IMG/VR virus record: IMGVR_UViG_3300027907_000002
Location: 6,752-70,751 of that record
Length of the DNA: 64,000 bases
Origin: a virus
Reading direction: 5' to 3' (one strand)
Positions within the stretch are counted from its first letter, which is position 1. Each line of letters opens with the position of its first letter. Shown here piece by piece: positions 1 through 64,000 of the stretch. The notes under the pieces were generated by a model, which saw only the letters and a list, made by a program, of their open reading frames with translations, was not told where the DNA came from and searched no databases. The position numbers and the translations under genes are program-made.

Positions 1-695
1 ACATCAACATCTGTGGTTTTGAATTGGTTGAAGAGTGGTCCCCCTCTGTTTTTGTCCCAAGCAGTTTTCAGTTGGAAGGTGGTTGCAATCAATTGAATCC
101 CTTTTGATCTAGCTAACTGGAAGAGCCCTGAAATCAAGTACTTAACTCCAGGCCAAGCTCCTCCATAGGCTCCGGAGACTGCATTACCTGGGTCAATCCC
201 ATAGCGCGCTGCTAAAGGGGGGTTGTTCTTGATGAGCTGAGCGCATCCTACTTGAAGATACTCCCCGTTGTCTAGAATAAGAGTGGAAAATCTGTTCTCG
301 GGAACCGCTCTTAGGATCTGGACTGTTCGTTCGTAGACTACCTGGGGGTTGAAGTTCTCTCCGTAGACTCCCGCTATCTCGCTCATAATAGGGAAGTATG
401 CCCCTAGTTTCATCTGAGCGGCGAGGGTCTCCCCCTTGCTCTCAAAGTCGAGCATCAGAAGTTTGTCAGGGTGATCCAGTTTCAGGACGAAAGAGGTTTT
501 GCCAGAACCTCTATGGCCTGTTATCAGGACCATATGCCGCATTTCTGGAGGCATGATTGATTTCCCTGGCCAGATTGCGGGGCCTATTACCGGATTAGGC
601 AAGGTACTGATTTGTTTGACTAGAACGGTTTCAGTTGGGGTCCCTTGTTTAGGTTGGGGTCTTTGTGGTGTTGGTCTAGTTGGTACTGTTGGCAT
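1..695 (-). CDS. P-loop ATPase, Sak4/AAA_24-like recombination protein (runs off window edge)
   Basis: Not in ORF track; my translation from ATG 695: MPTVPTRP...MVLITGHRGSGKTSF (Walker A)...LLMLDFE...STLILDNGE (Walker B); near a Cas4-like nuclease. Confidence 0.75.
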   Translation of the reverse strand, partial: MPTVPTRPTPQRPQPKQGTPTETVLVKQISTLPNPVIGPAIWPGKSIMPPEMRHMVLITGHRGSGKTSFVLKLDHPDKLLMLDFESKGETLAAQMKLGAYFPIMSEIAGVYGENFNPQVVYERTVQILRAVPENRFSTLILDNGEYLQVGCAQLIKNNPPLAARYGIDPGNAVSGAYGGAWPGVKYLISGLFQLARSKGIQLIATTFQLKTAWDKNRGGPLFNQFKTTDVD

Positions 696-933
696 CTTTT
701 TCTTTTTCCTTTCTGATTTTTTCTGGGCCGTGAGTTCCACAGTCTGTACAGAAATCTAACTGAGCAGGCTCTCCTCTTATGGGGCGTCTTGGGAAAAGTT
801 GATCCCATCCTCTATCTCTAAGAGCTCTATCTAGATCCAGGGACATCATAGAACCCCATTCAATTGTTATTAGGATGGTTCTTTTGCAACAGGGACAGTC
901 ACAGTGAACTTCTATTATGGGTAGAAGTCTCAT
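676..933 (-). CDS. small Cys-rich hypothetical protein
   Basis: CDCPCC and CTDC motifs; coupled to neighbouring ORFs. Confidence 0.55.
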   Translation of the reverse strand: MRLLPIIEVHCDCPCCKRTILITIEWGSMMSLDLDRALRDRGWDQLFPRRPIRGEPAQLDFCTDCGTHGPEKIRKEKEKDANSTN

Positions 934-1139
934 AATTTTATAGCTCCTACGTGGCAGTCCTTACAAAGCTCTTTTTCTTTCTCTATAGCCCAGCCTTCTT
1001 CTTCTAGTCTGCGTTTGACCCAATCGTCTAGCCCTCCTCGCTGCCAACCACAGTCTATGAGTAGTTGACGCTTGACGGTCTTAGTCCCGAAGCAATTGTT
1101 GCCGTCGCAGATTACTATTACTACGGGGTCGGTTCTCAT
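930..1139 (-). CDS. small Zn-finger-like hypothetical protein
   Basis: CDGNNC...GW...LCKDC; start taken at MRTDP overlapping the upstream stop. Confidence 0.55.
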   Translation of the reverse strand: MRTDPVVIVICDGNNCFGTKTVKRQLLIDCGWQRGGLDDWVKRRLEEEGWAIEKEKELCKDCHVGAIKL

Positions 1140-1387
1140 AGAGCTTCTCCACATTCTGGGCAAGTATCGCCCTTCTGGAGATTTTCTGCCTTGTTAAATA
1201 CCTCGCAGGCAGGACACATACACCATTCCAGAGTGTCTGTGAGATAGTTCTCCAACTCTATTATCGTGTAATCCAAGGCTCGAAGGTTACCTCTTCTAGC
1301 TTGACTAACAACAGCTAAAGCTAAAGATTCTAGTCTAGGAAATTCCGCTACTATTCGCTCCAGTTTATCTTTGTCTATCTCTTCCAT
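1136..1387 (-). CDS. hypothetical protein with C-terminal Zn ribbon
   Basis: CPAC...CPECG; GGAGAGAGG before MEEIDK. Confidence 0.6.
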   Translation of the reverse strand: MEEIDKDKLERIVAEFPRLESLALAVVSQARRGNLRALDYTIIELENYLTDTLEWCMCPACEVFNKAENLQKGDTCPECGEAL

Positions 1388-1474
1388 TCCTCTCTCCTTG
1401 TTACTAAGTAGGTTACTACAACAGACCAGTCCCATCCCCTATGGTCGTAGTAAAGGATGAGAGATCTTATGAAG

Positions 1475-1690
1475 TTACGCTGGTTTGGGGACATCTTTCT
1501 TTTTCTCCATAGGAAGGTATGTTTCTTCGTCGTTCTCATCTATGGTAAGAAGGTTTATTCTTCCCTGGCTATCCGCTCCCCATCTTTTCTTGACATACTC
1601 TAGGGCTTTCTTTTTTGCGTCGGGTCCCTTGAATATCTTTACACTCTGAAAGTAGGGTCCCAGAGTAGGGATGTCTACGAAGACTCGCAT
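1475..1690 (-). CDS. hypothetical protein
   Basis: ORF with GGAGG RBS in a tightly packed run. Confidence 0.55.
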   Translation of the reverse strand: MRVFVDIPTLGPYFQSVKIFKGPDAKKKALEYVKKRWGADSQGRINLLTIDENDEETYLPMEKKKDVPKPA

Positions 1691-1914
1691 TCGTCCTCCT
1701 CTCCAAGTAACTCTTTGTTACTAAACCGTCCTATTACTGGAGCTTCTTCTGGATGTTCGTCATCCCATTCTACATAGAATAGAAGAACATTTTTGCTCCA
1801 ACGATCTTTTATTCCTCGAACGTCTCTAACTAGATCTCTTTTAGAGTGGTGAGGTCTAGCTATTACCTCTATCCAGTTACCATTCCATACTATAAGAGGT
1901 TGATAGCGAGTCAT
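1675..1914 (-). CDS. hypothetical protein
   Basis: ATGA overlap with upstream ORF, GGAGG RBS. Confidence 0.55.
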   Translation of the reverse strand: MTRYQPLIVWNGNWIEVIARPHHSKRDLVRDVRGIKDRWSKNVLLFYVEWDDEHPEEAPVIGRFSNKELLGEEDECESS

Positions 1915-2180
1915 TCCTCCTCCTCACAAGGACAGGGATCATTAGCCCATCTCTTGCTTATACATCCACAGTGAGAACAGAAGTTGTAACCTCGACGTTC
2001 TAGAAATTCTTCTAGATGACCTAGAACTTCACCAAGATCTGTTTTGAAAGGTGCATAGTGAATTAGGTTTTCCGCTTTGGCTATCTCTATCAAGCGAACA
2101 ACCCAGGCTTCCAGAGTGGCGTACATTTTAGCTCTTGATGCTATTTCTTCTACTGCTTTTTGTACATCTATGTCGGTCAT
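1911..2180 (-). CDS. hypothetical protein with C-terminal Cys cluster
   Basis: ATGA overlap with the nuclease stop; CSHC...CPC. Confidence 0.55.
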   Translation of the reverse strand: MTDIDVQKAVEEIASRAKMYATLEAWVVRLIEIAKAENLIHYAPFKTDLGEVLGHLEEFLERRGYNFCSHCGCISKRWANDPCPCEEEE

Positions 2181-3466
2181 TCCCCCTCCTGTGGATGATT
2201 CGGAACTCTCTCAACGAATCTTCCTTCCTCGATGCGTCTTTCTATGGGAATGTTATAGAAACAAACATCCAGGAACTGACACTTCAGATTGTTACTACCA
2301 CTCGCATACTGGTAGCACTTACGGTCGTTGAGAGGGAACTCTCTATCTAGAATGTGCCCGTCGTAGGGAGGACCCTGGAGATACTCAATGGAAAGCCTCC
2401 AGTCTATCTCCTGACGAAGCGCCCCCGTGAGCCATCTCTCGGCTTCTCCTTCTACCCAAGGCTCAGGGACTATCGCGGCCACTGACTCCGCGAGCCAATC
2501 CCTACCCATAAGTTTCTCTTGAGAGGGGTCCCACTCCATCGGCCCAACAAGACGTTCATCGAGCCAAGTTAAGTAAGTGTCGTGGTCCATCAACTCATAT
2601 ATACTGGCGCGCTTCCAATGCTTGGGAACTTGGCGAGTTTTCTTAGTATAGGTCTCTGGATCTAGCTCTTCCCAATCGTAGGTGAAAGAGATGTCCTCGG
2701 GCGAGAGATCCCCGGTAATGCGAGTGTTGATATAAGGACGCACGAGGCCAGAACAATCTCTTGTCACTTTGAGGTCGCGGTCCTCTCGCTTCTCGCCCTT
2801 TATAAAATAATTATAAAGGGTTCCTGCCGGTTGTTTCCCATAGCGAGCCTGCAGAGATAACCCCTCGCGCCATCTTTGGTTGTCGACCTTGAGCTTCTCT
2901 CTCATTAACTTGTCGAATACCTTAGAGGTTTTATGAGAGATGTGCCAAATTGACCCATCTTCGATCTTCTCTAATGCCGCGTCACAACGACTCATCATTA
3001 CCAAATAGCGCCCATCCTCGAACCGTCCCATTAGCCAATTGACTTCTTCCTCGACCGAGATGACTTTGTATTGGGACATTAGAAGATCAATGTAACGGGC
3101 TCCGTAGGCATAAACTAAAGAGCGGACTATGTGGAGACCATCCTTGGTTAGAGTCTCCGCGATCTCTGGGATCATAGACTCAGGCCAGGGATTCCCTGCT
3201 AAGTAGGTTTCAGAAGCAGCTTCCATCGCGCTCCAGGTTTCCATTCCCTGGAGCAACATATCCATTCCTTCGTGGACTGCTGAACCTCGCAGAAGGTCCT
3301 CTCCTCGGCCTGTGGTAACTACTCCCTTTCCTAAGAACTCGTACTCGTAGAATCTTTTTCGTTTGCAGTCTCCCACACCCATTCGAGTACCATCTGTAAA
3401 GACGCATTGGGAGCGCTCTAACTCAAGAGGGTCACCGTTGATTTGGTGGACTAGGATTTTGCTCAC
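2177..3466 (-). CDS. Cas4/RecB-like PD-(D/E)xK exonuclease
   Basis: CKRK...GSAVHEG...VEEE...SRCD...ISHKTS plus C-terminal CYQY...CQFLDVC (Fe-S Cys pattern). Confidence 0.8.
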   Translation of the reverse strand: MSKILVHQINGDPLELERSQCVFTDGTRMGVGDCKRKRFYEYEFLGKGVVTTGRGEDLLRGSAVHEGMDMLLQGMETWSAMEAASETYLAGNPWPESMIPEIAETLTKDGLHIVRSLVYAYGARYIDLLMSQYKVISVEEEVNWLMGRFEDGRYLVMMSRCDAALEKIEDGSIWHISHKTSKVFDKLMREKLKVDNQRWREGLSLQARYGKQPAGTLYNYFIKGEKREDRDLKVTRDCSGLVRPYINTRITGDLSPEDISFTYDWEELDPETYTKKTRQVPKHWKRASIYELMDHDTYLTWLDERLVGPMEWDPSQEKLMGRDWLAESVAAIVPEPWVEGEAERWLTGALRQEIDWRLSIEYLQGPPYDGHILDREFPLNDRKCYQYASGSNNLKCQFLDVCFYNIPIERRIEEGRFVERVPNHPQEGE

Positions 3467-3840
3467 CTTAGGGCTCCTTTCATATTTGGAGGTTTGTAAT
3501 TGGGACCTTTGAGAACCTTTCCATCCTCTCTTAGTATGGGTTTCCCGTTGCCTCCAAGCTTAGTCATGTTGGATTTGTGGACTTCTTCGAGAGCTCGATC
3601 GAGGTCTATATCGTAGACCAATGCGGTTCCGTAGCAGACATAGACGAGATCAGAAAGCTCTTTTGCTATAGCTTCTCGATCTCCTGATTCTAGTGCTTCT
3701 TGAACCTCGTCATGTTCTTCTCGTATCAACTTAGCGCGAACGGATCGAACGCCAAGGCCGGGGGTAACAAAGGCGGTATGGAATTCGTCGAGCATCCTTG
3801 CGACTTGTGAGAGATACTTGTGAGCGAAGATCATCACCAA
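3463..3840 (-). CDS. MazG-like NTP pyrophosphohydrolase (DR2231/PRA-PH type)
   Basis: LIREEHDE...KELSDLVYV...EVHKSNMTKL...REDGKVLKGPNY. Confidence 0.9.
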   Translation of the reverse strand: MVMIFAHKYLSQVARMLDEFHTAFVTPGLGVRSVRAKLIREEHDEVQEALESGDREAIAKELSDLVYVCYGTALVYDIDLDRALEEVHKSNMTKLGGNGKPILREDGKVLKGPNYKPPNMKGALR

Positions 3841-4121
3841 CTCACCTCCACGAGATATTCGCCGGGTTCTATCAGTCCCAAGTTACAAGCTTGGTTGAGA
3901 AACAAGGCAGTGCTGTATTTGGGTATAATACCTGCCGCAAGCTGTTGCGAGAGATACTCATCAACTATCTCTCTTTCTACCGTAAACGAGTGACTCTGGT
4001 AGTTCCCCCACTCTTCGTAAGCTACGCACTCGTATTTGATTCCGAAGGCCTCGCTTATAAAAGCATCGAGGTCGTGGTAGTTGATCTCTCGAATAACTTT
4101 CTCTTCGTATTTTAGTTTCAT
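3834..4121 (-). CDS. conserved-looking phage hypothetical protein
   Basis: ORF with RBS ending GLIEPGEYLVEVSW. Confidence 0.6.
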   Translation of the reverse strand: MKLKYEEKVIREINYHDLDAFISEAFGIKYECVAYEEWGNYQSHSFTVEREIVDEYLSQQLAAGIIPKYSTALFLNQACNLGLIEPGEYLVEVSW

Positions 4122-4123
4122 TG

Positions 4124-4447
4124 TTACTCCAATCTCGAAGGATCATAGGGCTCTATAAAAATCTGCGCACTCCTATGATGGCACAGACCGTTCTTGTAAG
4201 TGGCTGTCCAGATGTCGTTGTTCTCTTCTCCCTCGCCGTGGAGATGGAAGGTTACATCGGGCCATTTTTTGGAGAGTTCTCGCATATCGGAGTCATGGTC
4301 ATACCACTTACTGGAATCATAGCAACTCCCATCCTCGTCTACGGCGAATCGAATATCAGCATCTGAGGACTCAGATGTTATTATTCTCCGTAACAGGTCG
4401 AAGTCTTCTGGTTCTATTTCTAGTTTATGGTCAGTGTAATATCCCAT
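4124..4447 (-). CDS. phage hypothetical protein
   Basis: MGYYT...KWYDH...LSKKWPDVTFHLHGEGEE motif set. Confidence 0.65.
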   Translation of the reverse strand: MGYYTDHKLEIEPEDFDLLRRIITSESSDADIRFAVDEDGSCYDSSKWYDHDSDMRELSKKWPDVTFHLHGEGEENNDIWTATYKNGLCHHRSAQIFIEPYDPSRLE

Positions 4448-4448
4448 C

Positions 4449-4736
4449 TTAATACTCCTCTGGAAGTAACAAAGTAGTTACTGATCGGTCGGCTTCTGTT
4501 ATTACGTGTAATCTTTCTACGCCGACCCAGTACTGGGATACTAGTCTACCTCCTTCAATAACAGCTCTCTCGTTAATAGCTTTGTCTTCGTCTGACATAT
4601 CTCCCCAGTCTCCTTGGGCGTGTTTGAGAAGATACTCTCGTGCGGACTGGCAGTTCTCGTCTAGAAGATCTTGAGCTCCTGGAGTCAAGACAGTCTCACC
4701 TAGTTTGAATAGTATTGCGCTCATTTTATGCATCAC
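4449..4736 (-). CDS. small plasmid/phage-associated protein
   Basis: LGETVLTPGA...HAQGDWGD...ITEADRSVTTLLLPEEY signature. Confidence 0.75.
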   Translation of the reverse strand: MMHKMSAILFKLGETVLTPGAQDLLDENCQSAREYLLKHAQGDWGDMSDEDKAINERAVIEGGRLVSQYWVGVERLHVITEADRSVTTLLLPEEY

Positions 4737-4944
4737 GCTCCTTTCTTATCTCTTCAGCTAGAAACTCTATAAGCTTGTCCAGGAATTCCGATCTAGCTCC
4801 TTGATACATCTGGCTTTCTATATCTTCCTTTTTGACCGCAATCTCATGTCTGTTGTTACTCTCGTTACTAAGAGAGATTAGCTCGTCATATAAAATTCTA
4901 GCTGCGAATACTCGCGCCGACTTTTTCCAATCGTGCCAAGTCAT
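4726..4944 (-). CDS. hypothetical protein
   Basis: Coupled ORF with RBS. Confidence 0.5.
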   Translation of the reverse strand: MTWHDWKKSARVFAARILYDELISLSNESNNRHEIAVKKEDIESQMYQGARSEFLDKLIEFLAEEIRKERDA

Positions 4945-6005
4945 TCACTCTCCCCCATTACTAGGATAGGTTCTATCCAAATAATCTTGGTTTGGCTTCT
5001 TTGTTCTCCGTGTCTCTGGTTGCGGTAGTGACCCCTTCTCCAGTGTGCTCTGGGGGACTGGTGAGATCCTCCCTTTGACTCTTGGGTCTTCTCATATAAG
5101 TACTTTCTACCAATATGATTAGGTGTCCAGAACTCTCTTATGTAGTTTTTCTTTGTAACTACTTTGTCTCTGCGCTCCTTTTCGAAGAGTTCTTCTCTCG
5201 CAGAAGGAACCATTAGAATAGAGACAGTAAGTCGGGTCATCCACGCTATGAACTGGTCTTCGGTTTCGTTCATAGGCAACGCATAGGGATCTTCATCGGG
5301 TGGCATGGATTCCATTCTTAGATCGAAAAGATCCGGATCTCTATCGTTGTCTATTACTTTGGTGTAGGTGGTGCCTATTTGGTCTTGAACCTTTACTGCG
5401 ATTTGTAAGGCGTGGGTGGCTTTATCCGTGGCAGTAGAAGCGAACTCATTAGGCCCCAAGAAAGCCCATCCAATATAACCTACGTCATCTCCCTCGGGAG
5501 ACTTGATAGCGCCTTTTGGGATATATAGAAACCCTGCTGGAAAGGGGAACTTAATCTCCCACCACTTGAGATCCCTAGGTACGTCGGTTCTTCGAATAGC
5601 TTCTAGAAGTTCTCTACCTACAAAAAGCTGGGGGATTCTGTAGCGTTGCGCTAGAGAAAATATAGTTACTATTCCTTCTTGAACAGACGCCGCATTGGAT
5701 TTTTTAGAGTGGCGCATCTGTCCTAGCGCAGACAAAACCGCAGAGCTCATTAGCCAGGAAGCTAAACGTTTAGGAGAATGATAGTCTTTTATCTCCGAAT
5801 ATATTCGGGGATAAGCTACTCTCCAGTTAGTTGGGAGGTACTTCTCGTAGAAATCAATAGCTGATCTCTCGTCTAGTTCTATTACTTCTGGAAGCTTGTC
5901 TAGTAGAACCTCCCACTCTCGTATTTTCGCTCTGCCTTCTGGGGTCGATCGAGCTGCACTTACAATGTTATCTAAGTGCTCTCGGGAAAGAGATCTCTTC
6001 AGCAT
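4941..6005 (-). CDS. phage hypothetical protein
   Basis: 354 aa, AGGAGG RBS, C-terminal SPRAHWRRGHYR...IWIEP motif. Confidence 0.7.
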   Translation of the reverse strand: MLKRSLSREHLDNIVSAARSTPEGRAKIREWEVLLDKLPEVIELDERSAIDFYEKYLPTNWRVAYPRIYSEIKDYHSPKRLASWLMSSAVLSALGQMRHSKKSNAASVQEGIVTIFSLAQRYRIPQLFVGRELLEAIRRTDVPRDLKWWEIKFPFPAGFLYIPKGAIKSPEGDDVGYIGWAFLGPNEFASTATDKATHALQIAVKVQDQIGTTYTKVIDNDRDPDLFDLRMESMPPDEDPYALPMNETEDQFIAWMTRLTVSILMVPSAREELFEKERRDKVVTKKNYIREFWTPNHIGRKYLYEKTQESKGGSHQSPRAHWRRGHYRNQRHGEQRSQTKIIWIEPILVMGESE

Positions 6006-6020
6006 AAGGCCTCCTTTTGG

Positions 6021-6311
6021 TTAGACTCCCGCCATCCAGTCTGCTAAAGCTTTACGAACTACTTCTAGCGCTTCATCTACTTCTTGAATTGACGACGCCA
6101 GGAATTCTATCTTCTTCCCTGGGAGTTTCTCCTCCCTCTGTAAGGCCGGGACGTAGACTGAGATCTGGATCTTCAGATCCGCTAGGCCGGGATGTTTCCC
6201 CCAGGTCTCCCCCGCCAGAGCCTTCAGAAAGATCCCCTCCGATCTCAGTTGATCCGCTCTCGTCTTGGAGATTGACTGGGAAGGCTTTTTCTTGAGAGTC
6301 TTTTTCTGCAC
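6021..6311 (-). CDS. hypothetical protein
   Basis: GGAGG RBS before GTG start. Confidence 0.5.
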   Translation of the reverse strand: MQKKTLKKKPSQSISKTRADQLRSEGIFLKALAGETWGKHPGLADLKIQISVYVPALQREEKLPGKKIEFLASSIQEVDEALEVVRKALADWMAGV

Positions 6312-6902
6312 TTCGTATCCTCCGGAGAAGTTTGCTCTCGATCTTGTTTAGGGATTCATATCTTTCGTACCTTAAAGAGCTGCCGCTGTCTCGGGCTTCT
6401 CGAAAAGCCCTCAGAATAAGGCGGCATTCTTCTGCGTCAAACCTCGCTGTTGATGGGCGAGGCTTCTCGGTTGTTCGGTTGCGTTTGGTTGTTTGAGTTG
6501 TCATAGTTTTTTGAAGGTTGTCTAACCCATAGCAGCGCTGCGATCCAAGCGCTGTACTTGTCGAAGCTGTCCCAGTCATGCTCTTTCTGGGCTTGTCGGA
6601 TCTTGGCTCGGGCTCGAAGGATCTCCTGCTCGATCACCTCTTTGGTTTTCATTGCCTCGCTCCTCGATCACTCTCTGACGAGAGCAATCTGACTTGTGGC
6701 CGAATCTCTCAGGTATATGGCACCACGCGCATTCTCCACTCCCTTTACCAGGGCGAGCGTCGTAGACATACTCTACCTGCCTTATTACCTGTATTAGCTC
6801 TGCTACTCTGGTTTGGAGTTTGTCGATCTGAAGATAAAGTTCTTCGTCATGCTCGGCTCTCGATTCTGCTTCTTCTGCGTGGCGTTGCATCCATCCACTC
6901 AT

Positions 6903-7112
6903 TCAAGGGATCTCCTTTTCTAGGGGAAGTTCGTCTTTCTCATCAGTCATCATCTCCACTACCAGTCTGGTTGACTGGCGTTCAGGTACCCAGAGCTGAA
7001 GGAATTGTTCGATGGTCTCCCTCTCGAATTCTTTAGAGAGCTCCTTTAGTTGTCTAGTCGGTACCTCCAGCTCGACTTCAACTCTTACCTTGGATATTTT
7101 TTCTTTTTTCAT
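6903..7112 (-). CDS. hypothetical protein
   Basis: Coupled ORF. Confidence 0.45.
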   Translation of the reverse strand: MKKEKISKVRVEVELEVPTRQLKELSKEFERETIEQFLQLWVPERQSTRLVVEMMTDEKDELPLEKEIP

Positions 7113-7444
7113 AGATAGTTCTCTTGGAGTTTCTTCCTCATCCAGTTGTCCTTGTTTAACTCGGCAGCTTTAAGGCCACACTGAAGGCACATCTGGCGAT
7201 CAGGAACATGGGATTTAATCCCGCATCTAATGCAGAGACCCTCGGTCAAGCGTCGTTCTCTGAGATTTTTCTTTCTTCTTCTGGCGCTCTCTCGATCTTC
7301 AGCTTGCTTTTGCTTCTTAGCTTTGGCTGACAATAAAAGACGCTTCTTAGGTTTGATTCCCTGGCGTCTGACCAGAATATCTATGATGTCTCCAGGGGAG
7401 GCCTTCACGCGAACGACTTCTTGTTTAGGGTCAGTCTTGAACAT
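7109..7444 (-). CDS. basic protein with CxxC..CxxC
   Basis: GLCIRCG...CLQC, K/R-rich. Confidence 0.55.
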   Translation of the reverse strand: MFKTDPKQEVVRVKASPGDIIDILVRRQGIKPKKRLLLSAKAKKQKQAEDRESARRRKKNLRERRLTEGLCIRCGIKSHVPDRQMCLQCGLKAAELNKDNWMRKKLQENYL

Positions 7445-7793
7445 GCTTCCTGCTTTTTTGTTGTAGTTTGTATTGGATCTGAGCCATATTTAGCCCAGGC
7501 CCAGGGTCCCAGTCATTATATGAAAGGGTATCCCTTCTGAGAAGTTCTTTCTCAATCATTTTGTAAAGAGGGTGACCTTGGACTCTTCCCATATAGTAGG
7601 AGGGAGAGTGGTTGGGGTCACTGTTCGTTTTGACTTGGGCTCTTACGAAGAGGGAGACCTCAAAGTTCTGGGCAAGGAGTTCTCCGATGGACATATCTTG
7701 GAGTTTCTTTTCTATGTGAGCTCGAAGGAGGAGCGTGAGTTTTCCCATTAACCATCGAGCTGTAACGACCGCTAGGGGACCTTGCGTTGTCAT
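7431..7793 (-). CDS. hypothetical protein
   Basis: ORF in packed run. Confidence 0.5.
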   Translation of the reverse strand: MTTQGPLAVVTARWLMGKLTLLLRAHIEKKLQDMSIGELLAQNFEVSLFVRAQVKTNSDPNHSPSYYMGRVQGHPLYKMIEKELLRRDTLSYNDWDPGPGLNMAQIQYKLQQKSRKHVQD

Positions 7794-8061
7794 TTTTAGT
7801 TATGGAGTTGTTCGCTTGCACACCACACTAGAACTGCTAGAGTGATGATAAGGAATCCAATAGCGACTAAGGCTACAGGTTTCCAGTCTCTACCGTTGTT
7901 ACGATGCATTTTGATCTGGTTGTTCGTCCTCGACTTTCTCGACGCTGATTTGAACACTGTGGATAGACAGGTCTGGGTGTCTGTCATAGAAATCCATCAG
8001 TGCAAAGTGCTCAGCGTCGTATTCGTGTTCGACATCATTTACTAACGTGCCGTAATCAAAG

Positions 8062-8586
8062 CTACCTGTTATTCGTACTTTGCAATTCATTTCGCAGGGC
8101 CTCCAATTCTCGTTTAGCTTGGTCTCTTTCTTCAAGAAGCTTATCTAGAAACGATTGAGCTTCATAGCCTGAGTTCCACACTGCGCAGAGTATCTCATAA
8201 CTTTTATACGGGTTGAGATTCTTGGAGTCATTGTCTAGACAAGCTGCAATACCCTCCAAGTAGGCCTCGTCTACCGCATTGGCGTGGGCAAGTTTACCTT
8301 GGAGGTCTTGGATCTTTTTGTCCTTTACTGTTAGGAGTTCTCTGAATGAGTCCGGTTTGTTGGATAGCCTTTCTATTTGCAGGGTAAGCTGGGAGTTTCG
8401 CTTAGACATTCGATCTAACTCTTCGAAGAGCTCCTCAGCAATGGATTCGGCTACGTTGGCGAAGTAGTCTATAGCCTGATGGGATACTCCACCCTCGCAT
8501 AGTTCGTCATCACACGGTAACAGTTCCTCATCGTCGTCCACCACTGCTTGGTAGAAGGCAGCTCGGAATTCTTTTGGTGAAGTCAT
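8062..8586 (-). CDS. coiled-coil hypothetical protein
   Basis: AYLEG...NPY...WNSGY motif between coiled coils. Confidence 0.55.
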   Translation of the reverse strand: MTSPKEFRAAFYQAVVDDDEELLPCDDELCEGGVSHQAIDYFANVAESIAEELFEELDRMSKRNSQLTLQIERLSNKPDSFRELLTVKDKKIQDLQGKLAHANAVDEAYLEGIAACLDNDSKNLNPYKSYEILCAVWNSGYEAQSFLDKLLEERDQAKRELEALRNELQSTNNR

Positions 8587-8933
8587 TTCTTTTTCCTTTT
8601 TCGCTTAGCCTTTAACTGCGCTTGATAGGCCCAGAGTGGCTTATCGGCAGTAGGTATAGGCCTGTCGTCTTGAACCCATTCTTCTGAGATGTAGCCTATC
8701 TGAGTAGTTGAATTCATCCTTCTGACTTTGCGAGCCTCTACTACAAGGTTCCATATCTGGACATCTTTCCAGTAGGTGGACTCTGCATATAGTCCCGCTT
8801 CTTTCATTTTGTCAACGATGCCCTGCCATCGAGAGTCGTTGATTGCGAAACCCTCCCATAGATCCTGGTGCTTGAGCATCCATTCAATCTTTTGAGCGAG
8901 GGTCGATTTACGGAACCACACTTTTTCTCCCAT
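8583..8933 (-). CDS. hypothetical protein
   Basis: GAGGAG RBS, coupled. Confidence 0.55.
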   Translation of the reverse strand: MGEKVWFRKSTLAQKIEWMLKHQDLWEGFAINDSRWQGIVDKMKEAGLYAESTYWKDVQIWNLVVEARKVRRMNSTTQIGYISEEWVQDDRPIPTADKPLWAYQAQLKAKRKRKKK

Positions 8934-9144
8934 TGGGTTGCTCCTCTAGAACGGGGCAGAAGTACTCGATCAAGAACACGTTGCAGTCATCGCAACGTAA
9001 CCAGATCTTGCAGTCTTCTCCGTACATATCCAGATCTAAGTGGTGAAAGGAATGCTTAGTGAGAGCGGTAAATTCCCAAAGTTCTGTGTCAATAGCTCCT
9101 ATTTCAAGGTCTTTCTTCTTGGGCATCTTCAATCTCCTCAACAC
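8908..9144 (-). CDS. HxxH-CxxC small protein (paralog of 9104..9319)
   Basis: LTKHSFH...KIWLRCDDC. Confidence 0.6.
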   Translation of the reverse strand: MLRRLKMPKKKDLEIGAIDTELWEFTALTKHSFHHLDLDMYGEDCKIWLRCDDCNVFLIEYFCPVLEEQPNGRKSVVP

Positions 9145-9319
9145 CGTTTACAAACTCGGCCAGAACCTCATAACAGTCTAGACATTCCAGCCAGATCTTG
9201 TTCTTTTCTTGGTAGGGTTCTAGAACTACCTTATGATTCTTGTGGTCGGTCAACTCTCTAAAGAGATGTTGGTCCGTCACTTGGGTTGTTATCGCCATAG
9301 TCCAGCTCCTCCAATTCAA
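9104..9319 (-). CDS. HxxH-CxxC small protein (paralog of 8908..9144)
   Basis: LTDHKNH...KIWLECLDC. Confidence 0.6.
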   Translation of the reverse strand: MNWRSWTMAITTQVTDQHLFRELTDHKNHKVVLEPYQEKNKIWLECLDCYEVLAEFVNGVEEIEDAQEERP

Positions 9320-9479
9320 GCTCTCGTACTGAGAACCATCTTTTTACTCCGTCTCCTAGCTCGACCGCCTTCCGAGCCAATCTTGTCATTCCTTCCAAGG
9401 CCTCATCGAGAGACTCGTATTTGAACTTCTCGGTTCCGAAAAGTTTAGAGGTCATCCGAACTTCATATCTATAGAACAT
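9258..9479 (-). CDS. hypothetical protein
   Basis: GGAG RBS, coupled. Confidence 0.5.
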   Translation of the reverse strand: MFYRYEVRMTSKLFGTEKFKYESLDEALEGMTRLARKAVELGDGVKRWFSVRELELEELDYGDNNPSDGPTSL

Positions 9480-9712
9480 TATTTCTCCCCATTCGCCATC
9501 GTTGCTGGAGTCGGAGTCTCTTTAGGAGCAGGCCCCAATTGCCTCCAGCCGCTGTTAAACGCGTTATATTCGATCTGCCCTGTCCATCTATCCATTCGAC
9601 AAGCAGCGCCTATCTCAGGGCAATTTATGGGCTCGTAGCGGAAGTACCAGATGATGCAGATCGCCAAAATGACTCCGATAATCGCTGCTTCTAAACCGTT
9701 TCTTTTCTCCAT
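9479..9712 (-). CDS. small membrane-anchored protein
   Basis: N-terminal TM; RYE...DRWTG motif; AAGGAG RBS. Confidence 0.6.
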   Translation of the reverse strand: MEKRNGLEAAIIGVILAICIIWYFRYEPINCPEIGAACRMDRWTGQIEYNAFNSGWRQLGPAPKETPTPATMANGEK

Positions 9713-9730
9713 CGCTTCTCCTTGGGGCTG

Positions 9731-9831
9731 TAAGTCCTTTAAAGTGACTTACCCACCATTATAAGAAGATGGTGGGTAAGCCTTGCTAGAACTGTTTCAT
9801 AGTGAAAAAGTGTGGTGAAAATTTCACCACA
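9731..9831. promoter_or_regulatory. intergenic palindrome plus 12-bp hairpin (operator/origin-like), copy 1
   Basis: TGTGGTGAAA-A-TTTCACCACA at 9811-9831; CTTACCCACCAT/ATGGTGGGTAAG at 9748-9780; related copy at 26011-26090. Confidence 0.6.
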
Positions 9832-9911
9832 AACTCACTTATTTTTCGGCGTGTATCTTCAATAGCTACATGAAGTTACAAGAATCAGACCGTGAGTTTT
9901 GGCCTAAACAC

Positions 9912-10577
9912 CTAGTTTTCTATAGCTAACTTGAAGGGCCACTTGAAGTTACAAGATTCAAGTGCAATTTCCAGCTCTGCGAAGAACTCATTCTTGCAAG
10001 TCATTGATTCTTGTATAGATAGTAGGTGTTGTACCACAGATTGGACATTGTTTCGCGTAGTTCTATTTCTCTTAGCTCTCCGAGGCTTCTCCACACGAGA
10101 CATGGTTTTGCAAATCGTTTCTACCATTCTTCTTATCTCCTTCTGGCTAGTTGATTTATCTAGGGAGAAAAGCTTTTCGACTGTGGGGTAGTAGGGAAAG
10201 GCATATCGAACCTTGGGCCACCTACCTCCCTCATCTTTAAAAGACTCATGAGAGATAAGTTCTAAGTTGTTTTGCTCCTGCCATTTAAGGAACTCCGGAG
10301 CGTTCTTTTTGATTCGGTTGTAGACTGTGGTGAAAACTTGATCGGAGAATGAGGATACGTTTCGAGCGAGTCTTTTATAGGTCAGTTCTTCCCATCCGGA
10401 ATGTCGGTGCCAGTTTCCCGAGACGAAGACCGCTCGTATAAATTCGTGGAACTTGTCGGGAATCCCCAATCCATTCAACAACATATCAAAGATGGCCATG
10501 TTTCTACGCGATATGTCGACGGCATCTGCAGCTTGAATTAGCTTGAACGTCGAGAAAGAATCGCTATAATTACCCAT
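9912..10577 (-). CDS. putative DNA-binding/replication protein (wHTH-like, tentative)
   Basis: AGGAG RBS before MGNYSD; LTYKRLAR helix; next to the palindromic element. Confidence 0.45.
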   Translation of the reverse strand: MGNYSDSFSTFKLIQAADAVDISRRNMAIFDMLLNGLGIPDKFHEFIRAVFVSGNWHRHSGWEELTYKRLARNVSSFSDQVFTTVYNRIKKNAPEFLKWQEQNNLELISHESFKDEGGRWPKVRYAFPYYPTVEKLFSLDKSTSQKEIRRMVETICKTMSRVEKPRRAKRNRTTRNNVQSVVQHLLSIQESMTCKNEFFAELEIALESCNFKWPFKLAIEN

Positions 10578-10692
10578 AAGGTTAAACTCCTGTTCTGCTA
10601 TAGGCAAGCCAGTAAAGGTCACGATCTTTGAGGTGCGTGGCCTTTTCTCTTGGTTGGGCGACCTTCCCTTTATACCTCATAGGAACCTAAAA

Positions 10693-11031
10693 TCAAATAT
10701 TGACATCCAGATCCAGAGTTTCTTCAAGGAACTCGTCTTTCTCGGAGTCTTTCTCTTGGGCTTTTAGTAAAGCGTGACAGCCAGCAGCGAGACCTAGAAC
10801 CCCTTCTAGTGAGGTGAAAACATCTTCAGTAGCAGATACATCCAGGTCTAACTGGATAGCTCCCTTCTCGTCTAGATCAGGCTGGATCTTCAGGAGGATC
10901 TCGTCGACGGCAGTCTGTTCTAGGTCGGAGTCTGCATCTATATCCAATACCAGGAGGGTCTTTTTGGAACCTACGTTCTGGCATTCAAGAGATCCGCAAC
11001 CGCAGTAAGTGTTGATGACGTAAGCGAACAT
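10693..11031 (-). CDS. acidic hypothetical protein
   Basis: GAGGT RBS; CGCGSLEC. Confidence 0.55.
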   Translation of the reverse strand: MFAYVINTYCGCGSLECQNVGSKKTLLVLDIDADSDLEQTAVDEILLKIQPDLDEKGAIQLDLDVSATEDVFTSLEGVLGLAAGCHALLKAQEKDSEKDEFLEETLDLDVNI

Positions 11032-11034
11032 TTT

Positions 11035-11268
11035 TTATACCTCGCTGTTAAGGGAGCAAATCTCACATCCAGGACCGGGACACCCAGACTTGTGAGAAAA
11101 GTTTTCATAGATCTCTAGTTTCTCTTCTAGCTTTTTAGTCAGAGCTATCAACTCGTTACACTCTAGTTCTAGCTCTCGGGCCTTGGCTGTCATCTTAGCA
11201 AAACATTCCCAAGGATCACCAAGAGGCAAGAACTTTTTATAAGCGTCCACTCTTGGAGTTTCTTCCAT
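11035..11268 (-). CDS. hypothetical protein
   Basis: TPRVD...ARELELE motif common in phage early genes. Confidence 0.55.
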   Translation of the reverse strand: MEETPRVDAYKKFLPLGDPWECFAKMTAKARELELECNELIALTKKLEEKLEIYENFSHKSGCPGPGCEICSLNSEV

Positions 11269-11575
11269 ATCAGTCCCTCAAATACTCTCGGGTGGTCCAC
11301 GTCCTATAACAGAAGGTACATCTCCACCTTTTGAGAATATAGTTTTTGATCTTCTTACCTTTGGTTTCTCTCTGGAGCTCAGTGCCAGCGAGAACGTGAT
11401 GCTTTTTGTGCATTGCTTTGCAGATCATTTAAAACACCTCCCCCATATCATAGCAACGTGATGTTTTTCTTCTCGGGTCTTGGCCCATCGAAACTGAGCC
11501 ATAGCCAGGGCCTCTGAGATAGAGGCCCCGCCGAACTCACCCCTCTCTATAGCGAGCGCAATAGAGACTACCTTT

Positions 11576-12250
11576 TTATTCTCCCCCGCCCGAGCTGCTG
11601 CCCGAATCATAGCTGCTAGAGCAGGGGTCACTTCCAGATGGCCCAGAATAGTCCGATCCCATTCCATAATCCGACTGCGAACTTCCGCAGCTCTCTTCTT
11701 TAAGAGGCGCTGCTGAGGGGGTTTCCACAGGCGATGGCGTCTCGTAAGGCGTCCCCCAGTCAAAGGGAACGCTCCGCTCAGTAGAGGGAAGTTCAAGCTC
11801 TCGATCTCGATCGCTATCATCGTCTCCCACCAGCTCCTGTAGGGCCACAGAAAAGCCCTCGTCCCTTGCGGCATATTCGAAAGGATCAAAGTACGAGGCC
11901 ACTCTTTCCCTATGTGATTCGTCCACGCTTTGCCGCAGATATAATCTTGAGCCTCCAGAAGTCCTTTCAGGCGTCTCATAGCCTCCTCGGGAGACATTGG
12001 AAGAGAGATTGTGCTGCTGCGCTTTCTGCTCATTGCGAAGCTTCTCCTTTGCTTCCTTGTATTCAACCTTCGGCCAAACTAACACACAGATTGCCACTAT
12101 TAGCCAGTAGGGAGGCTTGTAGAATGGGTCGGTTACCCAGGATCTTCTTAACAGAGTGTGATTAGCTAGATAGAGATACATCCCTATCAACAGATAGATA
12201 ATAGACAGAAAGCCTACTATAGCTATGGTTATTCTGAGCGCTTCGTTCAT
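11576..12250 (-). CDS. membrane protein with Ser/Gly/Asp-rich tail
   Basis: Two N-terminal TMs; SSSYDSGSSSGGGE tail; GGAGG RBS. Confidence 0.6.
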   Translation of the reverse strand: MNEALRITIAIVGFLSIIYLLIGMYLYLANHTLLRRSWVTDPFYKPPYWLIVAICVLVWPKVEYKEAKEKLRNEQKAQQHNLSSNVSRGGYETPERTSGGSRLYLRQSVDESHRERVASYFDPFEYAARDEGFSVALQELVGDDDSDRDRELELPSTERSVPFDWGTPYETPSPVETPSAAPLKEESCGSSQSDYGMGSDYSGPSGSDPCSSSYDSGSSSGGGE

Positions 12251-12693
12251 TTGGGTTCCTCCAGATAGTCTGAAAGTCTCAACCTTTCTTGGTTTTCGGG
12301 TCTTACTTCCAGGTTGGCTACCATTATCTTGGCGCCAGGAGGAAAGTAAGGGTTTCCGTTCTCGTCTACGGGCAGCGGCGCAAAGGGGATGAACTCTGTG
12401 AAATCCTCTTGTAAGTGCTCCAGGCAGCGAGAGAGGAACTGAATAGTGGAGTCACAGTAAGCGATTCCCCTTACGCTTTTATGTACCCAAGCGAGAGTTC
12501 TTTTTTCTTCAGCGTTCTTTATCAGCCCCTCAAAGAGCTGCTTTAACATAGTGTAGGCAGCTCCCACACCTTCGAGTTGTTCTTGGTTTTTAGCTTCAGA
12601 CATTGGTGAATTCCTCCCACCATTTTTCAGTATCGTATATCCAGCTCTCCATTGGAGGAGCTCCTCCTCCATAGAAAAGAGGCTTGCTGACAT
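12247..12693 (-). CDS. hypothetical protein (true start probably MSEAK)
   Basis: ORF in packed run. Confidence 0.5.
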   Translation of the reverse strand: MSASLFSMEEELLQWRAGYTILKNGGRNSPMSEAKNQEQLEGVGAAYTMLKQLFEGLIKNAEEKRTLAWVHKSVRGIAYCDSTIQFLSRCLEHLQEDFTEFIPFAPLPVDENGNPYFPPGAKIMVANLEVRPENQERLRLSDYLEEPK

Positions 12694-12847
12694 CTAAATC
12701 TACTTCTCCATTGGTTACTTGGAGAATAGGACTCATTCCTCCAGCGTGATGCGCATCTAGAAGCATTCTATAGAAACTCTTCGCGGCTTCCTCCGGACTC
12801 TCGGCCTCGACAGGCCAACCTACTATAGAAACGTAGTATTCAGCCAC
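12596..12847 (-). CDS. hypothetical protein
   Basis: VEAESPEEA motif; GGAGGT RBS. Confidence 0.55.
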   Translation of the reverse strand: MAEYYVSIVGWPVEAESPEEAAKSFYRMLLDAHHAGGMSPILQVTNGEVDLDVSKPLFYGGGAPPMESWIYDTEKWWEEFTNV

Positions 12848-13103
12848 GACTATTGACCTCCTTTAGATCATACCTCTTAGTTTGTTCTTCCGTTAGCGGT
12901 AACAGCTTGACGCACTGTCCGAGCGCCCAGGGCTTCCCACAAGGGCACCGAATAGCATAAGCGAACTCTCCATCGAAGTGACTATGCAGGCCACAATCAC
13001 AGTACAAATCAATGCAAACCTCGGTGCCCTTCCACTGAATCCAACCGTGAGGACCCGCCGCAATATCTTGCTCTGGAGCATAGATGGCTTCGTAATCAGA
13101 CAT
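12840..13103 (-). CDS. small Zn-binding phage protein
   Basis: WIQWKGTEVCIDLYCDCG...HFDG...RCPCG. Confidence 0.65.
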   Translation of the reverse strand: MSDYEAIYAPEQDIAAGPHGWIQWKGTEVCIDLYCDCGLHSHFDGEFAYAIRCPCGKPWALGQCVKLLPLTEEQTKRYDLKEVNSRG

Positions 13104-13363
13104 CCTCTCTCCCCTTCAAGAGGACCTCTCCATCAGAAGAGGCCCTCCAACACAGGACGATATGACCTCCACACTCAGAGTGTGGGTCAGTCGTCCTCCT
13201 TTTCTTCGTCTTCTTCGACCGTCACTGCGGGGACTCCATCACTTCTGAAGATCATCTTCGCAGCGAACATAATCAACCCTATTACAAAAAACAGGGTAAA
13301 GATCGCCACGATTATGTCTGAGATTCCCCCGTCATTGTTGGGGCCTGTTATGGGTTCCATTCT

Positions 13364-14344
13364 TTAGTCCTCCTTGATGTAGCCCCAGCCTCTTGCGTAG
13401 AGTTCTGAGTAGTCATCTATGGATTTCTCGTCGTCTACCTTTGTGAGCTCCTCGGATCGACCAACACCGTACTCCCCCCGAGCATAGTTATACTCGCGGC
13501 TCTCCCTCGAAATCCCACGGTAGTCCCTGTTCTCCTCCCACCACCTTGGCCTTTCGTCGTTTCTTGCCCCGCTTCCCACCGTCACGTACCCTCTTCCTCC
13601 CAGAGGATACTCCACGGGGCGAGGCTTTGGGAGCTGTTCAATAATAGGCCTCCCATCCTTACCAAAGATATAAGGCCTGACTATCAGGGATTTCTCCTTC
13701 AGTCCGAAGCTGCACTTTCCTTCCTTCTGGAGCTGATAACGATTCGATCCCGGTCCTGGTTTGTAGTTATCGCAGTCTCCCAGCGAATTGACGGTGCTCT
13801 CCTTAAACTTGAGGTCGTGCGCCCTCACGACATCCACCTTATAGGGCCAGTCAGGCATCCCCGAAGGAACAACGCCAAACCTAACCACCGCTAGACTCCC
13901 ACACTCCAAGATCACCCGGCCTTCCGCTTGCATCCCGAATCCCATGCTGTATTCGTAGTCGTCTTTCATCTTGGACGAAATAACTATAGAGCAAGGGAAC
14001 CGGGAATTCACTCCATCCAGAGCCTTGTCGGTCCCTGAGAAAAAAGCTCCCATAGAATGATGAGAGTGGACCACACCCACTATCTCAGGACGGATCTTAT
14101 CAGGAATATCCTTATCGTCCACGTCACATGATCCGTGAGTGCGCTCTTGGACTCTTGGAACAAAGAGCTGTTTTACTTTGACCTCGAAGCCATCTTTAGA
14201 GGCCGTTCCCAAAAGAATAGCCAGCCATTCCAGGCGATCCTCTGCAGCACCCGCGAACCACCCTAAAATCTCAGGGTCTATCTCAATTCTCCCCTGACAC
14301 TCCTTCACTACCGGGCAGCTCGACACTGTTGATTGAATGAACAT
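13364..14344 (-). CDS. JAB/MPN+ metallopeptidase (prokaryotic Ubl protease)
   Basis: EWLAILLG...VGVVHSHHSMGAFFSGTD matches E...HxH-x7-S-x2-D. Confidence 0.9.
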   Translation of the reverse strand: MFIQSTVSSCPVVKECQGRIEIDPEILGWFAGAAEDRLEWLAILLGTASKDGFEVKVKQLFVPRVQERTHGSCDVDDKDIPDKIRPEIVGVVHSHHSMGAFFSGTDKALDGVNSRFPCSIVISSKMKDDYEYSMGFGMQAEGRVILECGSLAVVRFGVVPSGMPDWPYKVDVVRAHDLKFKESTVNSLGDCDNYKPGPGSNRYQLQKEGKCSFGLKEKSLIVRPYIFGKDGRPIIEQLPKPRPVEYPLGGRGYVTVGSGARNDERPRWWEENRDYRGISRESREYNYARGEYGVGRSEELTKVDDEKSIDDYSELYARGWGYIKED

Positions 14345-14936
14345 CGTCTTGATTTCCTCTCTGAAGAGCAGGGAAGTTCCACTGATCCTCGATAAATTCG
14401 TTCTCTTCTAAGACCTTTCGTACCGCCCGAGCGCCGATGCCTCCAGCTATAAACGACACATCGAGATCGGGCATCATCTGATAACCACCTGGAGCTCCTT
14501 CTACATCGAAAGGTACTCCAGGAGAAACTGTTACTATTCCGAGACCATCATAACTAACACGGAGATACTTTCCGTTAGCGAGACGGATCATATTCAAAAG
14601 AGCCTCTCGATCGGAGGTCTTCATGTCTGTGCAGTCTACAAAGAGAGTCTCGGTTTCGGTGCGACCCCTTAGATAGCTGGGTTCCAAGCGTTTGTCTATA
14701 GGAGTTATATAGCGGTCTCCCATCTTGTGACTAACAAAATCAGCCAAAAGATCTACCTTCTTAGCTCCTACCAGTGTACGAGGCATTCGAAAGTGACCGT
14801 TCCCTGTTACTCCTATATCGTCGTCGTCCCACACCTCAACTTGAATCCCCGCTGCTATATCTCGCATAAGCGCTATCGTGAGCCAGAACCCCACACCGCC
14901 AGCTCCTATGATTACTACCTTTTTTATCTCAGTCAT
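14283..14936 (-). CDS. ThiF/E1-like adenylating enzyme
   Basis: VVIIGAGGVG, VWDDD, KKVD, FVDCTD...R; start MTEIKK has an RBS and overlaps the E2 stop. Confidence 0.88.
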   Translation of the reverse strand: MTEIKKVVIIGAGGVGFWLTIALMRDIAAGIQVEVWDDDDIGVTGNGHFRMPRTLVGAKKVDLLADFVSHKMGDRYITPIDKRLEPSYLRGRTETETLFVDCTDMKTSDREALLNMIRLANGKYLRVSYDGLGIVTVSPGVPFDVEGAPGGYQMMPDLDVSFIAGGIGARAVRKVLEENEFIEDQWNFPALQRGNQDDVHSINSVELPGSEGVSGEN

Positions 14937-15897
14937 TGTGCTCCCCCTCATCGCAGTTGTTGCATAAGATACCCTCTTCCGAGACGGTATTCTCGCACTC
15001 GCATCTATCACAACTGCAATACCAAATGTCCATAGGATAACGCTCCCTGCAAGAAGCGCACTTCTTTTCTATGACCTCTGAGACCTTTTTGTTATAGCCA
15101 CACCAGTTGCAAACTGTAGTAGCGCATGCTGTTAGGCAGAGATTCTTTCGGTTGAGATCCTTTAGCTGGAAGGTTTGTCCACAACCAGCACACTTCCTAT
15201 CTATGCGCTCTCTGCAAGGCTGGCAGACTTTTCCTTCTGGATGATTGCTTAGTGACGTGGAATTCCAGAGTTCATCACAGTGAGGGCACCTCTGGGCATA
15301 TGCGGGGAAACAAGGTTCGCAGTAAAAACCTCTCCTCTCGTCCATTGAAGGGTCTCTATCCGCAAAACAAGCGTAGCACTTTGTAGCTTTTGCTAGAGTG
15401 TCACATTCCTCTATACATACCCTCTTAGAACTATAGACAAAGGGTCCCATAGCCGAAGCTGATTTAGTTACTCCGCACAGAGCACAGGTAGACTTAGGAA
15501 AAGCCTTACATACATCCGCGTGACCTACTTCCTGTAACCACCTATTAACATCATGGTATGGGTTACCATAACTTATAGACGCAAATAGAGCCGCGTCAGC
15601 AGAAGTAGCTGAGCCTTTACAGATTTGACTACCTGAAACGTGTGGATGGGCGTGAGTGAACTTAGGGAAAGCGTTATTTCCATTCAGGTCCCACAAACCC
15701 AGCAACCTATAAAGTCGCGTATCCACCATCCAAATCAACCTAGTCTCGTCCCACTCTCCACACTTGGGACAGAGAAAAGGAGGATTTACGAATACCTGGA
15801 TGCCATTTTTAAGCTGCCATCCATCGCTCTTTAACAGAGCTTCTTGGCGAGCCTTGGCTTCCTTGACTCGATTTAAAAGCGAAGTCGGATCTTGCAT
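14929..15897 (-). CDS. E2/UBC-like protein fused to multiple Zn ribbons
   Basis: HAHPHVSGSQICKG (HP[NH]V...IC catalytic motif) plus about a dozen CxxC-type motifs; adjacent to E1 and JAB. Confidence 0.7.
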   Translation of the reverse strand: MQDPTSLLNRVKEAKARQEALLKSDGWQLKNGIQVFVNPPFLCPKCGEWDETRLIWMVDTRLYRLLGLWDLNGNNAFPKFTHAHPHVSGSQICKGSATSADAALFASISYGNPYHDVNRWLQEVGHADVCKAFPKSTCALCGVTKSASAMGPFVYSSKRVCIEECDTLAKATKCYACFADRDPSMDERRGFYCEPCFPAYAQRCPHCDELWNSTSLSNHPEGKVCQPCRERIDRKCAGCGQTFQLKDLNRKNLCLTACATTVCNWCGYNKKVSEVIEKKCASCRERYPMDIWYCSCDRCECENTVSEEGILCNNCDEGEHND

Positions 15898-15909
15898 TTT
15901 TCCTCCTTT

Positions 15910-16446
15910 CTAGATCTCCATAACGATCCAAGCGGTTCCGGTTTCGTTGATGTCCACAGATCTACCATCGTGATCTCGCCACCTTAGATCCTCGGGTTCA
16001 CCATCCGGAGCCACATTGTATAAACCAGCTTCTTTCAGTTCTTTGGTGTGAAGAGCTATCTTGCGAACTGGACGCCCTGCGTGCGAATAAGCTGTGGCAG
16101 TCCTCACACCTGTTTGAGCTTGAGTTCGCATTCCCTCGATCATCTGTTCAATAGCTTCTATGATCTCAGGATCGGAAGCCAGCAGAAAGAAATCCGCGAT
16201 GGCCATTAAAGCTGCAGGACCCCAAATAGGCACCGGTATATCCGGATCTCCATCCACATAAAGATCGCTGGTTGTCATCGTCCAGTAGTTTCCAGTGCCT
16301 ACTCTGAGGGTCTTGTCGTTTTTCCAAATCAAACAGTATAACCCTGGCCAGTGACAACGCTCGAATCTTGAGCTGGCCAAGAGAAACTGCTTTACAGAAG
16401 CTTGATTAGCTAAATTAACACTCTCAGGCCTAGCTGAAAGTCTCAT
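15910..16446 (-). CDS. hypothetical protein of the Ubl operon
   Basis: AAGGAG RBS before MRLSARP; lies between the Ubl candidate and E2. Confidence 0.65.
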   Translation of the reverse strand: MRLSARPESVNLANQASVKQFLLASSRFERCHWPGLYCLIWKNDKTLRVGTGNYWTMTTSDLYVDGDPDIPVPIWGPAALMAIADFFLLASDPEIIEAIEQMIEGMRTQAQTGVRTATAYSHAGRPVRKIALHTKELKEAGLYNVAPDGEPEDLRWRDHDGRSVDINETGTAWIVMEI

Positions 16447-16534
16447 GGGAGTTCTCCTTTTTTGTTTACGAAGGTAGCTTGAAAAAGGTCGTCCAAACAT
16501 ACCTCCCTCAAACGTTGGATAGACAATCATAGAA

Positions 16535-16578
16535 CAAAGAGGAGAAAGACCCCCTTTAAAGGAATCTTCCTCCCCTCT
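16535..16578 (-). terminator. hairpin/terminator right after the Ubl candidate
   Basis: GAGGGGAGGAAGATTCC-TTTAAA-GGGGGTCTTTCTCCTC followed by TTTGTT on the minus strand. Confidence 0.5.
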
Positions 16579-16581
16579 CCC

Positions 16582-16905
16582 TTAGAAGCCAGCCTTGGCC
16601 TGATAGACCGGAGTTACTTTCTGGTTGGGCTCCAGAAGCCTCTCCGAACCATCCGTGTTATAGAGCTTCGGAGAATCCACCGAAGTAATCAGCTCCGCAG
16701 CCTTACCAGGAGTCTCCAGTTTGAAGGCGTGAGATGCGGTCGTCTTGGACTCCCGCATGATCTGCTTGATGTGGCCGATGATCGAGATCGTCTCACCGTT
16801 CTCAAATGTAACCTGCTGGATGTCTCCCTCGACGTTGGTCATTTTGCCTTCGTTGTCGAACTGAACACCCGTAAGAGCTCCATCAATGCGCATTGCGTTA
16901 CCCAT
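16582..16905 (-). CDS. candidate ubiquitin-like modifier (pro-form ending ...QAKAG-F)
   Basis: 107 aa, beta-rich, penultimate Gly, AAGGA RBS, first gene before E2-E1-JAB. Confidence 0.6.
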   Translation of the reverse strand: MGNAMRIDGALTGVQFDNEGKMTNVEGDIQQVTFENGETISIIGHIKQIMRESKTTASHAFKLETPGKAAELITSVDSPKLYNTDGSERLLEPNQKVTPVYQAKAGF

Positions 16906-17021
16906 AACTTTAAACTATCCTTTCTTAACACTGTTAAGTGTTTCGTCAATTTCCTTCTGAATTCTTGGGCCCCCTTAACAAAGAGGGCCCCTTCTTTTAC
17001 TGCCCTCGCTTGAGGGACCAC

Positions 17022-17393
17022 TTAGACTCTGGCCAGTTCAACTTCTTGGCTTTCGTCTGTAGGTGGAATAAAAATCCGTCCAACGTTCCGAGTTTCAACT
17101 GGAGCTTGGTAAGGTGAGCCGAATTTGCCCGCCATCCAAGCGTTCTTGAAGACTTCCGCTTTTTGGAGAAAATGGCGATTCCCTCTATTGCGGAAGTCAT
17201 ATTCCTTTTCGAGGAATCCCTTGAATCGGGAGTCCTCAATCTGTTGCCTATCGAAGACTGTCCCAGGGTTTAGAAAAAGTTCCAGGACTATGGGTTCACC
17301 ATTGGAAGTCCTGAAAGGGTATTGACGTTTCTCGGGCATTACCTTTTTGGGTTGACCGAACTTAGCTTTCTGGATTTGAGGATTGAGAAACAT
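17022..17393 (-). CDS. hypothetical protein
   Basis: TAAGGAG RBS. Confidence 0.6.
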   Translation of the reverse strand: MFLNPQIQKAKFGQPKKVMPEKRQYPFRTSNGEPIVLELFLNPGTVFDRQQIEDSRFKGFLEKEYDFRNRGNRHFLQKAEVFKNAWMAGKFGSPYQAPVETRNVGRIFIPPTDESQEVELARV

Positions 17394-17407
17394 AGGGATC
17401 TGTCTCC

Positions 17408-17500
17408 TTAGTTGGGGGAGCCTTGGAGTATCAAGGTTCCATGATTGTTACTGATTGGGAAGAGGGGGTCTCTTCCAGGGATTTGAAGTAAATTGCGCAT
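17408..17500 (-). CDS. 30-aa small ORF
   Basis: AAAGGAG then MRNLLQIPGRDPLFPISNNHGTLILQGSPN*; fills the intergenic gap. Confidence 0.4.
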   Translation of the reverse strand: MRNLLQIPGRDPLFPISNNHGTLILQGSPN

Positions 17501-17705
17501 GGAGCTCTCCTTTCAGGCAGAACGCCCGAGCTTTTTAAGAAGGTTGGTTATGTCGCGCTGGGCAGCTTTTATTTTGTGAGCTGCTATATCAACTTGCGAC
17601 TCAAACTTCGCTACCTTTAGGGCCTTCTGCCAGAACTCCACGTCTTCTATTCTTCTGGCCAGGGCCTCCGTCCGCTTTTGTTCGATTGACTTCATAGGCC
17701 TCCTT

Positions 17706-18077
17706 TTATTTTCTAGTTTTCTTTGAGGGCGGTCTCCCTCTCCTTTTAGCTGGAGGGACTGGAGGATCGACGGTGTATTCGTAAGAGACGATCTTCTTCT
17801 CGATTGTGTTTTTGGTGGGCACGAATAGAGCGCCATTCTTGAGAATGAGCACTTCGTTCGAATGCCAATCATCGTGACTCATTGGGCAGTAGTTACCCTG
17901 ATGCCTGGGCACGGGAATCTTATGTAAAATCGCCCAATTCCGCTTCTCACTCTCATCCTCTTCGTTTGTTTCGTTGAGAAAATCAAGGAGCCCCTTATCC
18001 GTGTTGTAGAAGTAGACATCTTGATCCCAAGTTATTACTACGTACTCCACGGTGGGAGCTCGTTTACCTCGTGGCAT
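17706..18077 (-). CDS. hypothetical protein with C-terminal AT-hook
   Basis: KRRGRPPSKK at the C-terminus. Confidence 0.6.
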   Translation of the reverse strand: MPRGKRAPTVEYVVITWDQDVYFYNTDKGLLDFLNETNEEDESEKRNWAILHKIPVPRHQGNYCPMSHDDWHSNEVLILKNGALFVPTKNTIEKKIVSYEYTVDPPVPPAKRRGRPPSKKTRK

Positions 18078-18099
18078 AAAAGGTCCTTTTGTTGTTAGG

Positions 18100-18312
18100 T
18101 TAGTCTCGATCTTTGGAATACTTCTGTTCCATCTTCAGAAGCATTAACAGTATAGCTCCCGCGAACATACAAGCTACGGGACCATCCCCTTTTTTGCACG
18201 ATAGGATAAAACCTACTACAAACAACACATAGGCCATAAGCCCGAATGCCAGGTCAGTAGCAGGTCCTATCAAATAGCGCCATTTGCTGAACTTTTGAAA
18301 TCTACGCCTCAT
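18100..18312 (-). CDS. two-TM membrane protein
   Basis: Two hydrophobic segments, GGAG RBS. Confidence 0.5.
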   Translation of the reverse strand: MRRRFQKFSKWRYLIGPATDLAFGLMAYVLFVVGFILSCKKGDGPVACMFAGAILLMLLKMEQKYSKDRD

Positions 18313-18751
18313 CAGGATCTCCCGCTGTTAAGAGAGGAACGCTGATCGTAGTAGTACTAGAAAGTTGCCTGGAGTCCTCTACGATCTCTCCCTCTAGAAC
18401 GCCATCTTCCAAAATCCCCAATATTCGCAGGGCTTCTGGGGGCCAATAGGTGCTATGGTTCCAGCCAGGAGTGTCCGATTGCATACGAAAACACGGAAGG
18501 GTTTCACCATCGCACTCTATTTCTGGAGTAGCCCAGGTAGAAGCAAGAAAAGTATAGGTATCTTCCTTGGGAACGGGTTTCCCCTCTCTCCAGATCGTCC
18601 CTCCAGTGTATGACCAGTCCATACTAAGACCAGCTCTGACGACCTGGGGATTCTGCATCTTGATAATGCGAGCCGCGAGTTCCCAATCAAATACTCGCTC
18701 TTCCTTGTGACGATGAAGTTCGCCCATCAAGAAAGCTCTCATCGTATCCAT
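18302..18751 (-). CDS. phage hypothetical protein
   Basis: VFDWELAA...AGLSMDWSYTGG...FLASTWATP...WPPEAL; GGAGGT RBS. Confidence 0.7.
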   Translation of the reverse strand: MDTMRAFLMGELHRHKEERVFDWELAARIIKMQNPQVVRAGLSMDWSYTGGTIWREGKPVPKEDTYTFLASTWATPEIECDGETLPCFRMQSDTPGWNHSTYWPPEALRILGILEDGVLEGEIVEDSRQLSSTTTISVPLLTAGDPDEA

Positions 18752-18762
18752 CTAGTTACCTC

Positions 18763-19002
18763 CTAGTTAATTGCTGCGTTTTGTTCAGCGCCCTCTATGC
18801 TATCTTTGAGTAGCTGAAAGTAACGCTGGACCATTGGCACACTTTTTAGGGTATCCAAGGCATCTCCGAAAGTAGGAGCCTCAGACAGGGCAAACTGAAT
18901 CGGTCCCCCCTTTTCGTCTGCTATTGCAAAGTCGAACTTGAGAAAAGCTGCCCACTTTTGTCGGAATGGGTCATAAGTCATGATGATGTTAGCTTGTGGC
19001 AT
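18763..19002 (-). CDS. hypothetical protein
   Basis: RBS and coupling. Confidence 0.5.
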   Translation of the reverse strand: MPQANIIMTYDPFRQKWAAFLKFDFAIADEKGGPIQFALSEAPTFGDALDTLKSVPMVQRYFQLLKDSIEGAEQNAAIN

Positions 19003-26090: not shown

Positions 26091-26210
26091 GCTCTCCTGA
26101 GCTGGAGTCTCTTCAGCGGTGGGCTCAGAAACCTCGGGGGTCTCTTGAGTCGCGGGAGCATCATTCACATCGGCCTCTTGGTCGACATACTCAACATTAT
26201 CTGTAGCCAT
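26088..26210 (-). CDS. 40-aa highly acidic peptide
   Basis: GAAAGGA RBS; MATDNVEYVDQEADVNDAPATQETPEVSEPTAEETPAQES*. Confidence 0.55.
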   Translation of the reverse strand: MATDNVEYVDQEADVNDAPATQETPEVSEPTAEETPAQES

Positions 26211-26570
26211 TTTCGGGATGTCCTTTCTGAGTTAAAGGTTGAAAAATAGGCAGACCCTTACAATACGCACTAAAAGGGCCTGCCTCCGAGTTGAAAATCA
26301 CACGTAAAGGAACGACCGCTTAGCCGCTCCCCAAGGAGACCAACCTAATTCGATCATACGCAACGACAAGGTAAACTCGTATGACCTACTGACTCAGTTG
26401 GCCCCTATGGGCAACGCCTTTACGTCTGCCAGTACATGGCTAGTACCTCCAAGTTAAAGGTTGAACTTTTCATTATTCACTGTTGCGGATCTATTCTAAC
26501 TGATTTTTGTATTGGAGCTAAAACCGCTCCCCCAAGGACTCCACCTTTCTTGGAGTCCAAGGGGCAATGG

Positions 26571-26783
26571 TTAGCGTACAAGACAGCGCCAAGATCCATC
26601 TGAAAATATGTCATACAGATGGAACTCTTCAAAGAACTCTGGAGCGTCAGGGCCTATCACCCAAAGAAGCGCTCCTCCATAGTAAGTGGTTTGAACTTTG
26701 GGGATCTTTATCTTACAAGGCGCTTTGTCGAGCCATTGCAGTAGATCCCATATAGAATTGAAAAGCCTCGCATAGCCTCTCAT
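26571..26783 (-). CDS. hypothetical protein
   Basis: AAGGAG RBS. Confidence 0.5.
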   Translation of the reverse strand: MRGYARLFNSIWDLLQWLDKAPCKIKIPKVQTTYYGGALLWVIGPDAPEFFEEFHLYDIFSDGSWRCLVR

Positions 26784-26794
26784 AGGACTCCTTT

Positions 26795-27016
26795 CTAGTC
26801 CAGCACAGTAATCGGATAAGGTTTCGACTCATTATCCAGTGACACTGAATAACAAGAATAATCGTCACAAGTATCTGACCATCTAATAAGGATCTCAATA
26901 AAGCTGTGACTCTTTCGACAGACATACATATTTCCCATCTGTCCCTTTATCGAGATCCACCCCACCCACTTGCATGTGTCGCAGTCATGCTCGTAGGGCT
27001 GAATTACCTTGGGCAT
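26795..27016 (-). CDS. hypothetical protein
   Basis: PYEHDCDTC motif; RBS. Confidence 0.6.
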   Translation of the reverse strand: MPKVIQPYEHDCDTCKWVGWISIKGQMGNMYVCRKSHSFIEILIRWSDTCDDYSCYSVSLDNESKPYPITVLD

Positions 27017-27018
27017 AT

Positions 27019-27522
27019 CTAGTCCTTTCTCTTAGGCTTCTGAAACTTTATCTTAGGGCCTGCCTCTCTGGGCGTAGGCATTGGTTCACGATAGAAGCCC
27101 CTATTAGGGGCCCGACATTTGGCTTTGCAGTGCAAGTCAGGGCTCGCCATATCCGTTTGGGTTATGAGAGCCCCTTCTACAAATGAGGCCCTGCGCCGAA
27201 ATTCTTTCTCCTGCGCGGCCAGGGCCTTCTCACGCTCCCTTTTTTCGGAGGGAGTCTCTTTAGGCAAGGACGCTTCATAGCATTCCTTGGCTTCTTGAAG
27301 CAAGATGAAAGCCAGGGCCTTGAGATCTTTTCTGAGCATATCAGAAACGTGCTCAGGGTTACGCGCCTCACCATTCTTTAAAAGGTGAATCGCTCTCTCA
27401 ATGCGCCTTTCTTTTAAAGCTTTCCTCTCGTCTCGCTCTGCAAAGCCTTGGATAGAGTTAAACATTGTGTCCTCCACTTCAAGGCCAGGACTTCTACTAG
27501 CCCAGACTGAAAACATAAACAT
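27019..27522 (-). CDS. hypothetical protein (true start probably MFNSIQ)
   Basis: GGAGG before the internal ATG; charged helical sequence. Confidence 0.55.
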   Translation of the reverse strand: MFMFSVWASRSPGLEVEDTMFNSIQGFAERDERKALKERRIERAIHLLKNGEARNPEHVSDMLRKDLKALAFILLQEAKECYEASLPKETPSEKREREKALAAQEKEFRRRASFVEGALITQTDMASPDLHCKAKCRAPNRGFYREPMPTPREAGPKIKFQKPKRKD

Positions 27523-27731
27523 CGGTGCAGCCAGTATGCCACAGTATTACCCTACTAACTTTAAACTCACCACAAGGTAACACTATGTAATCGCCAGCCA
27601 CAGGAACGCGGGACAGCTCAAAAAAGCCCAGAGATTGCCCCACGGGATTTTTTATCTCAACAACTGCTGGCATACTTTTACCTCTTTCAAAGCCAGAGCC
27701 TCTACTAGACAGTAGGGCCATCCAAAAGTAA

Positions 27732-27794
27732 CGAAGGGAGTAACCTAAACTAACTAGATGTTACTCTATGTTAGTCTGTGTTACTCCCCTTTTA
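27732..27794. terminator. hairpin, possible terminator
   Basis: AAGGGGAGTAAC...GTTACTCCCCTT inverted repeat in intergenic DNA. Confidence 0.45.
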
Positions 27795-27797
27795 CCT

Positions 27798-27986
27798 TTA
27801 TGCACTATGCACAAATGGCGCAGTATTATCAACTAATGCCGCTGAATAACCATTGCGCCTAATCCACCAAATAGCTTCGATCTTAGTCCAGAAATGGCGC
27901 AGTTTAACACGCTGGCCATATTCCATTACTTCGACTTGATAAAGGCGCAATTTAGTTGCGTCACTTGTCAAATAGACAGTTATCAT
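27798..27986 (-). CDS. hypothetical protein
   Basis: AGGGAG RBS. Confidence 0.5.
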   Translation of the reverse strand: MITVYLTSDATKLRLYQVEVMEYGQRVKLRHFWTKIEAIWWIRRNGYSAALVDNTAPFVHSA

Positions 27987-28055
27987 AATCTCCCTTTCGT
28001 GTGATTTATGCTCTCAATAGACTCGCCACCCTATTTAGCAAGATAGCCTGATTAA

Positions 28056-29426
28056 CTACGCACTAACAGTTGCGGCTTCAGCTTTTTCCACTGCATCTAT
28101 CGCGTCCGCCTCTTCGGCGTCCAGATACTCATTGATTGCCTGCGCGCTGAAATACTCTTCAAACTGCGCCTCATCGTTGAAATCCGTCCCTTCGTCCGAA
28201 TTGGCGATGTTCTGCTCAATGAGCCGTTCGACGATAGCGTCTCTCTGCTCGAATTCCATAGTAGGATATCGCGCATAGACTTGTTTGCTCGCTCGCCTAA
28301 CTGCCCTATCTCGCCACGTAATAGGCTTCTGAGTAGCTTCTGGCAGAGCCGCCGATGTATCGGTAGACTCTACCTTTGATCCTGGAATTGTTTCCGCTTT
28401 CGGTTCGGGATGATGTTCGCCGTAGACTTCACCACGGGCAATGTCAGCCATCATCAATTCCAGCCTTCTGGCTTCGTCTGCCGCAAACGCCGCGATAGTC
28501 TTGGAGTTTTTCTTGGCGTCTTTCAGCTCTTTGAGCCATTGCCCTATTCCGCTGTACATCAAGCCACAAAAGCGAGCTAGGACAAGCTGAACGATAAGGC
28601 TAGGATCAAACTCGAAACGCTTATCCTCTGGATTCTGGCCTGTGAGCGTTCTGAGAATCGCGCCACACTCGGCCACCTTATCATTATTCAGCTTGTTAGC
28701 CGCGTCATTGATGAGTTCGAGTGACTTGCGAATTCTTGAACCGTGCGTTCCGCCCGTATCCAAAACTAAATACTCAACGGTCGCCCTAAACTTCCAATCC
28801 TCTCCAGCCATACCCTCTACTGTTTTGGATTGAACGCCCTTGCGACCGTCAAACAATCCAGGCTTAGGTTGCTTCACTTTCCCTTTAGGTGAAACCTTTT
28901 CAGGCGTTCCCTTGAAGGCCACGTTCGAGAGAGAAGTGAGAGCATACAGACAGAAGCTAACAGACGCCTTAATCGCGGAGATAATGGGCATTGAAACGCT
29001 GATACCATCGGGATTGATTCCGTGGCCGATGCGCTCTTTGCCTTTCTCATCATAGAGGCTTCCAAGTCCCAAAGCCCACGCCGTAAACTCTTCTATCTGC
29101 GCGGCTATGATCTGGCCACCGCGATTGCCCCATTCCTTTTGCTTATCCTCAAGCGCGGGAATGATCGAATCATAATCGTCCGACTTGAAGGCCGTCCGAA
29201 TTCGAGCTATCAAAGCCTCCGTATAGGAAGCCTTACGATTATCATCGCCTTTCGTATCAAGCGTTTCGGGCGATGTAATAGCGCCAAGAACTGACAATTT
29301 CAACTGTGCGCCTAATTCAACGTTGAGAGCTGAAACTGTGTTGATAGCTTCGGTGGTAGCCTCTGAAGTTGGAACGCCGTTTGCTTTAACGAGTCTTGTA
29401 TTTTTCTGATTAGACATTGTGGTCAC
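28056..29426 (-). CDS. first gene of the early arm, 456-aa hypothetical protein with acidic C-terminus
   Basis: Long ORF with AAGGTG RBS, downstream of a candidate promoter. Confidence 0.75.
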   Translation of the reverse strand: MTTMSNQKNTRLVKANGVPTSEATTEAINTVSALNVELGAQLKLSVLGAITSPETLDTKGDDNRKASYTEALIARIRTAFKSDDYDSIIPALEDKQKEWGNRGGQIIAAQIEEFTAWALGLGSLYDEKGKERIGHGINPDGISVSMPIISAIKASVSFCLYALTSLSNVAFKGTPEKVSPKGKVKQPKPGLFDGRKGVQSKTVEGMAGEDWKFRATVEYLVLDTGGTHGSRIRKSLELINDAANKLNNDKVAECGAILRTLTGQNPEDKRFEFDPSLIVQLVLARFCGLMYSGIGQWLKELKDAKKNSKTIAAFAADEARRLELMMADIARGEVYGEHHPEPKAETIPGSKVESTDTSAALPEATQKPITWRDRAVRRASKQVYARYPTMEFEQRDAIVERLIEQNIANSDEGTDFNDEAQFEEYFSAQAINEYLDAEEADAIDAVEKAEAATVSA

Positions 29427-29739
29427 CTTTCATTGTTTGCCCCTCTCGGAGCGACTATTAACTACGCCCTTTTCGGAGCGTTCGATTTGCTCAATGAAGG
29501 CCACCTTGCCAAACAGACTAGCGAGTCAATTCAGAGCATAAACCTTTAACTTCAATATTTACGTCGCCCTTGCATCACTCCCAGGCCAGATTAGCTAATC
29601 CCACGACTTACCGCCTGCGCGTGGGACTGGGAACGCTTTCCAGGTGAAAGCGCGCTTGTGATCGCTTCGGGCTTTCGTTTTCAAACTAGCGACAATCTCT
29701 TAGGCTAGGATGAGATTGACCATATCAAATGGTGAGCGC

Positions 29740-29769
29740 ACCTTAGATTAAATGCGCGCGGGGTGTCAA
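29740..29769 (-). promoter_or_regulatory. candidate sigma70 promoter for the early arm
   Basis: TTGACA-18nt-TAAGGT on the minus strand. Confidence 0.4.
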
Positions 29770-30368
29770 GTGAAAAATCATAGCACCGCTCTATTGACAA
29801 ACGAATTTATTATCGGACGCATTTTAGGTTAAATGGTCATACCAATTTCAGCTCCGATGTTGAGAGTCGGTTCACCATACTAGTCGCCCGGTTCCCCTCT
29901 CCGGTTACCCACCCTCGGAGCGATGTCACTCCCCAGCGAACAGCGCGTCAGCGCGGTGAGCGGTGCCCTGGCCAATCCGTTCATTAGAGATAGTTAGACA
30001 TCCTATATATAAGATAGGGTATACCGGTAGTCAGGTAGTCCGGTCTTTAGGTCTTACGGAGGACTTGGCGCGCCGTTGGATGTCGCTCCCAGGCTTAGTT
30101 GTCGCGAGGCGGGGGAGATGAAGCGCACGGGAGCGCTACGATATTACAAAAAATTTTTTTTTATTAGATGGGTCAAAAGAGGGCTATGTAGCATTCTACA
30201 TAGGGTCTGGGCTATATAACTAGAATAGTAACAATGGCGCGCAGATTTTAAGGAAAAGTGACCAGAATCGCGGTCTGAACGCGGAGAGACGGCGCAGCCC
30301 AGGAAAAAGTTCTTCCTTCCTTTTATAGATTTCCCTCTCGGCTTACCTGCGCTTCACGCTAGCATGTC

Positions 30369-30396
30369 TTGAAAAATCCGTCAATCTATGTAGTAT
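30369..30396 (+). promoter_or_regulatory. candidate promoter for the late arm
   Basis: TTGAAA-16nt-TAGTAT upstream of 30447. Confidence 0.35.
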
Positions 30397-30446
30397 GCTT
30401 TCCAAGCGCGGGCTAATCCGTGCCAAACTGACTAAGGAGCGTTGAT

Positions 30447-31193
30447 ATGCCTGGAATTATAACAGGAGGCCTTATGGGAGGAGGTCGACTGATTGATAGA
30501 GCTGCACGTCCTCTCAATGGGCAAGAAGTTGCCCGAGCTATTGAGTCTCACGTTCTCTCTTTAGCTAATAAGATCCTGAACGACGCGGGGGTGTATAGTG
30601 ACCGGTCGATGGAACTCATCGAAACTATGACTAATGACCTCCACGAATCCTTTCTCAAACACACTCAACTCACAAAAATCAACATAAGGTATCCCAAAAT
30701 AGGATGGGAGGTGAAAGTACGTTTAGAAGAGAACGAACTCAACCAGTACCATATGAGCGCGGAGGTGGATCTCGATCTCGAAAGAAATCTCCGAATCCCT
30801 ATTCGAGTAGGCCAGAGTGGGTTTGGTCGCGTCATCTCAAGCCGAGAAGAAGAACGTATCCCTACCGACATCCCAGACAAAACTCGCAAAGAGTTTGATC
30901 TCCCTATAAAGGCTGAGATCGTGAAAACCAACGGCGAGGTGGTCAACACCGATCTCCGAGAACTCCAGCAAGAACGTCGAGCGGCTCGCACGGTAGATGT
31001 CGGTCGCGCCAAAATCGAAGGACAAGTAGTAACGAAAGGAGCTCCTATAGTACTTCCGACAGAAGTTCCAGAGATCTCTCTCGATGAAGTACTAGCTGAG
31101 CCGCCAGTAATGGCTAAGAACCCCGAAGCCCCTCCCCTTCCAGAGAAGGGATCTATGGCTCAAAAGACTAGACCACAAGCGAGATTTAAGTAA
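30447..31193 (+). CDS. hypothetical protein, first late-arm gene
   Basis: TAAGGAG RBS; 248 aa. Confidence 0.7.
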   Translation: MPGIITGGLMGGGRLIDRAARPLNGQEVARAIESHVLSLANKILNDAGVYSDRSMELIETMTNDLHESFLKHTQLTKINIRYPKIGWEVKVRLEENELNQYHMSAEVDLDLERNLRIPIRVGQSGFGRVISSREEERIPTDIPDKTRKEFDLPIKAEIVKTNGEVVNTDLRELQQERRAARTVDVGRAKIEGQVVTKGAPIVLPTEVPEISLDEVLAEPPVMAKNPEAPPLPEKGSMAQKTRPQARFK

Positions 31194-31299
31194 TGATCTG
31201 GATATTTGTAACAGGAGTTCTTTGTTATGCCTTGGGTATATATGGAATATACTTAATGGCTAAATATACCCAGATCAAGAAATAGTAAGGAGTTCGAAA

Positions 31300-31635
31300 T
31301 TGAAACAACTAGCATACGAATTCGGAATTCTAGATGTTGCTGCAGCTCTCGTCGCTGCTACTCAAGGTGAGATCGAAGACGGTATCTATAAACTCTCTAT
31401 GAATGGAGAGACCATCGGCGCGTCGATCCCTAGAATCTTCGCAGGACAGCGAGATGAAGTTCTTCCTGGCTTTGTAAGTAGGGTAACTGGAATTACTCTA
31501 GTCAGACTTTCTGGTGGGGCTCTTGACGGAACCACCTTCAGAGTGGAGAAAGGTTTAATAGTGGAGTACTATGGCGTTAATTCAAATCAACACGGACCTG
31601 AAACTAGTAGCGAAGCAGCTTCAGAGAATAGCTGA
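31300..31635 (+). CDS. hypothetical protein
   Basis: TAAGGAG RBS with TTG start. Confidence 0.55.
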   Translation: MKQLAYEFGILDVAAALVAATQGEIEDGIYKLSMNGETIGASIPRIFAGQRDEVLPGFVSRVTGITLVRLSGGALDGTTFRVEKGLIVEYYGVNSNQHGPETSSEAASENS

Positions 31636-31783
31636 TGCGCTCGATCGAGCTATCCCTAACTATGAACTAACCCCTGTTGTAGAGGAACTCAATGAACAAG
31701 AGAGCCAAGAGCGTCCGAAAAATGTCCTCTCCTTCCCCGAAAGAAGTGGTTGGGAAGAGTACGCCCCTCGAAGAAACTACTGA
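31571..31783 (+). CDS. hypothetical protein
   Basis: GGAG RBS; LQRIADALDR helix. Confidence 0.55.
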   Translation: MALIQINTDLKLVAKQLQRIADALDRAIPNYELTPVVEELNEQESQERPKNVLSFPERSGWEEYAPRRNY

Positions 31784-32435
31784 CTCTCTCTTTCAGGTCA
31801 ACGAAAGTGGAAGGGGGGCGGCATTAGTGTTGCGTTGGCCCGGTCTAGCCAATATCAAGCCGCGACTCGATGCACCCCCTCCCACCCAACCCGGCTCTAC
31901 GGACTTCTGGGTTACTCAAGTCTTCGGTTCTCGTGAGAAGGGACTGGAATATATAGAATCTCTCGTAGCAGGTCAGGCTGAGAATGCTGATCAAAAGTGG
32001 GTGAAACTGATTCTCCTCTACAGAGAGTGGGAGACTAGACACAAGCAAGGGAGACTTCAAGAACCCCCTACGCTAAATATGGTCTGCCACTCTCTGAATT
32101 TTGACACTCCTACCTTCATTCGAGAGCTCCAGAGTGGGCTAGTAGCCTACGTCAAAAGCCAAGCTATAATGAAGGCTATAGCTGAAAGTCCGAAGGTAAT
32201 AGATAACCTGAATCGAAAAGCTAAGGACAAGAAAGCAGACGTTCGCACGATCGAGCTTCAACTACGAGTCGCGGGTGTTATAGACGAGAAAGGAGCTCCC
32301 GTGCAGGTAAATGTCAATCAACAACAGGCCATCATAGGCGTTAAAGACAAAGATAAGCTAAGAACTCCTCTTCTACAGTTCAGCGACACAGTTCAGAGCA
32401 TAGATGAAGAGGTAAGGAGAAGTGATGACGTTTAG
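31692..32435 (+). CDS. possible terminase small subunit
   Basis: Helical protein with VQVNVNQQ strand near the C-terminus, shortly upstream of TerL; positional inference. Confidence 0.45.
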   Translation: MNKRAKSVRKMSSPSPKEVVGKSTPLEETTDSLFQVNESGRGAALVLRWPGLANIKPRLDAPPPTQPGSTDFWVTQVFGSREKGLEYIESLVAGQAENADQKWVKLILLYREWETRHKQGRLQEPPTLNMVCHSLNFDTPTFIRELQSGLVAYVKSQAIMKAIAESPKVIDNLNRKAKDKKADVRTIELQLRVAGVIDEKGAPVQVNVNQQQAIIGVKDKDKLRTPLLQFSDTVQSIDEEVRRSDDV

Positions 32436-32622
32436 GGAACTAGCAGAAAACCAAGGACTATTCGTTACTACTAACAACGTAGTTTATTTTGAGAGCTATG
32501 AGATGACTAGTGATTTTGCTCACGAAGCTCTTGAAGCTGGAATACGAACCGAAGTTCACAAAGGTACTAACGATGGAAAGACTACTTATGCTGTAGTAGA
32601 AAAGCTAGAGGACAAAAGATGA
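32422..32622 (+). CDS. hypothetical protein
   Basis: TAAGGAG RBS. Confidence 0.5.
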   Translation: MMTFRELAENQGLFVTTNNVVYFESYEMTSDFAHEALEAGIRTEVHKGTNDGKTTYAVVEKLEDKR

Positions 32623-32861
32623 AAAGATCCTTCTCTGATCTAACCGGCGATCCAGTAACTGGAGAGTTTGATTCTGTTGGAATCGAATACTCTCATCCAC
32701 TTTTCGAAGTACCGAATGCCGTAGTGATGGCTAGGGTAAGCTTTCGAATAGAAAACCACCCAACCGAAACCGGAAGGCGTCCAGACCTAAACAAGCAAGA
32801 CATAATAACCCTATTAAGGGGACTCTTCGAGACCTTTAGAGACTCTAGACCAGGAGCTTAG
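32619..32861 (+). CDS. hypothetical protein
   Basis: ATGA coupling. Confidence 0.5.
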   Translation: MKRSFSDLTGDPVTGEFDSVGIEYSHPLFEVPNAVVMARVSFRIENHPTETGRRPDLNKQDIITLLRGLFETFRDSRPGA

Positions 32862-32982
32862 TATCTATTCTCGCATAGTAGTAGAACGTAACCTCCTGCG
32901 CGCCGAGGAGATCATAAAACGAGAACATGATCTCCCGCTGCGCTGGAACCTCAAGATCCCTACTTCGGGTGAGAGGCAGGAG

Positions 32983-35043
32983 ATGCGAGCTCACTTCGAT
33001 ACCTTACTCGACCACAAGGGTTACTTAATAAGAGATGTTACTAAAGAAGAACGCTTCTGGATCTTACTCGAAAACACGATCTGCAAGTTAGACTTCCACT
33101 ACTTCGCTAATCTCTATGGTACCATCATAGACTGGACTAGCCGCCCTACTCTTATAGAGTTCAACATAGCTCAGAGAATAGTTCTTGAACTAATAGCTCG
33201 AAACGAACAGCTAGGTCACGCTCTCAACTTTATGTATCTCAAGGCCCGCCGCCTTGGAATCACAACGGTATGGCAGCTTCTCCTAGCTCATAGAGTGTTC
33301 TTCTACCGCAACGTCGGCGCTTATACAGGATCTGCTGAGGAAACCAAATCCCGAGAGATGGTCCGAATGATCGAACTGATCTGGGACTATCTACCCTGGT
33401 GGATGAAACCCCGCCGCACTTCCTACACCCGAGGCGAGTTGATGGAGTTTGCAGACCTCAACTCTGCTCTAGTAGTCCAGTGGGGTAACCAGAAACAGGG
33501 TATCGGGCGAGGAGCTACCCCCACAATAGCTCATATGTCGGAGGTCTCTTCGTTTCAGAAGCCAGAGGAACTGATCGACGCGGCTCTTGCTAAAGCTATT
33601 CTAGAGAACCCTTTCGGTATGTTGGCTATGGAGTCGACCGCCAACGTTATCGGAGACTGGTGGAACCTGACCTGGGACTATATGGTCGAGTCAGATGCCA
33701 AGGGACTAGCCAAATATAAGCCGGTGTTTCTACCTTGGTACGTGGGTACTGACCTGTATCCTACTGAAGCTGGCTATAGAAGACGCCCTGCTCCAGACGA
33801 TTGGACTGTTCCAGCTTATGTGTCTAAGCACGCGGAAGCTGCAGCAGTCTATGTAGCTTCAAATAAGATCCTTCGTGACTCAATGGGTGAGAACTGGCAG
33901 ATGTCCCGTCGCCAGATGTGGTGGTACTACCTCGAATACGAAGAAGCTCGACGCAAGAAACAACTCCATATCTTGCTTAGAGAGCTCCCCGCGTCGGCTC
34001 ACGAGGCTTTCCAGAACGCTAACCCTTCAGTATTCCTTTTGGAGACTATGAACGAAGTTCGCACCGAGACTCTAGCATCGGAACCCGTGGGAGTCTTTCA
34101 ACTCTCTGGAAAGGAAATCCCCTTTATCTACAGGGATCGTAAGATCGAGGGTGATCCTATCAGTCTAAGGTGCATCTCAAACGAGGGAGTCTTGATGGAA
34201 GAGTTCTCTCTCGAACCCGTAGAGTGCGATGGATGGCCTGACACCGATCCAGATGGAAAGATCTTCTTATGGGAGTGGCCCCAGGCTGGAGAAACTTATG
34301 GGGTCTACTGCGATCCTTCCGAGGGAGTCGGTCGAGACGGCTCAGTCATAGGAGTTATCAAGAAAGCTACCCCCTGGCATCCCGACGAACAGGTAGCTGA
34401 GTGGAGATCTCCTGTAGTAACCCAACACGATCTCTGGGCCTGGATGTTCGCTCTCTGTCACCTCTACACTGTGCGCGGCATTGAGGGCGAGTGGATGGAA
34501 CCCCTAGCCGCGATCGAAGTCAACATAGGAGCTGGAGACGCAGTTCAGACAGAGATGCTAAAGCGTGGCTACGGAAACTTTTACCGCGAGATGGATATGA
34601 CCCAGATAGGCGAAACGGGTCCTCAGTTCCAGAAACGCCCTCGATCAATTCGAGACCGAATCGGCTGGCGAACAGATGTCCGGACTCGCCCGAAAATGAT
34701 TTCTCTCTTCCGAAAGATGGTACGAGATGGCACATTTAGAGTAAGATCTCCATTCTTGGTTCGAGAGATGGCTACTCTCGAATACAACATAGACAAGCAA
34801 AAGATAATGGCCGTTAATGGAGAGTGGGACGATCGGATTATGGGCCCTGCGATTCTTCTAACTTGCTGGTATGATCCCGAGATCTACGGGAACGCTCCTC
34901 ACGCTTTTATCCAGGAGCGTCAGTACGAGGCTGAGTTAGAAAAGATGCCTGTTTATATGGGCGACAAAGGGATCGGGAGAGGCAGCTACTATAGTGGCCC
35001 TATTACAAACAAGAAGGATTCGAGGAGTTTTTCTTATGTCTGA
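32983..35043 (+). CDS. terL: terminase large subunit (may start at ATC 32863)
   Basis: LKARRLGITT Walker A, AHMSE Walker B, ESTA, YCDPSEGVGRDGS and DDRIM nuclease motifs. Confidence 0.93.
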   Translation: MRAHFDTLLDHKGYLIRDVTKEERFWILLENTICKLDFHYFANLYGTIIDWTSRPTLIEFNIAQRIVLELIARNEQLGHALNFMYLKARRLGITTVWQLLLAHRVFFYRNVGAYTGSAEETKSREMVRMIELIWDYLPWWMKPRRTSYTRGELMEFADLNSALVVQWGNQKQGIGRGATPTIAHMSEVSSFQKPEELIDAALAKAILENPFGMLAMESTANVIGDWWNLTWDYMVESDAKGLAKYKPVFLPWYVGTDLYPTEAGYRRRPAPDDWTVPAYVSKHAEAAAVYVASNKILRDSMGENWQMSRRQMWWYYLEYEEARRKKQLHILLRELPASAHEAFQNANPSVFLLETMNEVRTETLASEPVGVFQLSGKEIPFIYRDRKIEGDPISLRCISNEGVLMEEFSLEPVECDGWPDTDPDGKIFLWEWPQAGETYGVYCDPSEGVGRDGSVIGVIKKATPWHPDEQVAEWRSPVVTQHDLWAWMFALCHLYTVRGIEGEWMEPLAAIEVNIGAGDAVQTEMLKRGYGNFYREMDMTQIGETGPQFQKRPRSIRDRIGWRTDVRTRPKMISLFRKMVRDGTFRVRSPFLVREMATLEYNIDKQKIMAVNGEWDDRIMGPAILLTCWYDPEIYGNAPHAFIQERQYEAELEKMPVYMGDKGIGRGSYYSGPITNKKDSRSFSYV

Positions 35044-35267
35044 TCTTTACGAGAGTATGAGGGAAATGTACAAGAAAGCCAGCGAAGGGAAAGTTTATCC
35101 AGACGCGATGGTAGCTTCTGAATCGTGGTTTCGTTTCCGAATGGGAGACGCAGCTTTTGAGGAAGCTTTCCAGAGTGGTAGAGCTAGCTACTTCTGCGCG
35201 GCGGACCTAGCTGAAGGAGCCGACGAAGATATAACTAGAGATGGCATAGTCATAGTAAGTACTTAGT

Positions 35268-35489
35268 ATGTCTAACAAAATAACCTACTCTCAACTTCGA
35301 AAAGGCTACGAAGAAGCTCTTCGAAATAGCCAGCTTCCACACGAGTTCATAGTTGTCAGCATAGGAACTCTCCGAGCAGTATTCGGAGACAAGGTAGTCG
35401 AAGAAGAAATAAGAAAGGGACGCGCTTTCCGAGTTCCAATCACCAAGGTAGTAGAAGACGAATACGAGACACAAATATGGCCGAACTAG
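35268..35489 (+). CDS. hypothetical protein
   Basis: Packed ORF between TerL and portal. Confidence 0.45.
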   Translation: MSNKITYSQLRKGYEEALRNSQLPHEFIVVSIGTLRAVFGDKVVEEEIRKGRAFRVPITKVVEDEYETQIWPN

Positions 35490-35989
35490 ATTATGAATGC
35501 AAAAATGGACACATCTTTCAGAGAGGTCGCGGCAAGGACATTGAGAGGTGTCCTAAGTGTCGCTCAAAGAGTGAAATCATTTGGCTATCTCCTCGCTCAC
35601 CGCATCGTCAGCTTCAGACGCCGATAGTGATGTGGGAATATTCAGATGGTTCTCTTGGAGTAGCTGGTGGAGTTGATTCGAAGACTCCCCCTGGCGCTCA
35701 CCGAGTAGAGATCCGCTCTGCTGCTGAATATCGTCAGTACGCCAAGCGCTTGAACAACCAGTTTGAATCTAGTGATCGTCTGAAGGAAGAGAGTTACCTG
35801 GAACAAAAACAAGCCTGGGAGCGTGATCGTCGTTCCAATCTAGCTTGGATGATGGGGCAAGAAACCGACCCTGCCGCTCGGGACATCTACAGAGAAGCCC
35901 TAGAGCGAGGTAACCAGGGACACAACTCTCCTACTTATAGAGAGTTCTATTCGGTTGCGATGGAGATGGACCGGAGTAACTACGAGTAA
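35477..35989 (+). CDS. FmdB-like Zn-ribbon protein
   Basis: DYECKNGHIF...CPKC. Confidence 0.65.
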   Translation: MAELDYECKNGHIFQRGRGKDIERCPKCRSKSEIIWLSPRSPHRQLQTPIVMWEYSDGSLGVAGGVDSKTPPGAHRVEIRSAAEYRQYAKRLNNQFESSDRLKEESYLEQKQAWERDRRSNLAWMMGQETDPAARDIYREALERGNQGHNSPTYREFYSVAMEMDRSNYE

Positions 35990-35992
35990 CTT

Positions 35993-36265
35993 ATGTTGAA
36001 AATACACTCAGTTATCCCAGACGGCGACAGACATCCTCGCATAGTAGGTTACCTAATCAGCTCTCTAGTACTAGAACAGTTACTAGCTGGAAAGAAGATC
36101 TATGGTCTACCAGAGGGAGCGAAGATCTGTAATATGCAGTCCTATAGGCCTGAAGACTGTCCCAACGTTATGAACGTATGGTTCACTCACGAGAGCTTTG
36201 ACGAGGTTCCTTTGGGTGCCCTGATAGAGCTCCGGTGGGCCGATATTGATATGAATGAGGAGTAA
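35993..36265 (+). CDS. hypothetical protein
   Basis: GLPEGAKI...HESFDEVPLG motif. Confidence 0.6.
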   Translation: MLKIHSVIPDGDRHPRIVGYLISSLVLEQLLAGKKIYGLPEGAKICNMQSYRPEDCPNVMNVWFTHESFDEVPLGALIELRWADIDMNEE

Positions 36266-36270
36266 AAGAA

Positions 36271-38412
36271 ATGCCAATAACACAAGGGGGCCAATCTCCC
36301 GCAGTCATAACTGGAGCTGGGGCATCCGGAGCCGGTCGTCCCTCTCGCTTCGAGGCTCCCTATCAGTGGGATGGCCAGCGTCCACAAGCCCAGCGAATCC
36401 AGTCCTGGATAACTGAGTGCATCCAAGAAGGAGAATGGTTCCTTCGAGGTCAGCAGGGTTATCAGTTTGTGGATACCTCTTACCGGATACTATCTGACAA
36501 AGGGTTCACCGAGCTTCCGGACACTCTCTCGAAAGCCTCAAAGAACTTCGTCAAACGAGATCTTCGAGAAACCGTTGGACTCTTAGCTAATCCGCGTCCT
36601 CTAGCGTCTTATCTTACCGAGAATGACGCTTACCTAAACCATAACGACATCCTTAACAAAGGGTATCTTCACTGGAACAACGCTTGTTTCTCTGACCGAA
36701 AGCTCCGAAAAGCTCTCCAGTACGCGGGTGAGGAAGGCACTGGTTACTTGATCCAGGAGTGGGACCCATCTTACTGGGAGCCGGGGAACGGGGATGTTCG
36801 AGAGCAGGCCCTGGGAGTAGACGCGGTTTTGCCTATTCAGATCTCTCCGGAGGACTGGGATCTGCAGACTTGCTATGCGGTGGTGATTCGTAGGCAGTTC
36901 CCCGTGTTCCAGGTTCGTCGTAGATTCCCGGTAGCCTCCGATCTAATAGTTCCCGATGGTGACTCTCCTAGTAGGTTCCGCCGCTTCGTCAACAGTATGA
37001 TGGACAAAGTAGTAGCTACTGTCCAAAACACCTATGGCGCGCAGAGGGGCTACCGAGGCGAAGACCCAGCAGGAAAGCATCTCGTTACAGTTTATGACAT
37101 CTACATTCTGGATGGGCAGCGTAATATGGGAGACAAGCCTATCAAGATGGGAGTTCCCAACTCACCTTGGGAATACACAGTTCCCTACTACAAGCAAGAG
37201 ATCCCGATAGGAATGAACGATTCCAGTGGGATGCCTTTCACTCGCCCCGCAGATCTGCACGACTGCTCGATGTTCCCTTATCGTCGTCATATCATAGCTA
37301 CCAAGAACGCCATTTTATATGATGGTCCCTCTCGTTGGTGGCATGGTAAGGTACCTATTGTTAAGTTTGTTCTGGATGACTGGCCGCAGGAGTACTGTGG
37401 AATCCCAGTAACTAAAGAGCCTGCGAAGTTACAGGCTATGCTTACCTCGTTACTGCGCGCCTATGATGACTCAGCGAATGCTAGACTGCGACCAACCCTT
37501 GGCTACGATATGTCTAGGGTCTCGAAAGCTAAAGCCGAGTCCATAGATCCTCGCGTGGGTGGTGGAGTTATTGGATTCCAGAACATGATGGGCGAACCCT
37601 TCAAGATGATGGTCGATCCTCGCTACTACGATCAACCCAATAACATTATGGAGATAATGAAATGGGCTGAGGAGAGTGGCGCTCGTTTGATGGGACTCCA
37701 CGACTTGATAGCGATGTCCAAAGCAGCGCAGATCCCTGGCGCAGACACGATCGAGAAGCTCTCTGAGATGGCTGGGCCTGTCGCCACGGATATGTCCCGT
37801 AATATGGAAGAGGCTCAGAAATTTCGGGCTGAGTTATTTAAGAGTAACTTCTTCGAGTTCTACACTGCCAAGAAGCGCTTTCAGATAATGGGCCGTGATG
37901 GAATAACCCGAGAAGACTTTGACTACGATCCCGCGTCTCTAGTACCAAGTGACATAGATCTCCCAATCATAGGTAGAACCGGAACCCGCAGCGAGAGAGC
38001 TCGTCTCTTTATGCGGAACTTCCACTACTACATAGTTCCCAACTCCATCTACCAGATGACACAAACATCTCGTAGATTGTTGTTACTCCAGCTAGCTAGA
38101 TTTGGTATGCCTATTCCTCCAGAGTACCTAATGGAGAACTTCGATCTTCCCAACCCCAAGAAGATGATCGAAGACTTCTGGAAGTACAAAGCCGAAGAAG
38201 CTATTCATATGACTGAGATTCAGATCCTCGCGCAGAACTTCATGATGGCCAACAGTCCAATGGGCCAAGTGATGGGAGCTATGCAACAAGGGATGAAGGG
38301 TGGAAAGGGAGACTCTAACCCTCAAGGCGAGGGTCGTCCTCCAACGGGTCAGCAAGCCCCGCATATGGAACCGAAAGATGGGGGTACTAGAATGGCTATT
38401 TCAGAATCTTAG
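36271..38412 (+). CDS. portal protein (P22-like)
   Basis: 713 aa after TerL; GTGY, HGKVPIVKF, Q/G/M-rich tail. Confidence 0.85.
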   Translation: MPITQGGQSPAVITGAGASGAGRPSRFEAPYQWDGQRPQAQRIQSWITECIQEGEWFLRGQQGYQFVDTSYRILSDKGFTELPDTLSKASKNFVKRDLRETVGLLANPRPLASYLTENDAYLNHNDILNKGYLHWNNACFSDRKLRKALQYAGEEGTGYLIQEWDPSYWEPGNGDVREQALGVDAVLPIQISPEDWDLQTCYAVVIRRQFPVFQVRRRFPVASDLIVPDGDSPSRFRRFVNSMMDKVVATVQNTYGAQRGYRGEDPAGKHLVTVYDIYILDGQRNMGDKPIKMGVPNSPWEYTVPYYKQEIPIGMNDSSGMPFTRPADLHDCSMFPYRRHIIATKNAILYDGPSRWWHGKVPIVKFVLDDWPQEYCGIPVTKEPAKLQAMLTSLLRAYDDSANARLRPTLGYDMSRVSKAKAESIDPRVGGGVIGFQNMMGEPFKMMVDPRYYDQPNNIMEIMKWAEESGARLMGLHDLIAMSKAAQIPGADTIEKLSEMAGPVATDMSRNMEEAQKFRAELFKSNFFEFYTAKKRFQIMGRDGITREDFDYDPASLVPSDIDLPIIGRTGTRSERARLFMRNFHYYIVPNSIYQMTQTSRRLLLLQLARFGMPIPPEYLMENFDLPNPKKMIEDFWKYKAEEAIHMTEIQILAQNFMMANSPMGQVMGAMQQGMKGGKGDSNPQGEGRPPTGQQAPHMEPKDGGTRMAISES

Positions 38413-38472
38413 CAAGTATGGTAGGATGTCCAAGACTTTTACGAGTCTGAACATTTGACAATGTGGCTAAGT

Positions 38473-38502
38473 AAGGGGAGGTTGGTGCCTCCCCTATTTT
38501 TT
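38473..38502 (+). terminator. intrinsic terminator
   Basis: AGGGGAGG-TTGGTG-CCTCCCCT-ATTTTTT between convergent genes. Confidence 0.75.
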
Positions 38503-38824
38503 ATTTCTTCAACTCTTCTTCCAGCCGAGCGATCTCTGCCTCGACCACCTTACGCTTTTCTTCTTTCGACAAAAGCGAATCTCTTTCCTCTCGAAGCTCT
38601 TCCAACTTTCTCTGCTTCGAATCCATCTGCTTGATCCCGAGATCTCGATCGACTGCATTGATAGCTTCCTGGAACTTTGGGGGTACTTTGTTTCCCTGAA
38701 GCTTGATCTCTCGTTCTACTGCGTGGAAGTAACCCGATGCTAGAATCAGGTCATCTTCCGACGCGCCGGGTCCGTGCTCAATACCCATAAACGACTTTAC
38801 TAAAGTCTTTTCGGTGATATTCAT
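38501..38824 (-). CDS. coiled-coil hypothetical protein (counter-oriented insert)
   Basis: AAGGA RBS before MNITEK. Confidence 0.55.
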   Translation of the reverse strand: MNITEKTLVKSFMGIEHGPGASEDDLILASGYFHAVEREIKLQGNKVPPKFQEAINAVDRDLGIKQMDSKQRKLEELREERDSLLSKEEKRKVVEAEIARLEEELKK

Positions 38825-39152
38825 TTCGTTTTCCTTTGTTGGTGGGTGGAGTTTCGAAATCTTTTCTCTATTTATTTCGGAGGGACCAAACAACATCTGT
38901 CTAGTTCGTTCCTCCATGAACCTATCTACAATGCTTATACTAGCAGATAGGTCACTCAGACTTGGCATCCTTCACCATTCCTTTCTCTTTTAGATATTTA
39001 AAGAACGGAGTAGGGGCTTCTAAATTCTCTCGAAGTATCTCTTGAATCGTCATTCCTTTGTGAGCTTCTTTCCACTTTCGAGAAGCTTCTTCTGCTAGGG
39101 CTTCTTCTTCTGGAGTGAGTGTTCTTCCGAACTCGGAATCATCTGTGGTCAG

Positions 39153-39344
39153 TCAGGCCCAATAACGATCGTGGGCTTTCTCGGCTACTTTTATCCAAGC
39201 TTCCCTCGAAGTATCCGTCAACTGATCCCATTCAAGAGGTGGATTTCTTCCATTCTCTTTAAGCTGTTTTCTAAACTCGTCAAAAAGAATCTTCCCTTCA
39301 TCTTCCCAATCTACTTCGGATGGATAGTAAGTAATCTCGCTCAT
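39153..39344 (-). CDS. hypothetical protein (counter-oriented insert)
   Basis: GGAG RBS; WDQLTDTSREAW motif. Confidence 0.55.
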   Translation of the reverse strand: MSEITYYPSEVDWEDEGKILFDEFRKQLKENGRNPPLEWDQLTDTSREAWIKVAEKAHDRYWA

Positions 39345-39636
39345 AATGCTCCATTTCAAAAGGGCGACCGGACCCACCGACCGCCCTCTTTTTGCCTCGT
39401 ACTAGTTCTCTTGAACTGTCCGGAACATAGCAGAACTTAAAAATCCCTTCAATATATATGTATGTAAGTTGCTTATTAAATCTTCTCAATCTAATAGAGT
39501 GTGTCCTATTGACATAGCTTCATGTGTAGCATTAAAACCCACCTGAGGATAGAAACATATCTCTCGCTCCGTTTTACTGCAACGACTTAGGGGGTCTCTT
39601 TGGAGATCCCTAAAGTCCCAACTCAGGAGATTTGAT

Positions 39637-39984
39637 ATGGCGATGCCGCCTTTACCACCGATGGGTAGCGATGAAATGTCTAGCCCGATGTCCGGAGCAA
39701 TGCCTCCAGCTCCTACTCCTGGAGTAGGCGGGGGTGACCTCGCTTCCCTTCTAGGTGTTGGAGGGGCTCCTCCGCAGATGGGTGGAATGATGGACCCTGT
39801 TCAACAAGCCATGATGCAGTTCGATATGCTGCGTCAGATGGTAATGGACCTAACCCGAACCTTCCCAGGATCGGAACAGGCAGCTTCAGCGGTTCTGGAT
39901 TCCATTGATATGTGGCAGCAACAAGCACTTGTGACAATGACCCCGCCCTCTTCAAGTATGCCTGGGGCGGACCAAATGTTATGA
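39637..39984 (+). CDS. Pro/Met/Gly-rich head-module protein
   Basis: AGGAG RBS; between portal and scaffold. Confidence 0.6.
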   Translation: MAMPPLPPMGSDEMSSPMSGAMPPAPTPGVGGGDLASLLGVGGAPPQMGGMMDPVQQAMMQFDMLRQMVMDLTRTFPGSEQAASAVLDSIDMWQQQALVTMTPPSSSMPGADQML

Positions 39985-40072
39985 GACTAACCTGTAAACC
40001 AACCCCACCAGAGACTCTCGAAGACTTAGCTAGTCAACGGGAATAACTCTAGAGGGAGTCCAAAGGAGTCGA

Positions 40073-41089
40073 ATGGCAAACGAAGCTATTGAAAGAACGG
40101 TCGACGGACTCATCCAAAGCGGAAGAATACCCCGAGATCTTCGAGAAGTTTACATCCGAGATATGGAAGCTGGTCTTAGCGATCATCTCCTTCGCGGATC
40201 TGATTACACCAAGAAAACCCAAGAGCTTGCGGAAGCCCGCAGGCAATTCGACGCGCAGGTAGCGCAAGAGCGGCAGAAGCTAAATGAAAGGCAGCAGAAG
40301 TTGGAAGGATGGTACTCAAACGTGCAGGGAGATCTTCAGGAGTACGATCGTCTAAAAACGACTGCCGCTGCTTACGAGCAGAAGCTTCGAGACTTTAACA
40401 TCTACGACGAAGTTGAGCATCCGAGACAGACTGTCCCGACTCAACGAACGCCTGTAGATCCACGCCAAAATAACATTCCCGACGAGAAGCGCCCGCTCAC
40501 CGTCGAACAAGCTAACCGATTCGCCAACGATATGCTGACTCTTCAGTCGAAGATGTCCAGAATCCAAAACGAGCATTTTGCAGTTTATGGAGCGCCTCTT
40601 CCGGCTGATGAGGATCTCATCGCCCACTTTATGAAGACTGGGGAAGATCCGGAGCACTACTGGCGAGTCAAGTACAACATCGAAGGCAAGAAGCAGGAAT
40701 CCATTCAGCGTCAGCGTCAGGAGTATGAGGACAAGATCCGAGCGGAAGAACGCGCCAAGGTTCTGTCTGAAGTAACTTCTGATCCTAACCGAGTAGTTGG
40801 TGGTCCGATGGTTCTAGGTAGACAGGGTGGGGTATCTCCACTTCTGGAAGCTTATGCTCAGTCGAAGGCTACTCAGCATGCTCAGAATGGAGCTAATCAG
40901 GATCTGGCTACAGGTACCGTTCCCAAAGAGCGGGTTAATCCTGAGCAGATCTCGGAGATCCCTGCAGCTCTTGATCGTATCAACAGCGCCGCAAATAAAT
41001 TCAAGCAGATGTTCTCCGACGATGGTAATCCCATCAGTGATGAGGGCAAGGCCGCGTTCCGGAAACATTTTGTATCTGATGTCTATTAA
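40073..41089 (+). CDS. capsid scaffolding protein
   Basis: LRGSDYTKKTQELAE motif, coiled coil, directly before the MCP. Confidence 0.8.
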   Translation: MANEAIERTVDGLIQSGRIPRDLREVYIRDMEAGLSDHLLRGSDYTKKTQELAEARRQFDAQVAQERQKLNERQQKLEGWYSNVQGDLQEYDRLKTTAAAYEQKLRDFNIYDEVEHPRQTVPTQRTPVDPRQNNIPDEKRPLTVEQANRFANDMLTLQSKMSRIQNEHFAVYGAPLPADEDLIAHFMKTGEDPEHYWRVKYNIEGKKQESIQRQRQEYEDKIRAEERAKVLSEVTSDPNRVVGGPMVLGRQGGVSPLLEAYAQSKATQHAQNGANQDLATGTVPKERVNPEQISEIPAALDRINSAANKFKQMFSDDGNPISDEGKAAFRKHFVSDVY

Positions 41090-41130
41090 CTCCGTGCTAT
41101 TAGGCGCGGTATAACAAAGGAGTAAGTGAA

Positions 41131-42276
41131 ATGGCTGATCCTATTGTGACAGCTCTTACCGCCGTGACAAAGGAGGAAATCTGGCCTCGCCAGATCACTG
41201 ACTCCTTCTTCCGCGCGATACCATTCTTCTCTTTCTTGAGGGATAAAGCGCTGGTCACCTTCTCAGGTATGACCTATATGCAGTATCCCTACCTCTTTAA
41301 GCCGATGATCGGCGGCGCTTACGCTGTGGGTCAGGCTTTCAACATCGACAAGCAGGACACTCTCGCGGCGCTGCAGTTCCGTGAGAAGTACTACGAAGTC
41401 AACGTTACCGAGTTCAAAGAGGAAATCCAGGTTCGTAACAAGGGTGCGAACGCGGTCTTCTCGATGCTCGATGCTGACCTTCGTAACGCGATGATGACTC
41501 TTACTACTATCATCGCTATCGCTGCTTGGCGTCACGGTCAGTCCCTGGCGGCTGATGACCGATCGCTGGAAATCAACGGTCTGTCTGAAGCCCTCAATGA
41601 CGGTATCCTGCCTTCGTGGGATGGTAACATCTTCACCAGCTATGGTAACCAAGCCCGTAACGGTAACATCGGCGCGGCTTTGAATAGCTCCCCGTATTGG
41701 ATCGGCCAAGCTACGGGAGCCGCTGGTAAGATCACCTACGAGAAGATGGAGGATATGTACCAGATCGCTTCCCAGGGCAACTTGGCTCCGGACCTCGGTG
41801 TCACTTCGAAGCGTGGTATGACCCTCATCAAGAACACGATGCAGTCGGCTCAGAGGTTCCAGCAAGAAACAGATCCTCGATACGGTTTCGAGGGTATGGT
41901 TCTCAACAAGGCTCGTATCACCAAGGACGACTATGCTCCTTCGGCGGCTCCGTCGTCCGGTGGTAACGGTTCGTCCGATCCGATCCTTGGGAACTGGCAG
42001 ACAGGTACAATCGCTTACACGGACCCAGGCGCTGCGACTCGCGGTACCTTCCCGGCAGCGAACGTTACTCTCACCGTTGCAGAGGTTCTCTGGTTGCTGA
42101 ACACCGATACTTGGATCTTGAGGATCTCGGATGATCCGGAGTTCCAGTTCGGTTGGACAGGCTTCAAGCCCGGTCAGGACAATACCCGCGTGTCGGGTCA
42201 GGCCCTGGCTGCGGTGAACCTTGAGACTCCTGCTGCGAACCGCCTCAACATTCACGGCTACGGTTTCAATAGCTAA
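41131..42276 (+). CDS. major capsid protein
   Basis: 381 aa after the scaffold; strongly biased codons; INGLSEAL...PDLGVT...GFEG...LLNT. Confidence 0.88.
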   Translation: MADPIVTALTAVTKEEIWPRQITDSFFRAIPFFSFLRDKALVTFSGMTYMQYPYLFKPMIGGAYAVGQAFNIDKQDTLAALQFREKYYEVNVTEFKEEIQVRNKGANAVFSMLDADLRNAMMTLTTIIAIAAWRHGQSLAADDRSLEINGLSEALNDGILPSWDGNIFTSYGNQARNGNIGAALNSSPYWIGQATGAAGKITYEKMEDMYQIASQGNLAPDLGVTSKRGMTLIKNTMQSAQRFQQETDPRYGFEGMVLNKARITKDDYAPSAAPSSGGNGSSDPILGNWQTGTIAYTDPGAATRGTFPAANVTLTVAEVLWLLNTDTWILRISDDPEFQFGWTGFKPGQDNTRVSGQALAAVNLETPAANRLNIHGYGFNS

Positions 42277-42364
42277 TCACTGCAAGGGGGATAGCGGCTA
42301 CGGCTGGGGCAATCGTATCACTGCCCCTCCCCCTTCTACTCTACTTATACGAAAGGATACCTAA

Positions 42365-43000
42365 ATGTTTCGTAGATCTACTAACAACCCTTGGGTTCCG
42401 CCAGGGGGACTTAACTCGACTTACTTTGGGACCATCGGCGGCGCTGATGCCGGTTCGTTGGATAACAGGTTTCCTGGTCTTCTGGGCGCCACAGTTGTCC
42501 ACGATAACGCTTCGGCTCTCAAGGCTTCCAAAACCACCGTGGGCACCTTGTTTATGGGGGTCTACCAGCTAGTGAAGTTTACTTCGGCTATCGTCCGAGG
42601 TCAGCTTGTCTTCTGGGATACTCTCGCCAACAACGGTTTGGCTGACTACGAAGTAACCAGCACTTCGACTGCGGCTACCTGCTTTCGAGCGGGAGTTGCC
42701 CTTCTTACTGACGCTGCGGCTTCTGGTAAGTTCGGCTACATCCAGATCGCTGGGTTGGCCAACATCCAGTTCGCTAACGCTGCGGTTGGTACGATCGGTC
42801 TCGGGGTTATCCAAGCTACTGCGGTCAACGTCGGGTTGCTGACGGTCAACACGGTCAACACGATCGCTGACGCCACGGCCATCACGGCGGCTGAAAAGCG
42901 TGCTTGGGTCGGTACGGCTTATGAGACCCCGACGCAGAACGTCATCTCTCGTGTTTTGATGGGCCTTGATGGGTTCTATCCGAACATCGGAAGGGGGTAA
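42365..43000 (+). CDS. capsid cement/decoration protein
   Basis: YQLVKF...GKFGYIQIAG, directly after the MCP. Confidence 0.65.
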   Translation: MFRRSTNNPWVPPGGLNSTYFGTIGGADAGSLDNRFPGLLGATVVHDNASALKASKTTVGTLFMGVYQLVKFTSAIVRGQLVFWDTLANNGLADYEVTSTSTAATCFRAGVALLTDAAASGKFGYIQIAGLANIQFANAAVGTIGLGVIQATAVNVGLLTVNTVNTIADATAITAAEKRAWVGTAYETPTQNVISRVLMGLDGFYPNIGRG

Positions 43001-43003
43001 TCA

Positions 43004-43345
43004 ATGGCTGCTATTATCACGGTCGTAAAGGGTACGGAGATGGTAACAGGTCGTACCCGTGAGGCTCTCTACGATATAACCTTCGACGCTGCTTACACGA
43101 CTACGGGTGTGGCTCTGGACCCAGACTCGGCGGGCTTTGTGGGGCAGATCTTTGGATTTCACTTTGTAGGAGTAGCTACGGTGGCGGGCACCGCTCCAAC
43201 TAACCTTCCGGTTCCATCGTTTGATTTCAAGAATCAGAAGCTTATGTTGTTCGGTACTGCTGGCGGCGCTACAGGTCTCACTGAAATCGCCAACGCCACA
43301 GCTCTTGCTACTGTGGTTATCAGGGCAAGACTGATCGGCTTCTAG
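43004..43345 (+). CDS. virion structural protein
   Basis: FDAAYTTTG...TEIANATAL beta-rich pattern. Confidence 0.6.
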   Translation: MAAIITVVKGTEMVTGRTREALYDITFDAAYTTTGVALDPDSAGFVGQIFGFHFVGVATVAGTAPTNLPVPSFDFKNQKLMLFGTAGGATGLTEIANATALATVVIRARLIGF

Positions 43346-43366
43346 TAACGAGGGGGATCGGACTCT

Positions 43367-44587
43367 ATGTCGAACTTTTTGATTTATTCGAACAAGCTGC
43401 GGCAGTGGGTCCGATCTCTGTCTCCGGAACAAGCTCAAGATTTTATCAATGATGCTTGGAGAGATATTCGAGAAGCTTATGATCAGTGGAGCTTCTTGGA
43501 AGCCGAGGAATATTGGCTTGCTCCTGCTGCACTAACTCTCACAGGACTAGGTGTTACTCAATTCGGGTTCAATGTTACTCTGAGTCACAGCGCTCTGTTA
43601 CAGATAGCTGGACTCAATAACCCTCCTATCACTCAGCGCCAGATCAAGCTTGGAGTGCAGGGAGGTCCTATCTATGAGATAGCTTCTACGGATGCAGTTC
43701 AGGTGTCTGGTGGGGCTATCAACAGCGCGGCTACTCTATTAACTGTGGCTTCGGCTCCCTTTACTGTTGCCGATGTCAACAAGAAGATAATCATAGCGGG
43801 AGCGGGTGTAGGTGGAGCGAATCTCGAAACAACCATAGCTTCTTTTGTTAGTCCTACTCAAATCAACACTGCGCTGGCGGCTTCGACTACGGTCCTAAGC
43901 GCAACTGTGAGTTATGGTTCGATAATAACCCTGGGCAGGATGTTCGCAGAGACCACCACTAGCAGTACAACTGGTCTCCTTTACCGAATCTACTACTCCC
44001 CCTTAACAACGGACTTCAGAAGACTCGACCACATAACAGATGTCATCACGGGGTATCCCTTTGGTTTTCTGGGAGAGATCGAACCTGTTGGTACTCTCGA
44101 CCAGATGGACCCTTGGAGATCCGCAGTTACTGAACCTTATCGAATCTTCTTTCATCACTACGACCAGACCACGAAGCTCCCAGTGTGGGAACTCTGGCCC
44201 GGTCCAACGGTCCAACGCGCTTATAAAGTAACTTTTATGCGCCAAGGTCAAGCGTTCTCAGCTAGAACAGACAGCCTTCCGCCAACCCTAACTGAAGAGC
44301 TGCTTCTAGTTAGAGCTAGATGGTTGGCTTATGAGTGGGCAGCGGCGAATGATCCGGACCCGAAAAACAAAGCGCAGTACTCGGGCCTTATGCAAACTAC
44401 AAAAGCGCGCTATAGTACTCAGGGCCAACCAGGGCGCGAGCTAGGTCTACTTGATCAAGCGATCAAGAACGACGAGGACATATCGACTCTTCAGGGCAAA
44501 AGGCGTCCTCCTCGATCAGGTCCTGGTTGGCCTGTTGACAGCAACTTCCTTCAAAGCCACGCCTTCCCAGGTTGGTGGAGGGGATAA
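43367..44587 (+). CDS. head-tail adaptor/tail tubular-like protein with beta insertion
   Basis: FINDAWRDI...WSFL...ELWPGP pattern. Confidence 0.6.
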   Translation: MSNFLIYSNKLRQWVRSLSPEQAQDFINDAWRDIREAYDQWSFLEAEEYWLAPAALTLTGLGVTQFGFNVTLSHSALLQIAGLNNPPITQRQIKLGVQGGPIYEIASTDAVQVSGGAINSAATLLTVASAPFTVADVNKKIIIAGAGVGGANLETTIASFVSPTQINTALAASTTVLSATVSYGSIITLGRMFAETTTSSTTGLLYRIYYSPLTTDFRRLDHITDVITGYPFGFLGEIEPVGTLDQMDPWRSAVTEPYRIFFHHYDQTTKLPVWELWPGPTVQRAYKVTFMRQGQAFSARTDSLPPTLTEELLLVRARWLAYEWAAANDPDPKNKAQYSGLMQTTKARYSTQGQPGRELGLLDQAIKNDEDISTLQGKRRPPRSGPGWPVDSNFLQSHAFPGWWRG

Positions 44588-44602
44588 CCAAAGGAGAATT
44601 TT

Positions 44603-45007
44603 ATGCCTGACAAACAGGGTTATGGTTACGAAGGTATGGTCGACCAAAACGACCGCGCTGGTTATGGCGACAAACAGGGCGCTATTGCTTCCCCTCAAGG
44701 TCCTTGCGGTTATTCGATCTCGCAAGGCGGGGGTATGGGACAGAAAGGTGGAGAACCTTCAGGCCCGTTTGGATCGCACAAACAAACCGGGAGTCAGCTC
44801 CCTATCACGACTCGGGACGGTATGCAGGGTGCTCCTCAAGGAGAAGCTCTTGGAGTGGGTACTGGGGGTGGAATCTCTACTCCTATGGACAACTCGAAGT
44901 CTGCAATGCCTGGAGTGACTGGTTCTAGTGGTACTGGGCCGATCAGTGGGGGTGGAGCGAAAATCTCTTCCCCTTGGGTTGGTCCCTGGGGCGATATGGT
45001 CGGCTAA
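44603..45007 (+). CDS. Gly-rich low-complexity protein
   Basis: AAGGAG RBS. Confidence 0.6.
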   Translation: MPDKQGYGYEGMVDQNDRAGYGDKQGAIASPQGPCGYSISQGGGMGQKGGEPSGPFGSHKQTGSQLPITTRDGMQGAPQGEALGVGTGGGISTPMDNSKSAMPGVTGSSGTGPISGGGAKISSPWVGPWGDMVG

Positions 45008-45018
45008 GGAGGTGATCT

Positions 45019-46824
45019 GTGGCTAGGGGGTCTCTCAGAGGCTTTGTTGAACAGGGTGGAAATACGGTCGTAACAGATGGTAGGACTTCTACTACTTTTG
45101 TACAGGAGTCTTTTCCTTCTGCTACTGTTACGGTATTTAACGCAGGTACGGTCGTCCTGTCGACTATCTTTTCTGACTCTATAGGGACCCCAAAGGCCAA
45201 TCCCTTCGTAGCCGACTCGGATGGGGAGTGGGATTTCTGGGCAGTGTCTGGATCATACGATGTCCAGTTCAGCGGCCAGGGAATCACTACTCCTTTTACG
45301 TTGTTTGGGTTCTTTATTCCAGATCCCGCTATAACTGCTCCGCTGCCAGATCCAGGATCGAATGGCTATATAGTTCGAACTGGACTTCAAGCTACGGTTG
45401 CTAGGACTCTTACTGGAACTGCAAACGAGATCACCGTAAGTAATGGAACCGGCGTAGCGGGTAACTCGGTGTTTTCGCTTCCAGCAGCTCTTACCTTCAC
45501 AGGTAAGACTGTAACTGGGGGAGCTTTCTCCGCTCCCGCGATAACTGGTGGAAGCCACATCGAGCTGACTGCTTTTAGTCTGAGGTCTACTGGCGCAGCT
45601 TTTGATACTGTTCTAGCTGTGAGTGAGGTACTAACAGCAGATAGAACCCTTACCATAACTCTTAATGACGCCAATAGAACTATCAACCTAGCGGGTAACT
45701 TAACTCTAGCGAATGCCTTTGTTACTGCGGGTAACTTCTCACTTACTCTGACCCAGACTGGAGCTACTAACGTTACTCTTCCAACTACTGGAACGTTAGC
45801 TACTCTCGCGGGCGTAGAGACCTTTACCAACAAGACCATAACTAATGGCAAGTTCAACGATATTCTCGATACCAACGGGAATATGATCTTGAGACTCTCC
45901 ACTACAGCCCTAGCAGTCAATAGTGTGAGGGTCATAAATAACATAGCTGGCCAAGGGGTAACCGTTGACGCCTTTGGTAGTGACGCCAACATCCAGATGA
46001 ATCTCGCGGGGAAGGGAACCGGAGCCGTTGTTATTACAAGTAACACTGGCACGGAGAGATTCACTCTGCACGGGTCGGCTGCTGAGATATATCTAGGAGA
46101 TGGAATCACAAGCGCCACTCCAGATAACTTTACGATTCAGGGAACAGGCGGAAGTGGAGCTAACATAGCTGGGGCCCATCTGGAGTTATCAGGTGGAAAG
46201 GGAACTGGTACTGGTAATGGGGGACAGATTGCGGTTAGGTATCCCCGGCGAACTGGCGCAGGCTCAACCCTTCAAAATCTAAGCACAGAGAGATTCCCGA
46301 TCACCACTAATCTCTATACGAACACAGTATCCGGTACCAGCGTAGCTAACACCGTAACGGAGACTTCAGTATTTACAGGAGCCACTGGAGCTGCAGGATC
46401 AACCCTAACTCTTGAATCTGGGGTGACTGCTCCAGGAACCATGTACAGACTGTATATGGATTTTGGATACTCCACCACTGGAACCCCAACTCTTCGACTG
46501 AGAATCAAACTCGGGGCTATCTCGATCGGAGACACTACAGCTTTTAATGCTACGACTGGAACAGCTAACGGAAGAGCTTTCTTATATGCTAATATATTCG
46601 TTGATTCCGTGGGAGCTGCAGCCAGCATAAGAGTCGAACTTGAAGGTAAGTTGATTCCCGCTGCAGCCGGTACCGCCGCTGTCACGGCTTTTGTTGGAAG
46701 TCTCGGAGCGGTTGCCATAGACCTAACTGCTAATCAGACTCTCGATGTCACGGCTCAGTGGGGCACTGCTTCCGCTTCTAACGTTATAGGGATGATCCAC
46801 ACAAGTTTAGAGAGAGTCCGATAA
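45019..46824 (+). CDS. tail fibre/spike-like protein
   Basis: ANPFVADSDG N-domain, LTLPTTGTLATLAG...FTNKT repeat, T/G-rich; TAAGGAGGT RBS. Confidence 0.7.
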   Translation: MARGSLRGFVEQGGNTVVTDGRTSTTFVQESFPSATVTVFNAGTVVLSTIFSDSIGTPKANPFVADSDGEWDFWAVSGSYDVQFSGQGITTPFTLFGFFIPDPAITAPLPDPGSNGYIVRTGLQATVARTLTGTANEITVSNGTGVAGNSVFSLPAALTFTGKTVTGGAFSAPAITGGSHIELTAFSLRSTGAAFDTVLAVSEVLTADRTLTITLNDANRTINLAGNLTLANAFVTAGNFSLTLTQTGATNVTLPTTGTLATLAGVETFTNKTITNGKFNDILDTNGNMILRLSTTALAVNSVRVINNIAGQGVTVDAFGSDANIQMNLAGKGTGAVVITSNTGTERFTLHGSAAEIYLGDGITSATPDNFTIQGTGGSGANIAGAHLELSGGKGTGTGNGGQIAVRYPRRTGAGSTLQNLSTERFPITTNLYTNTVSGTSVANTVTETSVFTGATGAAGSTLTLESGVTAPGTMYRLYMDFGYSTTGTPTLRLRIKLGAISIGDTTAFNATTGTANGRAFLYANIFVDSVGAAASIRVELEGKLIPAAAGTAAVTAFVGSLGAVAIDLTANQTLDVTAQWGTASASNVIGMIHTSLERVR

Positions 46825-46853
46825 CAATCTTTCTCCCCCCAAAGGAGAAATAT

Positions 46854-47117
46854 ATGGGGACAAAAGTGCTAGTTCAGCAAGACACAGATACAACTCTGTG
46901 GGGAGGGGTCGCAATGATTATGGTATTAGCCTCCTCAGATGTCTTTATGCAAGCGGCAATCGGGATTCTGTTTCCGGTCATAGGCTGGACTCTGCTATAT
47001 TTCATAAAGAGGGAAGTCACTTATAGGTGGCCTCCCAAAATGCCTGAAGACCTATTTAAGCAGTTGCTGGAGAAATACTCGGAAGAAAGAGATAAATCCA
47101 AAAAGGAGCTACAATGA
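46854..47117 (+). CDS. two-TM membrane protein (holin candidate)
   Basis: Two hydrophobic helices and a charged C-terminus. Confidence 0.45.
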   Translation: MGTKVLVQQDTDTTLWGGVAMIMVLASSDVFMQAAIGILFPVIGWTLLYFIKREVTYRWPPKMPEDLFKQLLEKYSEERDKSKKELQ

Positions 47118-47653
47118 AAAGACTTAGTTTAGTTGGAGCAGTCGTCCTGTTCCTTTTGCTTTCAGTGGGAGCCTCTGCTCAGACTTTTACCTTCGGGGTT
47201 GACTACGGTCGCCAGTCCCTGAAGCCGAACTTTCAAGATCCGATCTCCGACGTGAATTCCGTTAGAGCAACTGGGCTTGTTCGAGTCGCGGGAGACAAAG
47301 AAGGTAATGGGTTTAAGTTTAAGGTTGGTGGAGAGTTCCAGCGCACGTATGAGAAGGAAGTCTTCTCGAATTATATGGGCACTGGGATGGACATCTATCG
47401 AGACGTTAATTCGTACTTTGGTGTGGGGGAGCTAGAGTATCGAGTCTCTGCGATTGGCATTGGGGCTCGGGCTTATCTTGGAACCGAGAAGCTTCACGAG
47501 GATCTCGAATATGTACTAGCGCGTAAGTATCAGTTTCGCGGGACCCTTTATCTTGGGAAACACCTCGGGCTGACTCCGCTCTTCATCGAGTTCAAGAAAG
47601 AGAAAGAAGGCTTCCAGCAAGGTTTTGGAGCGGGAGCGTCAATCAGCTTCTAA
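47114..47653 (+). CDS. outer-membrane beta-barrel-like protein
   Basis: Signal peptide ending ASA|Q, alternating amphipathic strands, C-terminal ...GASISF. Confidence 0.65.
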   Translation: MKRLSLVGAVVLFLLLSVGASAQTFTFGVDYGRQSLKPNFQDPISDVNSVRATGLVRVAGDKEGNGFKFKVGGEFQRTYEKEVFSNYMGTGMDIYRDVNSYFGVGELEYRVSAIGIGARAYLGTEKLHEDLEYVLARKYQFRGTLYLGKHLGLTPLFIEFKKEKEGFQQGFGAGASISF

Positions 47654-47662
47654 TGGCTACCT

Positions 47663-49042
47663 ATGCCCTACACCGATGTTACATTCGCTCAGGCAAAGAC
47701 TCGCCTTGCAAATGCGCTTGGCGATCCAACCAAAGTGTTTTTTACGGATGCCGAGCTTGGTAGATACTTGATCGAAGCTCTGCGGTGGTGGGGGTTAGTT
47801 GCTCAGTATTTTCGTGAGACCGGCCGCATTAAAACCGTGGCCGGTCAATCTTTTTACTACGTAGAGAACTCCCTCAAAGATGGAACGGATACTACCCTTC
47901 TACAGAGTTTAACCGTAAGCGATCGAGAGTTAATCAACGATATAAACTATGCGTTGATGGAACCTCAAATAACCAACTGGGCTCTGGGATGGGCTGGCAC
48001 TGAGATGTTCTCTCTAGAAGAAATAACAGAACATCTTCAAGATGCCCGAGATGAGTTCCTTAAACTAACTGCTTGTATATCGTCTAGCTACGACATAGTA
48101 GCTACCCAATCTAGACTTAATTTACCTGCTGATCATATCCGAATCTTGAGAGCGGACGCTTCTGCTCAGGGATCTTCGGGACCACTTCCAATGTGGGTCG
48201 TCGATCAAGCGCAGCTTACTTCCAGTTATAGGTCTACGGCGTTTCCTGGAGACGAACTCCCTACAGCATATGCGGTTTCCTACACGCCTCAACTCATTGT
48301 TGACGTTTGGCCCCCTCCACAGGTGACCTGTACGATCAACATCCAAGGGGTGAGATCGGGGGCGACTCTCACCCCTACGGCTTCTGCGACGGTGTTGTTA
48401 GCTCCAGATGATGCGACGGTGTTGTTGAAGTATAGAGCTCTTTCGGATCTGTTCGCTGGAGATGGTCTAGTTAGATCTCCTGAGATGGCTCAGTATTGTG
48501 AGATGCGCTATCAGGAAGGGCTAGAAGCTATGTCCCTTTACCTGTCGGTTCTATGGAACAACGATGGAGGATCGAGAGGAGTAATAACCTCTATAGCTCA
48601 GTGGGATGAAGTCAGACCAGCGTGGCGTTATGAGACTCCTGGGGAACCTGAAACAGTAGCTCAACTAAACTGGAATACTCTAGGGATGAGACCTGTACCC
48701 AATGGTGAGTATGTTGTGACTTTCGAAGCCATAAGAAAAGCTCCGATCCCAACAAGTGATTCAGACTTTATCCAGGTAGGGAGAGAACACCTAACCGCGA
48801 TCTATGACTACGCTCAACACATAGCCCTAATTAAATCTCAGGGCCAGGAGTTCGCAGTAACTATGGCTCTTTACGAGTCAGCTAAGGCAGCAGCTAGGGA
48901 CTATCGAGAACAAGTAGCTTCTCAGAGTTTTCTCTATCAAGCTACTCAGTTACCTAGTCTGCAGGAAAAATGGACTCGACCGATGCGTCGAAAGGCAGCA
49001 CTTGAGGAAGCCAATCAAGAGAGACAACTAGTGGAGGTGTAA
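47663..49042 (+). CDS. head-tail adaptor/tail tubular protein
   Basis: FFTDAELGRYLIEAL N-terminus; directly before the nozzle. Confidence 0.6.
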   Translation: MPYTDVTFAQAKTRLANALGDPTKVFFTDAELGRYLIEALRWWGLVAQYFRETGRIKTVAGQSFYYVENSLKDGTDTTLLQSLTVSDRELINDINYALMEPQITNWALGWAGTEMFSLEEITEHLQDARDEFLKLTACISSSYDIVATQSRLNLPADHIRILRADASAQGSSGPLPMWVVDQAQLTSSYRSTAFPGDELPTAYAVSYTPQLIVDVWPPPQVTCTINIQGVRSGATLTPTASATVLLAPDDATVLLKYRALSDLFAGDGLVRSPEMAQYCEMRYQEGLEAMSLYLSVLWNNDGGSRGVITSIAQWDEVRPAWRYETPGEPETVAQLNWNTLGMRPVPNGEYVVTFEAIRKAPIPTSDSDFIQVGREHLTAIYDYAQHIALIKSQGQEFAVTMALYESAKAAARDYREQVASQSFLYQATQLPSLQEKWTRPMRRKAALEEANQERQLVEV

Positions 49043-52000
49043 GTGGCAGAATACATTCCTAAACCCCAAGTCTTTATCAAGAAGGGAATGAGTGTCTCTC
49101 AACCAGGGGACCGCCTGACGGGTGAGTATTTCCAGTACGTTCAGAACGTTCGCTCTTACAAGAGAGGTGAGTGGAGACAGCGACCAGGAATGTCTCGCTT
49201 GTACCCTAGTATTTCGAATCCCATATATTACGTAACCAGAATAAACAATGACATTGACTCCACTTTCAGAAGGGTGGTCGCGGCGAACAACGCTGGAACT
49301 GGAGATCTTTACGTTGATGACGCGGGGCATATAGCCCTGGGTCTAGTTGATACGGGATACTTTCCTACTCAGTTTTCGAGTGTGGTATCTCGACCTGACA
49401 GATCCCCGTTGCCTTATTTGTTCATAGCTAACTCGCTTAGAAACTCGAAGATCTCCACTTCGGGCGTGAGAACAGAGTGGGGCATTTCTGCTCCTCTTTC
49501 GGCTCCTGTTGTGGAGCCTCAAGGTCTTAACTATCTGGCGTTGGCGAACCTTACTTCTACTGCTGGGTGGACTCTAACAGGAGGAATTGCTTTAACATCT
49601 GGTAGCACATCAGAAACTGTACTCGCTGTTTTGTATGATTCGGGCTCTACTGGGATGGCCACTATTGGACTTACCTTTACAGCTCCGTTAGTTATTCCAG
49701 TTGTCGATGGAGTTATTCAGCTAGTTAATTCGTTAGCTCAGAGTGAGACTTGCTTTATTCTGGAACACTGCCCTCCTATTTCTCCTCCCATTGGTCTTAG
49801 TAGCGCAGTTATAGCAGATATATCTTACGATTCAGGAACAACGGGACCTTGCACAATTGTCTTCACTGGATTGGGATCTGGAATAAAAAGAAATGCTATT
49901 CTTAGGTTGGATACTGGGGGACTCTCCCAGGAAGACGTAAGAGTTCTTTCGGTCACCACTGCTATAGATGGTACTCCTTCGATCCGGTGCTCTACTGTCA
50001 ATACTCATAGTGCTGGACAGCAAGTAAACGGTATTGCATCTATAAGAGTATTTACTGTCTTTACTCATACCACTGCTAGCACAGCTACGCAGTCCAGATT
50101 CAATGTTAATCTTGGAGGGTTTGTACCTACTTCCATTTTGTCTACTACGTTGAATCTGAATCTAACTCAGGCTCCTACCTCGTCGGGTGGATCACCTAGT
50201 TCTAGGCTGATAAAGGCTAATGATTATTTAAATGTATCCATCCTTGATGACTTTGGCGCTCTTGATGAGATCCAGATTCAGTTTGATACGATTGGCGTAA
50301 CGTTCAATCAAGATTACTACTATGTAAGTATTAGGCAGTCAGACCTAGCTGGATCGTACTTTCTATCGAGCCAATCTATTCTGGCTCAGCAAATACAGCT
50401 TGGCAGAGAGCAGTTAGATAAGATTGTAAAGAAGGACAAGGAGATAATTATTTTTCCTCCTTCTATTGGGGAGCTAGGGGATCTTGGTCCGTCAGACACA
50501 GACGCTACCACTCAGTACTTTGGACTCCCTACCAGTATAGCTACTGACCAAGGCCCTGTAACTACTTCTACTCCCTCGAAGGTTGGAAGGCTTGATCTGC
50601 AGATTCCGATCAGCCAGTTCCAGCACGTTAAGGGGGGAAGCCAGGGATCGCTTCAGAATATTGTTGGAGCGAGAATTGTTTTTAAATACAACTCGGGATC
50701 CACTTTAGTACTCGGGCCTAGTCTGTGCGCTTTCTCTATAGGGGGAACCTACGAACCCAACACTAAGGATCTTCCTTCTTATACTTATGTTTATAGGGGC
50801 AGAAACACTAGCACTGGATCAAGATCGAATCCCTCACCTCCGATTCGATTCCCGGTAGAATCCATAAGAAGACGTACCTTAGTTACTGTTGCAGCTCATC
50901 CGGATTCACAGGTAGACGTAATTGATATATTTAGGATGGGAGGAACTCTAACCAACTACTACATGATAGGAACCTTGCCAGTAGGCACTACTACCTTCGA
51001 GGATAACACTCCTGATTCGGTGGCGGTTAGGAATCCTATTCTGGAGGTAGATAGGTACAAACCTTGGATTAGCGCAGATGTTCCTAAGTCTGGAATATGT
51101 AATGTAACGGGAACAAGTGTTACTCGTGTTAGTGGGGATACCTTTAATACTGGATGGGTCAGGGGTACTCAGATTCAGATAGATGGTAAGGTCTACACCC
51201 TGTATACCAATCCATCGTCTACTACTAGATTGGAGCTTAACGAGTCTGCAGGATTTGGAACCAATCTTAGGTTCAATATTCAAGAGCCGGTTCTGGATGG
51301 TAGAACTTATCCTGCGGTCTTCGGACCCTTTTCTGGAGCGAGTGGAGAGTTTATATTTGTAGTGGGAGATCCTCGGAATCCAGGTTATCTATACTGGACT
51401 AATGGAAACGATGTTGAATCTACCTCTGACGTAAATTCTCTAGAGTTGTGCCCTCCCTCTGAGACCCTGATGAATGGGGTGGTTCTGAATGGGATACCTT
51501 TCTGTTTCTCGGATATGCGATCCTGGAGAGTTCTTCCTTCGTTCCAGGGTGGGCAATCAGGCTCAGGTAGCTCGTTCTATCCGCAAGAGACCACGATGGG
51601 CCGGGGACTAGTGGGGAGATATGGGATATGTGTAGGGGATGCGATTTATTTTGTGTCCTTCGACGGGGTGTATCGAACCCGAGGAGACGCGCTTGAGAGC
51701 CTCACAGATGACAGTCTTGCTCCGTTGTTTGATAGGGATGGGACCTTCATAACCGACTTCACGGTTCCAGTGTCCCCGATAGACTTTACATCTCCGGATG
51801 ACATCTCTCTGACTTACTCATTTGATGGACTCTATCTTACCTTTAAGGCTAGAGATACTAACTTCTACACCTTCTTTATGTCATTCTTTACGGGAGGGTG
51901 GGTTCTGGATTCGATCGGTACGGGAGCTATTATCAGGTCTTCAAGAGAGCTGAGGACTCAAGACGCGGATAATGTGCTGGTGGGAACTTCTACTGGAAAG

Positions 52001-53002
52001 GTAATGATCCGTAGCAACTCCTCTTTCCTAGATGACACTGACCCTATAAGCGGAAGGATATGGGATAGAGAAGAGATCTGGGATAGCCTTCGCTACACTA
52101 AACAAGTAGGAGACACTATGCTGGACATAGATCCAGCAGGAGCTACTATTACTCCTACTATGAGGTACGAGAACAATACCTCCAGTGATATTCTAAGTAA
52201 CATAACCGGAAGTGGGAGAGATCAATTTGTACGTGACATCAATTCAGGATCAGGTCGAATTGTTAGGGGAGCCGCTATGGATCTCACCTGGGCCGACGCG
52301 ATCTCCGGACCACCAAAGTTCTATGCTTGGGAACCTAGTGGTTTACTCAAAGCCGAGGAGAGCGTCAATAGGGCCACTGATTGGGATGCAGGCGGATACC
52401 CTGGAACTAAATGGCTGCAAGGATTCCGACTCAAGGGAGACACCCTTGGACTAGCTAAGGCGTTTCAGGTGGAGATAGACGGAGGAACTTTCGTCGAATC
52501 ATTCAGTCTTACAGCAAGTGGTGAACAGGTCACCACGTTCTGGCTGACGACTCCGGTTGTGGCGCACGAATTCAGAATCAGAGGAGCCGATGGGGACCTC
52601 TGGCGAAATATGGGAGTAGAATGGGTATTTGAGCCAGAGCCTGAGCAGGCTGCTGTATGGGAGACACAAGTCACCTCCTTTAACCTACCCTTCTTCTCCC
52701 ATATAAGAGAAGTGATGATAGCCCATAGGAGCACTACAGATATTACAATGAGTGTAATAACGGATGGGGTGAGTAATAGTTATCCTATACCGAATGGGGG
52801 AGGAAACCGGATTAGGTCTTATCTCCCCGTCCTGGCCCTCAAGGCTAAGTATCACAAGTTCAGATTCACCTCTAGTCAGCCCTTTGGTCTATGGATAAAC
52901 GACATAGAAGTAAGGGTTGGGGCCTGGGGGAGATCTGATCCTTACACTATTCAAAGGCCCTTTGGTGACATCAGTAGGGCTAATGGTGGAGCTAGGTTAT
53001 AA
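49043..53002 (+). CDS. tail nozzle/stabilisation protein (P22 gp10-like, with insertions)
   Basis: QNVR...RQRPG N-motif, beta-propeller-like repeats, 1319 aa. Confidence 0.7.
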   Translation: MAEYIPKPQVFIKKGMSVSQPGDRLTGEYFQYVQNVRSYKRGEWRQRPGMSRLYPSISNPIYYVTRINNDIDSTFRRVVAANNAGTGDLYVDDAGHIALGLVDTGYFPTQFSSVVSRPDRSPLPYLFIANSLRNSKISTSGVRTEWGISAPLSAPVVEPQGLNYLALANLTSTAGWTLTGGIALTSGSTSETVLAVLYDSGSTGMATIGLTFTAPLVIPVVDGVIQLVNSLAQSETCFILEHCPPISPPIGLSSAVIADISYDSGTTGPCTIVFTGLGSGIKRNAILRLDTGGLSQEDVRVLSVTTAIDGTPSIRCSTVNTHSAGQQVNGIASIRVFTVFTHTTASTATQSRFNVNLGGFVPTSILSTTLNLNLTQAPTSSGGSPSSRLIKANDYLNVSILDDFGALDEIQIQFDTIGVTFNQDYYYVSIRQSDLAGSYFLSSQSILAQQIQLGREQLDKIVKKDKEIIIFPPSIGELGDLGPSDTDATTQYFGLPTSIATDQGPVTTSTPSKVGRLDLQIPISQFQHVKGGSQGSLQNIVGARIVFKYNSGSTLVLGPSLCAFSIGGTYEPNTKDLPSYTYVYRGRNTSTGSRSNPSPPIRFPVESIRRRTLVTVAAHPDSQVDVIDIFRMGGTLTNYYMIGTLPVGTTTFEDNTPDSVAVRNPILEVDRYKPWISADVPKSGICNVTGTSVTRVSGDTFNTGWVRGTQIQIDGKVYTLYTNPSSTTRLELNESAGFGTNLRFNIQEPVLDGRTYPAVFGPFSGASGEFIFVVGDPRNPGYLYWTNGNDVESTSDVNSLELCPPSETLMNGVVLNGIPFCFSDMRSWRVLPSFQGGQSGSGSSFYPQETTMGRGLVGRYGICVGDAIYFVSFDGVYRTRGDALESLTDDSLAPLFDRDGTFITDFTVPVSPIDFTSPDDISLTYSFDGLYLTFKARDTNFYTFFMSFFTGGWVLDSIGTGAIIRSSRELRTQDADNVLVGTSTGKVMIRSNSSFLDDTDPISGRIWDREEIWDSLRYTKQVGDTMLDIDPAGATITPTMRYENNTSSDILSNITGSGRDQFVRDINSGSGRIVRGAAMDLTWADAISGPPKFYAWEPSGLLKAEESVNRATDWDAGGYPGTKWLQGFRLKGDTLGLAKAFQVEIDGGTFVESFSLTASGEQVTTFWLTTPVVAHEFRIRGADGDLWRNMGVEWVFEPEPEQAAVWETQVTSFNLPFFSHIREVMIAHRSTTDITMSVITDGVSNSYPIPNGGGNRIRSYLPVLALKAKYHKFRFTSSQPFGLWINDIEVRVGAWGRSDPYTIQRPFGDISRANGGARL

Positions 53003-53020
53003 TAACCACGAGGAGATTTT

Positions 53021-53338
53021 ATGTTTTCAGCAACAGTGACAGTAGACGCCAACGCTAGATCGTTGAGGAATCTGGTCAACGCGGCGATTGCAAACGAAAT
53101 ACCTATCGTAAACACGGGAAGAGCTTATCAGGTGATTCTTATAGCCTCTGCCGCGACAGTGATTCTCTCAAGTAGGGGGGATATAACGACTCCAGCTCCT
53201 CCCCCGGCAGGCAACGGCGTGGCTCTTGTGGCCAACGTTCCTATTAGTTTCCAGGCTCCCACTGGTAACCAGATCGCAGTAGACGAGATCTTCTTGAGTG
53301 GAGCGGGAACGGTTGGAGTGATGATTCTTGTAATGTAA
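53021..53338 (+). CDS. virion-module protein
   Basis: GAGGAG RBS, beta-rich. Confidence 0.55.
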   Translation: MFSATVTVDANARSLRNLVNAAIANEIPIVNTGRAYQVILIASAATVILSSRGDITTPAPPPAGNGVALVANVPISFQAPTGNQIAVDEIFLSGAGTVGVMILVM

Positions 53339-54081
53339 TGGCTGACAAACTGCCCAATCTATATTCGTTGCCTTCTATGCCAGGGACTGATCCTCTGATG
53401 TTGAGGTTCTTTCAGGATCTGGTAGATAGGACGAACTATCTCACGACGGAGTTAGATAGGGTAAGAGGGAATATCCCTAGTCAGCTAGATGTTAGAGCTC
53501 ATAAGGAAAGTCCTCCACAAGGGATCATCAAAATTCCTTCTCCACAGGGAGATGGATTTATTCGAGTCAGCAAAGATGGAGTTATAGTAAGTTACGCCAA
53601 TCCTATTCCAGCTTCTAATTACCCTCGTCTTATCTTTACCGATGTGACGAATCACGCTAATAGTGGAGCTGCAGTAACTACTATCATTACCATTATGATA
53701 CCTCCAGGTACCTTAAAAGCTACTGGGGATTTTCTGGAGTTTGTGGGGGAGTACGATGTAGCTGGTGGTGCGGTTACTAAGACTATTACATATTCATTTG
53801 GGGGAGTGAATTTAAATGCTAATCCCTGGCAGAACACTCTATCTGGAACCCAGATCATGCTTATAGGTAGAGTCTATCGCACCAGTCCCACTACGACTCG
53901 AAACTACATAGCGGCTAGTTTACCATTTACTGGCCAAGTTGATCCCTTTACTCAATTTGGGGATATAACTGTAGCTAGTATGGACACCGAGACTCTAACG
54001 TTTGTAGTAACTCTACAAGGTACAGCATCAAACGATGTTACTCATAGAGTAAGTCATATGTTTGCAGTGAGACAGTCATGA
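53338..54081 (+). CDS. tail-associated protein
   Basis: TAATG coupling; C-domain resembles the C-terminus of 45019..46824. Confidence 0.55.
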   Translation: MADKLPNLYSLPSMPGTDPLMLRFFQDLVDRTNYLTTELDRVRGNIPSQLDVRAHKESPPQGIIKIPSPQGDGFIRVSKDGVIVSYANPIPASNYPRLIFTDVTNHANSGAAVTTIITIMIPPGTLKATGDFLEFVGEYDVAGGAVTKTITYSFGGVNLNANPWQNTLSGTQIMLIGRVYRTSPTTTRNYIAASLPFTGQVDPFTQFGDITVASMDTETLTFVVTLQGTASNDVTHRVSHMFAVRQS

Positions 54082-54551
54082 TAGTAACTAAATCGTTAGC
54101 CACACAGGACTATTATCTTCTGGAGGAATTCTGTCAGGAAGAAAACATCCAAGCTCCTTCTCCGGAGTTCAGTTGGGTAGAGGTCGCAGTAGACTCCACT
54201 ACGGGAAAGATAGTTGGAATCGTGGTCAGTCAGATGCTGATCCATACTGAGCCTATCTGGATCAAGAAGGAATATCAGGGCAGGGGTGTAAAGGAAGAGT
54301 TGATGGACAGGATGGAGGGTCGATTGGACGCGTCGGCCCTAGCCCTCGGAAAGGCGATCCACGTCTACAACCAGCCAACGAACGCGGCGGCTGAAAGAAT
54401 CTGTAGGAAGAGAGGCTACATTAAAAGTGACCGACCTCTCTACAATAAGGTCTATACTGGCGAGAAGTTAGCTAATATATTAACGAAGAGCAAACGAGAG
54501 GAGGCCATTTATGGCAGCGGCAATTCCAGCAGCGATCGGCGTAGGGAGTAG
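54078..54551 (+). CDS. GNAT acetyltransferase-like protein
   Basis: IWIKKEYQGRGV...RGY; usual position before ejection genes. Confidence 0.7.
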   Translation: MIVTKSLATQDYYLLEEFCQEENIQAPSPEFSWVEVAVDSTTGKIVGIVVSQMLIHTEPIWIKKEYQGRGVKEELMDRMEGRLDASALALGKAIHVYNQPTNAAAERICRKRGYIKSDRPLYNKVYTGEKLANILTKSKREEAIYGSGNSSSDRRRE

Positions 54552-55617
54552 TTTAATAGGCGGGATCTCTGGCAAGGGAGCTAGAAAGGCCCAGGAGCGT
54601 CTAGCCCAACAGCAGCTTCAGCAGCTTCAACCCTTGATCAATGCCCAGATAATGGCTTCTCAATTTGGGCTGGATCAAGCTAGGAATCTCTATCCCCTGG
54701 TACAGTCTATGCTAGGTGAGACTTTTTCGGGAGCCAGAAAGGGATTCGATACCGGAACTAGAGACTATGAGAGTCTTTTGGGAGAGGCCCGAGGCAGATC
54801 CGGAGAACTTTTCGATAAGGGGAATGCTCTTCTGGAGGGGTCAACTCCTTATCTGAAGGGAGCTGGGCAGGCTCTAGCTGAGCTGCAGAAATTCTACCGT
54901 CCCTTTATGACCGAGGGAAATGCCATTGATAGGTTCCTTCCCTCGAAACAGCGAACGGATGAGTTGTTGGCTCCGGAGTTCGGCCAGATCAACGAAGGCT
55001 ACCAAGCGACTTTGGAAGGGCTGAGTGAGGCTCCCAGAGGCGGGGGTAGAGCTTCGGCCTTCAACAAGGCCAATATGGCTAGACAGAGTGATCTATCTAA
55101 GGCTTACTTTACTGGGAGACAAGCCCTGGGTGATAGGGCACTGAATGCTGCGTTTCAGTCTGCGGGGGGAGAAGGCAACCGCGCCAACTCGCTAATGAAC
55201 CTGGGTCTCGGACAGGGACAGCTAGGACTGGGAACCATCGGAGCCGGGAATCAGACTCTCGGGACTGGTGGCGGACTAGCTATGAACTCTTTTGGGAACG
55301 CTCTCCAAGCTCTGGGTATAGGCGGTGGAGCTGCGGGGAATCTCGGGAACCTAGCTACAACGGGATTGGGTATAGGGTCTAGTGGAGGCCAAGGAGCTAT
55401 GAGCCTTTATAACTCTCAGGCCAATAGGGCTTATGGTGGGAGTCCTTCTAGTGGAGGTTCTGGGAATCAGCTTGGGGGATTCCTGGTAGATCTCTTTAGT
55501 AACAAAGGAGTCCAGGATAAGGTAGGTGGATTCTTCGGCGGGTTATTCGGAGGGGGTAAGAATAGTAACATTCTCCCTGGAACAGACTTCAACTACGGAT
55601 ATGGTCAAGGAGGTTAG
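54511..55617 (+). CDS. ejection/pilot protein
   Basis: MAAAIPAAIGVGSSLIGG N-terminus; G/A/Q-rich. Confidence 0.7.
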   Translation: MAAAIPAAIGVGSSLIGGISGKGARKAQERLAQQQLQQLQPLINAQIMASQFGLDQARNLYPLVQSMLGETFSGARKGFDTGTRDYESLLGEARGRSGELFDKGNALLEGSTPYLKGAGQALAELQKFYRPFMTEGNAIDRFLPSKQRTDELLAPEFGQINEGYQATLEGLSEAPRGGGRASAFNKANMARQSDLSKAYFTGRQALGDRALNAAFQSAGGEGNRANSLMNLGLGQGQLGLGTIGAGNQTLGTGGGLAMNSFGNALQALGIGGGAAGNLGNLATTGLGIGSSGGQGAMSLYNSQANRAYGGSPSSGGSGNQLGGFLVDLFSNKGVQDKVGGFFGGLFGGGKNSNILPGTDFNYGYGQGG

Positions 55618-55620
55618 CTT

Positions 55621-57045
55621 ATGGCTAATGGACAATTTCTGCAGGATCTTTCTTCTGGAATCTTTGGCAGGCTAGGAGAACTCCAAACTAAACAAAACGA
55701 AAAGGACGAACAGCGTCGTGGAGAGGTACTGAGTCTTCTTGCAGGACTGGCTGATAAGGTGGAGCCTGAATCCTTGCCGACTCTTATGGGTCACATAGGC
55801 GACGTGATGAAGCTCAAAGGGCCGATGAAGAAGTTCTGGAACGCCTTTTCGGGGATGCCGGATCGAGGGTTTGAGGATCAAATTGGAACCAAACTCAGTG
55901 AGACTTTGGGGTCTGCTGTGGGTCCGGACACTGCGATGAATCTTCGAGAGTCCAATAAGCAGAATCTCTTGAAACCCTTCCGCGCCGAGGGAACGCGGCC
56001 TCGATCGGTTGAGGCTCTTAACTATAGGCAGGCTCCAGAACTACAAGGGAAGATGGTTCTTAGAGATCCACGTCGAGAGGAGCTCTCGAAGATCGCAGCT
56101 CGCTACGAGGGCCAAGAACAACTGATGCAGGATCGTTTGGCTCTGACGAATGAGTTCAAGAGTCGAGAGAACGAACTCAAGCGAGCTCACGATACTGAGA
56201 TGTTGAATCAGAGGTTCGAGCTCAAGAGGGGCCAAGTACAGAGCGAACTCGCGGGTTGGTTGATGTCTACCTTTCCTGATAAGTTTAACTATGACAGCGC
56301 TTATCAAGAAGCTGGGAGAAGGTTACTAAATAAAAAAGAAGCCGACGTAGAGCAAATTCGACAGAGAATTGAGTTGATGAAGTCTCAGGGTAAACTAGCG
56401 GATACTCAGGCTGGCCAGCTCGAACAAGGTACAAAGCCTTCTGATGTTATGGCTGAGCGCCGGTTTGATAAGGACCAACAGAAAGAGTTCCGTACTCTAC
56501 AGAGTGAGTTGGCTACCTCTCAGGCTAGAGCTAGATCAATTGACCCTCAGATCAAGAATCTGGAAAGTAAGTTACAGGGACTGGCTGATAGGGCAGCTCC
56601 AGGTAAAGGAAAGTTTGTTCCTGGGGTAGGGTTCCAGGGAGTAGATCCCTTCATTGAAACTCTGCCAATGGTCAAGCCGGTTCTAGATGAGTATAACAAC
56701 CTACTCAAGGAAAAAGAGAGCGTACTCACAAGTCGTAAGACTAAGTATGGTCAGCTTACTACTCAGTTTAGAGACTACATTGAGCCGAGTTTGTCTGAGG
56801 AAGACGAGATCAAACTTCGGCAAGAGTTCGGGGGTGTGTCGCCTGCTGGAGCTCCGAGAACTACCCCTAAGAAAGCTATCCCTCCTACCCTTCCTGGAAA
56901 AGGCGGTGATGGAGGTCAATCGTCTAGGTACTTTAGAAGCCCGAATCCAGAAAAGTATTCGGTAGGTCAGAAGTATCGAGACGCCAACGGTAGACTAATA
57001 ACAGTTATAGGAATAGGTCCTACTGGTGAGATCTATTATAAGTAA
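55621..57045 (+). CDS. ejection (internal virion) protein
   Basis: Coiled-coil-rich, between pilot and large injected protein. Confidence 0.6.
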   Translation: MANGQFLQDLSSGIFGRLGELQTKQNEKDEQRRGEVLSLLAGLADKVEPESLPTLMGHIGDVMKLKGPMKKFWNAFSGMPDRGFEDQIGTKLSETLGSAVGPDTAMNLRESNKQNLLKPFRAEGTRPRSVEALNYRQAPELQGKMVLRDPRREELSKIAARYEGQEQLMQDRLALTNEFKSRENELKRAHDTEMLNQRFELKRGQVQSELAGWLMSTFPDKFNYDSAYQEAGRRLLNKKEADVEQIRQRIELMKSQGKLADTQAGQLEQGTKPSDVMAERRFDKDQQKEFRTLQSELATSQARARSIDPQIKNLESKLQGLADRAAPGKGKFVPGVGFQGVDPFIETLPMVKPVLDEYNNLLKEKESVLTSRKTKYGQLTTQFRDYIEPSLSEEDEIKLRQEFGGVSPAGAPRTTPKKAIPPTLPGKGGDGGQSSRYFRSPNPEKYSVGQKYRDANGRLITVIGIGPTGEIYYK

Positions 57046-60000
57046 ATGGCTGAAGAAATCTTTGAGCAAGATCTTATTCCGGTTCCGGACGACGAGATCG
57101 ACGAGACGACTCTCGTACCAGTTGGAGTGCGTCCGAAGAAACCTACCAAGCTTCCTGTAGACAAAAGACAAGTCTTTACTCCAAAGCTTCCCGAGCAGCC
57201 TTTTGGGAAGTCTACCTTTAAGTTTGAGACTACTCCGTTTAGAGAGACCCCTGAGTCTTATCAGTTGAGATCTGCGGAGAAACCTTCCGGACAGGAGAGG
57301 CTTCGTAGAGAAGAGATGCTTGCGGCTAAGAGAGGCCAGCAACTGAAGTCGGTTAGACAAGCTACTCCTCTAGAAGCTAAAGAACTAACAAGCGCGCAAA
57401 GTGAGCAGGATATTTATGATAAGTTTGGACCTGCTGCTTATGCTACCAGGAAGGGACTAGTTAATTTAGTTAGTGGCTTAGGGGAGCCTTTTACTCAGTC
57501 TGCCGGAGAATTTGCATCTATACCGGGCGATGTTGGTTCTCTATTGGAATCTGGGATAGGGGAGCTGGGTCGTAGGCAGGATTCCCGAGACAGAGCTAGA
57601 CGACTTGAGATTGATAGATATGTCATTAAGAGACCCGAGTCTCTTTTTGAGAAGGCTCTTCCCTCGGCTATAGAAGTTGGCGGGCAGATGCTTATCAATC
57701 CTAGACTACCAAAACAGGTAGGTTCAGGATTTCGTCCACCTCCGGATCTAAAAGCGCCTCCAGTTCCAAAACAACTTCCTCCTGGTCCTACGACTCCAGG
57801 ATCTCGATATGCTTCGAGAGGTTCGCAGCCTACGTATGCCCCAAGCGCTACTGGGATGGAGTTTGCTCTTATACCATCTCTTCGTCCAGGTAAAGCTCCC
57901 GTTATGATGGTGCCTACTTGGGTTATGGAAGTGGCTATTCAGGGAGATCCATCTGATACTACAGGCTTGAATCTTACTATGAATGAGATTCCTAGCTTGA
58001 TAGACGACATAGCGAGATCTCAAGCTACTCCACAACAGAAAGATGAAGCTATTTCTCAATTAGATACGATATTCAAAGCTTCTAGATCTGAGGGTCTCAA
58101 CACTATTTCTCTGCTCAACCACGGGTTTGATAGACAAACTCTAGCTGGAACTATAGCTCACGAGACTTTTCACTCGGGCCAGAGTAAAGCGGCAGAGTTG
58201 TCAGTGCCTAAAGAAATCGACAGGCAGGTTGGGGCAGCAGATCTTCATGATCCTCTATGGGCTCAGGACCTACCTGTTATTAAATCTCTTTTGAAGAATA
58301 ATCCCGGCTTGGCTGAAGATATGGGCGCTTCTGGAGAGATGACTGCGGCGGATATTCTGGCAGTAGAACTCCCTGCATATGTGATGGGAGGAGAGACTTT
58401 TAGATTCTTCGCTACACCCGCTGATGGAATAGATCATCTATTCAATTACTTTATGCACGTTGCGGATCGCAATGGCGTAGAGGCTCTAGATATAATCGAG
58501 AGAACTGCAACTATCCGAGAGGGCCTGGAGGATGCTATCCCTCTCGCAAGGAGTATGTATGAGAATTGGCAGCGAGAACGAGCTCAACGAGACCTCACAA
58601 AGACTATCTCCGAATCCCCAGGGCTACGCGAACTTGGGAGTACTAGCACAGGCTTACAAGGAGCTCAGACAGGAGGGGCTGAGTCACGATCAGGCCAGGG
58701 AACAACTCTTGCCGCTCGCTCGGGATCTCCAACAACTAGCGAACAATCCACAGTCCCAACCTTCTACTCCCAACTTGAGCGAGTAGTAAGCGAGAAGTTC
58801 CCGAATAGAATGTCCGCTGAGCAAGCTATGTCTACTCTTATGGACCCATCGAGAGGTATTAAGAGAGACGAATATGATCTTAGCGGGCTGGATGAGTTAA
58901 TAGCTAGTAAAGCTGTAAAGGGAGAACAAGTAACTAAGGATGAGTTACTTGATGTTATTCGGACTAACAGCGTTAAGGTAGATGAAGTAGTTTATGGTCA
59001 GCAAAACTATAAGAAGGCTGCGGAGTTAGATAGACAGCTTCAGCGAGTTGAGTCTGATATAGATAGCTATAACAGAGAGTATGAGAGAATAAACGAACTC
59101 TGGAATGAAGTCTATAGAGGAGGCAGTCCAGAAGAACTCGACTTCGTAAATAAGGAGATAGACCGAGTAGGCCAACAGATAGATGACGCTATAAACATGA
59201 GGGGTCATCTAAGAACAGAGATACGAAAGGTACAAACTGCGGCTCCTCATTCTAACTGGAAAGCTTTGAAGGGAGGTATTCCAGGGACTGATAGAGAGGT
59301 CGTTATGACCTTACCTGCTGCGCCTCTCAAGAAAGGGGCAGATGATATTGATAGATTTGTAAGAGCGGTCGATCCAGCAAAAAAGATTTATAAGTCAGGT
59401 CACTATCCAGACGTAGAGAATCCTGTAGTTCACTTTCGTCTAGACGAAGGACTGGATGCAGATGGACAAAAGGTTCTTCGAGTTCAAGAGATTCAAAGTG
59501 ATTGGCATCAGAAAGGAAGGGAAGCTAGATATGATACAGAGGAAACAAGATCTCGTATTCAGCAAATAAAAGATAGAATTAGTCAGATAGAAAGGCAAAT
59601 CCAAAGATCTACTTATGATGAGATTGCTGAACTAAATAAGGAAAGGAGGTCTCTTCGATCGCAATTGGAAGACATTGAAGAATCATCTTTAGTTCCTGAT
59701 GCTCCATTCAAACAGTCCTGGCCAGATCTAGCCTTCAAGAGAATCCTTCGATGGGCTGCAGATAATGGCTTTAAGAGAATAGTGTGGCCAAAGGGGTCTC
59801 AGCAGATTGATCTCTACAATGACACTCTTAGACAGAATGTTAAGAAGATAGGTTGGGCAGCAGATAGGGATGGAATACATCTTTATCCAAGTAAAGAAGA
59901 TGATCCTTTTGGTGATGTAGGTTCTTATCACGAAAGTTTGCAGAAGCTCAAGCCTAAAAGAGTTGAGGAGTTACTGGGTAAAAATATCGCGGAGCAAATC

Positions 60001-63000
60001 TTCTCTAAAATAGACGAGGATGGTTTTGGAGAAGGAGTTATAGAAGGAGAAGGACTCTCTATAGGGGGACAACTTCACAAGTTTCTCTACGACCAAAAGC
60101 TCCCACAGATTGCTAAGGACTACGCGAAAAAGTTCGGTAGCCAATATGGCCTAACCAAAACTAGCGGCTCTATGCCGGGTATCCAACTTACCTTTAGACA
60201 ACAGACACCTAATTTGTATGTTGCTACTTTGTTTGATGGAACTGAGGTTGAGGTTTTTAGAGATCCAGAATATGGATGGGCTGCGGGTGATAGATCAAGT
60301 GATCCTCCTTCACTTTATGAAACACAGAAAGAAGGTTTTGCAACTGCAGATACTTTCGAAGAAGTTATAAGCAAGTTACAGAGAGATGAACTTGTTTTGA
60401 GAGATGCAATAAATCCCTCTCAAGAAGCTCACTACCTAGACATCTCTCCAAAACTATCGGAGACTGCAAGAACTCAAGGCTTTAGACTTTTCGCTAAGAC
60501 CAATATAGGAGATCTAGTAAAGGTAAAGGGTTATAGCGCTCAGGCCGAAGTAGTAGAAGCAGGCGACGAACCTGGAACAATGAAGGTTCGCTTTGAGAAT
60601 GGAACTATTGATGAGTTTGACGTGGAGGATCTCAAGTCTAAGGGACCAAAAGTAAAAGATCCAATGATCAAGACCCTCCAGCAGAATCCTCCTACACCTC
60701 CACCGGATGCTGGAGCAGAAGTCTATGGTCCAAGACCTCCTCTTAGAACCGAAGTTATCTCGACTAGTTATCAAGAAGCTATAGCTAGAAAGTTCGTTGA
60801 GTTGATGCAGCAAGAGAAGCTAGATGTGGACTTGACTGATCCTCCATCGAAACAGATCTACGAGGCGTTGGTAGCTGGAGACCTGAGAGAAGCTGACGTT
60901 GACGCTATCCTAAAAGAAGAGGGAGTAAGCTGGGAAGAATTCATAAACGATCAGTTGATGAGCTACTCGAAGGCGGGGAGAGATCTATCAATATTGTCTA
61001 GGCTAGAGCGTAACTTGGAGAGAATGCTCAAGAACGAACCTGAGAAGTTCTCCAAGTATGTAGCTCCCAAGAAACAGATGGATGTTATTCTGAAGTACCT
61101 CAACCGATCCGTGTTAGGTAGAAGTCTTTGGAGTAGGTACGGTGGGTTAGTACAGAAGATGGTACTTACTAAGCTTACTACAGCTTTAGTTAATACTAGA
61201 ACTACTATGGCTAGAGCTGCGGCTGACGTTGCAGCAGAGGGCCTCGGCGCGTGGATGCAGTCTATGGCCGAAGGGAAAGGACGATTTCGAGAGAGAGTAA
61301 CTGAAGCTAACGAGAATGCGGTTGATGCTATGGCGGCTACTTGGGAAGTAGTTCGAGCTCTTAATCCAGGACAACTAGAAGCTCTCATAAACAAAAACAA
61401 GGGCACAGCTTATCAACGTCAGCAGGAGATCATAAATCAGGTCGAGAAGTTCTTTCCGGACATTCACGCTAAGTTGTTTGCTAGGCCGGTATCGGGTGAG
61501 ACTAAGGAGAAGGTAGACGCGGAGAAGTATATCCTTCTAGCTAAGAGTCTTCTCCCAAGAATCAAGAATGCATCAACTAGAAGGGATTTCAATAACCAGA
61601 TCCAAGTATTTTCGAAGAGACTGCAGTTCGAGAAGAAACTTTTAGGTAAGGTTACCTTACGTGGGCCCGAGATCGCCTACGATACAATGCTTATTCCCTT
61701 GCAGTTCGCGGAGTTTCTGTTTAGGAGACCTAAGTTTATTGGGCGGCTTAGGCTAGAACTAATGGATAGAGGGATTGATCTTGATGAAGTGTTAAGACAG
61801 ACAGGTCTTACCAAGGATGAGCTAGAGTTGATAGATCCCAAGGATAGAATGGCTTTCAAGGATATTCCTGAAGAAGCTATTAGGTCTTCCCTTAATAATA
61901 CTCTGGACCTAACCTATGCCTATGATCCTTCGACCGACAAAGAAGCTCCAGTAATGGAGAGAGCTGCAGCTTACTTTATTCGAATGATGAACGCTGCGGG
62001 GCCTGGAGCTATCTTAGGAGAGTTGTTCCCGAGAGCTCTTTATAATGGGATGAAGACTCTCTATGAGTACTCCCCGGCTCCCTTTATGACCGCAGCTCCT
62101 GCTATAGCTTTTGGCTACGAATCGAAATCGCCCATAGCTAAAATTTTGAGACCTCGCTACGATGAGGACCCTAAGACTAAGACTCCCTACCGAGTGAATC
62201 CTCCTACGAGGTATGACTGGGAGCGCTTAGCTAAGGCTATGGTAGGGTCTCTTATGTTGTTCGTGGCGTGGGATATGATTCGCCAGGGTGAGATGGGTGA
62301 TGAGTGGTGGCAGCTTGGAGATAAGAGTAAGAAAACTAAAGATGGTAGGCCTGTTTATGTGGATGTACGAAAGGACAAATCCTTCTCGGAGTACTTCCAT
62401 ATGGCTAGCTTAGCTGAGCGTTATAGAAGGGGTACTATAGGAGACAAGCAACTTGGGAATGAACTATTGGAGATCTATACGGGTATTCGGCGTACTGATG
62501 CCAGTCCTGATTTTATAGATACGATCAATGCTGCGGGAGAACTCTTTGGAGCCACCGGCGCAACTGAGGGTCGTAAGCTAGCGATGATAGAAGCTGGAGG
62601 AAGAACTCTGGCTATACCTTTCACTCCCCTTCTTAACGTGAGAGATGTCTGGGCGGGATTCTCAGAAGAGGAGAACCGGCTCAAGGACACTAGGGGAACT
62701 TGGTATGGTCCCATCCAAGACAAATTCCCCTTTTGGAGAAGGAGTCTCCCCGATATGACTTCTCCGATCGAACCTTCTCCAATGCAGATCTCTCAAGACC
62801 CAGATCTGTTAATGTCTTCAGGTGTGCAACTTACAGCGGGTCCTAATTTTGCGGGCCAAGAGTGGCAGCGTCTGGGACTAAACTACAAAACTTTCCTCGA
62901 AAGAGATCCTGACCCTACTATAAATAGGGCTCAGAATATATACTTTGAGCGCGAGATTAGCAGACTCGGAAAGTTTCTAGAGACTCTCCCCTTCTATACT

Positions 63001-63219
63001 GAGGGGGATGATGATGCTAAGAAGGCAATCTGGGAAGCTTACATAGAAGGTGACGAGGGTCTTGCTTCTCAGGCTTCTCAGTTCGCGTCGTTGGCTAATC
63101 CTGGTGAGGCAATGAAACGCCAAGCTCAAGGTAAGATGCCGGGACGCCATCAAAGAAAGTATCTGGGTCTGGATAAGGTTCTGAAGCAGATCAAAGACTT
63201 CGGGGAGGAACGGCAGTGA
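57046..63219 (+). CDS. large injected polyvalent-type virion protein
   Basis: 2057 aa; AHETFH zincin motif, LRVQEIQSDWHQ motif, KOW/SH3-like segment, helical C-half. Confidence 0.75.
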   Translation: MAEEIFEQDLIPVPDDEIDETTLVPVGVRPKKPTKLPVDKRQVFTPKLPEQPFGKSTFKFETTPFRETPESYQLRSAEKPSGQERLRREEMLAAKRGQQLKSVRQATPLEAKELTSAQSEQDIYDKFGPAAYATRKGLVNLVSGLGEPFTQSAGEFASIPGDVGSLLESGIGELGRRQDSRDRARRLEIDRYVIKRPESLFEKALPSAIEVGGQMLINPRLPKQVGSGFRPPPDLKAPPVPKQLPPGPTTPGSRYASRGSQPTYAPSATGMEFALIPSLRPGKAPVMMVPTWVMEVAIQGDPSDTTGLNLTMNEIPSLIDDIARSQATPQQKDEAISQLDTIFKASRSEGLNTISLLNHGFDRQTLAGTIAHETFHSGQSKAAELSVPKEIDRQVGAADLHDPLWAQDLPVIKSLLKNNPGLAEDMGASGEMTAADILAVELPAYVMGGETFRFFATPADGIDHLFNYFMHVADRNGVEALDIIERTATIREGLEDAIPLARSMYENWQRERAQRDLTKTISESPGLRELGSTSTGLQGAQTGGAESRSGQGTTLAARSGSPTTSEQSTVPTFYSQLERVVSEKFPNRMSAEQAMSTLMDPSRGIKRDEYDLSGLDELIASKAVKGEQVTKDELLDVIRTNSVKVDEVVYGQQNYKKAAELDRQLQRVESDIDSYNREYERINELWNEVYRGGSPEELDFVNKEIDRVGQQIDDAINMRGHLRTEIRKVQTAAPHSNWKALKGGIPGTDREVVMTLPAAPLKKGADDIDRFVRAVDPAKKIYKSGHYPDVENPVVHFRLDEGLDADGQKVLRVQEIQSDWHQKGREARYDTEETRSRIQQIKDRISQIERQIQRSTYDEIAELNKERRSLRSQLEDIEESSLVPDAPFKQSWPDLAFKRILRWAADNGFKRIVWPKGSQQIDLYNDTLRQNVKKIGWAADRDGIHLYPSKEDDPFGDVGSYHESLQKLKPKRVEELLGKNIAEQIFSKIDEDGFGEGVIEGEGLSIGGQLHKFLYDQKLPQIAKDYAKKFGSQYGLTKTSGSMPGIQLTFRQQTPNLYVATLFDGTEVEVFRDPEYGWAAGDRSSDPPSLYETQKEGFATADTFEEVISKLQRDELVLRDAINPSQEAHYLDISPKLSETARTQGFRLFAKTNIGDLVKVKGYSAQAEVVEAGDEPGTMKVRFENGTIDEFDVEDLKSKGPKVKDPMIKTLQQNPPTPPPDAGAEVYGPRPPLRTEVISTSYQEAIARKFVELMQQEKLDVDLTDPPSKQIYEALVAGDLREADVDAILKEEGVSWEEFINDQLMSYSKAGRDLSILSRLERNLERMLKNEPEKFSKYVAPKKQMDVILKYLNRSVLGRSLWSRYGGLVQKMVLTKLTTALVNTRTTMARAAADVAAEGLGAWMQSMAEGKGRFRERVTEANENAVDAMAATWEVVRALNPGQLEALINKNKGTAYQRQQEIINQVEKFFPDIHAKLFARPVSGETKEKVDAEKYILLAKSLLPRIKNASTRRDFNNQIQVFSKRLQFEKKLLGKVTLRGPEIAYDTMLIPLQFAEFLFRRPKFIGRLRLELMDRGIDLDEVLRQTGLTKDELELIDPKDRMAFKDIPEEAIRSSLNNTLDLTYAYDPSTDKEAPVMERAAAYFIRMMNAAGPGAILGELFPRALYNGMKTLYEYSPAPFMTAAPAIAFGYESKSPIAKILRPRYDEDPKTKTPYRVNPPTRYDWERLAKAMVGSLMLFVAWDMIRQGEMGDEWWQLGDKSKKTKDGRPVYVDVRKDKSFSEYFHMASLAERYRRGTIGDKQLGNELLEIYTGIRRTDASPDFIDTINAAGELFGATGATEGRKLAMIEAGGRTLAIPFTPLLNVRDVWAGFSEEENRLKDTRGTWYGPIQDKFPFWRRSLPDMTSPIEPSPMQISQDPDLLMSSGVQLTAGPNFAGQEWQRLGLNYKTFLERDPDPTINRAQNIYFEREISRLGKFLETLPFYTEGDDDAKKAIWEAYIEGDEGLASQASQFASLANPGEAMKRQAQGKMPGRHQRKYLGLDKVLKQIKDFGEERQ

Positions 63220-63695
63220 AACTCTCAGACGAGGGATACGAATTTATAAAGACACACGAGGGAGTAGTAGAGAAGATCTATAGAGATCCGGTAGGACTAC
63301 TTACTGGAGGAATCGGCCATTTAATAGGGCCACTAGAGAAGGGACCCCAGAATATCCATTGGGCAGAAGGTCATAAGGTTTGTGATCATCAGGTAAAAGA
63401 ATGGTTCCAAGAAGATGTTATGGAAGCTGAAGACGCTGTTACTCGGTTGGTAGTAACGCAGCTTTCCCAGAAAGGATTCGATGCGCTGGTGTCATTTACT
63501 TATAACGTGGGGATCAATGCTTTTAGGAACTCTACGTTACTTCGGAAGCTTAACCTGGGGAAGGTGGAGGAGGCGGCTGAGGAATTCTCTCGGTGGAACA
63601 AGGCGCGAGGGAAGGTTCTTCCAGGACTAGTTAAGAGGAGAGCTCAGGAGAAGGAGATGTTTCTACAGGGGGAGATTCAAGAATTTCTTGCTTGA
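63216..63695 (+). CDS. GH24 lysozyme (endolysin)
   Basis: HEG...YRDPVGLLTGGIGH, FDALVSFTYNVG, LPGLVKRR. Confidence 0.93.
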   Translation: MKLSDEGYEFIKTHEGVVEKIYRDPVGLLTGGIGHLIGPLEKGPQNIHWAEGHKVCDHQVKEWFQEDVMEAEDAVTRLVVTQLSQKGFDALVSFTYNVGINAFRNSTLLRKLNLGKVEEAAEEFSRWNKARGKVLPGLVKRRAQEKEMFLQGEIQEFLA

Positions 63696-63894
63696 CTTCT
63701 TCCTTATCGGTACCTACGTAGTATCCCCACACTCGTAGCCGGTGATGAAAGACGCACCGTTTTAGTTTATTCGCATGGTCTATCACGCATCTGTGACACG
63801 CCAGATCTAAAATTCGAACCTCTACGGCATTCCCTGGTTTGGGAACGTCTGGAGGTTCTTCAATAATCGTCAACACTGACCAAGTAGTTGGCAT
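63631..63894 (-). CDS. hypothetical protein, convergent with the late arm
   Basis: TAAAGGA RBS. Confidence 0.4.
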   Translation of the reverse strand: MPTTWSVLTIIEEPPDVPKPGNAVEVRILDLACHRCVIDHANKLKRCVFHHRLRVWGYYVGTDKEEVKQEILESPPVETSPSPELSS

Positions 63895-64000
63895 AGGAGA
63901 TCCTTTATGGGTTGGTTGAAAAAAGTTCTAGGGTTTATTTTCAGAACCGCAGTTCGTCCAGGTTTGGATATTTTTCTGGAGCGGTATCTGGAATTGGCAA

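What the first reader, a model, noticed from the sequence alone, without database searches (positions are those of the whole stretch)
13364..16905. Phage-encoded ubiquitin-like conjugation operon (Ubl candidate - unknown - E2/Zn - E1 - JAB)
Seen: co-oriented, partly overlapping genes with JAB (E...HSH...S..D), ThiF/E1 (GAGGVG, DCTD) and E2 (HPHV...IC) motifs, led by a small protein with a penultimate Gly. Established: E1-E2-JAB-Ubl sets occur in bacteria and act in anti-phage defence (CBASS Cap2/Cap3, Bil). No sulfur-transfer genes (ThiS/MoaD pathway) are nearby. Inference: the phage carries its own protein-tagging pathway among early/middle genes, possibly to modify host defence or proteolysis factors, or to reverse host Ubl tagging through its JAB.
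Basis: partly seen in the sequence, partly recalled or inferred. Interest (0 to 1): 0.85.

Follow-up and report, generated by a model that had tools for sequence, protein, structure and literature searches.

The report
Phage-encoded ubiquitin-like tagging cassette
A soil phage, apparently virulent, and its relatives carry a conserved five-gene set that looks like a stripped-down ubiquitin-type protein-tagging machine (tag, activating enzyme, probable carrier enzyme, trimming protease and one unknown partner), which has so far been studied mainly as a bacterial defence against phages.

Summary
Five co-oriented minus-strand genes (13364-16905) lie in a complete 70.7-kb phage genome with terminal repeats.

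- **JAB peptidase:** solid. It passes Pfam's cut-off and the JAMM motif is invariant.
- **Mini-E1 (217 aa):** belongs to the ThiF/E1 superfamily by profile. It has no crossover-loop cysteine.
- **Tag (107 aa):** in 9 of 9 cassette-linked relatives it ends in [A/G]-Gly plus 1-2 residues, as Bil Ubls do. A controlled complex prediction puts its tail into the E1 nucleotide pocket (0.64 against 0.00). Its beta-grasp fold was not tested.
- **Fifth gene:** a new, conserved family.

The whole cassette recurs in 9 IMG/VR viral contigs, three of which carry a related terminase. A wider E1-JAB pair occurs in 24 more viral loci. Pattern scans of 185,579 bacterial and archaeal genomes found none.

The target and biological role are unknown. 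I rate it a new variant of a known kind. This scan has noted E1/E2/JAB cassettes in bacterial genomes before, but not on this DNA.

The parts
16582..16905 (-). Tag: a 107-aa small protein ending ...QAKAG-F. Candidate modifier and E1 substrate.
   Evidence: ORF. The family has 11 proteins at E<=0.001 among 1.84 billion representatives. Homologues sit in cassette position in L002, L008, L003/4, L009, L005, L007, L010 and L015, and downstream in L006. All 9 cassette-linked homologues in the loci end in [AG]G-x(1-2). In the predicted complex with E1, residues 100-107 lie against the E1 P-loop (ipSAE 0.64, best control 0.00). No Pfam family passes its cut-off.
15910..16446 (-). Conserved 178-aa cassette protein of unknown family. 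The ORF extends to 16530; the likely start is M29.
   Evidence: An AAGGAG site lies 7 nt before the ATG at 16446, and the N-terminus before M29 is not conserved in L002. No hit in Pfam, PADLOC, PHROGs or NCBIfam. A held-out HMM finds the gene between tag and E2 in L006 (5e-17), L005 (5e-13), L010 (1e-10) and L007 (4e-9), among 723 ORFs.
15493..15897 (-). E2-like N-terminal domain of the 322-aa protein (residues 1-135). Features: CxxC at 43-46, HPH at 84-86, Cys93-x-Gly95, His126 and Cys130.
14929..15492 (-). Cys-rich tail of the same protein (residues 136-322), with about six CxxC...CxxC zinc-ribbon-like units.
   Evidence: Read from the sequence. Only sub-threshold zinc-finger Pfam hits. The tail varies in length and is absent in 3 of 10 aligned homologues (L005, L007, L010), so it is an accessory.
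14283..14936 (-). Mini-E1: a 217-aa single-domain ThiF/E1-like adenylating enzyme without a crossover-loop cysteine.
   Evidence: Pfam ThiF 22.5 bits, below the 28.1 cut-off. A family profile of 33 sequences hits TcdA (6.6e-7), ThiF (8.6e-5), Cap2 (1.3e-4) and MoeB (6.4e-4) in the PDB. There are 119 homologues of 184-279 aa. Invariant: GxGGVG, D37, D39, R50, K60, D101, D104, R126, S128, Y129, D130, Y152. The only conserved Cys is C102, in the DCTD motif.
13364..14344 (-). JAB/JAMM metallopeptidase. The catalytic domain is about residues 24-125 (13970-14275), followed by a roughly 200-aa C-terminal region of unknown fold.
   Evidence: Pfam Prok-JAB 29.9 bits, above the 25 cut-off. E39, H93, H95, S103 and D106 are invariant in 8 of 8. 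It lies directly downstream of the E1 in 31 of 32 loci fetched through JAB.

Best explanation
This is a phage-encoded, minimal ubiquitin-like conjugation cassette. I mark each step as shown, predicted or inferred.

1. **Trimming (inferred).** The JAB peptidase removes the residue(s) after the conserved glycine of the 107-aa tag (Gly106, then Phe107).
2. **Activation (binding predicted, chemistry inferred).** The 217-aa mini-E1 binds the tag, with the tag's C-terminal tail in the nucleotide pocket, and adenylates it.
3. **Hand-over from E1 (inferred).** The E1 has no catalytic cysteine. The activated tag therefore passes either straight to Cys93 of the E2-like protein or through an invariant tyrosine (Tyr152 in the loop after the RVSYDG strand, or Tyr129). 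The second route would resemble the Bub E1, which uses a crossover-loop tyrosine.
4. **Transfer to a target (inferred).** The E2-like protein passes the tag to a target amine. Its HPH...Cys93 site sits on a domain likely held by a Cys43/Cys46/His126/Cys130 zinc site. The variable zinc-ribbon tail and the conserved 178-aa partner probably choose the target.
5. **Removal (inferred).** The JAB peptidase may also take the tag off again.

The cassette sits among unannotated genes on the arm opposite the structural genes, in a phage in which I found no integrase. I therefore think it acts during infection, on host or phage proteins. Which proteins is unknown.
For: **JAB.** It passes Pfam's cut-off and has the full JAMM motif.

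**E1.**
- The family profile matches solved ThiF, MoeB, TcdA and Cap2 E1 domains.
- A distant cassette relative, the L012 E1, scores 75 bits on Pfam ThiF.
- The nucleotide loop, Arg, Lys and Asp residues are invariant in 33 of 33 sequences.

**Tag.**
- 9 of 9 cassette-linked relatives end in [AG]G plus 1-2 residues, against 21 of 714 other ORFs.
- Bil Ubls have the same layout: a conserved Gly followed by up to nine residues, which blocks adenylation while it is present (PMC10557695, passage of section 6). That the DUB removes it is my inference.
- Complex prediction of E1 with the tag, using my own alignments:
  - ipSAE median 0.64 (runs 0.63-0.74), best of 3 controls 0.00.
  - The mark was reached by 58 of 80 solved complexes and 2 of 110 mismatched pairs; these counts hold only roughly with my own alignments.
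  - The runs agree in at least 85% of contacts, and the partner's pLDDT is at least 69.
  - Tag residues 100-107, 55-61 and 72-80 touch E1 residues 11, 13-16, 102-104, 126-130 and 150-153.
  - Solved E1-Ubl complexes exist, so this pass may reflect likeness to them.

**E2 candidate.**
- HPH-x(6-9)-C-x-G is invariant in 10 of 10.
- The model has pLDDT 75.9 with a UBC-like order of elements.
- 20 of the 50 rows listed by VIA-align are E2/UEV enzymes.

**Synteny.**
- All five families occur in cassette order in L003, L004, L005, L007, L008, L009, L010 and L015, and in a rearranged order in L006/G002.
- Three of these records have a terminase 50-62% identical to this phage's.

**Selection and context.**
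- pN/pS is 0.15-0.23.
- No sulfur-transfer genes and no integrase or resolvase were found in the complete genome.
Against: **E2 candidate.**
- No E2 family profile (Pfam, PADLOC, NCBIfam, PHROGs) recognises the 322-aa protein or any of 10 homologues at E<=1.
- A profile search of the PDB gave nothing better than E 0.81.
- Foldseek found nothing in the PDB or BFVD.

**Tag.**
- Its fold is unknown.
- More distant family members without known context end in ...GKAF...GKAY or ...GKAA plus an acidic tail, so the penultimate Gly is not invariant across the whole family.

**E1.**
- It lacks the cysteine that canonical E1s need.
- The window's own protein is below Pfam's ThiF cut-off.

**General.** There is no evidence on expression, conjugates or targets.
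Confidence: 0.66

Rival explanations
1. The tag, E1 and JAB form a real activation and processing module, but the 322-aa protein is not an E2. It would be a zinc-binding adaptor or the substrate itself. CxxC, HxH and Cys93 would then be metal ligands, and the E1 alone would pass the activated tag to an acceptor, as MoeB/ThiF-type or MccB-type enzymes act without an E2.
For: - No E2 profile or Foldseek match.
- Every conserved residue of the N-domain is a possible metal ligand (C43, C46, H84, H86, C93, H126, C130).
- The rest of the protein is zinc ribbons.
- The E1 has no cysteine with which to hand the tag over in the canonical way.
Against: - The motif H-P-H, then 6-9 residues, then G-x-[IVL]-C-x-G, resembles the UBC HPN...C signature as I recall it.
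- The gene always sits between the tag and the E1.
- E2 enzymes make up 20 of the 50 weak structural matches, out of 48,161 chains compared.
Confidence: 0.15
2. It is a sulfur-carrier system of the ThiS/MoaD type. The E1 adenylates the small protein, which becomes a thiocarboxylate and gives sulfur to a cofactor, tRNA or DNA modification. The JAB only matures the carrier, as in CysO/Mec-type systems.
For: - The best solved and curated matches of the E1 are sulfur- or tRNA-pathway enzymes: TcdA, ThiF and MoeB.
- The E1 lacks a catalytic Cys, as MoeB does.
- The phage carries two tRNA genes.
Against: - No rhodanese, PP-loop ATPase or cysteine desulfurase in the complete genome.
- The cassette always carries the Cys-bearing E2-like gene and a fifth protein.
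- The tag is highly variable in length (63-107 aa) and in sequence.
Confidence: 0.07
3. Same biochemistry, different role. The cassette would be a Bil-like defence or exclusion system that the phage carries to tag the structural proteins of competing phages, not a tool for host takeover or counter-defence.
For: - The studied bacterial E1/E2/JAB/Ubl systems (Bil, type II CBASS) are anti-phage (PMC11601596, section 3).
- Related PRTRC cassettes ride on mobile elements and on a Burkholderia prophage (PMC13366799 and PMC3318190, passages).
Against: - The E1 and tag families were not found in 185,579 species-representative genomes by pattern scan, nor in plasmids by tblastn.
- Defence cassettes usually also occur in host genomes and islands.
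- No integrase or resolvase was found, so no lysogen would benefit.
- The cassette is kept across relatives whose terminase is only 50-62% identical.
Confidence: 0.15

Closest known systems
BilABCD (Type I/II Bil, bacterial ISG15-like anti-phage systems)
   Same: Separate genes for Ubl, E2, JAB peptidase and E1. The Ubl carries a conserved Gly followed by a short extension that has to come off before adenylation (PMC10557695, section 5 and a passage of section 6). No E3 gene is present.
   Different: - The Bil E1 is a multidomain IAD-AAD-CYS enzyme with a catalytic cysteine (PMC11601596, section 5). This E1 is a 217-aa single domain without one.
- No PADLOC model other than weak CBASS 'E1-E2' models hit, and only on the E1.
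- The gene order differs, and there is a fifth conserved gene.
- It is found in viral contigs, not in bacterial defence islands.
Bub (6E/DUF6527) bacterial ubiquitination-like operons
   Same: The E1 lacks a crossover-loop cysteine, and the only invariant loop residue is a tyrosine, used for an oxyester (PMC11601596, sections 7 and 9). The mini-E1 has invariant Tyr129 and Tyr152, and both are among the E1 residues that touch the tag in the predicted complex.
   Different: - Bub has Ubl-E2 and JAB-E1 or E2-E1 fusions, an E2 with a catalytic serine, and a DUF6527 serine protease.
- Here the genes are unfused, the E2 candidate keeps an invariant cysteine, and no Pfam family, DUF6527 included, matched the five proteins at E<=1 beyond those listed.
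PRTRC (ParB-related, ThiF-related cassette) of plasmids, ICEs and some prophages
   Same: The best NCBIfam hits are PRTRC_ThiF for the E1 (E 2.6e-5) and PRTRC_A for the JAB (E 0.0068). PRTRC is a multi-gene cassette on mobile elements whose function has not been studied (PMC13366799, passage).
   Different: - Scores are far below the curated cut-offs: 23.7 against 144.75 bits, and 16 against 101.8.
- PRTRC_B found nothing in the phage genome.
- tblastn of the E1 against 72,556 plasmids found nothing.
- A ParB gene was not looked for.
Type II CBASS Cap2 (E1-E2 fusion) and Cap3 (JAB)
   Same: It combines an E1 domain, an E2 domain with a catalytic Cys and a JAB peptidase. The Cap2 E1 domain is among the solved matches, and the PADLOC 'E1-E2' models hit the E1 weakly.
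   Different: Cap2 is one fused protein that conjugates the CD-NTase, not a small tag. Here the genes are separate, a dedicated small tag is present, and the E2 candidate matches no Cap2 model.
MoeB-MoaD and ThiF-ThiS
   Same: A small single-domain E1-like adenylase whose substrate is a small protein with a C-terminal glycine. The predicted docking of the tail in the nucleotide pocket follows this pattern.
   Different: These are sulfur-transfer pathways without an E2 or a JAB. No sulfur-transfer partner genes were found in the phage.
Lambda and T1 tail assembly proteins TAPI (Ubl) and TAPK (JAB + NlpC/P60)
   Same: They are the earlier known pairing of a ubiquitin-like domain with a JAB peptidase in phages (PMC1779556, passages).
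   Different: They sit in the tail module, have no E1 or E2, and are thought to involve processing only. This cassette is on the non-structural arm and has E1 and E2-like genes.

Membership tests
JAB/JAMM metallopeptidases (Pfam Prok-JAB PF14464) | Score over the curated Pfam cut-off | tested here: met
   29.9 bits against a cut-off of 25, E 5.5e-7.
JAB/JAMM metallopeptidases (Pfam Prok-JAB PF14464) | Catalytic motif E ... HxH x7 S xx D | tested here: met
   E39, H93, H95, S103 and D106 are invariant in 8 of 8 aligned homologues.
E1-like / ThiF superfamily | Profile match to the ThiF adenylation domain | tested here: met
   The window protein alone is below Pfam's cut-off (22.5 against 28.1 bits). 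The 33-sequence family profile hits TcdA (6.6e-7), ThiF (8.6e-5), Cap2 (1.3e-4) and MoeB (6.4e-4). The L012 relative scores 75 bits.
E1-like / ThiF superfamily | Nucleotide loop GxGxxG plus conserved Asp, Arg, Lys and the DxxD of the adenylation site | tested here: met
   G11, G13, G14, G16, D37, D39, R50, K60, D101 and D104 are invariant in 33 of 33. Which residue plays which role is my inference.
Canonical ubiquitin-type E1 (thioester-forming) | Catalytic cysteine in or inserted into the crossover loop | tested here: not met
   The only conserved cysteine in 33 sequences is C102 of DCTD. The window protein has no other Cys.
UBC/E2 superfamily | Recognised by an E2 family profile (UQ_con, Prok-E2_A to E, PADLOC E2 models) | tested here: not met
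   No such family at E<=1 for the protein or for any of 10 homologues. The PDB profile search gave a best E of 0.81.
UBC/E2 superfamily | UBC fold | tested here: inconclusive
UBC/E2 superfamily | HPN-type motif a few residues before a catalytic Cys | tested here: met
   H84-P85-H86 and C93-x-G95 are invariant in 10 of 10, 6-9 residues apart. The comparison with the classical HPN...C signature is recalled.
Ubiquitin-like modifiers | Beta-grasp fold | tested here: inconclusive
   Both folding jobs went to the E2 candidate. The Atlas model has pLDDT 0.46 and gives no family. No Pfam Ubl family matched. The shortest family members (63-64 aa) seem too short for a full beta-grasp; that is my reading.
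Ubiquitin-like modifiers | C-terminal Gly, free or followed by a short removable extension | tested here: met
   AGF, AGI, AGC, AGV, GGM, GGD, GGLR and AGLR: 9 of 9 cassette-linked proteins in the loci. It is not invariant in distant context-less relatives.
Ubiquitin-like modifiers | C-terminal tail binds the E1 adenylation site | tested here: met
   Prediction only: ipSAE 0.64 against a best control of 0.00. The tail (residues 100-107) lies against E1 residues 11, 13-16 and 102-104.
BilABCD | Multidomain E1 (IAD-AAD-CYS) | tested here: not met
   The E1 is 217 aa with one adenylation domain and no Cys domain. The Bil architecture is taken from PMC11601596, section 5.
Bub (6E) | DUF6527 serine protease, serine E2, fused genes | tested here: not met
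   No DUF6527 hit among the five proteins. The E2 candidate keeps a Cys, and the genes are unfused.
PRTRC | NCBIfam models over their cut-offs (ThiF, A, B ...) | tested here: not met
   PRTRC_ThiF 23.7 against 144.75 bits, and PRTRC_A 16 against 101.8 bits. PRTRC_B gave no match in the genome.
PRTRC | Linked ParB homologue | not tested
   I did not search the genome for ParB.
Type II CBASS | E1-E2 fusion (Cap2) next to a CD-NTase | tested here: not met
   E1 and the E2 candidate are separate genes. The five cassette proteins matched no CD-NTase model in PADLOC. The rest of the genome was not scanned for one.

The most novel reading that the evidence does not exclude
Phages of bacteria have their own ubiquitin-like conjugation pathways. 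This lineage runs a minimal one.
- The E1 has no cysteine and hands the tag on directly or through a tyrosine.
- The E2 is zinc-stabilised and no existing profile recognises it.
- The conserved core of the tag is only about 45-60 residues, which may not be a full beta-grasp.
- A new fifth component is present.

The phage would use it during lytic infection to tag host proteins for takeover or counter-defence. It would also be one branch of a much larger, undescribed set of phage E1-JAB cassettes: 24 further viral loci, on contigs of up to 236 kb.
Probability: 0.35. Interest if true: 0.88.

Novelty: new variant of a known kind. Interest (0 to 1): 0.74.

Why it matters
In bacteria, ubiquitin-like conjugation has been characterised as a weapon against phages (type II CBASS and Bil), and Bub is thought likely to be one too.

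A complete cassette of the same logic, conserved in an apparently virulent phage lineage and not found in bacterial genomes, would turn that picture round: the virus would tag proteins too, as eukaryotic viruses do with host ubiquitin.

It would also offer:
- a very small E1 (about 190-220 aa) without a catalytic cysteine;
- an E2-like family that current profiles miss;
- unusually small tags, useful for understanding the minimal chemistry of the pathway and possibly as compact tagging tools.

The wider set of phage E1-JAB pairs suggests that a whole class of phage functions has been overlooked.

Tried and rejected
**Structure and fold searches**
- AlphaFold2 of the full 322-aa protein with 3 close sequences failed (pLDDT 34.3).
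- The ESM Atlas gave only leads:
  - E2 part: best score 0.86, with a Prok-E2_D cluster at rank 19 scoring 0.80.
  - Tag: the Atlas model has pLDDT 0.46 and names no family.

**Searches for relatives of the E2 candidate**
- The word-index search found only 3 proteins, at 100, 81 and 76% identity, twice.
- Viral-contig scans with the protein and with A1 found nothing.
- The metagenome scan found one 93% relative.

**Other scans with no result**
- JAB protein in viral contigs.
- Tag alignment A3 in viral contigs.
- A3 and A4 in genome contigs.
- blastn of the region against phages.
- tblastn of the E2 candidate and E1 against phages, of the E1 against plasmids, and of the L024 301-aa protein against phages.
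- The L024 E1 found only generic MoeB/ThiF genes.

**Profile comparisons with no significant result**
- hhalign of A7 against the L012 small protein.
- hhalign of A6 against the L012 284-aa protein.
- hhalign of A6 against A10.
- The A10 profile against the PDB.
- Pfam on nine small proteins of the wider class and on the L024 301-aa protein.

**Expression.** No RNA holder was listed among the sequencing runs, so I did not lay reads.

**Earlier notes of this scan.** None on this genome or on look-alike sequences.

**Rejected readings**
- A prophage-borne defence island: no integrase or resolvase was found, and the families were not found in bacterial genomes.
- Membership of Bil, Bub or CBASS: see the membership tests.

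**Literature.** Searches, and a term search inside the jumbo-phage survey PMC7824862 (0 occurrences of JAB, ThiF, Ubl and E1-like), found no description of this cassette. The nearest items were PRTRC in a Burkholderia prophage and E1-like genes in Asgard viruses.

Full report
**What is there**

The window is bases 6752-70751 of a 70,751-base virus record with direct terminal repeats, rated 100% complete.
- The plus-strand arm from about 30 kb encodes terminase, scaffold, major head and tail proteins.
- The minus-strand arm (1-30 kb) is a run of small genes with no recognisable family.
- The terminase is only 30% identical to its nearest cultured relatives, two Tunturiibacter phages.
- No tyrosine or serine recombinase was found in the whole genome. 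That fits a virulent phage but does not prove one.
- The DNA is held by rhizosphere metagenome runs, and no RNA run was listed.

The five genes of the finding are real ORFs at the stated places. In the 93% relative L002, pN/pS is 0.15-0.23 for the three genes that could be compared over their full length.

**The three enzymes**

*JAB (13364-14344).* It passes Pfam's Prok-JAB cut-off (29.9 against 25 bits). E39, H93, H95, S103 and D106 are invariant in 8 of 8 homologues.

*E1 (14283-14936, 217 aa from the ATG).*
- On its own it is below Pfam's ThiF cut-off (22.5 against 28.1 bits).
- It has 119 homologues of 184-279 aa at E<=0.001. By my count 25 of them carry a precomputed ThiF domain.
- A profile of 33 of them hits solved TcdA, ThiF, Cap2 and MoeB chains, with E from 6.6e-7 to 7.5e-4.
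- The glycine loop, D37, D39, R50, K60, D101, D104, RVSYDG and Y152 are invariant or, for V127 of RVSYDG, nearly so.
- The only conserved cysteine is the one in DCTD. The enzyme therefore cannot form the usual E1 thioester.

*E2 candidate (14929-15897).*
- It has only three close relatives in the word-index search.
- It has no hit in Pfam, PADLOC, PHROGs, NCBIfam or PDB sequences.

**Finding relatives through the E1**

A scan of IMG/VR with the E1 alignment gave 10 viral loci. phmmer and held-out HMMs showed the same gene set around the E1.
- Loci L003, L004, L005, L007, L008, L009 and L010 each carry a small protein, a homologue of the 206-aa 'unknown', a homologue of the E2 candidate, the E1 and the JAB, in that order.
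- L006 is rearranged. It has an extra ORF between E2 and E1, and the tag lies downstream. The JAB sits at the other end of the contig, which I read as the same neighbourhood in a circularly permuted record.
- A second scan, from the JAB side, gave 33 loci. I analysed 32 of them.
  - 31 have an E1 homologue close upstream of the JAB position. The exception, L032, is cut by its contig end.
  - 8 have all five families. Seven of these are contigs already seen, and L015 is new.
- Three cassette-bearing records have a terminase 50-62% identical to this phage's. Seven other records had no detectable terminase, but all are rated 3-53% complete.
- Pattern scans of 185,579 species-representative genomes with the tag and E1 alignments confirmed nothing. 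These scans rest on a few peptide patterns, so the absence is not proof.

**The E2 candidate with more sequences**
- With ten homologues, the invariant residues of the N-domain are W27, P39, C43, C46, H84, P85, H86, C93, G95, L104, W120, H126 and C130.
- I read HPH-x(6-9)-C-x-G as the counterpart of the UBC HPN...Cys site (recalled signature). I read C43/C46/H126/C130 as a structural zinc site (inference).
- The zinc-ribbon tail is absent in 3 of 10 homologues.
- AlphaFold2 on residues 1-135 with nine sequences gave pLDDT 75.9 and pTM 0.64: a long N-terminal helix, six strands, the HPH loop, Cys93 and two helices.
- Foldseek found nothing in the PDB or BFVD.
- No homologue hit an E2 Pfam family, and neither did the family profile in the PDB.
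- I put the E2 reading at roughly four in five.

**The tag**
- The exhaustive HMMER search found 11 relatives of the 107-aa protein.
- Across the cassette-linked members (63-107 aa), the shared core is a helix, a hairpin, a DSPxL-like loop, a last strand and a tail. The secondary-structure reading is mine from the alignment and is not computed.
- The ends are AGF, AGI, AGC, AGV, GGM, GGD, GGLR and AGLR. That is 9 of 9 cassette-linked proteins in the loci, against 21 of 714 other ORFs in those loci.
- Bil Ubls have the same arrangement, and the extra residue blocks adenylation while it is present (PMC10557695, passage).
- More distant relatives of unknown context end in GKAF, GKAY or GKAA plus an acidic tail, so the exact cleavage point may vary.
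- The complex prediction of E1 plus tag scored 0.64 (three runs, 0.63-0.74) against 0.00 for the best of three controls.
  - The mark was reached by 58 of 80 solved complexes and 2 of 110 mismatched pairs; these counts hold only roughly because my own alignments were used.
  - The runs agree in at least 85% of contacts, and the partner's pLDDT is at least 69.
  - The tag's last eight residues touch the glycine loop, DCTD, RVSYD and GGYQ of the E1.
  - Solved E1-Ubl complexes exist, so the pass shows likeness to them, not binding.
- The fold of the tag is untested.

**The fifth gene**
- It probably starts at M29.
- It has no family in any library.
- It is found in every full cassette.
- I can only guess that it is a specificity factor or a target.

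**Comparison with known systems**
- *Bil:* the closest in logic, with separate Ubl, E2, JAB and E1 genes and a Gly-plus-extension Ubl. Its E1 is multidomain and has a cysteine.
- *Bub:* it shares the cysteine-less E1 with an invariant loop tyrosine (PMC11601596, sections 7 and 9). It has fused genes, a serine E2 and DUF6527.
- *PRTRC:* it gives the best, though far sub-threshold, NCBIfam hits for both the E1 and the JAB. It is reported on ICEs and in a Burkholderia prophage, with its function unstudied (PMC3318190 and PMC13366799, passages).
- *Asgard virus:* E1-like genes have been reported in one (10.1101/2021.07.29.454249, passages).
- Seven literature searches, and a term search inside a 224-genome jumbo-phage survey, found no description of this cassette.

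**A wider class, seen in passing**

The other 24 loci from the JAB scan keep the E1-JAB pair but not the three other families. I looked at 11 of the 24.
- 9 have a 70-123-aa ORF upstream that ends ...PYEVAG or similar, with 0-6 further residues.
- All 11 have a 239-341-aa ORF with an invariant F-x-HYH...C motif; the D, W and G around the Cys are nearly invariant.
- Neither family is recognised by Pfam or PDB profiles, nor significantly related to this cassette's tag or E2 candidate.
- The contigs range up to 236 kb.

**Verdict**

The reading as a phage ubiquitin-like conjugation cassette is the best explanation, at about two in three.
- *Well supported:* the JAB, the E1 and the tag-E1 relation.
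- *Probable:* the E2.
- *Unknown:* the tag's fold, the fifth protein, the chemistry after adenylation, and the biological target.

Noticed in passing
L022-L045 (IMG/VR viral contigs), e.g. L024:3615-6795 and L030:3797-6882: A wider class of phage cassettes keeps a homologous E1-JAB pair. Upstream it has a different small protein ending ...PYEVAG (or similar, with 0-6 extra residues) and a 239-341-aa protein with an invariant F-x-HYH...C motif (the flanking D, W and G are nearly invariant). Pfam and PDB profiles recognise neither. The contigs reach 236 kb. L041 has two tandem copies of the larger protein.
   Followed up: partly
L006 / G002:C1 (L006:3614-8349 and G002:C1:64993-65553): A rearranged version of the cassette. 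An extra 224-aa ORF lies between E2 and E1, five small ORFs and then the tag (ending GAGLR) lie downstream of the E1, and the JAB sits at the opposite end of the linear record.
   Followed up: partly
window 16540-16555 (minus strand): A terminator-like hairpin followed by a T-rich run lies in the 51-nt gap between the tag gene and the next gene. It could give more tag than enzyme transcripts. It is only a consensus match.
   Followed up: no
window 22199-22432 (minus strand): Two tRNA genes, tRNA-Asn (GTT) and tRNA-Tyr (GTA), lie within the non-structural arm.
   Followed up: no
window 49043-53002 and 57046-63219 (plus strand): Two very large ORFs (1319 and 2057 aa) in the structural arm. I did not send either to any family search.
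   Followed up: no
window 43367-44587 (plus strand): A 406-aa protein matches a PHROG annotated as pectin lyase activity (E 8.2e-12). It may be a tail-spike depolymerase.
   Followed up: no
window 8062-8586 (minus strand): A 174-aa protein has a sub-threshold match to the ribosome modulation factor family (RMF; E 6.8e-4, 20.1 against 27.9 bits).
   Followed up: no
window about 30000: Gene orientation and GC/AT skew both switch sign near 30 kb, which separates the minus-strand non-structural arm from the plus-strand structural arm.
   Followed up: no
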